From positions 28,296,307-28,360,306 of the forward strand of contig OZ316892.1 in the NCBI GenBank assembly GCA_973895155.1: a stretch of 64,000 nucleotides of DNA, given 5' to 3'. The stretch's first letter is position 1, and every line of letters begins with the position of its first letter. Below, piece after piece: positions 1 to 64,000 of the stretch. Source of the DNA: Marsupella aquatica. Its lineage: Eukaryota > Plantae > Marchantiophyta. The notes beneath the pieces are model-generated. The model saw nothing but the letters and a program-made list of their open reading frames with translations. It was not told the origin of the DNA and ran no database searches. A program made the translations under genes and the position numbers.

Positions 1-1129
1 CATTTCCGCACACAATTGATATCCGTAGCTATGGGTAGGTACTAAAATCGTTGCTTTGTACCAAATGGTCTACTACCACAGAAGTTGGGCCTCCAACTAT
101 GTACATCGACTTTTTTCAGGTTTAACTCTCTGTACAGGCCTACAAAGAAATTCGGCTTTCCTTCACTCTTAATTGTCTTCGGAAAATCCAGAGACTGCAT
201 TTGTCATTCTCATAGCACCCAGACAAAGTGGCATCAGCACAATCCAAATTCTAGCCGAGAGATGAACGTGGGCAGTGTTCAAAACAATCAAGATGCAGGA
301 CATGCATCTACAGTCAAAAGACATGAACGAATCTCTTTAGTTGGTCGTCAGACTGGAGAACTAAACTCTTTCCTACTCATGCTCCCATCGTGCATACCAT
401 ACGGGCAACGATTTAGCTCTTGCTCAGGAATTCTAATCCCTAGGTGACAGATACCAGCCAACGCTGGTTGCTTGCTATGATTTCGGGAATGCATCAGTAG
501 AACTCTCGTGGGAGACTATTGTTGTTGTGAAACTGTTGAACAAAATGCTTCTGCTAATCATCCTCTGATCCTGATGTTGCCACCTATTTAGCTTTTGCTA
601 AGCAATTGTAATTTAAGGTTTCGGACAGCTGATGACCAGTAGACAGATTTCATCCAGCTGAGAAATGTCAGATCCCATCTAAGCGATAGATGTCTTCCAC
701 GATGAATTCTCTTCCTACTCAATCCTAGTATCCGTAACTTATTACTAGCTCTTACTCCAGAATTGTAAAGCGAAGTTGTACGCTGATGCCCAAGTGAACT
801 ATTTCATCAACGTGATTACCGATTCCATGTAGGTTACAGATTTCATCGATGGGCTAGTCCGAGGTATGACACTTTGTTATTGTCGACTATATTTGGTGCA
901 GTGGGTTTGACTCATTCTCTTTAAGGAGTCGTAGTGCACCATCTTAAGTTATGATGTACTCTGCATCAGAACCAGCCCGCTGCCAACACATCGAGCTATA
1001 TGGATTGTAATGAGGGCCGTGAATTTGAAGCTTAGCTTTTCCGTCACACAACTACGGTAAACCGTTGCCATTTCGTCTCTTAACGCATGAGGTAGTGGCG
1101 CTACAGTAGATCTCGTGCAGTGAGTCCAG

Positions 1130-4100
1130 TCACAGGCGAGAAGCTGTTGAATCCAACGTGACTAGAACTTTCCCAATAACTTTGCGATCCATCACTGCTT
1201 CAAATGCAAGATTTGCCTACACAAACATTACAAATTCAACGACACAACATCAGCAACCGCTGTCTTGTTTAGAGCAATTTACGAATGAAAATCAAATAAC
1301 AAAACTCCTGAAGTTGCCCACCTGTGACAGAGGGTACTTGTGAGATATATGGGTGTCGAGTTTCCCCTCAGCTAGCCATCTGAGCAGCTGCTTGAAAGAA
1401 TCCTCCATCACTTGAGGTTGGTGCACTAGATAGCTTCCCCAATATAGTCCATGGACTGTCCAGTTCTGCCACAACAAAAGAAGTTAGGCTGAATGACAAT
1501 AGTTAACGGTTGCCTCGATCCTCCACTGTCACTGCACATATTTCAATCGATGGAGACGAAAACCTTTACACAGCCAAACTTGATACAAAATCAGAATAAA
1601 TTAATTCTTCGTTCAAATTGTTTGAAGCTTCACAGCATGACCTTCCATTAAGTACATTATAGATGCAGATTCGCACATGTGGAGTACAACGTCACGTGTA
1701 CTAAGCTTAAAATTAATCTGAGCACTGCTGGAAATACCCTACTAATCGCAAAAATGGCCCGTAAAAGATTAGATACCTTCACAAGAGTTATATTAGCCGG
1801 AATATTGGGAATCTCTCCACTTGCAAAACCGATGACAAGTATTTGTGCACCCCATTTCAGCAACTTCAAGCTCTCCTTGTGCTGTTTCCCACCCACCGGA
1901 TCGTAAAGGACGTCTACCCCTTTCAGATTCCTTGACTTGAGGAATTCCTGAACTGGTTTAATAATTCCATTTTCACTAGGGTCCAGAACAAAATCTGCCC
2001 CAACCGACTTGAGATGCTCAAGCTTTTCCTTCCCCCTAATATAGAGCAAATATCATAACAAGGCGTCAGAGATTTTTCTCAATAAACGTTTTACATAAGA
2101 TGACCTCCTAGAAAGCTCGTGAGGGAACTCCTGGGGCAAAGATGAACGTCGGTAACTGACGAAAACCTAATTAGTATCCAGACAACATATTAACAAATAC
2201 AATCGATATATATATATATATAGAATGCAGATTCCATAAAGGTAGAGAAAGAGAAAGTGGTTTGTAACGCTCTGCTTACCTCGCAGCAGCAATAACAGTG
2301 GCTCCCATGACTTTCCCAAGCTGCACAGCAGCCAGACCTGTGCCACCGGCAGCTCCTAACACGAGCAAAACCTGGTGTAAAAATTTCTCAAATCAGCTGA
2401 TTTACCATGCCCCTTAAATGCATCAGGAACACTTGTCTCCTCCTACAGATTTGAACTGAATGGATACCTTCAAAGGCAAAGTGGCAGGGGACTATTTAAT
2501 AATAGAAAAATACAAAAGGTCAGGAGCTAAAACAAAACTTAGACGTGACTTAAAATTCAGAAACGATGATATCAAGTCAGATAACGCTGGAGACAAACTC
2601 CTCATAGATGCAGGGAAAGGAAAATGAAGAAGACAGACAATTTTGTGCATGATAGTCACTGTCAGAGGGAGAATCAGAAACACCCACACTTTTGACAAGG
2701 ATAACTCCAAGGATTTTAGAAGAAGGCAGAGGGATAACCTGGCCAGGTCGGAGTTTTGCACGGTGAGCAAGAGCAACATGGGAAGTTCCGAAAACTACGG
2801 GAAAACCTCCAGCAGCAACCAAATCACACCCAGGTGGTACAATTAGCCTGCAAACCCCCATCCCATCCATAATAAGGAGCTTCTCAAACATATTTTCTCT
2901 TTGCCAAACCTATTTGAGTCTCCAGACATGTGCGAAACATTTCTTGGATAGTGCTTTCTTGGGAATTCATCATCGGCCTTGGTTTTATAACAGCATGTAA
3001 GCCTTCTCCCGTGTATGAGGCGATTACAAGGCATTCATACAGAATATCCGTTCATTATGGTGTATATTTCAACATGCACGCACAGACAGTATCCAGTTGA
3101 GCTTTACAGGTGTAAGCTCATTTCCAGAGTCCCAACTGTGGTGTGGAAAATGAAGCTCAAAGTATGCTAGAGCAAAACGAAGCATTCTTAGGGGGAACAG
3201 AAAAACTGATTGGCTATACACAAAATAATTGATATAGGTCTTGTTTAGACCCTCATTTTAGTACGTAGGATGTGAGATGGAACATTAAGGGTGATCTACC
3301 CTATACCCTTCATATCTCTCCTGTTTCAGATGGTATACACACGTTTGAAAAGGATTGTGTCATGAGCCGTGGCAGGCATGTTCACCCGATAGTCTGGAAA
3401 CAGAGAGGGGTCAACTGGTAATGCAACGGCTACAAATGCCAGCATCTGCAAAGCTAAAGAAGTGAGCTGATTGGGGACCTGCCCTAGATTATGAAGCTTA
3501 TTCATTCAAATTGAAGAGTACCTGGAATGGAAGGCAACGAACGAGTAGAAAAGTGAGAGATAAAGGGAGATCAAGAAGCTGAAATCGTGAGAGCAAATTG
3601 CAGGACCAACTGTAACTGTGAATTTAATTTTCGAAAACCCTAGAGATGACGTAAACTCATGCTCCCAGAGATATGGAATTTGTCAATCTGGAAACATGCA
3701 AAAGCTCCCTAGAATTGAAGATTTAAGCTTCCTGGCTATCATAGAATCCACTCCTTGAACTTGAATTATATCCCTCTACGGAAAGGCCAAGGTTTGGTCT
3801 GGCATCTCAGAAAGAACTGGCTTGTTAAACGTACAAGAAAGTCGCTCAATGATTGTAACGAATTGCGGTTTTGTCAAGGGATTTGTTCATTCAGACTTTT
3901 CTGGTACATAAGTAGCTCCGAATTGCAAGAAATTCATACTTCATGGACATCTACAGTAGAGTCCAGGGAATGACCATACGATTCACACAATTAGCCGATT
4001 TGCCGCCAGCGGAAATAAGAGAGAAGGATAGAGAGGGGACAGTACAGATGCTGTTGCTCGGCAACAAACTCCTCAGCGAAGCTCCCATAATTGACGAACC

Positions 4101-4401
4101 CACAAACGGGGTCACCCACCTTCACTCTAGTCACCTTCTCTCCAATCTCCGTCACAATTCCCGAAAAATCCCCCCCGGGAACGAATGGCAGCTTGGGCTT
4201 CTCTTGATAGAGGCCCTGCAGCGTCAGCACGGTGGAGAAATTCACACTGCTAGCCTTAACCTGTACTCTCACGGATGTGGGCGTTGCAAGCACGGGTCGG
4301 GGCCATGATGTCTCCTCAACTGGACACCTCTCGTCGGAGAGAGGAAGCCTCGGATTGCCCAGCTTTCTCACAACCAGAGCTCGAATTGTTTCTCCACCCA
4401 T
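1130..4401 (-). CDS. Zinc-independent medium-chain dehydrogenase/reductase (zeta-crystallin/NADPH:quinone oxidoreductase-like), probably peroxisomal; 6 exons
   Basis: Exons 4401-4046, 2847-2739, 2371-2280, 2035-1777, 1465-1322 and 1216-1130 join in frame through GT-AG introns. GroES-like N-terminus (VNFST...LPFVPGGDFSG), Rossmann motif VLGAAGGTG, GVDVLYDPVGG, IGFASG, GKVLV. Ends ...TASRL* (PTS1). Confidence 0.93.
2206..2222. repeat. (AT)n microsatellite in intron
   Basis: atatatatatatatata seen directly. Confidence 0.8.
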
Positions 4402-5399
4402 CTCGATTAAAAATGGTTACAGATCTGGCACCTCTGTTGTTGACAAATTTCAACTTCTCCTCGCCACAGTCAAGCTCGAATCGGCTGTCAGCTCATGAGA
4501 GTTTGTAATGTTGGCAGATTTGGTGAGGACACGCAGAGCAGAGCAGAGCAAAATGCAGCTCAGGTTGAAGGAATCTGCTGGAGGACTAAATGAAAGTCCC
4601 AACGGCGAATAGCACGAGGTTTGGTGCTGAGGTGGACACTTGTATTCAAAACGTTAAACCACAACTGCCAGTATAGCAGCCTTTCTGGTAAATGTGTACA
4701 TTAACCCATGGTTTGGTTACTATGGACCAGAAAGTGAGTAAATGCTAACCGTGCAGAGAAGTTATTCTGAGCTTAATGGTAACAAGTTTCAAACTATAAC
4801 TTCCAGCCCAAACACTATCATACATAATACCTGTCCAGAAAAAATAACTACCACGTAAGACTTTCCGGGCACAATTATATATGGAAATGGTAGCACCCAC
4901 ACCAATACAAAGAAAAAAGTACACTAAAGTTTATGCACATTAAAAGGCAACACTATGTCAGGGACATGTCCCCACATGTTGGATGACATTTCATACCACC
5001 ATGAACCCAATTGTTTTCAATTGTTATCTGAGTGAGTGTTGTTCCTTCTACATATATGCTTGCAAAGTGCAAACTATGAGTCACGAGTCATACCTATATT
5101 GGACAATAACAGAGTGTTGAGTATTGATCACATTCAGCATGGATTGCCCATAATCATCAAACAATCAACTAGTCGACACAGAGAGATATGTGGTTCACCT
5201 TCACATGAGGCTACGTCCACCGGAACACACAAGAGCCTTATTGCACTCTAGGCCAACCGGCCATACCAAGCATGCACAGACTCTACATATCTCTCAACTA
5301 GCTCCGTAACAATGAGCCTGAGTTCCCACTCTCCAAGCAAACACCGCTTGGGTATAGTGTGTGCACAACATGACTAACCTAACCTAGTCTGCAACTAAG

Positions 5400-5695
5400 C
5401 TCGGGGGTTTCACTTCCACAAAAATGGCATATCACGTGCGACGAAGGATAGGGTCATTTTATTGGTTCTAAGGGAAGACTTAAGAATTTTTGTAGAAGAA
5501 CAATAGGGTCTTTTAAATTCAATTTTGAGACTTATAAGAACATTATGGTCTTTTTAATCCAATTTTTAGAATATTCCAAGAATATTCCAACTTTATAGGG
5601 GTTAAAAAATAATTTTTTTTCTTACATTTTAGGGGGTCCCAGGCCTCAAAACGTCGCAGGCGATGGGGAGGTCCCCATATAGTGAGACCCCCGAG
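5400..5695. mobile_element. MITE (~296 bp) with 15-bp TIRs and 8-bp TSD
   Basis: TIRs CTCGGGGGTTTCACT (5400-5414) and AGTGAGACCCCCGAG (5681-5695), 14/15 match. TSD CAACTAAG at 5392-5399 and 5696-5703. AT-rich non-coding interior; related copies elsewhere in the window. Confidence 0.9.
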
Positions 5696-5852
5696 CAACT
5701 AAGATTAGCCCTAACTATAGTACAATCATAACTCTAGACCTAAGAATAAATCTGACAGAGAAAAGCAAAGCATTTTTGTGTTTCACAAAGGACTTGCACA
5801 AGACCTAGGGGATCACCATGGATGCATGCTAATGAATATCTGCATATATGTA

Positions 5853-5857
<5 letters not shown>

Positions 5858-5901
<44 letters not shown>
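5858..5901. repeat. (CT)n microsatellite
   Basis: About 22 uninterrupted TC units. Confidence 0.95.
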
Positions 5902-5904
<3 letters not shown>

Positions 5905-6208
5905 CTACGTGAAAACCAAGACAATACCATGACCTCATCACATCAGGGTAGGCCACATGACATGCACTATGACTGTAGACATACCCCCTATCACCTAACA
6001 CAGGGATACAGTTAAAATCCAGAATAAGCAGGCCCTGTAAACTACCCGATATAATCCTATGGCCACTAGAGCCATTGATTTATTCCCAACACATCTAGGC
6101 CACACAACACAAATAGATGGTAAAGCACATAACCTAAAATGCAGGCCAAGGTAGCGGTGCTACTAAGTCCAGCCATCCAGCCAATTGAAGATATACAAAG
6201 CTTAAATT

Positions 6209-6690
6209 TGTCGTGCGCATACACATCGCTACACAACATACTTCGCTTGTCAAATACATCCAGACATAGTCACATTGCCACATCACAAACACAAGATAGT
6301 GGAATACAAGTGGAACTCATGTCCACACATGATTGTCCAAAACCCACAATAATCTTCACAACAATCTGCACAACAATCATGGTCAACAATACCCCATCGA
6401 TCCCGCACCGATACGATCACACACATATGTCAAGCCAACGCACCTTGCACTACTCAAGGAATCCACGTTGTACAAGTGGAGCTCACAGCCACCATAGACA
6501 CACTCAAGCTCCTCTCTCCGACCAACTAAGGCTCAACATTGAAAGATAACCTTTCAATGCCTCACAAGAGAGAATTACCCTCTCACACAAACCTAACGGA
6601 ACCTTATCGGCTCATATAAAACACATACCAAACATACAGATCTAGATAGTACAATACACTCTAACACTACCTAGAATGGTGTCAGTGACA
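6209..6690 (-). mobile_element. 482-bp non-coding derivative (solo-LTR-like) of the Gypsy-DNMT element
   Basis: 6209-6350 matches 30112-30249 and 6350-6690 matches ~38186-38515. Ends TGTCG...GTGACA. TSD AATT at 6205-6208 and 6691-6694. Confidence 0.9.
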
Positions 6691-7619
6691 AATTTCTCTG
6701 GAGACATTTTATAAGGTGAGGAGCGAACATCCTATGGGAAGCAGAGACTAACATGCATGGCAGAGTAAAGGGACACACTGCATTGGCAAGGAGATCATGG
6801 GACTAGCAGCCCAGGCCAAGGATTGAGGACTGTTGAATCAACACGGCATTAATCAGGCAATTGTGGCTCAATGGGAACCCTACCAAATCAGGTGCTAGCC
6901 TATACTTTTACAGCAGATGTTGCTTCTTCTTTTCTATTCCACTCACAAAATTTACAAGAATGATGTATTGGTGTGCATAAATAGAATGTTGAAGTTAATA
7001 GTAAAAAGGAACATGACAAGGCATGGAGGACTCGACTTTTTTCGACCCATGTCTCCCTGCAGCCGTCTAGACATTGCTGTAGAAACATGGGACTATAAAT
7101 TGTGTCTATCAAAGCACAATCTCAATCCAGTGGCGGGGGCTGAATGAAGACACTGGATTTGTGAATGGAAACAGTCAGTCCATTCCCGGTAAAAGAATAT
7201 GGTCTATGCTCAATGTTGTGGACACATCGTTTGAGTAAGACTGTCACCAAGTAGAACTCAGTATTGAAAGATACTCAGCTAAGCAAATGTCTATCTAGTT
7301 GTTTTGAAAATGGGCAGTTTTACATAAAAGCGGTTATACGGAATAAGCATGTATCACTGCCATGGTTAACAAACGTCCACAGTATCAAAACTTGTATGTG
7401 TGAATGTATGATCAATACTCTGTATGTGATTGATCCAGTGTACACTAAACCAGGACTTGCAGTTCTTGATAAGTGCAAAACCCTCATTTTTGCACTTATT
7501 GATTAGTGTGCATGATTCAAATCCCTTTGTAATCCTTTGTTTGTGGGTGTGAGCAGTCTTGTGGCTCAAAATGCAAATCATGTATCCTTGCCATAAAAAT
7601 GGTTTCTTGCTCCAAGAAG

Positions 7620-8875
7620 TTTTTACTTTACTAGAATTTTGCATGTGTTTATCAGAAAATGTACAATTGTACACTTAATGAGTGGTTTTCGCAAATATAA
7701 AGTTGTTGTTTAGTGAATGCCTCCAGGCCTGTTTGCACTTAGAAAAGGTGCAAAAAAATTTGCAAACTAGGTAGAGTTAAGAGAAGACATAACTCCTTGC
7801 ACTTGTAGATTTTGCACACACAGAGTAAACTGTACATGTAGTGTAGCGTGGGGCAAGAATTTAAGAGGGGTCAACATTAGATTCTGTTTTATTTTTAATT
7901 TAAATTGTATTTGTTCATTTTCAAAATAACAACATCCCATTGAAACTAAAGCCAGATGTCCCTCCACTTTGTCTATGAAACCCAGATAGACTGGCAAAGA
8001 AAATTTAAACTGACTCAGATAACACTATTTACACTTTTGATTGAAAAGTGACTTGTAAGCTGTCTCCTTATCATTTGTAGCCGGTTTCAATTGCGTTACC
8101 GATCTGGTTTTCTCGGCAATTTGACAACTTGACTACCTTGAATCTGAAAGTCATGCCGTTACTTAGGTCACCATACCATCTTGACTACTTTCTCCCCAAG
8201 GTGGTCAAAGTAGTGAACTGTGATCTGCAACCGGTTCTTTTTTCTTCTTGGTGTAAAAACTATGATCGCTTCACGCACATTCTATGGGCATATATGGGTA
8301 GGGACAATGTCTCCGTCCATCCGGGCTTTAATTTGTTTCACATTCCATTTGTAGATCTTGTTGAAGAGAGCTATTGTATGATGCAAAAGCAAACAGGAAT
8401 TTTGGTAGTGAAGAGACTCTTGCTAGAGAGCCACTGTCTAACGTTTTATTTTTATTTTTGCACACTTTTATATTTTTAGTGCATTTTTAAGACTCCAAAT
8501 GGCTAGCTGCCAGTTTGCTAGCCAAAAGAGTCCCCAAATTGGATTGTAATACACTAACTAGGTTTTGGCTAGCCAGGGAGTAACTTTGCTACTGTAGTGG
8601 GGTTTTTTACTGATAACAATAAATTTTTACTTTTTTGAAAAAGTCAGAGCGGGCTGGAACCCACACACAACACCCAGGGGGACAAAGGCAGCCCCACGCT
8701 AGAGCCAGAAGGCCCAACCCAACAGAAGAAAACAAACCAACTAATCCGCCCAGGAGGCCCTAAGTAACCACCAGGTGTTAAGGAAAACAGGTCCCTGTGG
8801 CCATCACTCCAGCCTATCTCCACACAACTAGTAGTGCTCAACCAGTCCTGTCAGTCCAAAAGAAATACTCTTTTT
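7620..8875. repeat. Duplicated intergenic block (copy A); partner at 22380-23540 plus 39078-39190
   Basis: Long near-identical stretches, e.g. ctagaattttgcatg..., gactccaaatggctagctgc..., ccaaaagaaatactctttt. Confidence 0.9.
8630..8850 (-). mobile_element. 5'-truncated LINE/SINE 3' tail
   Basis: Minus strand has gggcctcctgggcggattagttggt, resembling the LINE 3' UTR near 38750 (gggctccctggcctgattagctgggt), and ends in an A-rich tail. Confidence 0.45.
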
Positions 8876-10885
8876 GTTTGTGACTAAAACCAATGATGTT
8901 GCTCCTTATGCTTCCAGGAATTTTGGGAGTAACTTCACATAGGGTCAATAATGAACATACCCATTTCAATATTTAATGGATAATCCTAAATTAAAACTCA
9001 ACAAAAGCTCAGCAATTTAAGTGTCAACTCATAAATGGCTAAAACTTAACTTGCAATCTCAAACTTCTAGAATCTCAAATACAAAGAAGGATGGGTCAAA
9101 TGATCCTTATAGAAATATAAATCTCAAATAATTAATGCAATCAAAGTTATTGGCATTATATCTCATAATGCCCTCTAACCAGGATATTATACTATTCAAA
9201 ATAGCCTATAAAAAATTTTATTGTGCAATATTTACGGACCCCACTAGAGGTTCCTTCCAAAATTCCTGGCACCACAGCGTGCCACGTCAACAACAACCGC
9301 AACAAACAAGACTCGTCGGTTTTGTGAATCAAACTTACAGTTTTCATTTGTGTTTGTGTCAATTTGGGTGTAAATTTTGGGATGCCGTGCCGTAAAAAAA
9401 AAAGTAAAAACATTGGAAATGCAAAGAGCAAGACGGTTAAAACTGTCACTATGTAACCGTTTTCGTTACATTTCCAATTTTGAAACTTAAATTCAAAGAT
9501 TTATAAAAAGTATTTTTCATATAATAAAAAATGACTAATAACTAACTTGATAACTTCCTTGTTAAACTGCAACTCCCGGTATGTAAGGACCTCTCGTATT
9601 GTACGGCCATTAATGTTGGGAAGAGCATATAGAAACCCAGGATGGGGAGGAGGAATGGCTGGAATCTTGAAAGTTCATTGAATTTTATACTCAAAATTAT
9701 TTACTCATTCTCAAAACAAAAAATACCCAGTCGTAGATCTCATTGAGATCTTTCTTTTGCACCCTAGATTGCCTTCTAACATGGATGAATAAGATTTCTA
9801 GAGGCATTACAAAATGGACGGCAAAGATCATAAAATCAACAAAATCGACGACTAGGAAAGCTTGGATTTGTTAATTTTTCATTTGAAAAATATTAACCCA
9901 TTTGCAAAACGGACTAAACCCATCCATAAATCTATTTGAGATCTTTCTTTTGAGCCATAGATTGGCCATTATGATGGACGGACTAGATTTCCGGAGATAA
10001 GAAATGGAGATGGCTCAGATCGACTCTTCCCCCTGATTTTATTAGCCAAGGAGTCCATGAACTAATTTTCTTTATATCTATTTACAATTACAAGGGTTTC
10101 GGGCTACTGGTGACCAAGTTGGCAATTGCCAAGGAGTTAACACCACACCCCCCCCCCCACACACCCAATATGACAACGGGTCAAACGAACAATGGGAGAT
10201 GTTTTTGGGCCAATCGAAAGATGACAGAAAATGCTAAATTTCTGCAAATGGCTAGTATTTCTTCCGCCACGATGACAGTTCGTAAATAGACACTCCAAAG
10301 ATAATTTCTTCCCGCCAAGATGGCCATTCGTGAAGAGACACACCACGATGATAATTCAAGCAAAACGACACACAAGGATCGGGACTGTGTAGATAGATTA
10401 CAGTGCACTGTAGATTGGCTCAGAAACGGAGGGAAGGCGTTTGGCCAGGCAGGGCGGGACTAAAGACTAGGGCTTTCCCACTGAATTCTCGGGATGGGCT
10501 CTGCAATCGTACCAATTCTGTGTTGCTGCGATTATCTGAAATTAAGGTGAGCTCATGACTCTTCTCCACCTCGAGTGATTTCTCAATGCAGACTGCGCGC
10601 GGCATGGAGGTGCGCGCTTTCCTATTGCAACTTGCAAACTGCAAACATTGGTGAAATAAGCATCGCAGCCCTTTTGGGTTCCACCATCCATAGCCGTTTC
10701 CTGAACTGCACTGCGAGTCGTAGATCACTCGTCAGAGTCTCACCCCGCAGGCTGAAGTGGTGGATCCTTTCCCTCTTACAACCGGGCTTACAACTCCCCG
10801 AATTGACGAAGCACCCCTCCGCAATATATATTACTGGAGCTGACGGAGGCTGCATTCGTCGTTGTGGTTTCAATCCTTCGCCGGC

Positions 10886-12328
10886 ATGGCTCCCTCCGAG
10901 TCGGAGCGCTGCCCATGTGGAGAACGTGCTTGTGCCGGCAATTGGCCTTGGTTTCCCTTAACGAAAATGGACTTGGCGGAATGCTCTCGTGCAAATTCCA
11001 CACGCATGAGGCAATCCGAGGACGACGAAGTGCGCTCTGATCGAGGCACAGTGTTGGCTGAGGGCATTTGGGGTACCCTGCATGACTCTCTTCTAGAAAA
11101 GATAATCGCCATGCTGCCAATGAAGTCCATCTTCCAGGCTGCATTACTCTCGAAATCATGGAGGCTTAATTTCCACTCTCACTCGTTTCAGAGTGAGATA
11201 CAAAGGTCAGCCGCGGCCTCATGGAAGGCTTATGCTCCCGTGTACGTGAGCGACAGGAAGGAATTAGTGGGGTATGAAAGCAGTTCCCAACGTTGGCATG
11301 TTCTTCCAAACCACTGGTATCTAGAGCATCATGTGCTGGACCGCTGGAACCTCAGGGCTGCGGCGGGACCTCTTTTGTGTTGGACGAGTGCAGAAGCTAC
11401 GGCAGGACCTCTTTTGTGTTGGACGAGTCCAGATCCCCTCTGGCAGAAACTTACTGATGCAATTGATGGTGGACTGCATGAATATTATGTTTTTGTCACA
11501 AATCCATTGACAAGAAGGTGGAGACAATTGCCAACTCGCCCCGACATGCAAAACCCTGACCTTGTGTGTGTGGTTTGTGAAGGAACTGAAGCTTACAAGG
11601 TGATGCTAGTTTCACTTAAGCCTAATCTCTGTGTGCAGATCTTTGACTCTATCAGTGGCGCTTGGACTTTGGACTCCCAGGATGCATTTGCTGCTCAAGA
11701 CGTGGGTCCTATTTTCTTCATAGATGGTGTGCTATATATGATTCTCTTGTCAACGTCATGGTGTACAACATGTCAACTAGTTTCTTTCGATGTGAAAGAG
11801 AATATGTGGACGGAAATCCCTCATCTACGCAACGGCAGGGAGAGTGACCACCCGTTAGATCGGTACTCGTTCGAGGGTGTTCATTTCTGCAAAGTTTGCG
11901 TCTGTGGGCCCAAAGTGATGCTGGTGGTGTCCCATATGGACAAGTTCGTCCAATCTGAGGATGGTGGGTTCGTACATCCTGAGGATGTTGAGTTCGTCCA
12001 TCCTGAGGATGATGAATGGTTTTCGGAGAAAGTCTCTGTGTTTGAATTAGACCTGGACTGTGGCATGGTTATTGAGGTATCTACAGCCCCAGAGGAGATG
12101 ACCAATTTGGTTGTTTATTTTAGCGATGCGACTGGTCATGGGGACTGCATATATGTTTATGCTGATATGCACAGGCGTGCGCCAATAGTCTACAATGTGC
12201 GGACTAAAGAGTGGCACTGGATAATTGATGCACCAGCTAGACTAACGTTAAGACCTACTAAGGATTTCCAGTGGATGTCGACAAGTATCACGTACCAGCC
12301 TGGGTTGCATCCTTTTCTGGAAGTTTGA
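10886..12328 (+). CDS. Intronless F-box protein with C-terminal beta-propeller-like (FBA/kelch-type) region
   Basis: Open ORF of ~480 aa. F-box motif IWGTLHDSLLEKIIAMLPMKSIFQAALLSKSWR, plus VTNPLTRRWRQLP, QIFDSISGAW and VSFDVKENMW repeats typical of plant F-box proteins. Start codon uncertain (10886 or a later ATG). Confidence 0.88.
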   Translation: MAPSESERCPCGERACAGNWPWFPLTKMDLAECSRANSTRMRQSEDDEVRSDRGTVLAEGIWGTLHDSLLEKIIAMLPMKSIFQAALLSKSWRLNFHSHSFQSEIQRSAAASWKAYAPVYVSDRKELVGYESSSQRWHVLPNHWYLEHHVLDRWNLRAAAGPLLCWTSAEATAGPLLCWTSPDPLWQKLTDAIDGGLHEYYVFVTNPLTRRWRQLPTRPDMQNPDLVCVVCEGTEAYKVMLVSLKPNLCVQIFDSISGAWTLDSQDAFAAQDVGPIFFIDGVLYMILLSTSWCTTCQLVSFDVKENMWTEIPHLRNGRESDHPLDRYSFEGVHFCKVCVCGPKVMLVVSHMDKFVQSEDGGFVHPEDVEFVHPEDDEWFSEKVSVFELDLDCGMVIEVSTAPEEMTNLVVYFSDATGHGDCIYVYADMHRRAPIVYNVRTKEWHWIIDAPARLTLRPTKDFQWMSTSITYQPGLHPFLEV

Positions 12329-13494
12329 TTTCTATTTGGTCCAAAGTATTAGGGAGTAACGATAACGTCTGGTAAGCGGCTAATGGAAAGAGGTACAGTA
12401 GATGTACAATTGGGATGTGCTCTTTTTCCCACTCGTGGTTGAGTCTGCTTTAGAGTCCATCAACAGTGTGGCATATTCTGAGAAAGTGAAGTCGTAGCTT
12501 TCGCAAACAAAAGCTCCCATGATAGGCACAATCAAGCTATAATGTAACAAACTACGATTTTGAGAATTAAAAGTGGACAAACAATTAGCTACTGAGATAT
12601 CGGGTTACCTTTTTCCTGCACTCTTTAGGTCTGATGGAGTCCTAGTACGTAGAAGATTTTGAAATCCAATGTGGATAAAGGAGATCGACGGGGAATCCAA
12701 CATTCACTGTCTAATAGGATTGCTCTCTGATGTCACCATCTGGCCTGAAGACAACCTAGAGCCTGAAGACAACCGAGAGCCACTAAGAGTATTTTACCTT
12801 CATCGCTGGACTACTTTTGGATCGACGGCAATCTCCAATTTTGATGCTCGGATTGTGTACAACGTATCGCACCAATAAATTATATAGTAGAGACTTCAGG
12901 ATGGAGATCGACAAATTTTGTTTTCTTGTTCTGTCTGGCGTCTGTTATGACCTTCTGGCCTCTGGCCAATTTCATGTCATCGAAGATAATTTACCTTACG
13001 GGAGAGGCAAAACAAGCTAAATAAACAATAAACACTCACGTCTAAACAACCGAGAAGATCATAAAGAAAGAGATCATACAAATTAATGGAAAGTACCTTA
13101 AGGCATATATTCATGATAGCATCTGACTAGCCCGCTGACTCGAAGATCACTTGAACAAACTTGGCACAACCAGTCTTATGTCTGTGGTTCCAGAGGCGAC
13201 ACTAAATACTTTAACCAAAGAAGCGAACAATGAACTTGCAGAATGGTTGAGGAGCTATATACTGTACAACCTGTGTACTATAATAGAATAATACTAGACG
13301 TGACCAAACTAGGAATTCATGAAGGTTCATCGGGAGGTCCCAACAGCACTACAGAGGTCGACTGTGAACGTAGTGCCTAAAGAGCGATTCATAAAGAATG
13401 ATAACTAATAGCTCGATCAAGCAGCTTGGGATCAAAGTGTGCTCCTAAGTAAGTTTGCAATGTTTAATCAGGCGCCCCAAATAATAAATCTAGT

Positions 13495-15199
13495 TTAATC
13501 TAAGATACTTATTTTCAATAGTTCTTTCAGGACAATTGATTGACAGGATTCTGCAAGTTCCACTCGACATCCATAATACGAGGCAAAAGATGAAGTATGC
13601 CTAAATCTAAAGTTACTTATATATAATCTCGCCGGACCAAAGTCTAGTGGAGAGTCACAATTAAGAATTTCATTGCAAAATTTTATTACAATGGAAATTA
13701 TATGCTGCCCCAGTAAAGACCCTCTATGCACTTCTGCTATTATGCTTAGAACTTTTGCAGCCGCATGTGTGGTACTATTTAAGACTTGTGCAATCTCAGC
13801 CTTGTTAGAACTGTTAAGAGGGGTGATTCCGCAAAGACAAAGAGAAGCCATAGCAGCATGGATGAACGACGCCTCGATCCAACCTTTCCCTCTTTTGTCT
13901 TTTTTCGATATGCCACCCTTCTTTCGACGCTTTGTAGCATGCGAGGTACCAACTGTGTCAGGTTCTTTGTCCAACTCGATCGAAAGTCCAATGCAATCAC
14001 TCATTCCACTTGTTAGTTCCGCAAGTCGTTTAAGTAAAGTATTTACGTCAGCAATGGCGTTGACTCTCCACTCGGTCTTCAGCTGCATTTTCAGTTCTTC
14101 CATTTGCATCTGAGTATCGTTGTAAGGCGTTCCAAGCGAGCGCTCGAATTGACATCGACAACACTCACATCTGAAAACTCCGCACAATACAGCCATTCAG
14201 TATGTCAACCAGCCATTCATTACTCACTAAGTAACTATATTTTTAAAGCATCCACTGACGTTCGGTAGTTCACCTGAATCCAAACTTTTGGCAGTTCGCG
14301 TCGCGGACAGCAAGAGGCGCAAATATGTCGAAGTATGGAACAGTGAGCTCTTCCCCGGCTGCAATGTCCGTGGCAGCGCGAATGAACATTGCTTGCCCGA
14401 CTCGCCTTCGATGGCAGTTGGGCGCACATGAGTGTTTGATGTGGGACACTAGGAACCATAATCCCCACCACTCGAGCTTTTCCACCTGCCGCAGTTCGTC
14501 TTCGGTGAACCTCCTCACCCGGGTGCAGATTGCATTGTTGGCAACAATGTCGCCAACAATGTCCTTCAGGAGCCGGCTGAGTTCATCAGGTCGTCCGTGT
14601 GAGGACGAAGAACTAGCTCCCAGTAGACCTTCAGGAGATGACGCTATAATGCTCATGCAGTCTTCAGCAAATAATTCAGGGCTCGTAACCTAGAATAACA
14701 ATGGTTAGCCACAATTGTGCTCCTTAAAGTCGAACCACTTGTCTGTACTTGGTTTCTCGACGTACGACAAGTACAATGAGAAATTCAATTTGCGAATGAA
14801 CCAATTATGGTAACGGAGGTTGTGAATACATACAGGTTTGCGGTCTGGTCCATCTGGGTGGGCCAGAGAATATCTGAGCCTCGTCGTGAGATCCTCCTTG
14901 ACTATTGAAGGCAGTGAAGGACATGGCAGCACATCGGAGCTGTACGCGCGACATGGAATGACGGCATTGTCGACAATTAACAGATCACCGGGCGTCGCAC
15001 AAACTTTCAAGAATATCCCAGAACCTGTTTTCTCTGAGGAATCTTCTACTCGGATAGAGGAATGGATCCGTGCGAACTTGTAACTCAATGTCGCCTCCGA
15101 ATCACCGGATTCATAAAACGTTCGAAGAATTCTCTCGTTCTCGTCAAATCTAGTTGCAATTTCTTCCAATGGCAAACTTGCCATAAGTGTTCGGTACAT
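13495..15199 (-). CDS. SET-domain protein lysine methyltransferase-like, ATXR1/SDG35 (SMYD-class) type; 3 exons, 485 aa
   Basis: Exons 15199-14834, 14689-14274 and 14170-13495 splice in frame (GT-AG). Motifs GSGIFLK, GDLLIVDNA, GLWFLVSHIKHSCAPN, DIAAGEELTVPY, post-SET FGFRCECCRCQFE. The 5' end may extend further upstream. Confidence 0.8.
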
Positions 15200-15499
15200 T
15201 GTGGTGATGGGCAGAATCAGAATTAACAGAAAATCACAAAGAGACTCAGATTTATGGTGGAGTCAGGCGCGCGGGTGGAAAATTCCTTTATAGTGGAGTG
15301 GAGTTTCGAAATCCGAGCAGAGATATCGTTGGAACGACGTTGAAAGAGAGCCCAACGCCAACAAATAGCTCGAATGCATTCCACAGTTCTGCTCTCAGTT
15401 CCATTTGAATGCGTTCTGTTGGCTGGGTTGGAATGAAAGGAGGACAATAATTTGGAACGACTCGCTCACTGATCTTGGGTAAGGCAGGCCCAATTTGAA

Positions 15500-15632
15500 T
15501 GCAAGACTCTACTAGTAACTGTGATGGCGCGGATAAAGCTGAAAACAAACGGGACGTGGTGGTCAATCAAATGCGGAAAGACATTGAACAGCTTCTGTCT
15601 ACTGGCCAGGACCCAGCGCTTGCATCCGTGTA
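15500..15632 (+). pseudogene. Relic of an IST1-like exon 2 (frameshifted)
   Basis: Encodes CKTLL...MARIKL/NKRDVVVNQMRKDIEQLLSTGQDP and aligns to 45092-45224, including a following GT donor; contains indels. Confidence 0.8.
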
Positions 15633-16094
15633 CGTCCCTCAACACTAATCCAGCGTCTATTAAGATACTGTAGTGTATGGAGAACTTTCTCGCCACTAGG
15701 ACAATTTACTCAAGAGCGACAGACTGTATCTTTCGTTATCTTATACACTTACTGTAGCTGGTTACCATTTTCTTACCACTAACCAAAGGTGCTTGTTACT
15801 TGTCTTTTTCCCTTGCTCCAATTTGGGTTTCCGTGTCGTAACGCAATCCAATTATTGTTCATCTTTCTTAATTCTTAGAGTGACCTACCGAGGCTCTTCA
15901 CCTACAATTGTGGGCTGAGGATCTCTCGTTTGCCCTAGACTACTTCAAAGTGCAACTCACCATCAATGTTTCCTTCAGTTTACATTTGCAATTCTGGCGT
16001 TTGTTCTTCAATTAAATATCAAATAACCCTTTTTTTTGTCTTGAACTGAAATGGGGAGGAAATACAATTAGACTCCCCCCATCCCAATGTGACA

Positions 16095-16350
16095 ATTTTT
16101 CTGTAGGGAACCCAGACCAGGGTGAGCCCCACTGATCCGACAGACCCGCACCAGGAAGGAGAGAGGATTATATCAGGGCCACAAAGTGGACGACCAGGGG
16201 CCGAGCAGATAATCAGAACTCCAATCCACTACATACAAAACCCATCCCACGCACACACATATACCCTCCACACCCCAGTGTGTGGAGGGGGGATTGAACC
16301 TGGGACCTCTCAGTTCCAGGCAAATCCCCTAGCCAATTGACCTAAGCCAA
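16095..16350 (-). mobile_element. tRNA-derived SINE-like element
   Basis: Minus strand has an A-box-like TGGCTTAGGTCAATTGG, B-box GGTTCAATCC, a GT-rich body and a LINE-like tail ending CCCTACAGAAAAA. Confidence 0.6.
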
Positions 16351-18084
16351 TTGGTTTTAGATAACCCTTTTGAGTGTGAGATTTTGTGGGACCCCAAACT
16401 GTGCTGTGGTTCTCTATTGCTGCTTTGGTGAATCTGTATTTGTATTTTTCTGTATACATGTTCATTCTCTATACATGCTCCATGTATGGACATTGCCCAT
16501 GGGGCCTGGCCCTGAGTGGGTTATAGAATGTAATTGTCAAGGGAGGTTAGCCCGATGGGCTGTAAAAAACCTCTGAAGGGACCATGGATTACTGGGTGTA
16601 ACCTGAATGTATCCTTTCCCTATTTTGCCTGAAATGTTTTATCCAAATCTTATACAGGCTGGCCAGGGGATGTCTGAAGTCTCATAACCCCAGGGCCAGA
16701 CTAGCCAGGGTGAGGGGATTACAGGTGACAACTGTGAACAAACTGCAATGACAAGGGGTTGAGAGGTTTACAGAGGAAGCAAATGTGTCATGAAAACCTG
16801 ACACATTGTTTTCTTTATTTCAGGGTAAGAGTAGAAGATGAGCCTGCCATCTTCACAACTCTTATTAGGCTGTCTGTGTACACCAACCCAGCCACCCCAA
16901 CTTGCATGTTTGCACATATTTATGCAAATTGTATCAAGGTTAGAGAGGTGTTGGGTTGTCACCCCATGCATGTTGCATTGGGTGCAACTTTGTTAAGTTG
17001 TTTTATTATGCATGTGTGAGTTTGAGGGGATGATCTGTTGTAGCAAGACACCTTGTTGGGGTGACCCTTTCATCCTGGTCACCATGTCTTGTGCCTGAAG
17101 GGGGCATACCATGGAGAATGAGGATTGAGTCCTCATTATTTCCAGTAGAGGCTTTTGGCACTAGGAAGGTCTTGTATAATGTGGCTATGGTGTGTTGAGA
17201 ATGCAGCTATGCCGATCGGAATCTGATTAGAATGTAGAGCACATTAGGCAAGCCAGGTTTTGCTATGTGTATAGACCTGGAGTCCCACATGGCTAGCGAG
17301 TGGGTTTGACTTGACTAATGCAATGTGATTCCAATCACACAAGATCACTTGAAAGAATGAGGGGTTAAGTTCATTGGAGTATGCATATCAAAGGAGGGGC
17401 TCAGTGGAGTTTTCATTGGTGATATGTTCCCTAATTTGCTCATGGTTGGTGCAATTATTGGTGGGCATTCATTGATCATGGTTTTGAGTTCTTGGTTGGC
17501 AATGATTATTTGAGTGTGGAAGTGCTATCAAAATCCAATGAGAACATTCATATTAAACTGTGATATATTTTTAAAATTTGATTAGTTGAATGTGGAGAGA
17601 TATTCCACGTAATTTGCACTTAGAGCTTTTGTGACGGGATACCCGTCCCCAAAGACCACCCTTAATTGGTTACGGGGTGTCGTTAATGTAAATACACCAC
17701 ATGTAAATAGCCTATTTCCAACTTTATTTTTCATAACTAAGTTCGTGATTCCTTGTGTTCACGGGGGCATTAGAGGGGTCGGCACACTTAGAGTCGGGGA
17801 GTAACCCAGTTTTCCTTTATGGTCCCTTGAGGTACTTTGGAGTTGGCCATGCCAGGAAAATAGAGTTACTTAGTTTTCTCAATGGAGTCCCACACTTTGT
17901 TTTGTGTAAACCCCGGCAGTTTAGACCTTAGCTAAATGATTGGAGGCCTTTAGAGGAGGGAGTATATTAAAACCCCAATTGGGAAGGGCGTGGTCAGCAG
18001 TGAAAGGGGGGCGCGATGAGGCAAGTCGGGGGAAGTTTTTAGGCCCGGCAACGAAAACAAGCGGGATCCGGGAGCGAGCCGGGG

Positions 18085-18240
18085 GAGCCGGCCTGAGGGA
18101 GCACGCCCCAGCAGCAAGGCGGCCAGCAGCAAGACGGCCAGCAGCAAGGCGACCTGGGTGAGGGAGCCCCGGCAGCAAGACGGCCTGAGGGAGGCGAGCC
18201 CCAGCAAGACGGCCTGAGGGAGGCGAGCCCCGGCAGAGGG
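18085..18240. repeat. GC-rich imperfect tandem repeats (15-bp ccagcagcaag(g/a)cgg and ~29-bp cagcaagacggcctgagggaggcgagccc units), probably a retroelement leader remnant
   Basis: Repeats seen directly; preceded by TATA-like gagtatattaaaacccc. Confidence 0.6.
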
Positions 18241-20563
18241 GCGGACGCTAGTGCTGTTCAAAGCGGAAAACAGCACCAGCTCCTCCCTGTCACAATGTGC
18301 ACTTGCAGAGCTGAGCCCGCTCCATGAACATTTCAGTTTCAAAAGTCACGCCCTCCACATTGCGTCCCCCGTGTATGTTAAATAAGAGATTTCCGCCCTG
18401 TGTTGAATGATACTCATAGAAGTGGTTGCTCTCTATCCCGCTACGAATCTTCGACGAGTACGCACCGATACTAACATGTTCTCTGAGCATGATGGTCGAT
18501 CACTGTTTTATTTAATTGATCAAAGTGTGCAACGGACAGCGTCGAAATCATGCGTCGATCGACTAATGCGAACGATGCTGCAACGTATTTCATAAATTCA
18601 ACCGCAACGCCAATATCGCAAGGTTACTGTCTTGAGTTGACGAAGCTTACTGTACGACTGTACGTTGAGTCTCGAATCCAATCCTGGCTGTATCTTCATT
18701 CCAGTGCCTAGCTAGGATAGTGTTAGCCTGCAGATTTCCCAGCTGCAGCTGCTGCTTGGATTGAACATGCAGCGGACTCTATCTGAATTTGTACTGAGAA
18801 AGAGGGGCCATGCAGTAGCTTAGGTTCGACTAGGAAGAGTCACACGAGTTATACATCTGAGCACAAGTTGATGACATGCTAGTGATGTGATGTGAGTGTG
18901 TTCTTCAAAGCGCAAACGTCTCTCGCAACGCCCCCTACTTATATCTACTGCGCGTGACTCTTTGAGCTTACATTAGCGTTGAATGAACGTCCAAGCGCAG
19001 GACCTTGAGGAACATTATATTGCAACCGCGACAGAGCTCAGCGAAAATTTGATCAAGACGGGAGTCAAGGAAGCACAAAAGTTTACACCTCGGCTAGCTC
19101 TTGAAACAACCATGGTGCTCTCGGGACCTCACGCACCATAATTATACTTCTTGCCAGACAATAATTTCGTTTGGCACCGGCTTCGGCTGTCTTTTGTTTC
19201 CCACCCGTTTTCTAATGCCACGAATGCCCCACATTTCAACCTGTCCGAAGCCCTCCAATCCCGTTCAACCCGTGCGTTCCAGTCTGACTGCACCTCCCCT
19301 CGCAGGAACTGTGAAGTGTTGTTGAATCCAATTGCTGGCTGCGTTCCCAGACACTGTCTCCACTGAGTTGCTCCTGCTTTTTGGGCCACTCCCTTTTCTT
19401 CACCGCCGTCCAAAGTTTTGTCGAGTGTGTAGTGTCGTTGCGGTGACTTACCTTAATTTGACCTCCAATCCTACCCAAGGTTTCGAAATACCACTAGGTC
19501 GGAAGATGAACTCTACGATCTTAGAATTACGGTGATCAGATTTCTTTACCTAGCCCAAGACCTTAACGAGACAGTAACAACAATGACTACGATAGCTCTC
19601 CTCGCCGGGCTTCCTGTACTTCTTGTACTGGCTTCTGTGTGCAAGCTAGCTGTTGCTCAACACAGGATTCTACGTGATATACAAATTGGAGCTCGAGGGC
19701 AATCCTAGCCACGATAACGTACCCTTGGCGAAAAGGCGGCAACCCACAGTTTATCAACCGCCTCATGAATTCTGGAACCTGCCTCATGAAAATCGAGCAA
19801 GTCCACCATGCTACTGGAACTTGCTCGATTTTCATTGTGTCGACTGTTATTATCTATCTAGCCACCTGAGTTTGCGACATCATGGCTACCTCTTGGCATG
19901 TGTGCAGATGCGGATTACTATGCAACTGGGACTCGGGTGCAAGTCGAAATGTGGGTAGAAGGTGCTGCGAATCACAACAACGTCCAGATTGAATCTGACT
20001 GAAGTGGTGTGGGTTACGACAACGCTGAAGCGGCGTGGAAATTTCTTAACTGTGTACAAGACCCTGACGCAAAAAGATGGCGCAGTGTTGATCACCATTT
20101 GTCCCCAGTGAAATATTGGTTGAAGTTTGCGAATCTCTCCATATATTTGTGTTTTCCAGGAGAATCTTGTCAGTCTCCTGAGAGAAGAGCCAGGAAGTCA
20201 TTGCTCAGGAAAAATTAGAAACTATGGACAATTTTTCGTTTGGACTGGTAGTGAGATCCACCAAGATTTCCTTCTGGGTCATCATAAGTCTTGTCAATTG
20301 CATGATAACAGCTTCATCTGCTCCATCACAAATATGTCAACTTATGAATCGGGTGAATTATCGTCGTCATGTGTGTCTAAGTTTTGTTCCTTTCTAAATT
20401 AAGCCCCTACGAGGAATTCATAAAATATGTTCATTGAGTGGGACCTTGACCAGTACTACGACGACTATTCCATTCTGGCAATTCTAAGTACTTCAATATG
20501 ATTGATTAAAATTTAATTGCCATGCAAGTAAAGCTGTGAATGATTTCACCGAATGTTGAAAAA

Positions 20564-21930
20564 CATTTCCGCACACAATTGATATCCGTGGCTATGGGTA
20601 GGTACTAAGATCGTTGCTTTGTACCAAATGGTCTACTACGACAGAAGTTGGGCCTCCAACTTTGTACATCGACTATTTTCAGGTTTAACTCTGTCTGTAC
20701 AGGCCTACAAAAGAATTCGGCTTTCCTTCACTCTTAATTGTCTTCGGAAAATCCAGAGACTGCATTTGTCATTCTCATGGCACCCAGACAGAGTGACATC
20801 AGCACAATCCAAATTCTAGCCGAGAGATGAACGTGGGCAGTGTTCATTCAGACTTTTCTGGTACATAAGTAGCTCCGAATTGAAAGAAATCCATACTTCA
20901 TGGACGTCTACAGTAGTCCAGGGAATGACCATACGATTCACACAATTAGCCGATTTGCCGCCAGCGGAAATAAGAGAGAAGGATAGAGAGGGGACTGTAC
21001 AGATGCTGTTGCTCGGCAACAAACACCTCAGCGAAGCTCCCATAATTGACGAACCCACAAACGGGGTCACCCACCTCCACTCTAGTCACCTTCTCTCCAA
21101 TCTCCGTCACAATTCCCGAAAAACCCCCCCGGGAACGAATGGCAGCTTGGGCTTCTCTTGATAGAGGCCCTGCAGCGTCAGCACGGTGGAGAAATTCACA
21201 CTCCTGGCCTTAACCTGTACTCTCACGGATGTGGGCGTTGCAAGCACGGGTCGGGGCCATGATGTCTCCTCAACTGGACACCTCTCGTCCGACAGAGGAA
21301 GCCTCGGATTGCCCAGCTTTCTCACAACCAGAGCTCGAATTGTTTCTCCACCTATCTCTATTAAATGGTTACAGATCTCGCACCTCTTGTTGAAAAATTT
21401 TCAACTTCTCCTTACTACAGTCAAGCTCGAATCGGCTCTCAGCTCATGAGTTTCTAATGTTGGCAGATTTGGTGAGGACACGCAGAGCAGAGCAGAGCAA
21501 AATGCAGCTCAGATTGAAGGAATCTGCTGGAGGACTGAATGAAAGTCCCAACGGCGAAAAGCACGAGGTTTGGTGCTGAGGTGGACACTTACTTGGATTC
21601 AAAACGTTAAACCACCACTGCCAGTATAGCAGCCTTTCTGGTAAACGTGTAGAGTAACCCATGGTTTATGTATAGGGTAACCACGGTTTGGTTTGGGGTT
21701 ACTCTTGACCAGAAAGTGAGTAAATACTATCCCGTAATCCTGTGACCAGAAAGTGAGGAAATGCTGCCCGGCTGCAGGCGAGAATCTTTTCTGAGCTTAG
21801 TGGGAACAGGTTTGAGACTAGAACTCCAACCCAAACAGTCATTATCACAGGTGATACCTGTCTGGACAAAAAACTACCAGGTAAGACTTTTCGGGTACAT
21901 GGTTATGGAAATGATAGCACCTAGTGGAAA
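20564..21930. repeat. Duplicate of 1-281 joined to 3884-~4900 (segmental duplication copy B)
   Basis: catttccgcacacaattgatatccg at 1 and at 20564; junction TGTTCA at 20841-20846. Confidence 0.95.
21001..21355 (-). pseudogene. Quinone oxidoreductase-like pseudogene, exon 1 only
   Basis: Near-identical to 4046-4401, but ATG became ATA, there is a 1-bp deletion near 21123, and exons 2-6 are deleted. Confidence 0.93.
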
Positions 21931-23688
21931 AGGTTACACACTGGTAACAGGAATTACAGGATGTAAAATTGGTAGCAGGCCCAAATGGTGTTTATGGGAT
22001 GTAAAATGGGTGGTGAGCCCACATGGGATTTATGGGGATGTAATCTGGAGGGAGGCAAGCTTGAGGAGGTTAGAGCCATGGTCCTAGAGCATCCATGGAT
22101 GAACAAGCTGAGCCCATGTGTAGTTTTAATCTATTTATAACCTGAAAAGTGTGCCTGAAATTGGATAACCCTCCTGGCGGGTTAGACAAGGGGGCTGAAA
22201 TCTCATAACCCCCGCTGGTAGTTGGGCAATGGCTCACTAACACCCTAGCAATACAAAGAAAAAGGGACACTAGGGGTCTATGCACATTAAAAGGCAACAC
22301 CTGGTGTATTGTGTCACGGGCTCACAAGACTGCTCACAAGAGTAAAACTTTTTGTGAGCAGTCTTGTGAGCAGTCTTGTCTTTACTCTACTAGAATTTTG
22401 CATGAGTTTATCAGAAAATGTACAAATGTAAACTTAATTAGGGGTTTTGCAAATATAAAGTTGTTGTTTCGTGAATGATTCCAGGCCTGTTTGCACTTAG
22501 AAAAGGTGCAAAAAAAATTGCAAACTAGGTCAAGTTAAGAGAAGACATAATTCCTTGCACTCGTAGATTTTGCACACAAAGAGTAAACTGTAGTGTGGCG
22601 TTGGGCAAGAATTTAGGAAGGATGAAAGGGTAAACATTAGATTCTGTTTTATTTTTAATTTAAATTGTATTTTTTTATTTTCAAAATAACAACATCCCAT
22701 TGAAACTAAAGCCCGGATGGACCTCCACTTTGTCTATGAAGCCCAGGCAGATGGATCGGCAAAGCTTGGATGGACTTGCTCAGAACATTTAAACTGACTC
22801 AGATAACACTATTTACACTTTTGATTGAAATGCAACCTGTAAACTGTCTCCTTACCGTTTGTAGCCGGTTTCAATTGCATTACCAAATTGGTTTTCTCGG
22901 AAATCTGACAACTTGACGACCTTGAACCTGAAAGATGTCAAGACGTCATGCCATTACTCAGGATCACCATGACATCTTAACTACTTTCTCCCCAAGGTTG
23001 TCAAAGTTGTGAACTGTGATCTACAACCGGTTCTTTAAATTTCTTGTTTTTTTTTAAACACCAATCCCTTTACGCAGTCCATGGGGATGGGCAGGGATGT
23101 TGTTTCGGCCCATCTGGGCTTTTGTTTCACATTCCATTTGTAGATCTCACTGAAGAGAGCTATTGTATGATGCAAGCTCAAACAGGAATTTTAGGAGACT
23201 CTTGCTAGCGAGCCACTAATGTTTTATTTTTATTTTTGCACAGTCACTCTTTCATATTTGTAGTGCATTCTTAAGACTCCAAATGGCTAGCTGCTAGTTT
23301 GCTAGCCAAAAGAGTCCCCAAATTGGATTTTAATACTAACCAGGTTTTGGTTAGCTAGGGAGTAGCTTTGCTAGGGTAGTGGGGTTTTTTACTCATAACC
23401 GTAAGGTTTTTACCATTTTACTTTTTTTAAAAGTCAGAGCATTCTGGAACCCACACACAACACCCAGGGGGACAAGAAAAGCTTCAGGCAAGAGCCAGAA
23501 GTCAGACCCAACCCAACAGCAAAAACAAACCAACTAATTAGACCTCCTGGCTTGGGGGTCTCACTACATAGAGGCCTCCCATCACCTACGATGTTTTTAA
23601 GCCCTGCACCCCATAAAATGTTAAAAAAAAATGTTTTTCAAACCCTATAAAGTTAGAATATTCTTGGAATGGATTTTTTTGTGAAGGA

Positions 23689-26140
23689 ATGTGTGATGGA
23701 GCTCACGGGGAGCCTGGCGATGGCGCTCCCTTAGGGATGCGCCGTGGCTGGAAACTGTGGGATTCGAGAGAGGAAAGGATGCATGTGGAGATGAGCGCTG
23801 ACCAGGGTACCAACCAGAAGATGAGATCCGCAAACAGCAGGGCAAACAGAAATGGGAGGAGGGATTTAGCTAGGAGAGAAAGCAATCAAACGACTGACAT
23901 GGAGATCCAATCGCCACGCGACACTAATCAAGGGGACAGACCCTTGTCCTCGAAAGACCAAAACTCGAGTATGGAAGATAGCACAGCAATAGTGCAAGGA
24001 GTGGGCGCCAAAAGAATCGATCAAGGATGGCCCTTGCAAGAGATCACTCTGACAAACAGGAACATCACCACACTGAACAGAGGATCACGGAACAACGAAG
24101 GAAATGGCAAGGGGGGCAGTGTGATTGAATCGAGGCTTCAGAACTCTGACATTGCTCCAGGGCAACTCACGAGCAGCTGGCAGCCAGGTACGAACAGGGA
24201 GCCACAGAGCATTAAACTTGGGAAGGAGCTCCCTGCACCTCTACTGCAAGGGGCGGTACGGGAAAAGGGGACCAGAGGCAAGATACACGCAGCTGAAACA
24301 ACAAACCCTGAGGGCAGCAACAAAGAAGGTAGAGAGTGTCGTGGAATCGGTGGAGGGACCCAAGGTGGGGGACGAATTGAATACCAACATGGGAGTGCGG
24401 ACCCACACACTGTTGCAGGGGATGATGGAGACCAGGGAAGGTCTGGAAATTTTGGGTTCCTGGACCCCGCCTGGGATCCGGAAGAGGATGACGACGCTGG
24501 GTGCTATCCAGAGGATGACGAAGAGGAGAACCCCTACAATGACAACTTGGATAAGGAGGCCGGTATGCACGTCTCTAATGAAGACTTGAGGGAGCAGCTT
24601 GCGCACTTACCACAAGTGCCAGAGAAGCCATCGCCAGGGATGAGGTCAGAAACCTTGATAGGTGATAAGAACATAGTTGCTAGCCATATTTTGCACTTAC
24701 AAAATCGAGGGATTACTGTCTACACTGTGGATTTTAATCCCTCGAGGGATTTTTTTGAAGAGTGGGTCCACGATGTCATAGGACGGAAAATGCGGATCCG
24801 CATTGAGCAGATCAAAGTACTTTCAAGGTACACTTTTCTGATTGTGGTATCTACACCTGAGGAGAAAAATGTGATCCTGCTGGAACCGTACCTCAGCATG
24901 GGTAGAAGAATGGTCATTGCCATGCCATGGACTGCGGATTTTGATGCAAAGGCTATGAGATCCACTAGGGGGCCAGTATGGGTTGATCTGCCGCTCCTCA
25001 ACCCCGCGTTCAAATACTATGCCAACCAGATGCTTGCTAAAGTTGGCAAGGTACTCTACGCTTAGACTACCAATGCTAGAAGTAAATTCTCACATATCCG
25101 TGGTTGTGTCCTGTGTGACCTCAATTCTGATCTTGTGGAATATATAGATATGACCATTCCAGGTGTGGGCAACTATAGAGTTGATGTCATCTATCGTACC
25201 CTGCCAGATGCCTGCTTCGCTTGTAAACAAAGAGGGCACATAGCACGTTACTGCACAAACAAGAGCAACATGGAGAAAGGGAACGACCAACCACAACATG
25301 CTAAGGGGGCAGGCAGACAACCAGGAAATAAAGGGAACACGCAAGAGAAAGTGGACGCTGAAGGATTCACATTGGTCCACAGCAGAACTCAGAACAAAAA
25401 CCCAAACAGAGTGGCCGTGGCGACCGCTTACCAAGATGTAGGCAGCAACCCTTTCGGTGCCTTAGCTGTGCTCACTGACCTTGAAGAGGGGGAGATTGAA
25501 CCAGCGCAACAGGTGCTAGATGTAGCCACAGGGCAAGATCACCCAAACCAAACGTGTGATCAGGAAAGGGGGGATCTTGATCAGCAGGCTCTTATTGAGG
25601 AGAACAGGGATTCCGGGGAAGCAGCGAAACTAGAGGATACGACCCCAATTGACAAATGGAACTACGAGTTTGCTGGAACTTGGCAATGCCACTCACCCAG
25701 TAGTAGCAGAAGAAGCAGACCACATGGAGACTGAGATGGTCAAGAATGCTAGGAAAGCCGCTACTTCCCCTACCACGGGTTGGGGAGGTAGAAACGGAGC
25801 CTCTCCAACCAAGGCTGAGACACCAGCAAGACAGCAAACTAAAAAGACGAAGAAGAGTTTACAACCATCAGGGATTCCTACCTTCGCGAGTGATAGGAGT
25901 ATGGCGGATGTCCTTCCTGAAGAAATCCCTTACAATGACACCCAGAGAGCGGGGGGAACGGAACCACGTAAGCTCAGGTTTGACCAGAGCTCACAGAACT
26001 CCACCATTGATGCAAGCAGGAAGAATCAAAGGGGAGCTCCAGAGATCATCCGAAAAGGGAAGGAACTTCAAGCAACCACAGGGGAGGAGGGGAGCCAGCA
26101 AAACGGGACCCAGGTCCCACAAACCAACACCCATTTATGA
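23689..26140 (+). pseudogene. LINE ORF1 (DUF4283-like RNA-binding region plus CCHC zinc knuckle), disrupted
   Basis: IKVLSRYTFLI...MPWTADF...PVWVDLP, CFACKQRGHIARYC; in-frame TAG at 25063 and a frameshift near 25650. Confidence 0.85.
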
Positions 26141-29100
26141 TGACAAAAGAACTTACCATTTGCCAGTGGAATGTTCGGGGGATGGGCAACCCGGTGAGAC
26201 ACAAACAGATGAGTACATGGATGCAAAACAACTTGATGGATCAATCGATCTGTTGCTTCAGGAGTTGAAGATCAATGAAGAGAGAGCGCTTTTCCAGCTG
26301 AGACTAATAGATATGGAAGGCACTAAAATCCTGGATAGCAATTCAGAAGGGAAAGTGGGAGCGGCGCTGTTGATCCCAAAGCAACACCAAATCTTGGACC
26401 AGGGATGTAAAGGAGACGGGACCTTTGCGTGGGCTACTATCCATACCTGTGTGGGGGAACTCAGTGTGGGCTCAGTATATGCTCCCAATGTACGTAGGAA
26501 TCGGATTGAGCTTTGGAAATGGCTTCTAGAAAACCTTAAGGAGTCCAATTGGATTCTCAGTGGAGATTGGAATATGACAGACCTATGGGACGATGCTCTA
26601 GGTCCATGGCGCTGAGGCCCGGGCCTGGAACAAACTGGTGGACCACCTGGATTTGGTGGATAACTATCTGTGTGCTGGAACGCGGAAGGGACCCTATTAC
26701 ACGAGACAAGCAAGGAAGTCGGACCATTATGACCAGTCGAGAATTGACCGCTGCTATAGCAGCAATAGGAACCAGTGGTGTGAGTTTGTGAAATCCTGTG
26801 TGCAAGATGGTAGGGAAACGATCTCAGACCACATTCCCATTGCCACTACTTTTGCTCTCAAGCACAACCCGGAGATTGACACTCACAAGAAGGCAACCTT
26901 TTTCAAAATGGATGCGAATCTTTTCGACACCGTTGAACTAGAAGGTGAAATGGAGAGAGTGTGGAAGGAGCAGCAGAAGGAGAATAGGGACCCCAGAATT
27001 AATTGGGATTTGGCTTGGGGGCGGTAAAATTGCTGAATCAAATTGAGAAGCGCAAAAGAGCAGATATCCGAAATGCTAGGCAGCCAGGGGATGAGCTACT
27101 CCGGCTGAGAGTGGAGACGTGCACCAATCCCACTCCAGCCCTTTCGGATGAACTCAGGAAAGTAGAAGACAGCACTAGGGAGAGGGCCAAAGCAGACGCA
27201 ATCAAGATGAGACAGAAAAGCAGAGTTCGGTGGCTGAAACTTGGTGAAGCCCCAACCAAGTATTTCTTTAACCAATTGAAGGCTAAACATGCAAAGGAGA
27301 GCATCAAACGGCTGAAGAAAGATGATGGGGAGATCATTGAGGACAACACACAAATCCTTCAGGAGATCCATAAGTTCTACTCGAACCTGTACACGGCTGA
27401 CCCACAGGTTGAAACCAATGCGGAAGCCTTGGAAGAGGTCTTGGGACTCATCAAAGAAGGGGTTTCGCTACAAGAGAACCAGGCTATCACTAAAACTCCT
27501 AGCAAAGTGGAAATTGAGAAGATGGTGTTCAACCTACCTAAGGAGAAATCACTAGGGCTGGACGGGGTCACTGCAGAGATGTTGATGAAGGGATGGGACT
27601 TCATGAAGACAGCCTACACAAAAATGATTCAAACTTTCTGGCAGGATGGGAAGCTTACTACCCGGGCCACCGCTGGAGTGATCAAACTGATTCCGAAGAA
27701 TCTAGAGGTACTGGAACTCAGCAATTGGAGACCTTTGACAATGCTCACTCTGACAGAAAAACTGGTGGCTAAGATAATGGCGAATCGGATCAAGAAGGTA
27801 GCACACAAATTGATTGATCCGCAACAGTTTGGATTCCTGGAAGGATGGGACATTCTTGACAACCTCTTGAACGTCAAGTTGGGGCAAGAGTATGCTACAA
27901 CCAGTAAACAACCCCTGATCTTTCTTAAACTGGATTTTGCTAAAGCATACGACGGAGTGGCTCATTCCTTCCCGTGGGCTGTCATGAGGGCGATGAAATT
28001 TGATGAGCAAGTGATCACTCTGGTGAAAGGGCTGGTGGAGCACACCCAGTCTAAGGTTCACATCAACGGGAGATTCACTGAATCGATCCAGTTGAACAGA
28101 GGGGTGAGGCAAGGCTGCCCCCTATCCCCACTCCTTTTTGCTCTTACCACCCAGCCACTGATGGCGCTTTGCAAGAGTAAGATTGAGACGGGAGAGCTGA
28201 ACGGTTTGCAGCTGCCTGACAATAAGAGCCTCTGCCACCAACTCTTTGTTGATGACACGGGGTTGTTTCTGGCGGCCACTGAGGGGGATTTCCAGATGGC
28301 TAGAAAGATTGTACAACAATATGAGAACAGCTCTGGCGCATTGCTAAACATACAGAAATCTAAGATTATTCCTATCTACTTCCCCGACGGAGTTTACCTA
28401 GGCTGGTTGACTGCTACGGGATGCAAAATCGCCAAGGAAGGAGAGTTGACTGAATACTTGGACAGCCCAATTGGTTACAAGGTGCGGCCGTCTCATGAAG
28501 TTGCCTTTCTGGTTGGTAGATTGAGAAGCCGGCTGTGCCATTGGACCCACAGGAGCCTATCTATGGCTGGCAGAGCGATCCTTCTCAAGCACGTTCTTCG
28601 CGCTATTCCCACATATACTTGATGCCGTTGGCTCTGCACAAGATGGGTTTTTTGGAGATGGAAAAAGTCTGCCGTCGGTTCCTGTGGGGGTCTACTACCA
28701 CCGAAGGAACCAAGAAAGCGCTCATTGCGTGGAATGTGATTACCAGACCCAAGGAGGAGGGTGGCTTGGGAATACAGCCCTTCGAGGAGCATTCTCAGTC
28801 TCTGAAAATGCGACATATTTCCAAACTGATTACTTAGGCGGAGTGTGAGTGGGTGCAAATTGCACAAGAGATCATCGTAAAGGGGCTGAAGATTGGACCG
28901 GGGAAGAAAGAGAGACGCCACTAGACAGCAACTGAAGCATTTCTTTTGGCTGACAACATTCACATTCAGGGTTCACCAACGCTGAGAGGTCTCCTCCAGG
29001 GATATATGGACATCCAAGAGTCACCACCTCCAATTTAACTTTGGAGAAGGACAGATCCCAAGCCACCTCTCCATCGAACAAACCATTTTACTTTACCTAT

Positions 29101-30045
29101 GGACCAGCATTGCCACAGCACAACAGGGAACTGACCTGAGAAGATTCCTGGCCAACCGTGGCATCAAGCACCTGATGAATCTCAGGACTCCTCAAGGTGA
29201 ATGGGTGAATGAGAAGGAGCTCAGTTCGCGACTCCGAAGTACCCGCTCTATTGGGAATCTGGAATTTACCAGGTTTTACAACAAGCTTCGACAGAGCACT
29301 ATCACTGACACGGGACTTCAGGAGTGCGGGGGTTGGCAGTGGGACTGGAGTGGACCCAATAAAGGTTGGAATTTCTCCACACGGATATGGAGCCACTGCT
29401 CGAGGGAGCCTCATCTGGACGTGACCCAGCTGAATCGTAGATGGGGACAAGCCCACACCCCCAGTGGATGGAATCACTACTGGAAAACTATGGGGAGGTT
29501 GGTCTTTTCCCAAGGTGAGATTCTTTCTTTGGAGGCTGTTAAACCATGGTTTTTTTACGAATGGCAGGGCAAGCCATTGGGAGGTCACGGACGGCACTTG
29601 CACTCGTTGCAAGAGTCATTTCGAACACACCAAACATTTGTTCTTTAGCTGTAGGACTGTCACTGATAGATGGAGGGAGGTCCAACAACTGGTCCAGCAG
29701 GCTGATGCCCTCAAGACGTTGCAAGGTACATTGTACGAAGCTATCTCGACTGCTTTGAAGATGCACAAAAGGAAACCAGGACCTATGGTCATGCTCATGG
29801 AGATTTGTTCGAGCATTTGGAAGGAGAGAAATGCTGCCACCTACTCTAGGTTCCTAGGGCGACTTCCCGGCTGGGTTGTGCTGAGGAAGACTGAAACTCA
29901 CCTTCTCACTATGTTGGATGTCTGCCATTCGGAGAGAAAACGGAAACAGCTAAGGCGGGCCCTGACTCAACTCCAGGTTATACTTAAGCCCTGGGAGACT
30001 AACGTCAGCCCGGTCGCCCTGAATGTGGAAGATGATGAAGGGTAA
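26137..30045 (+). pseudogene. LINE ORF2 (AP endonuclease, reverse transcriptase, zf-RVT), disrupted
   Basis: ATGA overlap with the ORF1 stop. QWNVRG, SVYAPN, GDWN, SRIDR, SDHIP (APE); WRPLTML, KLDFAKAYD, GVRQGCPLSPLLF, LFVDD (RT); CTRC...HLFFSC. Several stops and frameshifts. Confidence 0.92.
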
Positions 30046-30422
30046 GAATGTGGAAGAGGCGGGTCTAGTTCGCTGGATGGGGTACGGCGAGGGGATGAAA
30101 ATGTATGTTGGTGTCGTGCGCATACATATCGCTACACAATATACATCGCTTGTCACATACATCCAGACATAGTCACATTGCCACATCACAAATACAAGAG
30201 AATGGAATACAAGTGGAACTCATGTCCACACATGTCCAAAACCCACAATCGCCCCCCTAGCTGGGAGTAAGGTCCCCTAACTCTAGCTAGCCATGAGTTC
30301 TACAAGGTTGATATACACCTTTTTAGGTGTGAAGATCAGGAGGCCAGGTGCAAGTGAGCCCCATCGATCACCTACCTGCAATCCATATCTGCCAAGAGAA
30401 CACAAATGATAACTAGTCGGCT

Positions 30423-30870
30423 TCACCGACACTGAGGACACAACCATGATCCACTAGGAATCACCTGCAATGGTGGTGTCAAACATGACATGTGCCATCC
30501 TCTAGAACACTTATCACAAATCAACATAGTAGCTGCTCCCTGAGCAGATCCACACAACATACATTTCAAGCCAGCATGAACATGTGCCAAGCTTGGATCT
30601 ACTGTACCATCAATGTTGGGAAGGTGACATGGTGCACAGTTGCGCACATGATCCTTCCAAACCATACCATCGCGTCCCTCCAACATCAGGACACCAGAAG
30701 GCAACACTTCACGCACACGTAAGATTGTCCGGCCTGCGGTCACATCAAGTGTCGTGGGTGCTGTCTGCTGCAAATAAACATAATCACCAGGATGAAATCG
30801 TCGAATGCTTGCACGGTAACCTCCTCCACGAATAGTGGCATACCTCAAAGTATCACGATGTTGGGCACGA
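30423..30870 (-). pseudogene. Integrase C-terminal region plus PHD finger
   Basis: AQHRDTLRYA...RRFHPGDYVYL..., then C4HC3 motif CMLC...MLICDKCSRGWHMSCLTPPL...GSWLCPQC*. Confidence 0.88.
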
Positions 30871-32771
30871 TCACCAATACTGTGTCTGCAGCAAGCTGTA
30901 AGTGCGCTTCACACCAAAGTGACCCAACTCCTCGTGCGCATGTCGCACCAAATGTACTCGTTGTGATGGTTTTGGTACCACCAACATCCTACCATCATGC
31001 AGTACTCTCAAAAGATGGTTTCCCTCCCATCGAAATCTCTTGGCTCTCTGTAGAACCCTGTCACGTTCCTTGGCATCAACACTGCCAACAATAGAACCAC
31101 TGCGCAGATATTCCAACACTCTCACATCATTGTGAATATCTTGTTGTCCAGAAGTTACCTCACCAACATCCACATCTGAAGACTCATCACCCACTCCATC
31201 CAATGAAGTAGAGTCCACAGATCCACTGTATGCTGGCACCCAACAAAGAAAGGCAGATGCATGCCATCCTGGCACCATCTCCTTATCTGACTCATCATGC
31301 CATCTGGCTCCAGTCTCATCCTGCTGACTGGTACATGGATTGCGGCTTAATCCATCTGCATCCAAGTTCACTTTTCCAGGCCTATGCACCACCTGGAAAT
31401 CATACTCCTGTAACAACAATGCCCATCGTGCAAGCTTCCCTGTAAGCTTGTCAGACTCCATTAACCACTTAAGAGGCTGATGATCAGTGATCAAGGTGAA
31501 GGGGTTACCAAACAAGTAGCAACGAAAGTGTGCAACAGCCCACACTGCTGCCAAACACTCTCCCTCATAAGAGCTATACTTAGCCTCTGCTGAATTGTTT
31601 GATCTACTGGCATAAGCCACAACAAACTCATTCCCCTCATCATCCTTCTGAGTCAGCACTGCTCCAAGTCCTACTCCACTCCAATCGGTGTGTAGCTGAA
31701 ATGGTCTGCCTGAAATGGGTCTTCTCAAAATAGGGGATGATGCCATCCTTTGCTTCAACTCCTGAAAGGCATGCTCCTGGTCATCACCCCAAATCCATTC
31801 CTGATCCAACTTAGTGAGTATGGTCAAAGGTTTAGCAAGCTGGCTAAATCCTTTAACATACCTCCTGTAGTAGCTCGCCAATCCCAAGAATGCACGAACT
31901 CTACTCACATCAGTAGGACAAGGAATCTGTGTAATGGCCTCCACTTTAGTCTGCTGTACACCCAATCCCCCTGGGTATATGGTGTGGCCCAAATACTCAA
32001 TCTGGTCTTGGAAGAACTTACACTTGCTAGGATGGAGCTTCAACCCATGTGCTCTCAATCTCTCCAACACAGTCTGCAAGTGCTGCTGATGTTCTTCCAC
32101 AGTAGAAGAATAGACCAAAATATCATCAATATAACATCTGACAAAATCCAAACCTGCAAGGATTCGATCCATGACTCTCTCAACTGGGGCATTCTTCAAC
32201 CAAATGGTAAGAATAACCATTGATACAAACGATCTTTGCCATAAGAATCAATCCCCCAGAATGCTGTCTTGGACCTGTCAGCATGCCTAATTGGAAGCTG
32301 ATGGTATCCTACCCTCAGATCCAATGAACTGAAAACCTTTGCATGCCCCACAGCATCAAAGATCTCCTCAGGTGTGGGCATGGCATATCGATCAGATTTT
32401 GTCTGGCGATTAATAGGTCTGTAATCACCACACATGCGCCTATCTGTGTAATTGCCATGCACATCCTTCTTGGCTGGCATCACTGTGGCAGATGCATACT
32501 CCCCATATGAAATCTCCACCAATCCAGCCTCCAACAAATCTTGAGTTCTGCTTTGAATCAGAGCTCTCTCCATGTCACTATAACGGTATGGTCTACGAAA
32601 GATTGGCGCATCACTAGCCAATTCAATATGAATACCAGGGCCCTTCAATGTCCCCAAATCCTTCATGCTGAATGCAAAACAATTCCAATAACTCTTCAGG
32701 AATCGATGCATGCGATGTCTCTCCTCCCCTGTTAACTTATGGCCAAGCTGTGGTTTCCAACTCTCCACCAA
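30871..32771 (-). pseudogene. Ty3/Gypsy reverse transcriptase, RNase H and start of integrase zinc-binding domain
   Basis: RMCGDYRPIN, SLDLRVGYHQL, LPFG/LKNAP (1-bp frameshift near 32197), YIDD, LHTDWSGVGLGAVL, EGECLA, TDHQPL, DADGLSR, HEELGHFG. Confidence 0.93.
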
Positions 32772-33009
32772 ATCCCTAATATCTCTTTGTAGGGTAGAAG
32801 AGATAGCCGATGATTGCTATTTAGCAATAGATTGAGCAGTCCCTTCGTGCTCAACAATCTGTCCAGCCGCCAATCCTGTCATAGGTCCATGGACTGTCTG
32901 CTCGCCCCCAGCTATGGTCAATACTATCTCAGTGGACCGCAAGCTCACCAAGGGACAATCAGTAATTCCGGCAGAGCGCATCCGCAACTGTTCAGCTACT
33001 CCCAAGCTG

Positions 33010-33955
33010 ATAATCCAAGTCAAACAATTCAAATCCATTGCTTGACCAAGAACCTGGCGCCGCAAACCCTCTGACACAGAGGCAACTACAGTGGTGCCAG
33101 TCAAAAATCCCATAGCACGCTCTCTCTCATCAGTAGTAGGCTCCACTAACTGCTGGAGAGCTGTGTCCCATACAAGTCCAGGGCCACCTGCTCTGAATGC
33201 ATATGAAGCAGAGTGGCTTACAAGAGTGGGTAATGCACAACGTGGGCACCCAACTGCATTGACCATTGCCAATGGAGGTCTATCAGGTTGGGTCACACCC
33301 TGTGCACGACGCCCTGGATCCAAAATATCATCCACCACTAAGGCTGGTGAGCGTGGAATGCTGTCAAATGCACGCTTCAGCACCTCACATGGGATCAAAT
33401 TAGTCCACCATAAGCGTGGACGATGTGCACGAGAACCCACACGTGCAGCATCCAATAACACAGCAGGTCCAATCCAAGATCTCACCTGGTGAACACTGGC
33501 AACAATCCGACTACGATCATCACCTAACAATGGCACATTCTCCAAAATGTATGCTGGAGACTGTGTCTGATATAGCTGGAGGTGACGCAGCACCCGTAAC
33601 ATCTCCCAAAACAATGCAGAGCGTGGATCATGAAGTCCATGCCCAACGCCAGCTCTAGATTGGCCCTAACATGGCCAACCAGCAATCACCAAATCAATGG
33701 GGCCAACACGATGCAGATGATCCGCCCCCAGCAATGAAATATCAGCAGGTAGTGCATGCTGATAACCACGAACAGCATCCACTGGTAGCAACTGTAGATA
33801 TCTATCCACCAACATAGCCACATGTCGCAATGAGACCCTCCGTGCTGTCTCATCTGTCTCCACATACAAATAACGACGCATAGGAATTCCTGCCTGAAGA
33901 ACAGCAGCCAATCCAGTGCTAATCCCACCAAAAAGATCCAACAAACAAATACCCT
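33010..33955 (-). pseudogene. DNMT3-like C5-cytosine DNA methyltransferase domain within the polyprotein
   Basis: Motif I LDLFGGI, motif II YVETD, motif IV DLVIAGWPC*G (TAG at 33666-33668), motif VI ILENV, motif VIII AHRPRLWWTNL, motif IX ERERAMGF, motif X RRQVLGQAM, in canonical order. Confidence 0.9.
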
Positions 33956-34399
33956 CCGGTGGATATTGCCAAGCAATAGGAGTGGTATCCAATGGTGAAA
34001 GAGTCACAGGTCCATCTGCAAGAGACTGCTCTACTCCTGACTGTGGTGTAAAAGCATGACGCCATGCATCATGTACCAATCGTGCTACTGCCTGTGGCAA
34101 GGCTTGTGCAGTGCCCCACACTGGTGGCACAACACTGCCAATAGGTAACCCTCGCATGATGTGCTCCTCATGAGACTCCTCCAATGGTGGAACATCGGCT
34201 GCATGCGCATTACCCTCAATCAAATCATCAGGTCCAGCAATTACACCACTGAATGCTGCCAAAGACAATGGTGTGGATTTAGAGCCTCCCACAGGTCCAC
34301 TAAATCTCACTGGCAATTTGCTCAATCGAGCATCTCCTGACTGCCAATCAGGTCTATATGACACTGATTCCTCCCAAAAATCAAGAATAAATCCCATGG

Positions 34400-36805
34400 G
34401 TAGAGCACTGTACATCCCACCAACACATCATATGACTCTACCTTAGTCAGAATAGCTCGCGCCTGTATCTGTGAGCTATCTGTGGTATGACCTTCCTGAA
34501 TCCTCAAATCAAGTGGTCTCCTGGTGATATGCTGTGTAGGTGTAGGTCCCCCCAATGAAGTCTGAATGGGAAAGGGACAATCCTCCAAATTCTCTGGACG
34601 CAATCCCAATCCACGTATGGTAGACTTCCCCAACATCAAGGGCTGAGCACCAGTATCCAGTAACACTCTCTCTGGCTGGTATACTGCTCCAGAAGGCCCA
34701 ACTAATCGGAAGATACCACTCCGATTATCCAATGACACAACACTAGGTTTAAACCTAGTCCTCTCAAATGCAGGGCGTGCTGGTAAATCCACCAACCTCG
34801 CTGCTGCTGCATGCCATGTCTCACTAGTAGCAGTAGGTGGCATGGTCTTCACTGCATCAACACTGCAAGTTGCTTCTGCATGGGAAGCAACCACTGGAGT
34901 GTCCTCACAGAGTGTAGCTGCCAATCTGAACACTTCTGCAGGACCAACTCCCAAGTTCAGCATGTCTGTCGCTGAAAATAATGGGGTGCGTACTATGGCA
35001 GTAGCCGCCCCCAGCAAGGTACCTGTCATCCCTGCTGCATCACTACCTGATTCTGCCAACTTACCCACATCAGGGTTTGTCCGAACCGGGTTCATAGAGG
35101 TAGTCTGAACTGTCTCTGACAATGTAAAAGACTGAGGAAGCTTTGTCTGCCGACGTGCATCCCCCCTTTGTGGATCTAACTCCGCTACTGCTCCTCGGGG
35201 CTCAAGAGCTTTGGCTGCCCCACGTGTCAAAGCTGCTGATGCATCAATATGTGCAGTGCCACACATGAATCCCATGGTGGCAAGGTCTCCATCAGCTCCA
35301 TAAGATGTGGAAGGACCATGGGATGTGGAAGGTCCATAGGATGTAGATGCTCCATCACCAGAATTAGGTCTCACCTGGGAACTAGCCATGGCAGCTAGTT
35401 GTTGCTCCAATTGAGCAATCTTAGCATCCTTTGGATCTATGGTTACAGTAGGGGCAGCGTCACTTCCCTGTCTCCCTGCATGTGGCATGCCACGACCACG
35501 TCCACCACCTCTACCTCCTCCTCCTCTTCCCTGATCATGTGTACGGGATCCTCCTCTCCGTAACTCAGGGTGGAGTGAGAAACACCTATCCTTGGTGTGT
35601 CCAGGAGCTCCACAGTGATCACACTGTCATTGATCAGGCGCTGATGCTCCCCCTGATCCTCTATGATCTGGACAATATCTCTGTGCATGATCCCCACCAC
35701 AGGTCCAACATCCTGACTGCTGTCCAGCATAAGAGGGCACAGGTCTCTGGCTGGTAGACTCTCGTGCAGTAGGCTTCTCCCTCTGGCTCTTCCGTGCAGT
35801 AGGCTGTGGTGTGGATGTAGATGCAGCCTTTGGTGCTTCCTTGGCAAATCCGAAAGTCACCACCTTCTCATTCACCATATTGAGCTCAATGCGCTCAGAA
35901 AGGGTGAAAACAACTGCTAATGTGGGATCTGCATCCCTAAGCAGAGTGACATCTCTCACTCTGCGTCGCAATTCTCTGTCCAGAATTGCATACCAAAACT
36001 GGACTGCCTGAGCCTCTGTCACTCCCTTGGTGACAGTGATCAATCTGCGCATACGTGTGTATGCCTCACGTAGGCTCTCTCCAGTCTTGCGTTGGAACTC
36101 GTGAAGACCCTTCAACTTATCAGTTCTCACACCCTGATAGTTCTGCTTCAGTACCTCAAAGAATTCCACCACAGGATTAAATGCTGGCGCAACTCCAGTT
36201 CCTGTCACAATCACACCGGCAGGAGTAGTGGTGGATGCTGCTGGAGTGCTGCTGGTGGATGGTGTGCCACTCTGGCTAGTGCTGCTAGAAGAAGCAGCAG
36301 CTGTGGCAATTGGTTGGGCAGCCGCACTAGTGCCATAGGTGATGGACACGTAATTAGGCGACCAATGCTGCCTCCATGCCTCAATTTCAACCAAATGAGC
36401 CTTCCGAAACTCATGGTAGTCATCCATGGGTGGCCCCTCCAAATGCTGGAATAATCCCTTCCATGCCATGAAAGGGGTAAACAATGTGACATTACGCAAT
36501 GTTTGCATATCGCACCACGTATCAAACTCCTGGATGAAGTCATCCAGATCAATTGTGCCAACTGCACCAGAGTATCGTCGTGGGCCCTTTGTAGCCCCGT
36601 ACATCTCGTCCATATCCCACAACAAAGGTGCAACCACCTGATGATGAGGAGAACTGGTCATTGAGTCCTCATCAGAATCACTGTCTGAAGCTGCACTGCT
36701 GACTGCTACCAATGCCGCTGGCCGAAACTGTGCCCCACTCCGAGTGAAACCGGTCCATCGTCCATCGAGTAATCCAGCAGCACCAGAAGAATCCGTGGTG
36801 ACCAA
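34400..36805 (-). pseudogene. Gag (two CCHC knuckles) and aspartic protease of the Gypsy-type element
   Basis: FQRKTGESLREAYTRM, CWTCGGDHAQRYC, in-frame TGA at 35627, CDHCGAPGHTKDRC, RGG tract, VLLDTGAQP. A 1-bp frameshift near 34398 leads into the DNMT frame. Confidence 0.88.
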
Positions 36806-37359
36806 CCCTAACCTAATCTATGTGCTAACCCTAAGGGCAATCTATCCCTGTCAGCACCACAAGCACTCACCATGGTGTGTTGGGCATCACTCCAACATCA
36901 CCAAGAGAGAAATACACAGCACACTAGAATGTCCAGTTGCAAACTCGGATCACTCCTATGGAATCAAGCGCCCACACGAAACTAACATGGCGCATAAACA
37001 GGAAACATGTGTGAAGAGGATCCAGAAACAAGAATGGATACCATTCAACTCTCCACACAAAAGCAAATGCAAATCAATATGACAATGTGCATAAGGTTCA
37101 AGGAAGAGCCTTCATAATAGGCTTCACAATGGCACTCCAATGTTGTAGATGAGAACCAAGGCAAAATTGGTTCAATCTGTGAGTTTAGATGGACTCAGAA
37201 GTATCAAAAACCCTCAAACAGCCTCTGATTTGGCCTAGAATAGGCCTCTAAACAAACCGGGAAGTATATAAAGCCCCCTGGCGCTTGAATCTAAACAACA
37301 AGTTGTCAAAGCTTGTGTGTACACAAGGTGGGATGAGAACTTGCCAGTTAAGCGCTCGC

Positions 37360-37900
37360 GACCGGGAATAGCCCCGGGATGGGTGACCTCCTCGCGCTCG
37401 ACCTTGTGCCTCCCCTCGCGCTCACGGCCCGGAATAGCCCCGAGATGGGTGACCTCGACCTCGTGCCTGCCTGCGCTCGCGATGGGTGACTTCGCGCTCG
37501 CGGTTGGGAGCACTTTCGGGATGGGTGACCTCACGCGTCGCCTCGCGCGAGCACTTTCGGGATGGGTGACCTCGTGCGCCTCACACCTAACCCCAAAAAC
37601 GACTACTTCCTTCACGAAAAGCTCCCGAAAACTGTCGATTTCCTTCATGAAAAACGCAGCCCTTCCACAGAATTGGCAGCAGCTTGATTCAACACCCTTG
37701 ACCCTCGTTTCTTTCACTGAAATGATGATACCGTCGCACGGGGCATTGGCAGCTCCGTTCCTTCAGGAAAAGAGCCGTCGCTTCACCTGCGCCTTGCCAA
37801 CATCGTCCAACAATAGCCGGCAATCAGATCTGAAGCCCCACAGTAGCCGACAATCAGATCTGAAGCCTCACAGTAGCCGGCAATCGGATCTGGAGCCTCA
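37360..37900. repeat. Tandem repeats in the element's CpG-rich 5' region: GATGGGTGAC(C/T)TC x5 (37378-37573) and a 30-bp unit x3 (37811-37900)
   Basis: Repeats seen directly; TATA-like tatataaa at 37265-37272. Confidence 0.85.
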
Positions 37901-39274
37901 CGGATCGACTTCCACTGTCCAACATCTACTCAACATTCGCTTTCCTCCACGAATCATCAATCGACCTCCAAACTCAAAACTCCAACTCAAAACCTGTCAC
38001 CAATCACAGATCTGTACATCGATCGGGAAGCAGGCCGATCGGACAACAACGATACAGGTCAAGATACCAACAATCTGTTCGATAACAACACACGATCCGA
38101 GCTACCACGAACCGTCGACAACTCAATCAATCGAACTTCTGTCCGCACAGTTCGTACAACAGATTTCGAATGTGATCTTTCAATGTAATCTCCATACAAT
38201 CGGCACAACGATCTCGGTCAACAATACCCCATCGATCCCGCACCGATCCGATCACACACGTGTGTCAAGCCAACGCACCTTGCACTACTCAAGGAATCCA
38301 CGTTACACAAGCGGAGCTCACAGCCACCATAGCCACACTCAAGCTCCTCTCTCTCCAAGGCTCAACATTGAAAGATGACCTTTCAATGCCTCACAAGTGA
38401 GAAGTACCCTCTCACACAAACCTGACAGAACCTTATCGGCTCCAATAGCACTCATACCAAACGTACATACTCTAATAGCACGATATACTACTACACTACT
38501 CAGAATGGTGTGACATTGGCCGTGGCACCTGATGGGGAATGTTGCCCTTAGAAGCTGTAGCGCTACCAGAAGCCAGATGAGTAACCAGATGCATTGGTCT
38601 CCGAAGACTAAATACATGAACTTCATGATTAGTAAGGAGAATGTTAGGAGCATCCAGGATCATAAGCTTAGGAGTCACTTCAGGGACAAGCAGTACAGGA
38701 ATACGCCTGCCAGAATTTTTGTTGGTCCCACCTTCCGGTGGTGGTATCGGGCTCCCTGGCCTGATTAGCTGGGTGTCTTGGTGTGTGTTCTGGGGTGTTG
38801 GGCCCTTTTTGTCTTTCCCTTGCTCGGGTGGTTTTTGCCCCCTTGCCTGTTATTGATGGGCTCCTGCGCCCCCCTCCCCCCCCCCCCCAAAAAAAAAAGG
38901 ATATTCTTGCAATGTTTCAAAAAATTTATTAAACTGATCCTAATGTTCTTACAAGATTCCAAATTGGATTTAAAAGACCCTAAAGTTCTTCCACATAAAT
39001 TTCAAAGTATTCCCTTCAAACCAATAAAACTACCCTATTTGCCGATACTATGGAAGTGAAACTCTTGAGCCTCCTGGCCAGATCAACCACCAGGTGATAA
39101 GTAAAACAGGGTCCTTGTGGCCATCACTCCTATCTCTACACAACTAGTAGTGCTCAACCTATCCTGTCAATCCAAAAGAAATACTCTTTTGATTCTCATG
39201 CTACATCACTTGGTTATTGTTTTTACAGTCACTCATATAGTTGTTTTTCTTTGCCTTGCCTAAAATAATAAAAC

Positions 39275-39448
39275 ACCAAGGTCTTTTAAATTCAATTTTG
39301 AGACTTATAAGAACATTAGGGTCCTTTAATCAAATTTTTGGAATATTTCAATTTTTATTTTTTTTAATATCACATTTTAGGAGGTTTGAGGCCTAAAAAC
39401 ATCATAGATGATAGGGAAGTCTCCATCTCCACATAGTGAGCCCCCAAG
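39275..39448. mobile_element. Partial copy of the same MITE family
   Basis: ggtcttttaaattcaattttgagacttataagaacatt...atagtgagcccccaag matches the 3' two-thirds of 5400-5695. Confidence 0.75.
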
Positions 39449-40477
39449 AATGTGTAATGCATGTCACATTAGGACCTTCCATTAGTTACATAATTGATGC
39501 AGATTTCCACATGTGGAGTATAATGTCACATGCTTTTAGTCAATCCAATGGTGACCAAAAAAAAACCTTCAGCAAATAGCCAGGATTTCTTCCTGCCAAG
39601 ATGACAATTTGCAAACAAACATGGAGAGGTGTTTTGGACCACTTGAATCTTGCTATAAAAGCGCCAACTAAAGCCTAAGGGCCTAGGTCTAGAGTGAAGC
39701 CTCTAGACCGTAGCTCCCAAGAATGAGATTCAAAGGCCAAATTTTTTAATGAGATGGACAAAAGTGACAATGACAATTAACGGTAAATCTAAAATGAGAA
39801 TGCACAAAAAACAAGAATGGGGCAAAGACTATCCATCCACATAGCCTATAAATTTTATTGTGAAAGATTTTTCTTCACATCTATTTAAGTTGGAACGGGT
39901 TTGGGCTAGTGGTGACCAAGCTGGCAAATGGCAAGGATTCCAAATCATATAGTTTACACTAGAGGTTACAATTGTGAAAAATTAAAGTGTTCATATACAT
40001 ATTAACACTTAAGAGAGTGACATGTAGCACATAAGTGTGCAATAACACCCTTGCATAAAATAAGAAATAATAACCGGCAGTGGAAACTATATACCCTTTG
40101 TCATATTATAAGCAAAAATTCATCCTTTTATTATGGCCTTCATGCAAAGTATGTGTTTGTAATAATTAGTTGAACACAATTTAAAATACCCTTTATTTGT
40201 TCACACGTAGTTGGAAGAATCCAACGAGTGATTTCCCAAGGGAAGTACCACGTGCGATCCTAGCCTAGGATCATTAATACACCTATTTTATGAAAGAAAA
40301 CATTCCAAAAATATTCTCTATTTCAATATTAATGACCTATTATATTTTTTGAGATATAGATTAGAAAACATTCTATAAATATGAGTTTATAATACCTTTT
40401 TTGTCTCTTATCTTTTATAAAAAATTTGCTAATTTATGTCTCAATTACCTATTTTGGATCGCAGGAGACAGTTTAGG

Positions 40478-41212
40478 CTAGTTTAGTCTAAGACACTTAT
40501 TTTCAATAGTTTTTTCAGAACATTTGATTGACACGCTCCTACAAGTTCCACGTGACATCCATAATATGGAAACTAAGGATGACGTATGCCTACAGTAGAT
40601 CTAAACTTACTTATATACAATCTCTGTAGAGCAAAGTCTTGTCCACAGTCATCTCTATTAAGAAACTCATTGCAAAAGTTGACTTACAATGGAATGCACG
40701 TCTTGTCCTAGTAAAGTTTCTCTATACATTTTGCAATTATGCCTAGGACTTTTGCAGCTGCATGTGTCGTATTATGTCAGTAAGACTTGTGTGACCTCAT
40801 CATTGTTAAAACTGTTGAAAGGGGTGGTTTCGCAAACACAAGGAGAAGTCATTATAGAAGCATGGATGAATGAAGCCTCTATCCAACATTCCCCCTTTCT
40901 CAGGGGTTTCACTTCCACGACAATGGCACATCACATGCAACAAATGATAGGATTGTTTTATTGGTTTTAAGCGAAGACTTTAAAATTGTTTGCACAAGAA
41001 CAATAAGGTCTTTAAATTCAATTTTGAGACTTATAAGAACATTAAGGTCTTTTAACCAGAATTTTAGAATATTCCAAGAATATTCTAACTTTATAGGGTT
41101 TAAAAATTAACAAAATATTACATTTCAGGGGGTTCGAGACCTAAAAATATCGCAGGTGATGGGAAGGTCTCCATATAGTGAGACCCTCGAGCCCCCCTTG
41201 TGTCTTTTTTTC
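40478..41212 (-). pseudogene. Relic of the SET gene last exon (copy B), interrupted by a MITE
   Basis: 40478-40898 aligns to ~13490-13895 (ctaaga(t/c)acttattttcaatagtt, gcatggatgaa). Confidence 0.85.
40899..41191. mobile_element. MITE copy with 8-bp TSD
   Basis: TIRs CTCAGGGGTTTCACT and AGTGAGACCCTCGAG; flanks CCCCCTTT and CCCCCCTT (7/8). Confidence 0.85.
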
Positions 41213-41259
41213 ATGTATCACTCTTCTTAAATCAATAAACATCCTAAAAATTAAATCAA

Positions 41260-41489
41260 TAAAGTATTTTAGATAAAAATTTTAACCCCTAATTAACTTA
41301 AAGGACTATTCTTGGAATATTTTCTTATTTTTTTGTAAAAAACCCTATGATTTTTATAATTCTCAAAATTGGATTAAAACAACCCTAATGTTCTTCAATA
41401 AAAATTTAACAATTTTCACTAAATCCAATAAAAAACCCTATACTTATTTGCGCATGATGGGTTGGAAGAAAAGAAGTGAGGACCCTGAG
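41260..41489. mobile_element. Diverged MITE copy, reverse orientation
   Basis: tctcaaaattggattaaaacaaccctaatgttcttc...gaagtgaggaccctgag. Confidence 0.6.
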
Positions 41490-42269
41490 ATCTTAATATC
41501 GTTGTACTTAATAGGCAATATTTGATAGTGGACCCCTCCAAGAAGCAAAGGCAGTCTATAGGGTCAAGTTAAATTATGACTAATTTGACGGGTAGACTAG
41601 AGTGGTTAAACATACTTCCCAAAACCTTAATTTAAGGTAGGGAAATGGGACATATTCCTCATTATTTTACTATATTTACAACAAACTACCATAAGTGCCC
41701 CACTTCAATTGTGTGTCAACACCTGAAGGTACATGAACTTGTTGCATCAACGGTTGGGCTGGTTTTGAGTTGTATGTATAATTCAAGAAGCTAACTATGA
41801 GTTTCCTTAATATAAATGATAGGGGTGGATATAACATTCCCCTAAGAGCATCTCCATAAATGCACTATTTGCAATCCAATACCCAGATAAAGAGTGAGGT
41901 GTACATCGTAGAGTTGTATCAGTGGCAACAGGATATCCTCACCTGAAACAGTATTGGGGAAGATTGCCTGTAGGCCAAGATAATGTTGCAAAGCTCAATG
42001 AATGTATCAATGACCATCAATGTGTCTAATATTTGTGAGTCGTTATTGTCTGTAAGATATATAAAGTGAATATGAGCAAGCAACGCTAGCTAGCTGGAGC
42101 TCAAACTCATCGGATGTGGCAAGCATGAGCCCACATTTGGTGGCTTGGGAAGCAATTTTTAATATTTCTACAGGCCAGTGGGGATACCAATGAATATCCT
42201 TTTAGCAAGCACTTCTTGCTAAAAGCATCTCTACCAGGCATTCCCTACGACGGGTGGCCTAAACTTCAA

Positions 42270-43840
42270 CTCAACTAAATTTCAGCCAATAATGCTCTAC
42301 AATAGCCTCTTCCAAGTTTAGCTTATTAAAGTTCAGTCTGGGGTTCAGCTGATAATGCTCTAGCATACCTTCTACCGTTTAGCTGACTAAATTTTAGCCA
42401 CTAATGCTCTAGGACACCCTTTATTAGCTTTAGGTAACTAAAGTTTGGCCAATAATGCTCTAATTTAGCCTCTGCTAAGTTTAGCTGGCTAGGATTGAGT
42501 CAGATAACAAAGACACAAAACAAGGGTAAAGAACTAGGAAACATCACTGACACACAAACTTAGTCACAAAGAGAGAGACAATGAAGGTGTCTCTGAAAGT
42601 GTCTCAGGACAAGCATTCCACCCAACAGGTGGGAATGTTCTAAAAACCAGGCTTGTGACCAAACATAAGTGGTCACAATAGACTGAACAATATGGTTTTG
42701 ACAATGCAATATACAATACCATTCAAATACATTTTGTGCCCATTTCCTAATAGAAGAATGACAATACTTTTTAGGGGTGGCCACTTTTACTCAACTAAAA
42801 AGTTTAGCCAATATTGCTCTAGAATGGCCTCTACTAAGGCTTCTTAAACCTCCCCAACCAGGCCTTTTTCTAGCAACCAAAATTGTGAGGAAGGGCCAAG
42901 AGAGAGAATGACACGGGTGGGTCAAGTGACCGTTCCCGCAAAACCCAAGTGAGAGCAGACCGGGGTCCAGTGTAGGTTCACTCCCGGATCAACCTTAACT
43001 TTAATACTAAGTTTAGTTAACTAAACTTGAGCCAATCCCAGAGAGTCATGGTTGTTTGGTACACTAACTTGTGTTAGACTCATAGGTCTAGTGTATAAAT
43101 GTTATTACTGACTGCTCCCTTTCAGATTTCCCCATTTTGAATAATTTAATTTAATTTAATTTAATTTAATTTAATTTAATTTAATTTAACTTAATTTAAT
43201 TTAATTTAATTTAATTTTAAAAAAAAGTTGAGCCAACAATGCTCTAGTAGTGTAGCCTCTACTAAGTTTAGCTGGCTAGGGTTGAGCTTCAACAACACAT
43301 AAAACTGGGGCAAACATAACATCACCGACACAGAGAGAGAGAAAAATAGAGAGAGACTGGAAACACACTATTTGGCTTGTCGGTCAGAAGCTATGGAGTC
43401 TTCTTCCACAAAGTAATGTTAACACACTTCCACTTCTTCTATTCCTCTCCTCTCCTCCATGGAAACATCCATGGCCGGAGCTGGAATCCAAATAGCGATT
43501 TCCCCATTTTAAATTAATTAAATTTAAGTTGAGCCAACAATGCTCTAGTATAGCCTCTACTAAGTTTAGCTGGCTAGGGTTGAGCTTCAACAACACATGA
43601 AACTGGGGCAAACGAAACATCACCGACACAGAGAGAGAGACAGAAAACACGGCATTTGGCTTGTCGGTCGGCTTTGGAAGCTATGGAGTCTTTTTCCATA
43701 GAGTGAAGTTGGCTTTGGAAGCTATGGAGTCTTCTTCCATACAGTAAAGTTACACACCTCCACTTCTTCTATTCCCTCTCTTCTCCTCTCCTCTCCTCTC
43801 CTTCATGGAAACATCCATGGACGGAGCACGAATCCAAATC
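42270..43840. repeat. Repeat cluster upstream of the IST1-like gene: recurring gccaa(t/c)aatgctcta...gcctctactaagtttagctggctagg motif, (TTTAA)n at 43143-43220, and a ~280-bp direct repeat (43227-43500 vs 43528-43840)
   Basis: Repeats seen directly. Confidence 0.8.
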
Positions 43841-44520
43841 GCTTCACGGTCACGAACCGTGTGACCGGCCTGACCCACCTCCACCCCATCCTCTCGCTCT
43901 GTCCCTCTCTCTGCAAGGCACGCTACCCTGCTCTACACTGTTTGTCTCCATCGCATCCCTCAGATCGCATCACAATTCGCGCCTGCAAGCAAGCTAGGAA
44001 GCACGAGCTATTACTAACACCCGGCTTTCAATCCTCATCGTTGAGTTTCTCTCCAGGAGGGCGCGTGTTGCGGTCCGGGTTGGCAATTGTTCTACAAAAC
44101 GGAGACGGGACGAATCTTTCGGTCGATTGAATCGGACGGGAAGGATTTCGAAGGATTGGGGGCTTGATGTGCGCTTCTTTCCTCGTGGTTGTATGGTTGT
44201 GAGTTCCGGAATTTCACCGGAGGAGATTGATCGGAGTGGAGTGAAGTGAAGTGGAGTCGGGTGGAGACTACTGAAGGAGAGGGCGGAGTAGGTAAACACC
44301 CCAAGAGCTGTGCGGACGGAACAGGTGATTTGATCGAACATCAAACTGTACATTGGAGCGGATTGGAGTGCATTGGCAGAGAGTGGGAATCTGGATCTAG
44401 AGGGCTTTGGTAGTTTGGAACAAAGGGAGGAGACGAGGGAACAGATCTGAGCAGGCATAGAAGTTTGGTGGCGGGCGGTCGAAGAAGCTAGCAAGCAAGG
44501 TGGCTGGCTACGGTGGGGCC

Positions 44521-47500
44521 ATGAGCTCCATGTTTGGAGGTGGATTCAAGGCGACGAAATGGTATGTAGGGTGCCAAAGGAGTTAGATCTTTGTGTGAAG
44601 TTGGTGGATTGCCCGATCCTGAGTGAGCAGTTGACTTAGGGCTTGGGTCTGATTTAATTGTCTGATGTATGAGGTGTTCAGAGTGAAAGAGTTGATGCCC
44701 TTCTGGAGCAATCTTGCTCACTGTGCGTTTGGGATTCTGGTTCACGTGATTTTGAAGGCTTGTGTCGCTAGTTTGGTGGTCTACTAATTCCTCTGCTCGT
44801 AATCCGAAATTTGCATCTTTTTAAAAATCTTCTGATGCTTTATCCGCATGTCCACGGATTGACAGTTTGATTTTTGAATTGGCTCAATTGTCAGTGGAGA
44901 TTATCAACTTTAGTCCTGTCAATTTTGGGCTTTGCCAGCAACATCCTGTACTGAATTTCGTGTTGGGAGAATATGACTGGAGCATGGGCCTGATTGAGAA
45001 TGAACTAGGGGTATGTTCAGGAAACGTAGAAAGAATTGCATATCGGTAACCGATTGTGGCGAGTCCTAATTCTGGATTTAATGTTGAGCAGCAAGACCCT
45101 TCTGAGATTGGCGATGGCCCGCATCAAGTTGTTAAGAAACAAGCGGGACATGCAGATCAAGCAAATGAGGAAGGACATTGCACAGCTCCTATCGACTGGT
45201 CAGGAACCCAGCGCCCGGATCCGGGTATGGCTCTCTCCTAACGACCACTATTTCTCAAACGTCTCTGATTTGTTGATAATCAAACATTTGGGAATTATCT
45301 CAGAAGTTTGTTGAAAATGCTTAGAATTGTGTCACTTGCGTAGACTGTTTTTTCGGTTGTTGTGTATGACAGCAGCAGTCTGCTCGACGATGCTCTTCTG
45401 TTTGTTTTTGAATTTAGTCAAAAGAATTCCTTCTCGAGCAATTACTCAATCAATAGTGGATGATCAGATGTGTGGGCTTGGATTTCTCCCTTGGGCTCCT
45501 CGGCATGCTTACTAGATATTAATTTTCTGGAATTTGACACAGGTGGAGCACATTGCAAGGGAGCAAAATATCATGGCTGCGTACGATATTCTGGAGTTGT
45601 TTTGTGAACTTATCATAGTTCGACTTCCCATTATAGAGTCACAGAAGTAAGGAGATTACGCTTCCTGAGATCCTATTTACTTTGGAATCTGAAAATTTGG
45701 TTGAATAACTCGTAAAGCTGCTAGGAATTCATGATGTGTACCATTCGCGAAGGGAAGTTGCAAGTTCACGGAAGAGATTGACTTTTGCCGTGACAGCCGC
45801 ACGTCCAATTCACTTTGCAATGACCTACTCTGGCCTGATCCGGTTTATGGTTGTATTTCTTACAGAGCTTGTCCAATGGACTTGAAGGAAGCAATCTGCA
45901 GTGTAATATTTGCATCCCCAAGATGTGCGGACTTACCAGAGTTGCTGCAAATTAGGGGTCTATTTACAAGCAAGTATGGAAAGGAGTTTGTTGCAGCTGC
46001 AGCGGAGTTACGCCCTGAATGTGGGGTCAATCGACGGGTATGCTAGATGTTCAGCATCATTTGTGAAAAACTCGTAATTCATTTTCATCTGTTGTAAGTG
46101 GCGTCATGAAAACGTACATAGTTTACCGTATCCGCTAGTCATATCTTTATTTGCTTGGTTTCTTTAATTCTTGAAGAAAGGGTTCTAGGTCGTCGTCTGT
46201 CTCAATTATTTCCCCATGTTCCATAGAGTTGAAGACTAGCTATCTGGATTAAGGATACCATAGAATTAGAATCTTAAGCTCCAGAAGCAGGTCGATAATG
46301 TTTTTAACGTGATAGTTGAATGACAGTGTAAAGATGAAGGCATTATAACTTACTTCCATTGCATGAAAATCAGTATGAGTACATAACGAGAGTTTTCAGT
46401 AGTTCATTTGAAGTGAAGTCGAGGATTATATTTGCAGTAGACTCCTCCTACCTAAGCCTATATTGTTTGTGTTTTGTTGTACTTCAGATCATTGAGAAAT
46501 TGTCCGTTCGAGCACCATCAGGACAGATGAAGTTGAAGCTTTTGACGGAGATAGCTGCTGAGCATAACGTTAGCTGGGATCCAGCCGACTCAGAAGCAGA
46601 GCTTATGAAACAGCCTGAAGACTTGCTGGTAAGTTCATTGTTGTGCTTAATGCTCGTATTGTACCTTCCCAACTTCATCTGTAGAAGCACTCGAGTTTGC
46701 CATCCACGTATTATCTGGAATGATCTTTAGCGCCATAAGACCAGTGTAGGTCTCTCATGCCATGGGAGAAATTCAATGAAAAGCGCTACTTGTCCTTTAT
46801 GGCTTGGATCAGTTTTTGTTATATTGCAAGGAAAGATGTCATTCTTAAGTTCTTTTTATGTGGCAACAGGATGGACATAAGAAGTTTTTTGGTGCCAGTG
46901 AGGGATCCGTTCGAGAACCCTCACCCACAAATCAAGAGCAAAGAGCCCCCAGTGTCCCTACAGCTCCGGCTCCGGCTCGTCCTGCAGCTAATCGGGAACC
47001 TAGTCCAATAACTATGAATCCACTGCCGGTATATTCATCAGAGTCTGAGGAAGACGACACCCATCCTGGAGAGAAGAGGCAATTTATACCATTCGTTGGT
47101 CCAGTGCCTCCAAAAGGAGTACCAGCTGGAAAAGGCATCAATACAAGTACGAAAGGGAGCAGCTCAACTCGATCTAGTACCAAAGGAGATCCTCGAACAC
47201 CAACAAGGAAGGAAGGACCTGTGGATTATGAACAACATGGAAATTATGACAATGTAGCAGCAGCAGCAAAAGCAGCCGCTGAATCTGCCGACCGGGCGGT
47301 GGCAGCAGCTCGTGCAGCCGCAGAGCTCGCAAAGACCCATCCATCAAAACGGGAACCTACACCAAGAAGTGCAAGTAAAGTTGTGGAGTCGTCATCTTCC
47401 GAAGAAGAAAGTGAGGAAGAGGAAGAGGAAGACATCGTGGAAAGTAAAAGTTCCTCCGGGACGAGAAATGATGCGATTCGGCCAGGAACGAATATCAGTT

Positions 47501-48882
47501 CCGCCAAAGCAAACGACTCGGAGAGCTATCAGGAGAAGCCTAATGTATCGTTCAGGAGTAATTTTGATGAGTCTTTAAGAAGGAGTAATTCGGAGGATTA
47601 CGATGAAGGAAGTTATGGTAGGAAAAAAGATGTGGAACCCAACACTTTTCCTAGAACTAGTTTCACAGATGAAAGGCCAGAGAAAGATCTCAACGCTGGG
47701 AGGAAATTTGACTCAGAGCAGGATTCTTTCTGGAGGAGTGGAGACCAAGATTGGAGTCAAGCTGCAAAGTTTGCACCAGAGACAAAGTTCGATTCGGGAG
47801 GATTTTACCCTGATGAGCCGGAAAGTCTTTACGGGAGGGATTCAGACTTATTCAAGGTTGGTCACTCAGATGGCCTGTACTCCAGCAGACCTCAAGACAA
47901 AGAGTCAAAAACCAGCACTTCAAAGCTCTTCAGTAGCAGTGACCCCTCTAGGAATCTATTTACGAGGAGCTCTTCAGAGGAGAAGGATTTAAGGAGCTCG
48001 GATGAAACTCCTTTCTACGACAGCAAACCAGGATTTGCAACTCCAAAATTTGATGACGAAGCGGAAGAGATTCCTTACAGGAAACCCGCTAGTCTGAATG
48101 CAGATCTGTCTTTCAAGAGGGATTTTGACGATCAAAGATCAAACTTTGACAGCCCAAAAGCAAAGCCCTCTTTCAAGGAGTTTTGGCAGAGCTCAAGTTT
48201 CTCATATGCCGGGGAAGACGCGCAAACACCGAAAATATACGGTGGCGATTCTCATCCTGAAAAGCAGCACTCTGATTCGTACAGGGCTGATACTCAAGTG
48301 AGTGACTCACAAAGTCTTCCCCGAAGTGGTAGTGATCCTGTGTCAACCAAGTCATTCTACCAAGGAGACGAATCCGAGTCTCTAAAGCAAGAGAGCCCAA
48401 GTGGGTCGTCTCCAGCTTCTAAGAGCAGAAGAACTCGGAAGCCTGCGAAGGGCTTGGAGGGTGCGGGCGGGAGTGGAGGTCTTCCTCCTTCAGGAAGACC
48501 ATCAAAATTCCCCAGTAGTGAGAATGTCGAGTCACCTCGTTCTTCTGAGTTCCGTAGTTCTTTTGAACCTGACAATCTATCAGCTCATTCATTTGACGAT
48601 TCTCCCAACTTTCCTCCTAAAACCAGCTCATTATTTTACAAGTCCACAACAGCATCTGCACCACCTGCGAGGTCTCCCCCATCATTTTCATCTGCTTATG
48701 AATCTCCTGATACTTTTCGTGAGTCATCACCACCTGTACGAACTGGTTCCACGTCTTCTAGATCGTCACCCAGCCTGGAGCGCAGAGATTCACCTTCTGC
48801 TCCGGCTATTCATCCGAAGCTACCTGATTATGATGATTTGACAGCTCGGTTTGAGGCTCTGAAAGGGAAGGCGAAGCGGTAG
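44521..48882 (+). CDS. IST1-like protein (regulator of Vps4 activity in the MVB pathway); 6 exons, 867 aa
   Basis: Exons 44521-44561, 45092-45224, 45543-45646, 45866-46037, 46488-46628 and 46870-48882 join in frame (GT-AG). Ist1 domain FKATKCKTLLRLAMARIKLLRNKR...ARIRVEH...ELFCEL...EAICSVIFASPRCADLPEL, then a long Ser/acidic linker and C-terminal HPKLPDYDDLTARFEALK (MIM-like). Confidence 0.93.
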
Positions 48883-51800
48883 TTTTGCGAGGCGGTCTCT
48901 TTGTCTAAGTAGAACCAGGGAATCACCAGGAAGATAGACACTGTCACGAAAACTCTTTAGAATGTGTGATGAAGTGATCTCATTCCTTATGAGATCAATT
49001 TATGCTTGTAGTGATTGTAATCTAACTCGAGGAAGAGTGTATGACAAGGACATTCAAGCCAAACTATCCTATTTCTTGATAATCATATTGTACAATTGAA
49101 CCGGGGGATATACAATGTATTGTAAATCTTACCTCATATCAATAGAGCAAGTTGTCTGACACGGTCCTCATCAGTCGTCTCAGTCGCCCAGCACTTCTAC
49201 GGCATGAAGTTCTGAGGTGTAACCAATTTTGTGTCTGAGCTTTCACTTCGTGTGCAACTTGTGAGGCTGCCAGTGGCTAATGTTATTCTGCAGATTTGAG
49301 ATTCCACGTCGTGTGTAACTTTCTCAGCTGTCATGGGGCTATAGTTTTGTTTGCATATGGCAACTTTTTCACCCAATGAAATCGAGAGAGTTGGCAGCAC
49401 ATGTTAGCGATCTTCTTCTGCAGCGTATAAATTTTCAGGGTCTCTTTTGACACTGTGCTTTGCCAAGTACGCAATCTCTTCCAACAGATCAACATCTGTG
49501 ATTCGACCATTCCTCTTGTCGAACATCTCTACGGGTATCTATCCAAGGGCCTTTTTCTGCATTGCGTCGTCTGTCGTTAGTATGGGTTCCTTGTTGAGGG
49601 CTAGGACTGCATTTATTTCAGCTAAAATATGGCACCGTCCGTTGAGGTCCTGTGTCTTTCCAGCGAGTTTGCGATCGAGCTCCAGCAGTGATGGACTACA
49701 GGGAAGACCTCAACTGGTGGGTTTTGTGTGGATCTCTTTTCTCATTTTTTTTAATAGCAGGAATCAAGCTGGTCCTTTACAAAGGGGAGAAGCAATTGTA
49801 CGAGTATCCGTTATTAACAAGAGTCAAACCCTCTACCTGGCAGTGTGCTAGGAAAATGTCATACCTGAACCCCTCAGGGTTTGTAGGGAGCAGGTGTACG
49901 GATGCGTAACATTCGACGCCCTGAGAAGCCATCAAGGTCGAAATCTGCCTACGAAAGTACCTAAAGCAGAGCATCAAGTTCTCTTTGGTTTTGAGTATCC
50001 CAAACATTCCCGTTTTAAACTCTAGATGTGGGTGGAATTTCTGGTAGCCCAACAAAGTGAGGAGCATGTATGCATACATGACACAGTTTTCGCTTCGCCC
50101 AGCTTGTCCACACAACAGAATGATTTGCAACATAGAAGCTGTGTAGCCCCAATGTCCAGGGCTCTCGTGGAAACCTTTCCTTATACTTTCCGGGTGTAAT
50201 TTGAGTCTTGAGAATGTGGCTTATGAATAGCGGCAAGGCTTACAACCTATGTGGCTAGTGACCTCACAGTTCTGGACTAATCCTAGCCACACTAAATTAA
50301 GCAGGTTCGTCCGTAAGCTTGTAAGTCAAATTACCGCCCTCCATGCCTGGAATAGGTAAGAGTCACGGAGATTCTGTTAGGTACTGAAGGATATGTCAGA
50401 TTTTTCCCAATGCAATACTTGACAGGATAAGTTAGGAGGAACAAATAAATACTTCTACCCGATGCATTAATGCTCTGGTGAGCCAAAAAGGGTTGCAAGT
50501 GAATAGAAACACAGCCTTTCCCAAATGGCAGGCGTGAGGACCGGGATTCGGCTTTACTGGACAACAGAAAAGATACCTCAAAAGAAGATTCTTATTATTT
50601 TTTGGCAAATTTGGAAGGTGGAAGCATCATCCACACAACATTATGGCTTTGAGGGACCAGGCGAGGCCAGGCTAGGCCCCACATGCAACAACAGAGCAAT
50701 CACCAATTTAATGCGATACAAGAGAGCTTTTGGAGGGTTATTTAAGGAGCTTAGCTTTCTCATTTCATGAACCCGCAAGGACAGCCTTCCCTGCAGGATC
50801 CCTGGCATATAGCTATGGATAGTGATTCACCTACGAGATGGGAGTCAAATGCCTCTCCTTCCACATAATTATGTGCACCACGATAGCGAAAGTTCCTGCA
50901 GCATTAGTACACAGCACAGAACAACAGCATAAAGGAATGGGAACCCGAATGCAGATCAGTAGCGTGAAGTTCTGATTTTCTTGTACTTGTCCTTCCCTTG
51001 ACTTCCCCAAAGGACACAGAGACCATTCTACACCCTCGATCTGGGAACTTATCAGCTCAGATCGAAAGATTCCCAAGCATTTCCCCAAGAACTACCCTCC
51101 CTCTGCCCAAAAATAATGCGGCAATACCTATCAATACACTGGATAGGAGCTCTGCAGCACGAAGCCCAACGCCTCATCTGCCCCACTTCTTGTTCTGCAC
51201 ACCTCTGGCTGCTGTACTTTTCTCATTGTGTGAGGTCTCTGTGCATCACGAGAATGAGTGAGCTCCTCTCCAAAGTCAACCGGATGTCACGCACGGCTGG
51301 CTGGCTGTGGGTAAATTCTCAGAGCTACATTCCTGACCTCCTCCTGCTCCTCTCGCTCAGCTGCTCAGCTCCTTCAGGCATGCCAATGAGCACTCGAGTA
51401 TCTTCACCATCCATCCCTCACACAGTCTCACCTTCTCTTACTTAATAATTAAATAGAGGTCTGGGGATAGTTCTTCATAATAATCACCATAGCAGTTTAG
51501 TTTATCTATTCACCTCCCTAGAGGAAGGACTGTGGTCGCCCATGAAGAGCAGCAGACATGTGTAGAATGATACTTGCCGCTTGCCAGTAGTGGCTGGTCA
51601 AGGCTTCAGAATTTGACTTACCATCACCACTGCTGAAAGGGCATCAGGGGGACCAAGGTACTGTATTATTGTTGGTGAAGAAGCCATTCATAATAATGTG
51701 GACACTGTCCCACCTCAGCTGATCTCCCGGTGTTTGTTTCTTTTGGTTGTGGGCATTCATTTGACTGATTGAGGACCAGAATACTAAAATGGAATGTATT

Positions 51801-54800
51801 GTATCCACCGTACATGCAGACAAAATGATGAAATGATGTGAATGCTACACATATCCATATATGCTAAACTGTACATGATAATTAATTTGGCAACTAGAAT
51901 GCTTTGGCTGATAGCTCAGCTTGTGACTTGTGAGGGAGGGAGACTCACAAAAAAGTTAGGTTCTACTAGCCTTAATACCATCAGCACAGGAAGGGCTCCC
52001 ATGCCCCATAGCCAGACTCTCCATGCCCGTCCCTCCCCACAAGCACCCTCCCCACAAGCATAGCCTAAGTAAGAAAAAGCTATGTTCGCAGATAAATTAT
52101 GGCCTACAACTTCACTTATGGAGTAGGTCATACGGGTAGGCTTCAATCACAAAATGTAATATAGATTCTGACACTCCCAACGTCCACTCAATCCTTCAGA
52201 CCCCAGTTATTGAGCGATCAAAGCTACGTCCAGCAATGAGGTCCCACTTCATACCATTGGTATTCCAGGGTATGGTAGCTGTGGTAGAGTGTAAATAATT
52301 GCACAGAATAATTGTGAAATTCAATAGGGAAAAGGGCAATAGAAACTACGGAGGTGGAGATGTAAGTACACTTTTTGTGTGACCAAACAGCTTTTTGGTC
52401 AGTCTTTGGGTGACCAGAGAACTTTTTGGTCATGTACCTGGGTAATGGGAAGTAGCCCCAAGATGCCTCGTGAGGGTTTAGGACTGGAATGTGGTACTTT
52501 CAAAACCCTTATCAAGAGCATATTCCAATGGGGTCCACTTTTACAGAATAGTCTAGGAAATAAGGAATCTCCTGATTTTATGTTTATGGAGGAGTACATT
52601 TGAGAGGCTGGTGTGTTGCAATGAAATGGAGCCCTTTGATGTCTAATTCCCTCAGTCTGGTATCGTTGTGAAGAAGCAACACTCAAACCTCGTTAATTGG
52701 TAGGCTTTGGGTTGTTACCCGGGCCAGAGGGAATGTGCATTGTATTTGGTCAAGGTCAATTTGGGGTTACGTGGACACCTGCAAAAGTAAGTGCCTAAAC
52801 TGTTGCAATGAAGGCTAGAATCATTCCATTTTCTATTCTAATATAGTCTTGGAGACCACCTCCATGAAACCTAATGATTGCAATCTCATTAATCAATCAA
52901 TGAGCATACACAAAATCATCCAAACAATCTCGATTGAATGAGAGGGGCTCAAGAGAATAATTATATAACTCCTAGTGGGAGATCTTAGTTATTCTTAGGA
53001 TCATTGTCTCCATTAATTAAGCTTGTTGCCTTCTCCCCCTCCCCCCTTCCCCAAACAATACGCTTCCTATGAGTCTCCTTTCTTGGGGAGGAAAATTAAA
53101 TATATCTTCAAATGCTAGAAGGGAAGAGGGGTCAAAGAAAAGGAAGATTTTTAAAACTGATAGTATCCGTTGTATTTTGGGGGACATTGCCGTCTTTAAT
53201 TCATTTTGGCTCATTCCCTTCTTCCCACAAAAAGGTGAGACTCTCCGTATGGTTCTGTTTTCTTGGGGAGGAAAGCATACTTTCAAAGGTTACACCAATG
53301 CTACAAAGGGAAAAGGGTTAAGTCATGATTCTCAAGTAAGAAATTCGACGCTCCCTTGCTCATTGTTGTGACAAACTAGAGCATTCGTACCCATCTGTAT
53401 CATACTCATCCGCTATTGGCCAAAGTGACAGGGCCAAAGAGCACTGGTGGCCACGGCACTAAATAGGATAGGTAGGGTTCCCATCCATACCACTAAACTG
53501 TAGCACCATGAGCTCGAGCATGGCCGCGTACCCCAAATACATTGCACAACTTGCCTCCTGCTGGTCATTAGATCCAAAGCCCTGAATCCAGTCTTGTCCA
53601 TCCCAAAAGGAGGTCTGGTGGAGGGCACAGTCACGGCCACTACTGGAGGGTAGGAATGGCAAAGTGAGGGAGATTTTAGGCTGGGCCAGGGCATTAGCTA
53701 AATCCTATTGTGTTTGGGTGGGGAGTCAAAAATGGATTCCCAAGCTGAACCCTCCATGTTCAATGCTGTCTGCTGGCAGACTGGTGCAACCCCAGGTGCA
53801 ACTGCTCTTACAATGCCTACTGTAGGTGGTGATTGGAGATGCAAAATAAGTCAACAACCCACAGCCTCTAGTTTGCTTTAACGTGGCAAGTTGAATTGCC
53901 ATGTTGGAATGTCCACTTTCTATACAAGACGCTGGTTATCTGCACAACAACTTGTGGCCACTTAATTTAACCTTTTAGAGGATAGCTTGCACTTTTGTCT
54001 TGGCTTCGTATACAGTTTCCTACACATGATTGTGTATTTTGCTTGGGTTCATTCGCAGTACTGTACTTTCCATTTTATATAATTGCATATAGAGATAACA
54101 GATAATGGTGCATGCATGCATGCTAGGCTCAATCATTGATGCCATGAATTCAGACACGACAGCAAGAGGATTGATTGAGTGATTGATTGAATGAATTTCA
54201 CCCAATGCCTTAGGAGCGGTATGCACTTTGGATGGCACAGTGCAATTGCTTCTAAATTTGTCCTCAAACTTTTTTTTTGGTAGGGGAAGAGGGGGAGGTT
54301 TTGTTTTTTTTTTGGAGGGGGGAACGCCAGAGATGAGAAAATTGTGCTTCTATGTGCAACTTGGGAGATGGCATCGTTGCGTTGACCCTTTGACTTCATG
54401 GAGAACCATTCAGGTGGTTTCCCTCCATTCCAATTTCAAGGTCTTTAAACTGGTTGGTCGATGGACCAGTGCCATGCAGAGATAATACTACAGTATTTGT
54501 GGGCCATGGTCTGAAGAAGGGGTTTAATTCAAACCAGCATTGCCTTTGTGGGGAAACTTGAGCATTCCTCATATTAAAATAGAATGATGTTAGCCCAAAC
54601 TTTAATGGATCATCTCCCCAAGTTTCCCATGTTTTGGCCCCCATGCTCTTCCAAGGTAATCAAAGCTTGTACCTCAAGTTTGTGAGGACTGAGTACAAAT
54701 TTAACTATATCAATTTTGTGTCATCTTTGAGTTACAGGCACGTAATGTCACTGATATTAAAGATCAAAGAATTCAAGTTGAAGGTCAAGTTACATATCAA

Positions 54801-57800
54801 CCTGCAAAAGAACAAAAACAGGAGACAGGATCTCAAAGGCAGGAGACCCATGGAAGGAGAGAAGACAATGGGAAAACCCCAGGAGACCAAGACAAAAGCA
54901 AAGATTTGCCCACTACAACAAAGGCACCAGAGCCCAGTGAGCAGGAAACTGAAAAGTCTGGTAAAGTTATGGAGTAAACCACAAAGAAAGAAGTATCATG
55001 AAGAGGAATTTGTCTAGAGATCCTAAAACCCAGTCAAGAGTACAGTTTCATGAATTCATAATGCTCATTCTAGCCAAATCATTATGTTTTTTCATTCAAT
55101 TTCTGATCGTGGTTCATTATATAATGCACTGGATAACAATTTGGTCCTTTACATTACAATGTACAGGCAATTTAGGCTAAATATAGAGACCCATTATTTG
55201 CATTTTGTCTCACTTAGGCTTCTCCTTGGTTTGGTGAAACCTTTCATCATTTTTTCTGAACTTTAAATTCAGCTTGTGTCAATCAATTAGCCAACCACAT
55301 CAATCTGGTACAATGCTAATAACAGGGGAATTGTGAGGCTCAGTGACACATGATGGGCAGGTGGCCATAATATGTTTTATACTGTGTGTTGACAAGCCAT
55401 TGCAGAGGAATACTGAACTGAATGTACTCATGGCAAGGCACTGACGCTTCCCTTCCCTTCCCCACTTATGCCTTGCATGTTGGAGGAACCAGATGAAGTT
55501 GACTCACCCAGTGTAAATTGTTGATAGTGCATACCATGGAACCTGCCCAAGGTGATAGAGTGGTATAATTTATAGGGGAATGTATTGTTGTGTTTGCAGA
55601 ACTTTTGTGGGAGAGGATCGAATGATGAAATATTATCAGTTGGCCAAACACTATATGCATGGATATCACCTACACCTGGGGAGTAGCCCAGAGAAGTAGA
55701 TCAAGGGATGCCAAAATGCTCTCCTGGTAATCAGGACACATGCATGATACACTTCTCAGTCTAGACCTGGCAAGGAGTCCTGATTGATACCAAGCACTTC
55801 TCTCATAACCACCTGATAGCTTCACTCAGAGGTCTTTAATAGAATTAATAGAAATAAGAGTAATTCAAGCTTAAGAGCTTCTATAAGCTCATGACATGTG
55901 AAGAGGTTACATGAAAGAAATTGTCATGACACACTTAGACAATGAAGTCGTGCAATGTGCTTCTTCAGGCTGGTTTGTGTGGACAACTCTGTGATTGTGT
56001 AAATTCCCATGTGATTTGCTCCTCAAATATAGTTTGCTGCCTTGTAGGTTGGAGAGGCCAAGCCCCATTAAAACATTCAAGCTTGATACAGATAATCTAC
56101 TCTTCATGTTAGATTAGCAGAGGGAGAGCAGGTGCACTTCAGTAAAGAATTGATGTGAGTGAATTGCTAACAAAGGAATCCATAAGATGCTATCTACAAA
56201 CCGGAAGTGGATGCAAGGTTGAAGGAGTGGAGGACTTGGACAATCAGTATCCTACTGTATTTCACAAATCAAAAAATTGATAGAGTTTAAGTCCTAGTAG
56301 GTTACTAAGAACTTCAAATGGCCTGCCTCTCCTACCTTAGCAACGTACTAGGAGTTCAACTTTATCAACTAGTTGACAAGATGTTAGAGGTGGGGTTAGA
56401 GGCCCATTGTTTCTTTCTGTTCTCTCTTAGATTGAACCTGGGCAGGTATGACAAGTGGACAAGGTTGCCAGTTGGCTTTACTAGAATCCCAAGGCATAAT
56501 CAGGGAGGCTTTACAAGAACAAGGGGACAGACAAGTGTTCACTTTCTATGCTAAGATGGCCATCCCAACCTTAAATTTAAGGTGGCTGCCCACTCTTAAC
56601 TATAGAGTACTCCTGGCGGCCATTCAACACTGGTTGTCCAAAGACTACATGGCAGTTGGTGGGCCCAATGAGTGAAGCTGAATGGTGGCCCATACATTGT
56701 TTTTTGTGGCCAAAGTTTAGACCACCTGAGAAGGTGGATCTAAACTTTTGTCTGTTGAGTCTCTTGGAATACATTGATTGCATTCCACACAATGCGCCTG
56801 GGCTCTGTTAGTCATAGGCCTGGAGACTACATTTTAGGATGAAAATGGCCCGCTTAGTTTGGTCTCGGAAAAGTACTTCTGTTTATTTGCTTGTTCTTGT
56901 TTAGCCGCCACCCCCCCCCCCCCCACAGATATGGTACCAAACTACCAATCCTACATGGCAATAGTGGGGCCCAAGTAAATACTGAAGTACCTGGAGTGCT
57001 TATTTGTCTAGCATTTAGACCTGCGTAAACATTTCCAAAACATTTCCAAACTCTTTTGTTCCTCCATTCAAGGGATTTGCATTCATTGAACTTCAGTGTT
57101 GGAGAACAAGAAGTTGGCTTCTGTAAAAATACTCACAATTGCCCCAATCAAGCCCCCAACTTCTTGTGAAGTCACCCTGACATAGTTCTATCAGACCTGG
57201 ATTTTCTTGCAAAGGCTACCCTCACACTACTTTTGTACTACTTTTCAGTAAACAATCATGTGTATATGTAGTAAACCTTCTGCATCTCAGGAGATTGTTG
57301 CAATAGTATTAACCCCGCCTCAATATTAAAGTCATTCCCACTCAAACATCGCTTACCCTCGCCTGCCACTGAGAAAGATAGTTGACTGGGCTCTTCAAGT
57401 AATGCAGGCCATAAACATATGGGCGAACATAGTTTGCTGCACTGGCTGTCCTCCATGTTGGGCACAGTTGCTTTTAGTTTTGTTGGTGCTGTTGGATGTG
57501 TCCCCTTGCCACTGGGCTTTTAGTGGCTATCTTAATAAACAAAAAACAAATTTCAAGGAACTAGGGCTGCAGGCGTATGTAGGCTCCAATTGCAAGCATT
57601 GGAGCCTGGCAGCTCATGTGCATGTAGAGCCATGCTATGGCGACTCAATTTCAAGCATGGCAAAACACACATTTAGCAGTTGTGGTCACACCCCCTCCAT
57701 TTGAACCAAATTGCCCCCCAAATTGCTGTGATTGCCTAAGAACCTAAACATTATGTCAAGTCTGAATCGGGTAGTAAATAGTCTATGTTGTTGTGATTAA

Positions 57801-58599
57801 TAACTAGTTAGAGTCTATAATGGCTTCTCTGATTTCCTTTTGGCAAAAGTATGGCAAGCGTAGCCTTAAAAGCCTTAGAGGGGTTGATTTATGCTTACTG
57901 CTAAGTATTCATATATGCTTCAAGATGAACAGAGTGTCATATTAGTTGAACGGTAAATTCAAATCAAGTTATAATCTGAAACCCTTCTGAGTACTCATGC
58001 AACCATCCATAATAACCCTTCGATCATGTTTCTGTAGATGAGTAGTAGTGGCCCAAGTTGGTGGCTCTGCCTGAGCCATTGCCCAAGCTCCTCTCTTTCC
58101 TCAAATCCAGAAAGAAAACTTGAATCTTTGCACTTCTTTTGACTTCCTCTCTTGACATGGTTTTCGTATCCTGATTGTATTTGCACCAAAAAATGGTAAG
58201 TATTTTCAGCTTTAGACTAGCTAGAGTAGCTCGAATGTGGAGCTTTTTGTGGCATGATCCAAAGAAGACAGAACAAAAACTATTGAAAAGGGCCAACAAA
58301 TCACAAGAAGACAAGGAGTAGAAAGTCCAAGGAACACAAGAAAACGGAAGAAAAATGGTACTAAAAATCTAAACCTTGAATACTCAATTGAAAGGGCCAC
58401 CACTCCAGATTCATCAAGCATGGGTCCTATATCCAACTGCCCAAAAATATTTATTTAGATACCGTAGGAGATCACTTATCCTTGACAATCATTGGATCAC
58501 TCCCAAAATGCGCTTTGTATGGAAGTAAAGTTAGTTTAACTTTATGTACGATTGTGTCATTCAGGTCCAAAGACAGGTTACAGACCTTATTACGTGTGA

Positions 58600-59500
58600 G
58601 GAATCATTAGAGCTTTGCAAACATCCCAGCATGCTCTTTGTATGAACGTAAAGTTAGTTTATATATGATTATTTCATTCAAGTCCAAAGATGAGTTACAA
58701 ATCTTATTATATATAAGTCAATTACGGTCAAAATGCATCATTTCAAAGATCCCATGTAAGTTTACACAAATCTCAACCAAGTTGAAAGGTTTGGATGGGA
58801 CCAGCAACTTTCTCTTGTGGCAAAATTTTGCCAAATCTATCAGAGAAAATTCTCAGCCCAACCCAAGTTCAAAGGTTTGGATGGAGACCCATCCAAGCAC
58901 ATGACTCCAAGCTTATGAGTGAGTTTTCTTTCAATCACTGTTAAAGACCCCTGAACTATATAATTTTAGTTCCATCAGGTTAACAAATCTTATCACATGT
59001 CTGCCATCCAAGTAAAAATGTCATGTTTTTAGAAATCACATGTAAAATTACACACCTTACCCAAGCAAAGGTTTGGATGGAGACCCACATCTAAGCTTAG
59101 GAGTCCAAGTTTATGAGTGTTTTTTTCCAATAAATCATCATTAAGGACCCATATACTCATTTCCATCACATGATAACAAATGTTACGAAAGACATTCAAA
59201 TAAAAATGTCATGTTTTGAAACATTGCGTGTAACTTTACACACCTTAGTCAAGTTCAAAGGTTTGGATGGAGACCCAATCCAAGCTCTTAGCTCCAAGAT
59301 TATGAGTGTTTTTTGATAAATCACAGTTATGGGCCCATGTACTAATTCCCGTCTCATTTAAGTTAAAAATATTATCACAATCATGTCAGTCATTAAACTT
59401 CAATGTCTCGTTTCCAAACATCCCATGTAAATTCACACATCTTATCCAAGCTCAAAGGTTTTGGAGGAGACCCATCGAAGATAATGACTCCAGATTTATA
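58600..59500. repeat. Degenerate ~190-197-bp tandem repeat, about 4-5 units
   Basis: Core aaaggtttgga(t/g)ggagaccca at 58871, 59067, 59257 and 59454, with a variant at 58785. Confidence 0.8.
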
Positions 59501-59689
59501 TTATGATTGTATCTCCATCAAGTCACATTAATGAAATGATCACTTTAAGCACTCAGTACTAATTCCCGCTCCGCCGCCTTTGTGGGTGCGTTGTACTTGA
59601 GGCGTGAAACGGAATGAGAGGGACTGAGGGAGGGACAGAAACGGTACTGGATTATTGTTCTAATCAGCTTTGGATTTTGTGGGAACTTT

Positions 59690-60360
59690 AATTATGATTA
59701 CCATAATAATTAAGATGGCTGGGTGCCTCACAGCCTCATTACAAGAAAATGGAAAGAGCCAAAGCGCTGGGAAGCAGGAGAGAGAGTAGGCTAACATAGC
59801 ATGTTCATTCCAATGCTTCTGTTTTAACTTATTCAAAAATAATCTGCTATATGCTACTGTTGTTCTAGTCCATCATGATTATTAATATGGCTGGGCGCCT
59901 AATTACAAGAAAAAGTAAAGAGCCAAAGGGAGAGGAAGTCAGGAGAGAGGAGGTTGATGTACTATTATTATGGTAGTCCATCGAAACATTTTGTCAAAAC
60001 ATGGGGGTTTTAGTGTTCTCCTAATTATAGTAACAAGGAAAGAGCGCCACCTGGCTTTTCACATTGCTGCTCAGTAGGGTTATAATTTCTGTTATTTGGC
60101 TGTTTGTTGCAATTCTTGGGCTTTTAGGTCTTCCCTGATTTTTCCTTTGTATTCCCTCTTTTTGTGGGTTCATTGCTTTTGGGATCCTTTCTCCTGGCAT
60201 GGCGCCTTTTGGTCTTTGCAGTAATTGTTTTTATATATATAAAGAGAATGTTAGCAAAGGGATAATTGTTGGGATTTTGGGAATCTTATAACTGTAATTA
60301 TTATATTTCTTGGGGTGCCTAATAATAGCAGGAAGGAAAGAGAAAGAGCCAATCAAGGGG
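59690..60360. repeat. Three diverged copies of a gg(g)tgcct...gaaagagccaa motif
   Basis: Copies at ~59715-59790, 59885-59950 and 60310-60355. Confidence 0.55.
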
Positions 60361-60940
60361 AGCTGTGTTACGAAAGAGATCTTTGTTGGGCTTTTGGAAG
60401 TTTTAATACTGGAATGATTGTAATGGTGGAAGGGGATGGAGGTTACCGATGCTAATAGAAGGAAAGAGAAAGACCAAAACAAAGGTACTCATATATACAA
60501 AGTTCTTTTACTGTTTTGGGGGCCTCTAGCATTTTTGGCTCTTTGATCTACCAAGGGTTTCCCCCTTGTGTTCTGCCTTTCATTGAGTCTCCTATCTTTG
60601 GGAGCCCTCTCCATGTTTGATCCTTTTTGCTCCTTGACAGTGCAATGTATAATCCAAATTTTGTTTTCATGGTCTGTTTACAAAATGTCATTCTGTGAGG
60701 AAGCCTTCCTAGTGGTTGGATTATGCTGACATTTTTACATGATTACCCTAAGGTAAGCCTATATAAGCTACCGCCATACACATTTTCCATGCCCAATCAC
60801 ACACTCCTTGAAATCCAATTGTCAGGTTGACTCACCGACTCCCTGTAACTTCCTTTTGCTTGATCATCTCATACGCTTGATAACCCTTCCATTCAGTATC
60901 CCTCATCAAGGAAAACATCTTTCACAAACATTGAACTAAT

Positions 60941-62730
60941 TGTTAGACTCTACCTTAACCGGAAGACCGGATCAGCCGGTCATCCCGGCACCACTATATG
61001 TACCATTACCCAGACTATACAGATACCCGATATTCATTCTTATCAAACACGTTATCAGCACGAGCCTTAGACTAGCCGAGCACGAAACGGGAGATGAGAA
61101 TTTTTTTAAGAATCTGAATTCCAGCTTTCCCCAAAGAGAATGATGCGAATGTGGAGAAATTTCAACCTGGAAAAGAAGATATGTTAGAGGGACCACGAAA
61201 GAAGGTTGAAGAGGCCCACAGAATAAACGAGAATCGAAAGCCAGAGGAACTCGTAGGGAGCGCGAAGAATCGATAAGGAAATCAAAGAACTATGCTAGCG
61301 ACCGACGATCGAAAGCTCACAAAAATCCTTTGAAAGGAATAAACCATAGATGCTGGCTGCAATCGAAGAAATTCAGTTGACGATCGAAGGCATAAGGAAA
61401 GAGAAGAAGGAGACGAAACGAAAGGACGATCGAAGAGAAAGAAACGCACACTCAAAATAGACATCGAAGGATCCCAGCTTCGTCAATTAAATAACCACAT
61501 TCAATTGATGAAAGCCATAAGGACAGGAGCGCAGGGTGCACAATGAGGACTGATGTCGAGAGCATGTGAAATCAAAAATTCTCAAAAGGAATTGAAAAGA
61601 GGGCCAAAAAGAGACACCGGAACGGAAGCTGGCTGAAATCAATGGAATTCTTACGAAGACCGAAGGCGATCGTAAGTAGACAGAGCAGACATCCAGAAAT
61701 TTCAGAAATTCGATGAGAAACTCGTAAGAGAACAACAAAGCGAAAGGGACATTGATAGAAGGAGTGCGCGAGCAAAGGAGAGATCGATCAAGAGAAGCAG
61801 ATCGAGCAGAGTCATTCCGAAAATCGAGCATCGAACCCCAATCAGTGAGAGCCGGCCTCAGTATCATTTAGCGAACTTGAGATCGGAAAGGAGCGAAGAA
61901 ACTTTCGAAGGCTTACGGTGATCGGAGGTGATAAGGCCCGTCTATCACAGGCGCAGCAAGAAAGTACAATGAGGATGCCATAAGTACTTTCAAAAATAGA
62001 GGAGATTCCGAAACGTGATCGAAAATGAAAGGTGATAAGGGTGAAGGAATTTGATAAAGACTAAGGAGATACCGAAAGGCAACATAGGAAGGGCAGCACT
62101 GAAAAGAAAAACACCGATCATGATTGAGAAGCGTAGTAACCAACGAGAGACCCTCCCGCAAAGAACGTGAATTCGAGTAGAGCCTCGAACACAAGAAGGC
62201 GAAAAAGCACCAATAGAAACGGCGGACAAAGATATCAAAGAAGCGAATTGAGGCGTAGGAGGAAAGCTTACGAACCAGCAAGGGGGCTACCAAGCGGGGA
62301 GATTGCACTACATTTCATCGACAAAATGTCGAAGAAAACTCAAACCGCTAAGTGCACGCCTCATAACTGCAACATAACCGCAAAACCTCCTTACGTGCAT
62401 TCCGTAACAAAGGGAATTTACTTTACAAAGCTGAATATGCACATAACCAATGCAAGAGTAAACATAAACCATAACTGCAACCCTAAGTGCACAAGTGGAT
62501 AACTGCACAGTTTAACAAAGAAAAAAACATCTACAAAGGAAACTTTGCAGTTAAACAAATACCAAGAAAACCCTAAACCATAAGTGCAAAACCTAAAAAG
62601 GAATTTCCGATTTGCATGCGTTCTCCACCCAGCTCCACCTTGCATGCCACATAAATGTGCTTAGTCATTCCTTACTATACTTACTAGTATATAAACCTCA
62701 ACCACACTTAAAAGGAATCCAGCCATCAAC
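60941..62730 (+). mobile_element. Probable LTR/leader region of the adjacent Copia element, or an abutting retroelement fragment
   Basis: Starts TGTTAG; purine- and CpG-rich, no credible ORF, directly upstream of gag. The second LTR is outside the window, so boundaries are unverified. Confidence 0.4.
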
Positions 62731-62733
62731 CCG

Positions 62734-64000
62734 ATGACCAACCTCGAGAAACTCAACTTTCCAGCACTTGACATCGATGGTAGTAACTACCTGGAATGGT
62801 CAATGAACCTTAGAGAGAACCTTACATCGCTAACCCTACTCCCAGCGATAGGAATGGCTCAACCCATCCTTGCCGGCGAACCCCAACCAGATCCATTAAC
62901 TAAAGCCAACGAATCAAAAGCCCTAGTATTCCTGAGACGCCACATCCATAGATTCCTCCAGAGACAATACATGCACCTTTCGACCCCTCGGGAACTATGG
63001 ACAGCCCTCCAAACCCGATTTGACCACCAAAAACTGGTCGAACTACCTAAAGCCAGGCAAGACTGGCTAAACTTGCGAGTCCAGGACTTTACCTCTATCT
63101 CAGCCTACAATAGCGAACTCTTTAGAATATCCTCAACCCTCGCACTATGTGGCGAGCCGGTCACGGACAAGGATCTGCTAGAGAAGACCTTGTCGACATT
63201 TCACTCATCGAATGTGTGGCTATCAACACAGTATCGAAACATGAAGTTCGGGCAATACTCCGAGCTCATAGCCACCTTCTAGTCACAGAGAGAAACCAAG
63301 AACTCCTCTTAGTTAACTCTAGAAAACGTCCTGCGGGCACACTGCCCTCAGGATCATAGAGTGAAACACATCTTACCGACACCGTTGAACCCTCCACATC
63401 AAGGCAGGGCATTAAGCGCAGTAGGAATGACAACCATAGAAACAACCCCAACAGGGGGAGTTTCTTTAACCAACGCCCACAACACAATTTCAGCCGGTCC
63501 TTTAGTGGACGTGGAGGACGCGGAGGACGTGGAGGACGCGATGGACGCGGCAGACGCGGAGGACGAGGTGGACGTGGCGGCCGCGGTGGTGGTAGACCAT
63601 ACAACAACAACCGTAGGAATGATCGGTCACAACCCTGACAACAACGGGAATGACCGAAATGCCATGAATGTGGCATGACAAACCACCTCGCGAGAAACTG
63701 TAGAATCCCGCAACATCTTAGAGATTTATATCAACAATCCCTCAGGGACGGACAAACCTCTAGGGCACCACCCTGTGAAACCCACGGGGCGTTTATGGAA
63801 TCTAGCGACCCATTCCAAGACTTTTCAGACCTACCTGCCCAACCAGAGGCACACTTAGTGGCAAGTAGCTCCACTACACCAGATTTAAATAGCCCAAGCA
63901 CATGTATTATCGATAGTGCGACCACACACACTATCCTCAGGGATAGGCACCTTTTCCACAAGATTACACCCTCACGTAGATCCCTGACCACTATAAATGG
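62734..64000 (+). pseudogene. Ty1/Copia (Bianca-like) gag-protease, disrupted, truncated by the window end
   Basis: LNFPALDIDGSNYLEW, LWTALQTRFDHQK, WLNLRVQDF, LLEKTLSTF. Frameshift near 63278, stops at 63357 and ~63637. RGG tract, CHECGMTNHLARNC, protease CIIDSATTHTIL. Confidence 0.88.

Follow-up and report, generated by a model that had tools for sequence, protein, structure and literature searches.

A Gypsy-type element of Marsupella aquatica whose long terminal repeat appears split at a palindrome that probably serves the integrase

The window, i.e. the whole 64,000 bp stretch of Marsupella aquatica DNA that was analysed, contains two insertions sharing their terminal sequences, both on the minus strand. 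In the full element (38515-30112, 8404 bp) a coding region lies between two unlike segments, A and B; in the short one (6690-6209, 482 bp) A is directly followed by B, with no coding part. Read on its own strand, the full element runs from TGTC to GACA between two copies of CCAA, corresponding to a target site duplication (TSD) of TTGG on the plus strand, while the short one has the same termini between two copies of AATT. The features are listed as coordinates, strand and description.

38516..38519, plus: TSD TTGG, copy at the 5' end of the full element
38187..38515, minus: segment A, 329 bp, begins with TGTC
38388-38380, minus: inverted arm CATTGAAAG, just upstream of the predicted self-primer
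38365..38379, minus: predicted self-primer GTCATCTTTCAATGT, inside A
38172..38186, minus: primer-binding site (PBS) ACATTGAAAGATCAC, directly 3' of A, not a tRNA-type TGG site
37352..37901, minus: short tandem repeats, within a long 5' untranslated region
35627..36817, minus: Gag region, weak Retrotrans_gag match; in-frame stop at 35629-35627
34529..34675, minus: aspartic protease, core LLDTGA; frameshift near 34397
32997..34001, minus: C5 DNA methyltransferase, Dnmt3-like; in-frame stop at 33668-33666
32811..32819, minus: conserved in-frame TAG CAA TCA at the methyltransferase/RT boundary
30874..32816, minus: reverse transcriptase (RT), RNase H and integrase zinc finger; frameshift near 32200
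30867..30873, minus: site of an integrase-core deletion specific to this copy; residues 649-892 of relative P0004 are missing
30423..30866, minus: C-terminal part of integrase and PHD finger (PHD E 7.9e-12)
30250..30258, minus: polypurine tract (PPT) AGGGGGGCG, a motif which also precedes B in the 7 relatives tabulated
30112..30249, minus: segment B, 138 bp, begins directly 3' of the PPT and terminates in CGCACGACA
30108..30111, plus: TSD TTGG, copy at the 3' end of the full element
23617..30045, plus: decayed L1-type LINE, outside the element and given as context; its 3' region adjoins the Gypsy insertion
6351..6690, minus: A part of the 482 bp element, 87% identical to A of the full element
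6209..6350, minus: B part of the 482 bp element, 92% identical to B of the full element
6205..6208, plus: TSD AATT of the 482 bp element; second copy at 6691-6694

The clean borders and the TTGG duplication described in the original prediction were confirmed, and contigs bridge both borders between the element and its flanks. The absence of a direct repeat between the ends was likewise confirmed: BLAST of the whole 8404 bp against itself (word size 7, E<=1) detected no terminal repeat, and when the element's first 1500 and last 700 bases were aligned locally, the scores were 24 in direct and 23 in inverted orientation, which is the level of shuffled sequences (50 shuffles; means 22.8 and 20.9, maxima 30 and 29, respectively). 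The inverted match at the very termini is limited to 4 bp. The 3' segment had been predicted as 136 bp following a PPT-like tract; the PPT border stands, but the segment starts at 30249, not at the TG at 30247, and is therefore 138 bp long.

The coding region specifies Gag, protease, a Dnmt3-like methyltransferase, RT, RNase H, an integrase whose core is deleted in this copy, and a PHD finger, which takes the place of a chromodomain on the integrase. The order Gag-PR-RT-RH-IN is present, with an RT of the Ty3 type; the best PDB matches of the related protein P0019 are Ty3 Gag-Pol and Ty3 RT, and those of the methyltransferase domain of an intact relative are DNMT3A/B/C. The conserved TAG CAA TCA is likely a programmed readthrough stop. 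At position 30867, where the integrase core is deleted, other copies run on into further sequence (runs X1, X2 and X3). The 8.4 kb copy is a dead element. The methyltransferase, the PHD finger, the integrase-core deletion and the self-priming site were absent from the original prediction.

A PPT ahead of the 3' LTR part and a primer site after the 5' LTR part are thus both in place, the latter of the self-primer type. In the window element, primer and PBS match antisense at 14 of 16 positions, a value reached by none of 300 shuffles, and the primer region is paired in the minimum free energy fold, although the fold of the whole 221-nt region is no better than that of shuffled sequences (z -0.61). 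Between families these pairs vary in sequence while complementarity is kept (16/16 in L049 and L013, 13/13 in L105), and in L033 both primer and PBS have changed. Only six of the 17 pairs match better than every one of the 300 shuffles; in four of the misses the primer region is deleted in the first A segment. This complementarity points to self-priming as in Tf1. From the position of the PBS, A would be the second part of an LTR (promoter, R and U5), and B the first part of U3.

The structure of the ends was compared among related loci. These are short-read contigs, which may be chimeric at repeats: L008 looks chimeric, and L048 lacks a matching TSD. Duplicates of a single insertion were dropped (L034, L038, L042) or, for the sets L047/L048, L050-L052 and L059/L060, counted once each; L011, L020 and L056 (truncated B), L023 (contig end) and L008 (probable chimera) were left out of the counts, as were L061-L070, distant RT elements of 27-33% identity. 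Two forms occur, A-coding-B and A-coding-B-A-B. B precedes the 5' A at none of 15 distinct 5' ends; 9 of 23 distinct 3' ends carry B-A-B and the other 14 are of the A-coding-B type. None of the ten relatives with both ends in view has the A-B unit, or whole LTRs, at both ends; a search for such copies was the check attached to the original prediction, and it did not refute the split LTR. Seven of these ten are flanked by a perfect 4 bp TSD (five A-coding-B, two A-coding-B-A-B), and none by a 5 bp one. The longer order is found in L049 and L004, and the split order A1-B1-A2-B2 also in L033. In the window's own family, contigs contain both the B/A and the A/B joint, and no A-coding-B-A-B copy was seen end to end. 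L107, a control outside the clade, shows ordinary TG…CA LTRs under identical analysis.

Where B is followed by A, the junction is the palindrome GACA-GC-TGTC. A 2-nt spacer was found in all 15 tabulated junctions (GC 8, AC 4, GT 2, AT 1), each explicable as decay of GC through C>T or G>A changes; the set includes L102, a locus whose polyprotein shares about 38-48% identity with the queries. Contig L101 terminates in CACGACAGCTG. In the window family the joint from 38515 to 30112, with two letters between, was found in run X2. The motif GACAGATGTC in L103/L104, considered as a further junction, was rejected, being located inside an ORF. B begins with an A right after the G-run of the PPT in the window element and in seven relatives.

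The opposite joint, from A to B, lies precisely where A meets the PBS and B meets the PPT. The 482 bp element consists of bases 5-330 of the full element (87% identity) joined to its last 138 bases (92%), with an overlap of one base, and the same joint (30248 to 38186) is present in contigs of all four runs. The original prediction, which saw here two ends fused with an overlap of a few bases, was right about the fusion; located on the PBS and PPT borders and recurring in all four runs, it is no chance microhomology. The 482 bp element is likely the permuted solo LTR (A-B) of the lineage. In the L049 family, six of eight A2/B2 joints are exact, while the other two contain extra bases matching the PPT end (G in L007; CG in L004, plus a 17-nt insert resembling nearby A sequence), as would be expected of end-joined cDNA ends. 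The joint of this family can also be read as CA-GT-TG, possibly the vestige of terminal attachment sites; the window family has no CA there. Within one element, A1/A2 and B1/B2 divergences are similar in size and consist mostly of transitions (26/338 and 8/115 in L049).

In an RT-RNase H tree, the window element groups with two Marchantia proteins and the L049-type loci (support 0.995), and this group is nested in larger ones with the Klebsormidium nitens proteins P0029, P0058 and P0103 (0.81). P0054, which bears a methyltransferase, is placed further out, with weak support, and the clade uniting all palindrome-bearing loci has a tree support of only 0.54. No clade member was found in viral contigs, where none of 29 motif matches coincides with a tblastn hit to the element's proteins; further matches there are other Gypsy-like and pararetrovirus-like contigs.

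Taken together, the data suggest, with fairly good probability, that the 8.4 kb element is a dead one-repeat copy from a Gypsy lineage carrying Dnmt3 and PHD domains, in which the LTR is split at a small conserved palindrome likely serving the integrase; hence the two unlike ends. Since B starts right after the PPT and A ends at the primer site, an LTR made by reverse transcription would be B-A, and B-A-B at nine 3' ends implies that this whole LTR exists in the family. Insertions, in turn, have the TGTC of A as their first and the GACA of B as their last bases, so the integrase would cut the internal junction. The replicating form would be A1-coding-B1-A2-B2. The transcript would begin within A1, and its 5'-terminal 12-15 nt would anneal to the PBS immediately downstream of that segment, initiating minus-strand synthesis; the plus strand, primed at the PPT ahead of B1, would complete a cDNA of the form B-A-coding-B-A. 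The integrase would then cut GACA^GC^TGTC, dropping the 2-nt spacer and producing the 4 bp TSD. The A/B joint would result from end-joining of the actual cDNA termini, at the end of A and the start of B, and cutting of the upstream junction alone would yield A-coding-B-A-B. A-coding-B might arise by opening of a one-LTR circle at the palindrome, by cuts at both junctions, or by later recombination between B1 and B2; direct insertion and later recombination appear about equally probable. A-B would arise most simply by A1 x A2 recombination. Lacking a second A, A-coding-B is without terminal redundancy and offers nothing from which the promoter part of A could be copied, so that it would be a dead end; both forms in the window are likely non-replicating by-products of longer parent elements. 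One observation goes against this scheme: random opening of a two-LTR circle also predicts A-B-A-coding-B, found at 0/15 ends versus 9/23 for B-A-B (Fisher p=0.006). We propose that this form may be missing because, following the second strand transfer, the upstream LTR is the earlier one to be completed to double strand.

Recombination of repeats to solo forms is routine in LTR elements, and the family might always insert as A-coding-B-A-B, the window forms arising later by B1 x B2 and A1 x A2 recombination. This account, quite plausible though somewhat less than an even bet, agrees with cutting at the palindrome and differs from the preferred reading only in denying direct one-LTR insertion; it requires no A-B-A-coding-B product. 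Terminal branches are slightly shorter in B-A-B copies (mean 0.047 vs 0.059), and L106, where B1 and B2 are 100% identical over 106 bp, is of the B-A-B form; the age difference, however, does not reach significance (p=0.14; p>=0.14 for other proxies; 9 vs 13 loci). Moreover A-coding-B is the commoner form (14/23 3' ends, five of the seven copies with perfect TSD), although B offers only about 115 bp of homology, and L007/L008, the sole pair that might have caught a B x B event, was rejected as such, since the 3' flanks differ.

The other explanations are much weaker. The original prediction was right in proposing a split LTR with non-standard integration; its further suggestions, an LTR-less family or Ginger-like cut-and-paste mobility, were not supported. 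That A-coding-B is an autonomous element of either kind, and the 482 bp element its MITE-like deletion derivative, is very improbable, even though A-coding-B is common among relatives and Ginger elements also have TGT…ACA ends, 4 bp TSDs and, in one family, a PHD finger in the available text of PMC2836005. The same text gives terminal inverted repeats of 40-270 bp for Ginger1 and 50-180 bp for Ginger2/Tdd, whose Gypsy-like integrase is not accompanied by RT or RNase H, against a 4 bp inverted match here with both enzymes retained. Both the PPT and the primer site are conserved, at the positions required for reverse transcription of the LTR type, the A/B joint coincides with the two priming borders and is found within A-coding-B-A-B copies as well, and a transcript begun inside A would need a second A to regain the 5' part of that segment; the B-A-B copies already weaken the idea. 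The window element is not a Ginger, not a cut-and-paste element and not an autonomous LTR-less family. Split repeats could act as in PAT, Ngaro and VIPER elements, through a circle formed by a non-LTR route and recombined into the target. The order A1-B1-A2-B2 is identical (PMC4157794, PMC6681497, as available in part), and the parallel was drawn by de Mendoza et al. (PMC5890265); but perfect 4 bp TSDs and TG…CA ends indicate a DDE integrase, and the intact relative L105 encodes an rve integrase, with no tyrosine recombinase found among its 10 ORFs of at least 120 aa, which makes this route highly unlikely. An assembly artefact, or an ordinary LTR element whose LTRs are each missing a different half in this copy, can practically be discarded: the copy is old and has other deletions, but the same end structure with perfect TSDs recurs in five independent relatives, no relative has whole LTRs at both ends, and the borders between this element and its flanks are spanned by contigs. 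The relatives refute the idea unless all of them are misassembled.

Several known systems resemble the lineage in part. KnitGypsy-Dnmt3 of K. nitens, a Gypsy Pol with a Dnmt3-like domain, has repeats arranged like DIRS (A-coding-B-A-B) according to a figure legend (de Mendoza et al. 2018, PMC5890265). The available text of that paper places the methyltransferase in the Pol ORF, whereas the window's subclade has a conserved stop before RT; it gives neither a TSD nor a palindrome at the junction, and is silent on priming, on one-repeat and solo forms and on a mechanism ('target site' and 'PHD' occur zero times), and its accessible text supplements contain no match for the palindrome. The homologs include proteins of K. 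nitens; P0054 can be aligned across protease, methyltransferase, RT and integrase, with methyltransferase and RT fused, unlike the window's subclade. Tf1/sushi and Tcn1 also lack a tRNA primer site and have, 3' of the LTR part, a site complementary to a sequence within it; in the portions consulted they are chromoviruses with ordinary flanking LTRs, in contrast to the PHD finger, methyltransferase and permuted LTRs found here (Neumann et al. 2019, PMC6317226; 'PHD' and 'methyltransferase' are absent from the main text). Integrases of foamy virus (PMC1180852) and HIV-1 (PMC1905944, PMC4372172) cleave palindromic LTR-LTR circle junctions, the foamy virus reaction being a precedent for the proposed chemistry; as far as the accessible parts report, a CA-NN-TG palindrome is cut after CA on both strands, giving integration-ready ends, but it forms only on joining of cDNA ends, whereas here it stands inside the LTR and apparently serves as the normal route. 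PAT/Toc/Kangaroo, Ngaro and VIPER share the split direct repeats but use a tyrosine recombinase, as opposed to the DDE integrase and 4 bp TSDs of this lineage. Ty3/Gypsy elements have TG…CA termini and TSDs of 4-6 bp, as does the window element, which however lacks complete LTRs in direct orientation at its two ends. The literature searched yielded no account of such ends or of such a mechanism; subscription papers, Repbase entries, figures and bioRxiv supplements may contain one.

Integration of LTR elements is taught as the processing of both ends of a linear cDNA, and whether LTR circles are true precursors is an old question of retrovirology, approached so far through cleavage in vitro and drug-reversal experiments. 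The present lineage, a natural one, seems to insert solely via an internal palindrome. It offers GACAGCTGTC as a short, defined candidate substrate of the integrase and, with its DDE enzyme, a counterpart to the split repeats known from PAT/Ngaro elements. As a tentative joint reading, a little short of an even chance, an old green-plant Gypsy lineage would have relocated its integrase attachment sites, no longer at the cDNA ends but at a permanent palindrome in U3, one-LTR circles inserting directly as A-coding-B, and the readthrough stop packing the methyltransferase at Gag-like levels. If so, circles and end-rejoined molecules, dead ends in other LTR elements, would be normal substrates. 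Since the commonest form has no terminal repeat, finders based on LTR pairs would miss it and dating by LTR pairs is inapplicable, while the solo LTRs of the lineage resemble MITEs.

The 8.4-kb Gypsy copy (38515 to 30112, minus strand) reads CCAA/TGTC…GACA/CCAA, and the 482-bp element (6690 to 6209, minus strand) reads AATT/TGTC…GACA/AATT, so that the clean bounds and target-site duplications (TSDs) of the original prediction were borne out for both. Also as predicted, no terminal repeat was found between the two ends of the long element by self-BLAST, and end-versus-end local alignments did not score above shuffles. The short element joins both ends, as had been claimed: it corresponds to the first 330 bases of the long one (5' end segment A, 87%) fused to its last 138 bases (3' end segment B, 92%). 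In the long element B starts at 30249, immediately 3' of the polypurine tract (PPT) AGGGGGGCG. Its two unlike ends are a real feature.

Pfam matches within the long element comprise a C5 DNA methyltransferase, reverse transcriptase (RT), RNase H, an integrase zinc finger and a PHD finger, with weak matches for Gag and protease. For the same methyltransferase domain of L105, an intact relative, DNMT3A/B/C were the best PDB matches (E about 2e-8). The closest named homologs are Marchantia polymorpha proteins (75% and 65%), followed by Klebsormidium nitens and Closterium proteins. The host is probably a non-seed plant. In the distant relative L101 the methyltransferase (5824-6810) follows RNase H and precedes integrase instead of standing ahead of RT. 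The long element is a dead copy, because it carries the stops and frameshifts listed here and the integrase core, corresponding to residues 649-892 of the homologous protein P0004, is missing. This deletion is specific to the window's copy, since at 30867 contigs from three sequencing runs pass into different sequence.

Stops and frameshifts of the long element
35629-35627, minus strand, stop
33668-33666, minus strand, stop
30873-30871, minus strand, stop
near 34397, minus strand, frameshift
near 32200, minus strand, frameshift

Elsewhere in the window, further repeats of 88-98% identity are located at 1-281, 3960-4641 and 20564-21590, and at 7684-8334 and 22442-22934. A MITE-like, AT-rich family with inverted arms occurs in both orientations (5399-5696, 23550-23670, 38885-39444, 40947-41406), and degenerate short-repeat clusters at 42254-43585 and 58778-59474, the second with a period near 190-197 bp. 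On the plus strand, a long ORF (10844-12328) matches F-box and kelch-type propeller domains, a Copia-type gag start with a 9-bp tandem array is found at 62695-63604, and a low-complexity ORF of 677 codons (46849-48882) gave no Pfam match; its final residues may resemble an IST1-type C-terminus.

Another in-frame stop, at 32819-32817 (feature 32811-32819) on the methyltransferase/RT border, is likely not damage, judging by its sequence context. TAR-CAR-YY is found at this border in 37 of 44 loci, in frame in 36, and the strict CAR-YYA in 6. The stop followed by CAR-YY is carried by the window's element, L105, L013, L014, L015 and the L049 family (L-numbers denote loci of related elements on other contigs), after 1162 open codons in L105 and 1369 in L013; the motif is one base off in three near relatives and missing in four distant loci, L101-L104. 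It fits the readthrough consensus UAG-CAR-YYA (PMC3159437), and more methyltransferase than RT and integrase would therefore be produced. Reinitiation instead of readthrough is an alternative, suggested by an ATG 6 nt after the stop in the L049 family.

The metagenome scan yielded 71 loci of relatives, of which 38 contain A or B from a single well-sampled family; the counts of ends exclude duplicate loci, ends that are truncated and a probable chimera. At the 3' end, B-A(-B) was found in 9 of 23 cases and B followed by flank in 14, compared with no B ahead of A at 15 5' ends (Fisher p=0.006). Ten copies have both ends visible: seven show a perfect 4-bp TSD (five A-coding-B, two A-coding-B-A-B), two match at 3/4 bases and one at 2/4, and none has ordinary LTRs. 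The search for A and B together at both ends of other copies, on which the original prediction depended, returned none among these ten. The same analysis detected ordinary TG…CA LTRs and a TGG primer site in the control L107, a Gypsy element outside the clade. For the window's own family, among the matches listed, the A/B joint is present in contigs of 4/4 runs and the B/A joint, with two intervening letters, in 1/4. Clade members L101-L106 are on contigs assigned to prokaryote genome bins, and their DNA is likely eukaryotic.

All 15 B/A junctions tabulated have a 2-nt spacer (GC 8, AC 4, GT 2, AT 1) between …ACA-type and TGT-type halves. The undecayed junction is the palindrome GACAGCTGTC, whose halves, without the spacer, are the element termini. 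It is kept where A and B otherwise look unlike between families (L013, L015, L105, L106) and in the distant L102, and contig L101 terminates inside it. In an RT-RNase H tree (FastTree, 134 sequences, 421 columns), the window's element clusters with Marchantia P0006/P0007, P0001 and the L049 family (support 0.995), within a 24-member group (0.988). The node uniting all palindrome-bearing loci (96 sequences, 62 PHD-labelled) has a support of 0.54, and the depth of the trait therefore rests on L101 and L102, not on the tree.

In seven relatives and in the window, B starts with the base A directly after the G-run PPT. The 12-16 bases 3' of segment A, the putative primer-binding site (PBS), are complementary to a stretch within A. 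In L049-type, L013 and L105 copies this stretch is preceded, at a distance of ~30 nt, by a TATA-like box, which is degenerate in the window. Complementarity is 14/16 in the window and 16/16 in L049 and L013, each above all 300 shuffles, and 13/13 in L105; overall 6/17 pairs exceed all 300 shuffles, and four misses have the primer stretch deleted. In L033 both sides have changed together. The MFE fold pairs primer stretch and PBS, the energy of the region being unremarkable (z -0.61). Self-priming of the kind that this complementarity would allow is known for Tf1/sushi and Tcn1 (PMC6317226). A hairpin at 38388-38365 in the window, with counterparts at the corresponding position in A of L049, L013 and L105, has the predicted self-primer as its 3' arm and a copy of the PBS as its 5' arm. 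This 5' arm would be missing from the transcript start and present in A2, the second A of an element, where, speculatively, it could mask the second primer copy. Differing deletions cross the hairpin in 4/15 A1 copies (L004, L005, L010, L039) versus 0/9 A2 copies; in L004 only A1 is affected.

Given the PPT and PBS positions and standard LTR reverse transcription, the LTR would therefore be B-A and the linear cDNA B-A-coding-B-A, which would make the A/B joint the union of the two cDNA ends. Of eight L049-family copies, six have this joint exact and two carry additional PPT-like bases at it; in L106 it lacks one base.

KnitGypsy-Dnmt3 was described by de Mendoza et al. 2018 (PMC5890265), the only occurrence of the name in the literature searched; a figure legend there gives a DIRS-like repeat order, A-coding-B-A-B, with Gypsy domains. 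The repeat order is noted as already in print once, in that legend. No account of the palindrome, priming, one-repeat/solo forms or mechanism was found in the literature searched.

The termini, TSDs, palindrome, PPT, primer complementarity and three forms are all observed, and the probable mechanism is as follows. On each strand of the internal palindrome, integrase would cut 3' of CA, much as foamy virus integrase cuts LTR-LTR junctions in vitro (PMC1180852), and the leftover cDNA ends would be joined before or after insertion. A-coding-B may arise when the palindrome of a one-LTR circle is opened, when both junctions are cut, or by later B1 x B2 recombination; for A-B, A1 x A2 recombination would be the simplest origin. 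An age test between forms (9 B-A-B versus 13 B copies, L008 among them) gave no separation (terminal branches 0.047 versus 0.059, p=0.14). Random opening of a two-LTR circle fails to account for the missing A-B-A-coding-B (0/15 5' ends); a timing effect is proposed, by which, once the second strand transfer has taken place, the upstream LTR would be the first to become double-stranded. A single cut at the upstream junction would yield A-coding-B-A-B, which could be copied again, because it is the sole form seen with a second A.

Follow-up and report, generated by a model that had tools for sequence, protein, structure and literature searches.

A split-repeat Ty3/Gypsy retrotransposon family of liverworts and mosses encodes a DNMT3-like methyltransferase upstream of a conserved stop codon

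Introduction

The closest described counterparts of the element reported here come from algae. KnitGypsy-Dnmt3 of Klebsormidium nitens is presented, in the passages devoted to it (de Mendoza et al. 2018, PMC5890265), as a Gypsy retrotransposon with DIRS-like repeats, a Ka/Ks below 0.2 and a DNMT3 domain assigned to the Pol ORF. When assayed in yeast, according to the same passages, its enzyme did not methylate de novo, a result that the authors call inconclusive; human DNMT3B failed there too. For SymbioDIRS-Dnmt3 of Symbiodinium, de novo CG methylation in yeast is reported in that paper. The relevant part of a 2025 survey (PMC12344493) places DNMT3 in streptophyte and dinoflagellate retrotransposons, as earlier reported. 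The words ‘Marchantia’ and ‘PHD’ do not occur in the main text of PMC5890265, nor ‘Marchantia’ and ‘Sphagnum’ in three of its supplementary files, and the main text of the REXdb paper (Neumann et al. 2019, PMC6317226) contains none of ‘methyltransferase’, ‘homeodomain’ and ‘Marchantia’. A wider search of literature listings, mostly of openly accessible papers, returned no land-plant description of the family and no split-repeat Gypsy integration. The initial annotation of this DNA had allowed for the architecture being already curated in land plants; no such entry was found in the papers searched.

This study concerns a stretch of 64,000 nucleotides from the liverwort Marsupella aquatica (GenBank assembly GCA_973895155.1, contig OZ316892.1, positions 28,296,307 to 28,360,306, forward strand), hereafter the window, in whose numbering all coordinates are given. 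It contains a Gypsy element with a methyltransferase (MTase) that shares with KnitGypsy-Dnmt3, as described in the passages concerned, the PR-RT-RH-IN domain order and an intronless, non-permuted DNMT3-like domain. Both have DIRS-like split repeats (A1..B1 A2 B2 in the legend to Fig. 4c of that paper), present in full in four moss loci and reduced to A..B in the window copy. Purifying selection is a further likeness, our estimate being derived from moss relatives and not from the liverwort family. In the K. nitens gene model KFL_000540020, RT likewise starts after the MTase. Set against the published account, the window element differs in residing in a land plant, in its high copy number, in a conserved leaky-type stop between MTase and RT, and in a PHD finger; the passages on KnitGypsy-Dnmt3 mention no PBS, PPT, att-like junction or integration route. 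By sequence, the window family is classed as a land-plant member of the KnitGypsy-Dnmt3 kind, with the same architecture and MTase group, and not as a new kind; we are confident of this family assignment.

Other known systems share single features with it. SymbioDIRS-Dnmt3, as far as its description in PMC5890265 goes, also combines a retroelement-borne DNMT3-type enzyme with split direct repeats, but belongs to the DIRS class with a tyrosine recombinase, whereas the window family has a DDE integrase, TG..CA ends and 4-bp target-site duplications. Gypsy-7a_cRei/REM1-type elements of Chlamydomonas, in the relevant part of bioRxiv 10.1101/2022.06.16.496473, are Gypsy elements with a PHD finger and LTR subparts, but their domain list includes no methyltransferase and their left and right LTRs are nearly equal.

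These findings extend DNMT-bearing retrotransposons, so far a curiosity of algae, to liverwort and moss genomes, of which they form an abundant part. The genome of the model Marchantia polymorpha is one of these, and copies filed there as ‘hypothetical’ or auto-named methyltransferase genes can inflate DNMT inventories. The value of the family lies in its abundance in tractable bryophytes, its conserved leaky-type stop and its internal-site repeat anatomy. The question raised by de Mendoza et al., how the enzyme benefits the element, becomes testable with host methylation mutants.

Results and Discussion

Anatomy of the window element

The MTase is carried by a Ty3/Gypsy element of 8,404 bp on the minus strand (30112–38515), flanked by the duplication TTGG. 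Its sense strand starts with TGTC and ends with GACA. The features of the element, and of a solo unit of its family, are as follows.

6209–6690, minus strand: solo A+B unit of the element's family, target-site duplication AATT
30108–30111: left 4-bp target-site duplication TTGG (repeat-end analysis)
30112–30248, minus strand: repeat B, 137 bp, directly after the PPT, with CGACA at the element's 3' end
30249–30258, minus strand: polypurine tract (PPT) AGGGGGGCGA, identical in moss relatives
30429–30566, minus strand: PHD finger at the integrase C-terminus (PF00628, E 7.9e-12)
30588–30797, minus strand: integrase C-terminal GPY/F-like region (own HMM)
30871–30963, minus strand: remnant of the integrase zinc-binding region; the catalytic core is deleted, which leaves the window copy ~720 bp shorter than its relatives (Pfam; loose ends at 30867)
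31342–31707, minus strand: RNase H (PF17917, E 1.8e-37)
31978–32606, minus strand: reverse transcriptase (RT), broken near 32200 (Pfam, translation, reads, own HMM)
32808–32816, minus strand: conserved in-frame stop TAG-CAA-TCA in a readthrough-type context, closing the Gag-PR-MTase ORF (27 of 27 copies)
33003–33956, minus strand: DNMT3-like C5 cytosine methyltransferase, motifs I–X non-permuted (minus-strand translation, best PDB match, AlphaFold/Foldseek, alignment)
33666–33668, minus strand: premature stop immediately following the catalytic PC and essentially confined to the window copy (public-run reads)
34424–34750, minus strand: aspartic protease (LLDTGA), with a frameshift just downstream near 34397 (Pfam, translation)
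35627–36817, minus strand: gag frame; Gag domain ~36577–35828, CCHC knuckles; closed by a premature TGA
38175–38185, minus strand: PBS-like 11-mer CATTGAAAGAT, complementary to 38376–38366 in repeat A; predicted self-priming
38186–38515, minus strand: repeat A, 330 bp, with TGTCA at the element's 5' end
38516–38519: right 4-bp target-site duplication TTGG (repeat-end analysis)

The window copy is dead. Its gag frame is closed by a TGA (35627–35629), and the frameshift near 34397, the TAG within the MTase, a frameshift or deletion in RT at ~32200 and the loss of the integrase core complete the damage. The initial annotation had repaired one frameshift and two TAG stops to make the MTase continuous with protease and RT; the frameshift and the first TAG are true damage, while the second TAG is a conserved stop of the whole family. 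The gag TGA, the RT break and the integrase deletion had not been listed there.

In public-run reads, the 5' leader reaches ~1/10 of the depth of the element body. In the leader, four 12-mers resembling GGATGGGTGACC form a degenerate tandem array (37335–37571, plus strand; 4 matches against 0.26 expected), reminiscent of a 5S rRNA/Cassandra-type internal promoter box. Rfam gave no match at E<=1 within 29500–39500, leaving the 5S-like appearance of the array unsupported, and the array is present in 0 of 47 moss-type loci.

Methyltransferase domain

Translation of the minus strand, with stops rendered as X, bears out the proposal of a complete C5-MTase motif set between protease and RT. Motifs I–X were recovered from 33956 to 33003: LFGG (I, nt ~33935), YVETD (II), GWPC (IV, ~33680, with the premature TAG directly after it), LENV (VI, ~33545), AHRPRLWWTNL (VIII, ~33428), ERERAMGF (IX, ~33128) and LGQAM (X, ~33050). 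Pfam likewise places the domain after the aspartic protease and before RT. The circular permutation of plant DRM enzymes is absent from the window MTase, whose motifs run from I to X as first described. The suggested search with PF00145 matched the fragment 3' of the premature stop at an E value of 0.0012, too weakly to reach the curated cut-off.

The nearest relative with an open frame, P0001, is 87–88% identical to the window MTase. Its best PDB sequence match is DNMT3A (E 3.6e-11), with DRM (1.2e-6) and M.HaeIII (4.5e-5) aligning across shorter stretches; the DRM matches cover motifs I–V only and score lower than DNMT3A. An AlphaFold model of P0001, computed from a 99-row alignment, has a mean pLDDT of 79.7, with most of the MTase part above 90, and Foldseek returns DNMT3A/B/C as its best matches (E 1e-17, TM ~0.8 of target, 21–25% identity). 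The cellular enzymes (PDB entries 6brr, 6w89, 6u8p, and 8tci) thus share catalytic fold and motif order with the predicted structure but differ in sequence, and the window MTase lacks PWWP and ADD domains and lies inside a retroelement ORF. By best match in sequence and in predicted fold, the window MTase is DNMT3-like, in agreement with the initial reading of its motifs.

Across 125 diverse MTase rows, which fall into two layout groups described below, the motif I glycine is near-invariant. The catalytic Cys is kept in 50/51 and 69/69 aligned rows of the two groups and the ENV Glu in 54/55 and 70/70; the motif VIII arginines are kept in 51/54 and 52/53 rows of one group and in 70/70 and 67/70 of the other. 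The Pro preceding the catalytic Cys is replaced by Glu in 9/52 and 45/69 rows. This last substitution, together with the K. nitens enzyme's failure to methylate de novo in yeast in the passages cited (PMC5890265), could mean that what selection preserves in the domain is a DNA-binding or structural module, or an action on RNA, rather than cytosine methylation of DNA. Near-invariance of the Cys, Glu, Arg pair and glycine, and a predicted fold that matches DNMT3, argue against such a role, which we consider very unlikely.

The query fragment in both protein searches for MTase relatives begins downstream of the catalytic Cys. In the ESM Atlas, the first matches (0.96) comprised one Streptophyta cluster and two clusters of DNA methylases rich in phage sequences; they serve as a lead only.

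Conserved stop between MTase and RT

MTase and RT share one frame across the TAG at 32814–32816, and the end of P0001 falls at the position of this codon. Copies were counted at loci that span MTase and RT without an insertion, with six duplicates dropped and L006 omitted for its insertion. A stop followed by the CAR context is present in 27/27 copies (26 de-duplicated loci and the window; TAG in 23, TAA in 4), ~200–225 nt upstream of RT at the de-duplicated loci; in 1/27, TAA replaces the CAA after the stop. CARYYA is the readthrough context of the tobamovirus type. It follows the stop exactly in the window copy and in L022, L034, L035, L041, and L046, and the context of the main moss subfamily, CAACCC (19/27), is one letter away from it. 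Because the stop and its CAR context are kept in 27/27 copies, the TAG reads as a signal and not as damage. The initial annotation had joined MTase and RT in one continuous Gag-Pol frame, which the conserved stop divides.

Among the protein relatives, 37 comprise Gag or protease and the MTase to its domain end with no RT; they end 12–171 residues after the MTase, except for one that ends at 483. It is likely that the MTase closes a first ORF (Gag-knuckle-protease-MTase) and that RT, RNase H, integrase and PHD finger require readthrough. Since the leaky-type stop stands after the MTase, the enzyme is likely to be made at Gag levels, as part of the abundant Gag-PR product. Proteins that are 98% like the model from K. 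nitens likewise stop 12 residues beyond the MTase, so that the published assignment of the DNMT to the Pol ORF may be loosely worded.

Bulk expression of the MTase is not essential to the wider group, since at least 12 relatives (P0091 and P0107, for instance) run from MTase into RT with no stop and 70 of the 125 MTase rows have the domain between RNase H and integrase.

Family abundance and spread

Depth was taken from 4 of the 18 public runs listed, X1–X3 and X5 among them, with reads placed on the window element. In run X1, summed contig depth, which is not equivalent to copy number, is 157,000–309,000 throughout the bins between 30402 and 36722, those of the MTase included, and 818 and 124 in the flanks. 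At 33666–33668, where the window copy has its premature stop, a non-stop letter accounts for 96%, 100%, and 99% of summed depth in X1–X3 and for 48% in X5. With depth even over gag, MTase and RT, and with this stop read otherwise, the MTase belongs to the regular make-up of a high-copy family and was not captured by one copy.

Protein searches matched 99 of 3,986 candidates. Named genera among these 99 are Marchantia (18), Calypogeia (2), Sphagnum (3), Klebsormidium (1), and Closterium (1); 976 cluster representatives were found at E<=0.001. A profile search (94 of 7,994 scored) returned the same genera and no named vascular plant, and two pattern matches in viral contigs were not relatives. 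P0025, labelled as a bacterial MAG protein, aligns among element copies and is likely a binning contamination.

Two layouts are seen in 241 proteins, with the MTase either before RT or between RNase H and integrase. The second (RT-RH-MTase-IN-PHD) is represented by P0060, P0071, and 68 other proteins. In the RT tree each layout occupies one side of a branch (12 and 35 rows, SH-aLRT 94), and the same holds for the MTase tree (55 and 70 rows, SH-aLRT 98). Both trees are quick and unrooted and were built without cellular DNMT3; from the MTase tree, 64 rows of unknown position were omitted, the K. nitens model excepted. As both trees separate the layouts, the domain appears to have been moved, or placed twice, once. 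The window copy groups with P0001 and bryophyte copies, and KFL_000540020 falls on the same 55-row side, in keeping with the link to Klebsormidium that the initial annotation had drawn.

A one-off capture of a host DNMT3 gene by the window copy, or a chance fusion, would leave the domain in a single copy. Even depth from gag to RT, a constant MTase position in the 47 metagenome loci wherever the flanking domains are present, and trees of MTase and RT that both split the two placements with one change make this reading hardly conceivable. Read depth, the 99 protein relatives and the 47 loci establish instead that the domain is multi-copy, against the occurrence in a single copy that the initial annotation had named as its refutation.

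Many Marchantia gene models are pieces of the element (P0002–P0004, P0007–P0009; Mp4g09160 and Mp8g17980 are examples), some of them auto-named DNA methyltransferase. Six gene-model identifiers of such pieces were not mentioned in the literature searched. A candidate Copia element with the same MTase (P0098, Closterium) was rejected. This protein has a Copia IN-RT, after which come a zinc knuckle, a protease and an MTase 94% like those of a Gypsy-type relative, and the gene model is likely fused across a nested insertion.

Selection on the methyltransferase

Selection was estimated from the moss-type loci, of which 37 of 47 were used (ten divergent loci were omitted), leaving 31 after removal of six duplicates. 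For MTase variants other than deaminations, omega is 0.33 among those common to at least three copies (N21, S21) and 0.84 among those private to one copy (N116, S45), a difference with a Fisher p of 0.009, compared with 0.69 for pooled linkers. Shared variants give omega values of 0.27 in protease, 0.14 in RNase H, 0.00 in RT, and 0.69 and 0.85 in linkers, and private RT variants give 1.00. C>T/G>A variants (shared omega 0.65) are less informative because recurrent deamination mimics sharing. The MTase is thus under purifying selection in the moss relatives, the copies to which the figure applies, and neutral evolution, raised at the outset as an alternative, is not borne out there.

Split repeats and element ends

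No LTR pair was found in the window element. Its A repeat at the 5' end and B repeat at the 3' end are joined in the solo unit at 6209–6690, and the corresponding A/B joint (30248 to 38186) was found in public-run reads. The full form, A1 - gag-pol - PPT - B1 - NN - A2 - B2, is seen in moss-type loci L007, L025, L031, and L036; evidence from L003 and L035 is partial, as these loci end at contig ends. The B1|A2 junction reads GACA-NN-TGTC in all six loci, and also in run X2 for the window's own family. The terminal layout of other liverwort copies is taken from such read joints and from the moss relatives. Among distinct moss 5' ends, 11 have a complete A start, and none of these 11 carries B upstream of A. 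Duplications of 4 bp flank L016, L025, L029, and L031 as well as the window copy. A1/A2 and B1/B2 are 92.3/93.0% identical in L031 and 94.5/91.2% in L025, and near-equal divergence is the expectation if both pairs arose in one round.

A canonical LTR retrotransposon is rejected, there being no equal LTR pair with outer TG..CA, and the PPT standing before B and the PBS after A. A DIRS/Ngaro tyrosine-recombinase element is likewise rejected, given the rve/H2C2 integrase and 4-bp duplications. Standard LTR finders need two equal terminal repeats and are likely to miss the family, which may explain its absence from curation.

In L016 (A-body-B) and L036/L040 (A-body-B-A-B) both flanks are in common, at 93–99% identity. 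B-B recombination can therefore yield A-body-B, the form of the window copy, as is observed for this one moss insertion.

The stretch directly after A1 complements a site inside A, over 11 nt in the liverwort and up to 16 nt in moss, where the letters differ; complements of this length occurred in 0/300 shuffles each (11 nt, liverwort; 16 nt, moss L031 and L032). In moss a TATA-like box precedes the complementary site by ~27 nt. Of 13 copies examined, which are decayed, only 7 have a self-priming match of at least 9 nt. When folded from this site, the moss sequence pairs with the PBS in the MFE structure (z -2.64); in the window element the duplex is present in the centroid and absent from the MFE (z -1.43). 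Self-priming of Tf1 relies on a PBS complementary to the RNA's own 5' end. Like Tf1/Sushi elements and plant Tcn1, as treated in the relevant part of PMC6317226, the window element has a likely PBS that complements its own 5' repeat and not a tRNA; it differs in having a PHD finger where no chromodomain was found, split repeats and a methyltransferase.

The PPT precedes B, the PBS follows A, and integrase-type TG/CA sites face each other inside the repeat. The unit duplicated by reverse transcription would be the segment from PPT to PBS, that is, B-NN-A. With integrase-type ends facing each other inside this repeat, the integrated form suggests a circular permutation of two-repeat DNA whose outer ends have been joined. 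The mirror product predicted by a symmetric circle model, A-B-A-body-B, is absent from the 11 moss 5' ends. The A2|B2 junction differs between copies: L025 has filler together with PPT-like letters, L029 has PBS-like letters, and reads of the window's family show variants. Three of four intact A2|B2 junctions are nearly precise. L029 is rearranged, making its junction weak evidence; at 12530–13426 this moss copy is inverted internally and ends in A-PBS-B, a structure that autointegration could produce.

The same A-body-B-A-B layout, with an equally variable A2|B2 junction, would also result without a circle, if integrase cut the 5' repeat of linear cDNA at its internal GACA-NN-TGTC and inserted both pieces, whose free A and B ends host end-joining would then fuse. 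This route would demand that a double-strand break be held and repaired at every insertion, and it sits poorly with the near precision of the junctions; we regard it as possible but rather unlikely. The sequences fit joining before or after the cut, and we lean towards joining of the outer ends before integration.

Proposed life cycle

What is observed is how the element is built and how widely its family occurs, that catalytic residues and stop are conserved, how the repeats are arranged, and selection in moss copies; from this we infer the following cycle. The MTase would be made in capsid-scale amounts as the end of the Gag-protease ORF, and RT, RNase H, integrase and PHD finger would come from occasional readthrough, as the TAG-CAR(YYA) context suggests. 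Protease would free the MTase inside the particle, where the packaged enzyme could methylate the new DNA of the element before or at insertion. Reverse transcription would self-prime in the manner of Tf1, with the 5' end of the RNA pairing with the PBS after repeat A, and the plus strand would begin at the PPT, giving a linear DNA that has a B-NN-A repeat at either end. Its outer ends would then be joined, and integrase would open the joined DNA at the site inside the 5' repeat, yielding A-body-B-NN-A-B and a 4-bp duplication. Later recombination between B repeats would leave A-body-B, and between A repeats an A+B solo unit. The PHD finger is likely to bias target choice. In short, from the position of the stop one would expect capsid-level amounts of enzyme, and from the repeat anatomy an integration intermediate of an unusual kind. 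To the whole chain (bulk MTase, packaging, methylation of its own DNA, readthrough, self-priming, internal-site insertion) we give slightly more credence than doubt.

The enzyme may instead act in the nucleus and methylate the target site, older copies or competing elements, as a form of self-restraint or of local chromatin editing. Together with the integrase PHD finger, it would be directed there to H3 tails that are unmethylated. The nearest solved relatives of this finger are CHD4, DPF3, KMT2D, ATXR5, KDM5 PHD1, BHC80, and UHRF1. The PHD fingers of CHD4, DPF3, ATXR5, KDM5 PHD1, BHC80, and UHRF1 read unmethylated H3 tails. The element is also CpG-depleted (o/e 0.21–0.43, against 0.65 in a host exon). 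Host benefit and insertion-site effects are among the options considered in the discussion by de Mendoza et al. (PMC5890265). However, PHD finger and MTase flank the stop on opposite sides and would separate after proteolysis, and host silencing alone gives CpG loss, the neighboring LINE having an o/e of 0.47. Nuclear action is on balance unlikely, and methylation of the element's own DNA within the particle is preferred.

End-joined two-LTR DNA was long proposed as an integration route for retroviruses and then dropped. It is tempting to speculate that an old green-lineage Gypsy clade, still abundant in bryophytes, routinely integrates by opening such DNA at an integrase site inside U3, relies on Tf1-type self-priming, and, via a leaky stop, supplies its particles with Gag-level amounts of a DNMT3-type enzyme. 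New copies would then arrive methylated, and methylation might even choose which internal site is cut. This extended scheme is offered tentatively, with clearly more doubt than belief.

Neighboring sequence

The Gypsy element is inserted just beyond the last frame of a decayed L1-type LINE (25634–30045, plus strand) with endonuclease- and RT-like frames. The last exon, a long one, of an IST1-like gene of the host occupies 46849–48882 (plus strand); it is 69% identical to its counterpart in Calypogeia fissa and 36% to that in Marchantia, which makes a leafy liverwort the probable host. The window ends in the start of a further retroelement gag (62695–63730), Copia-like by eye.
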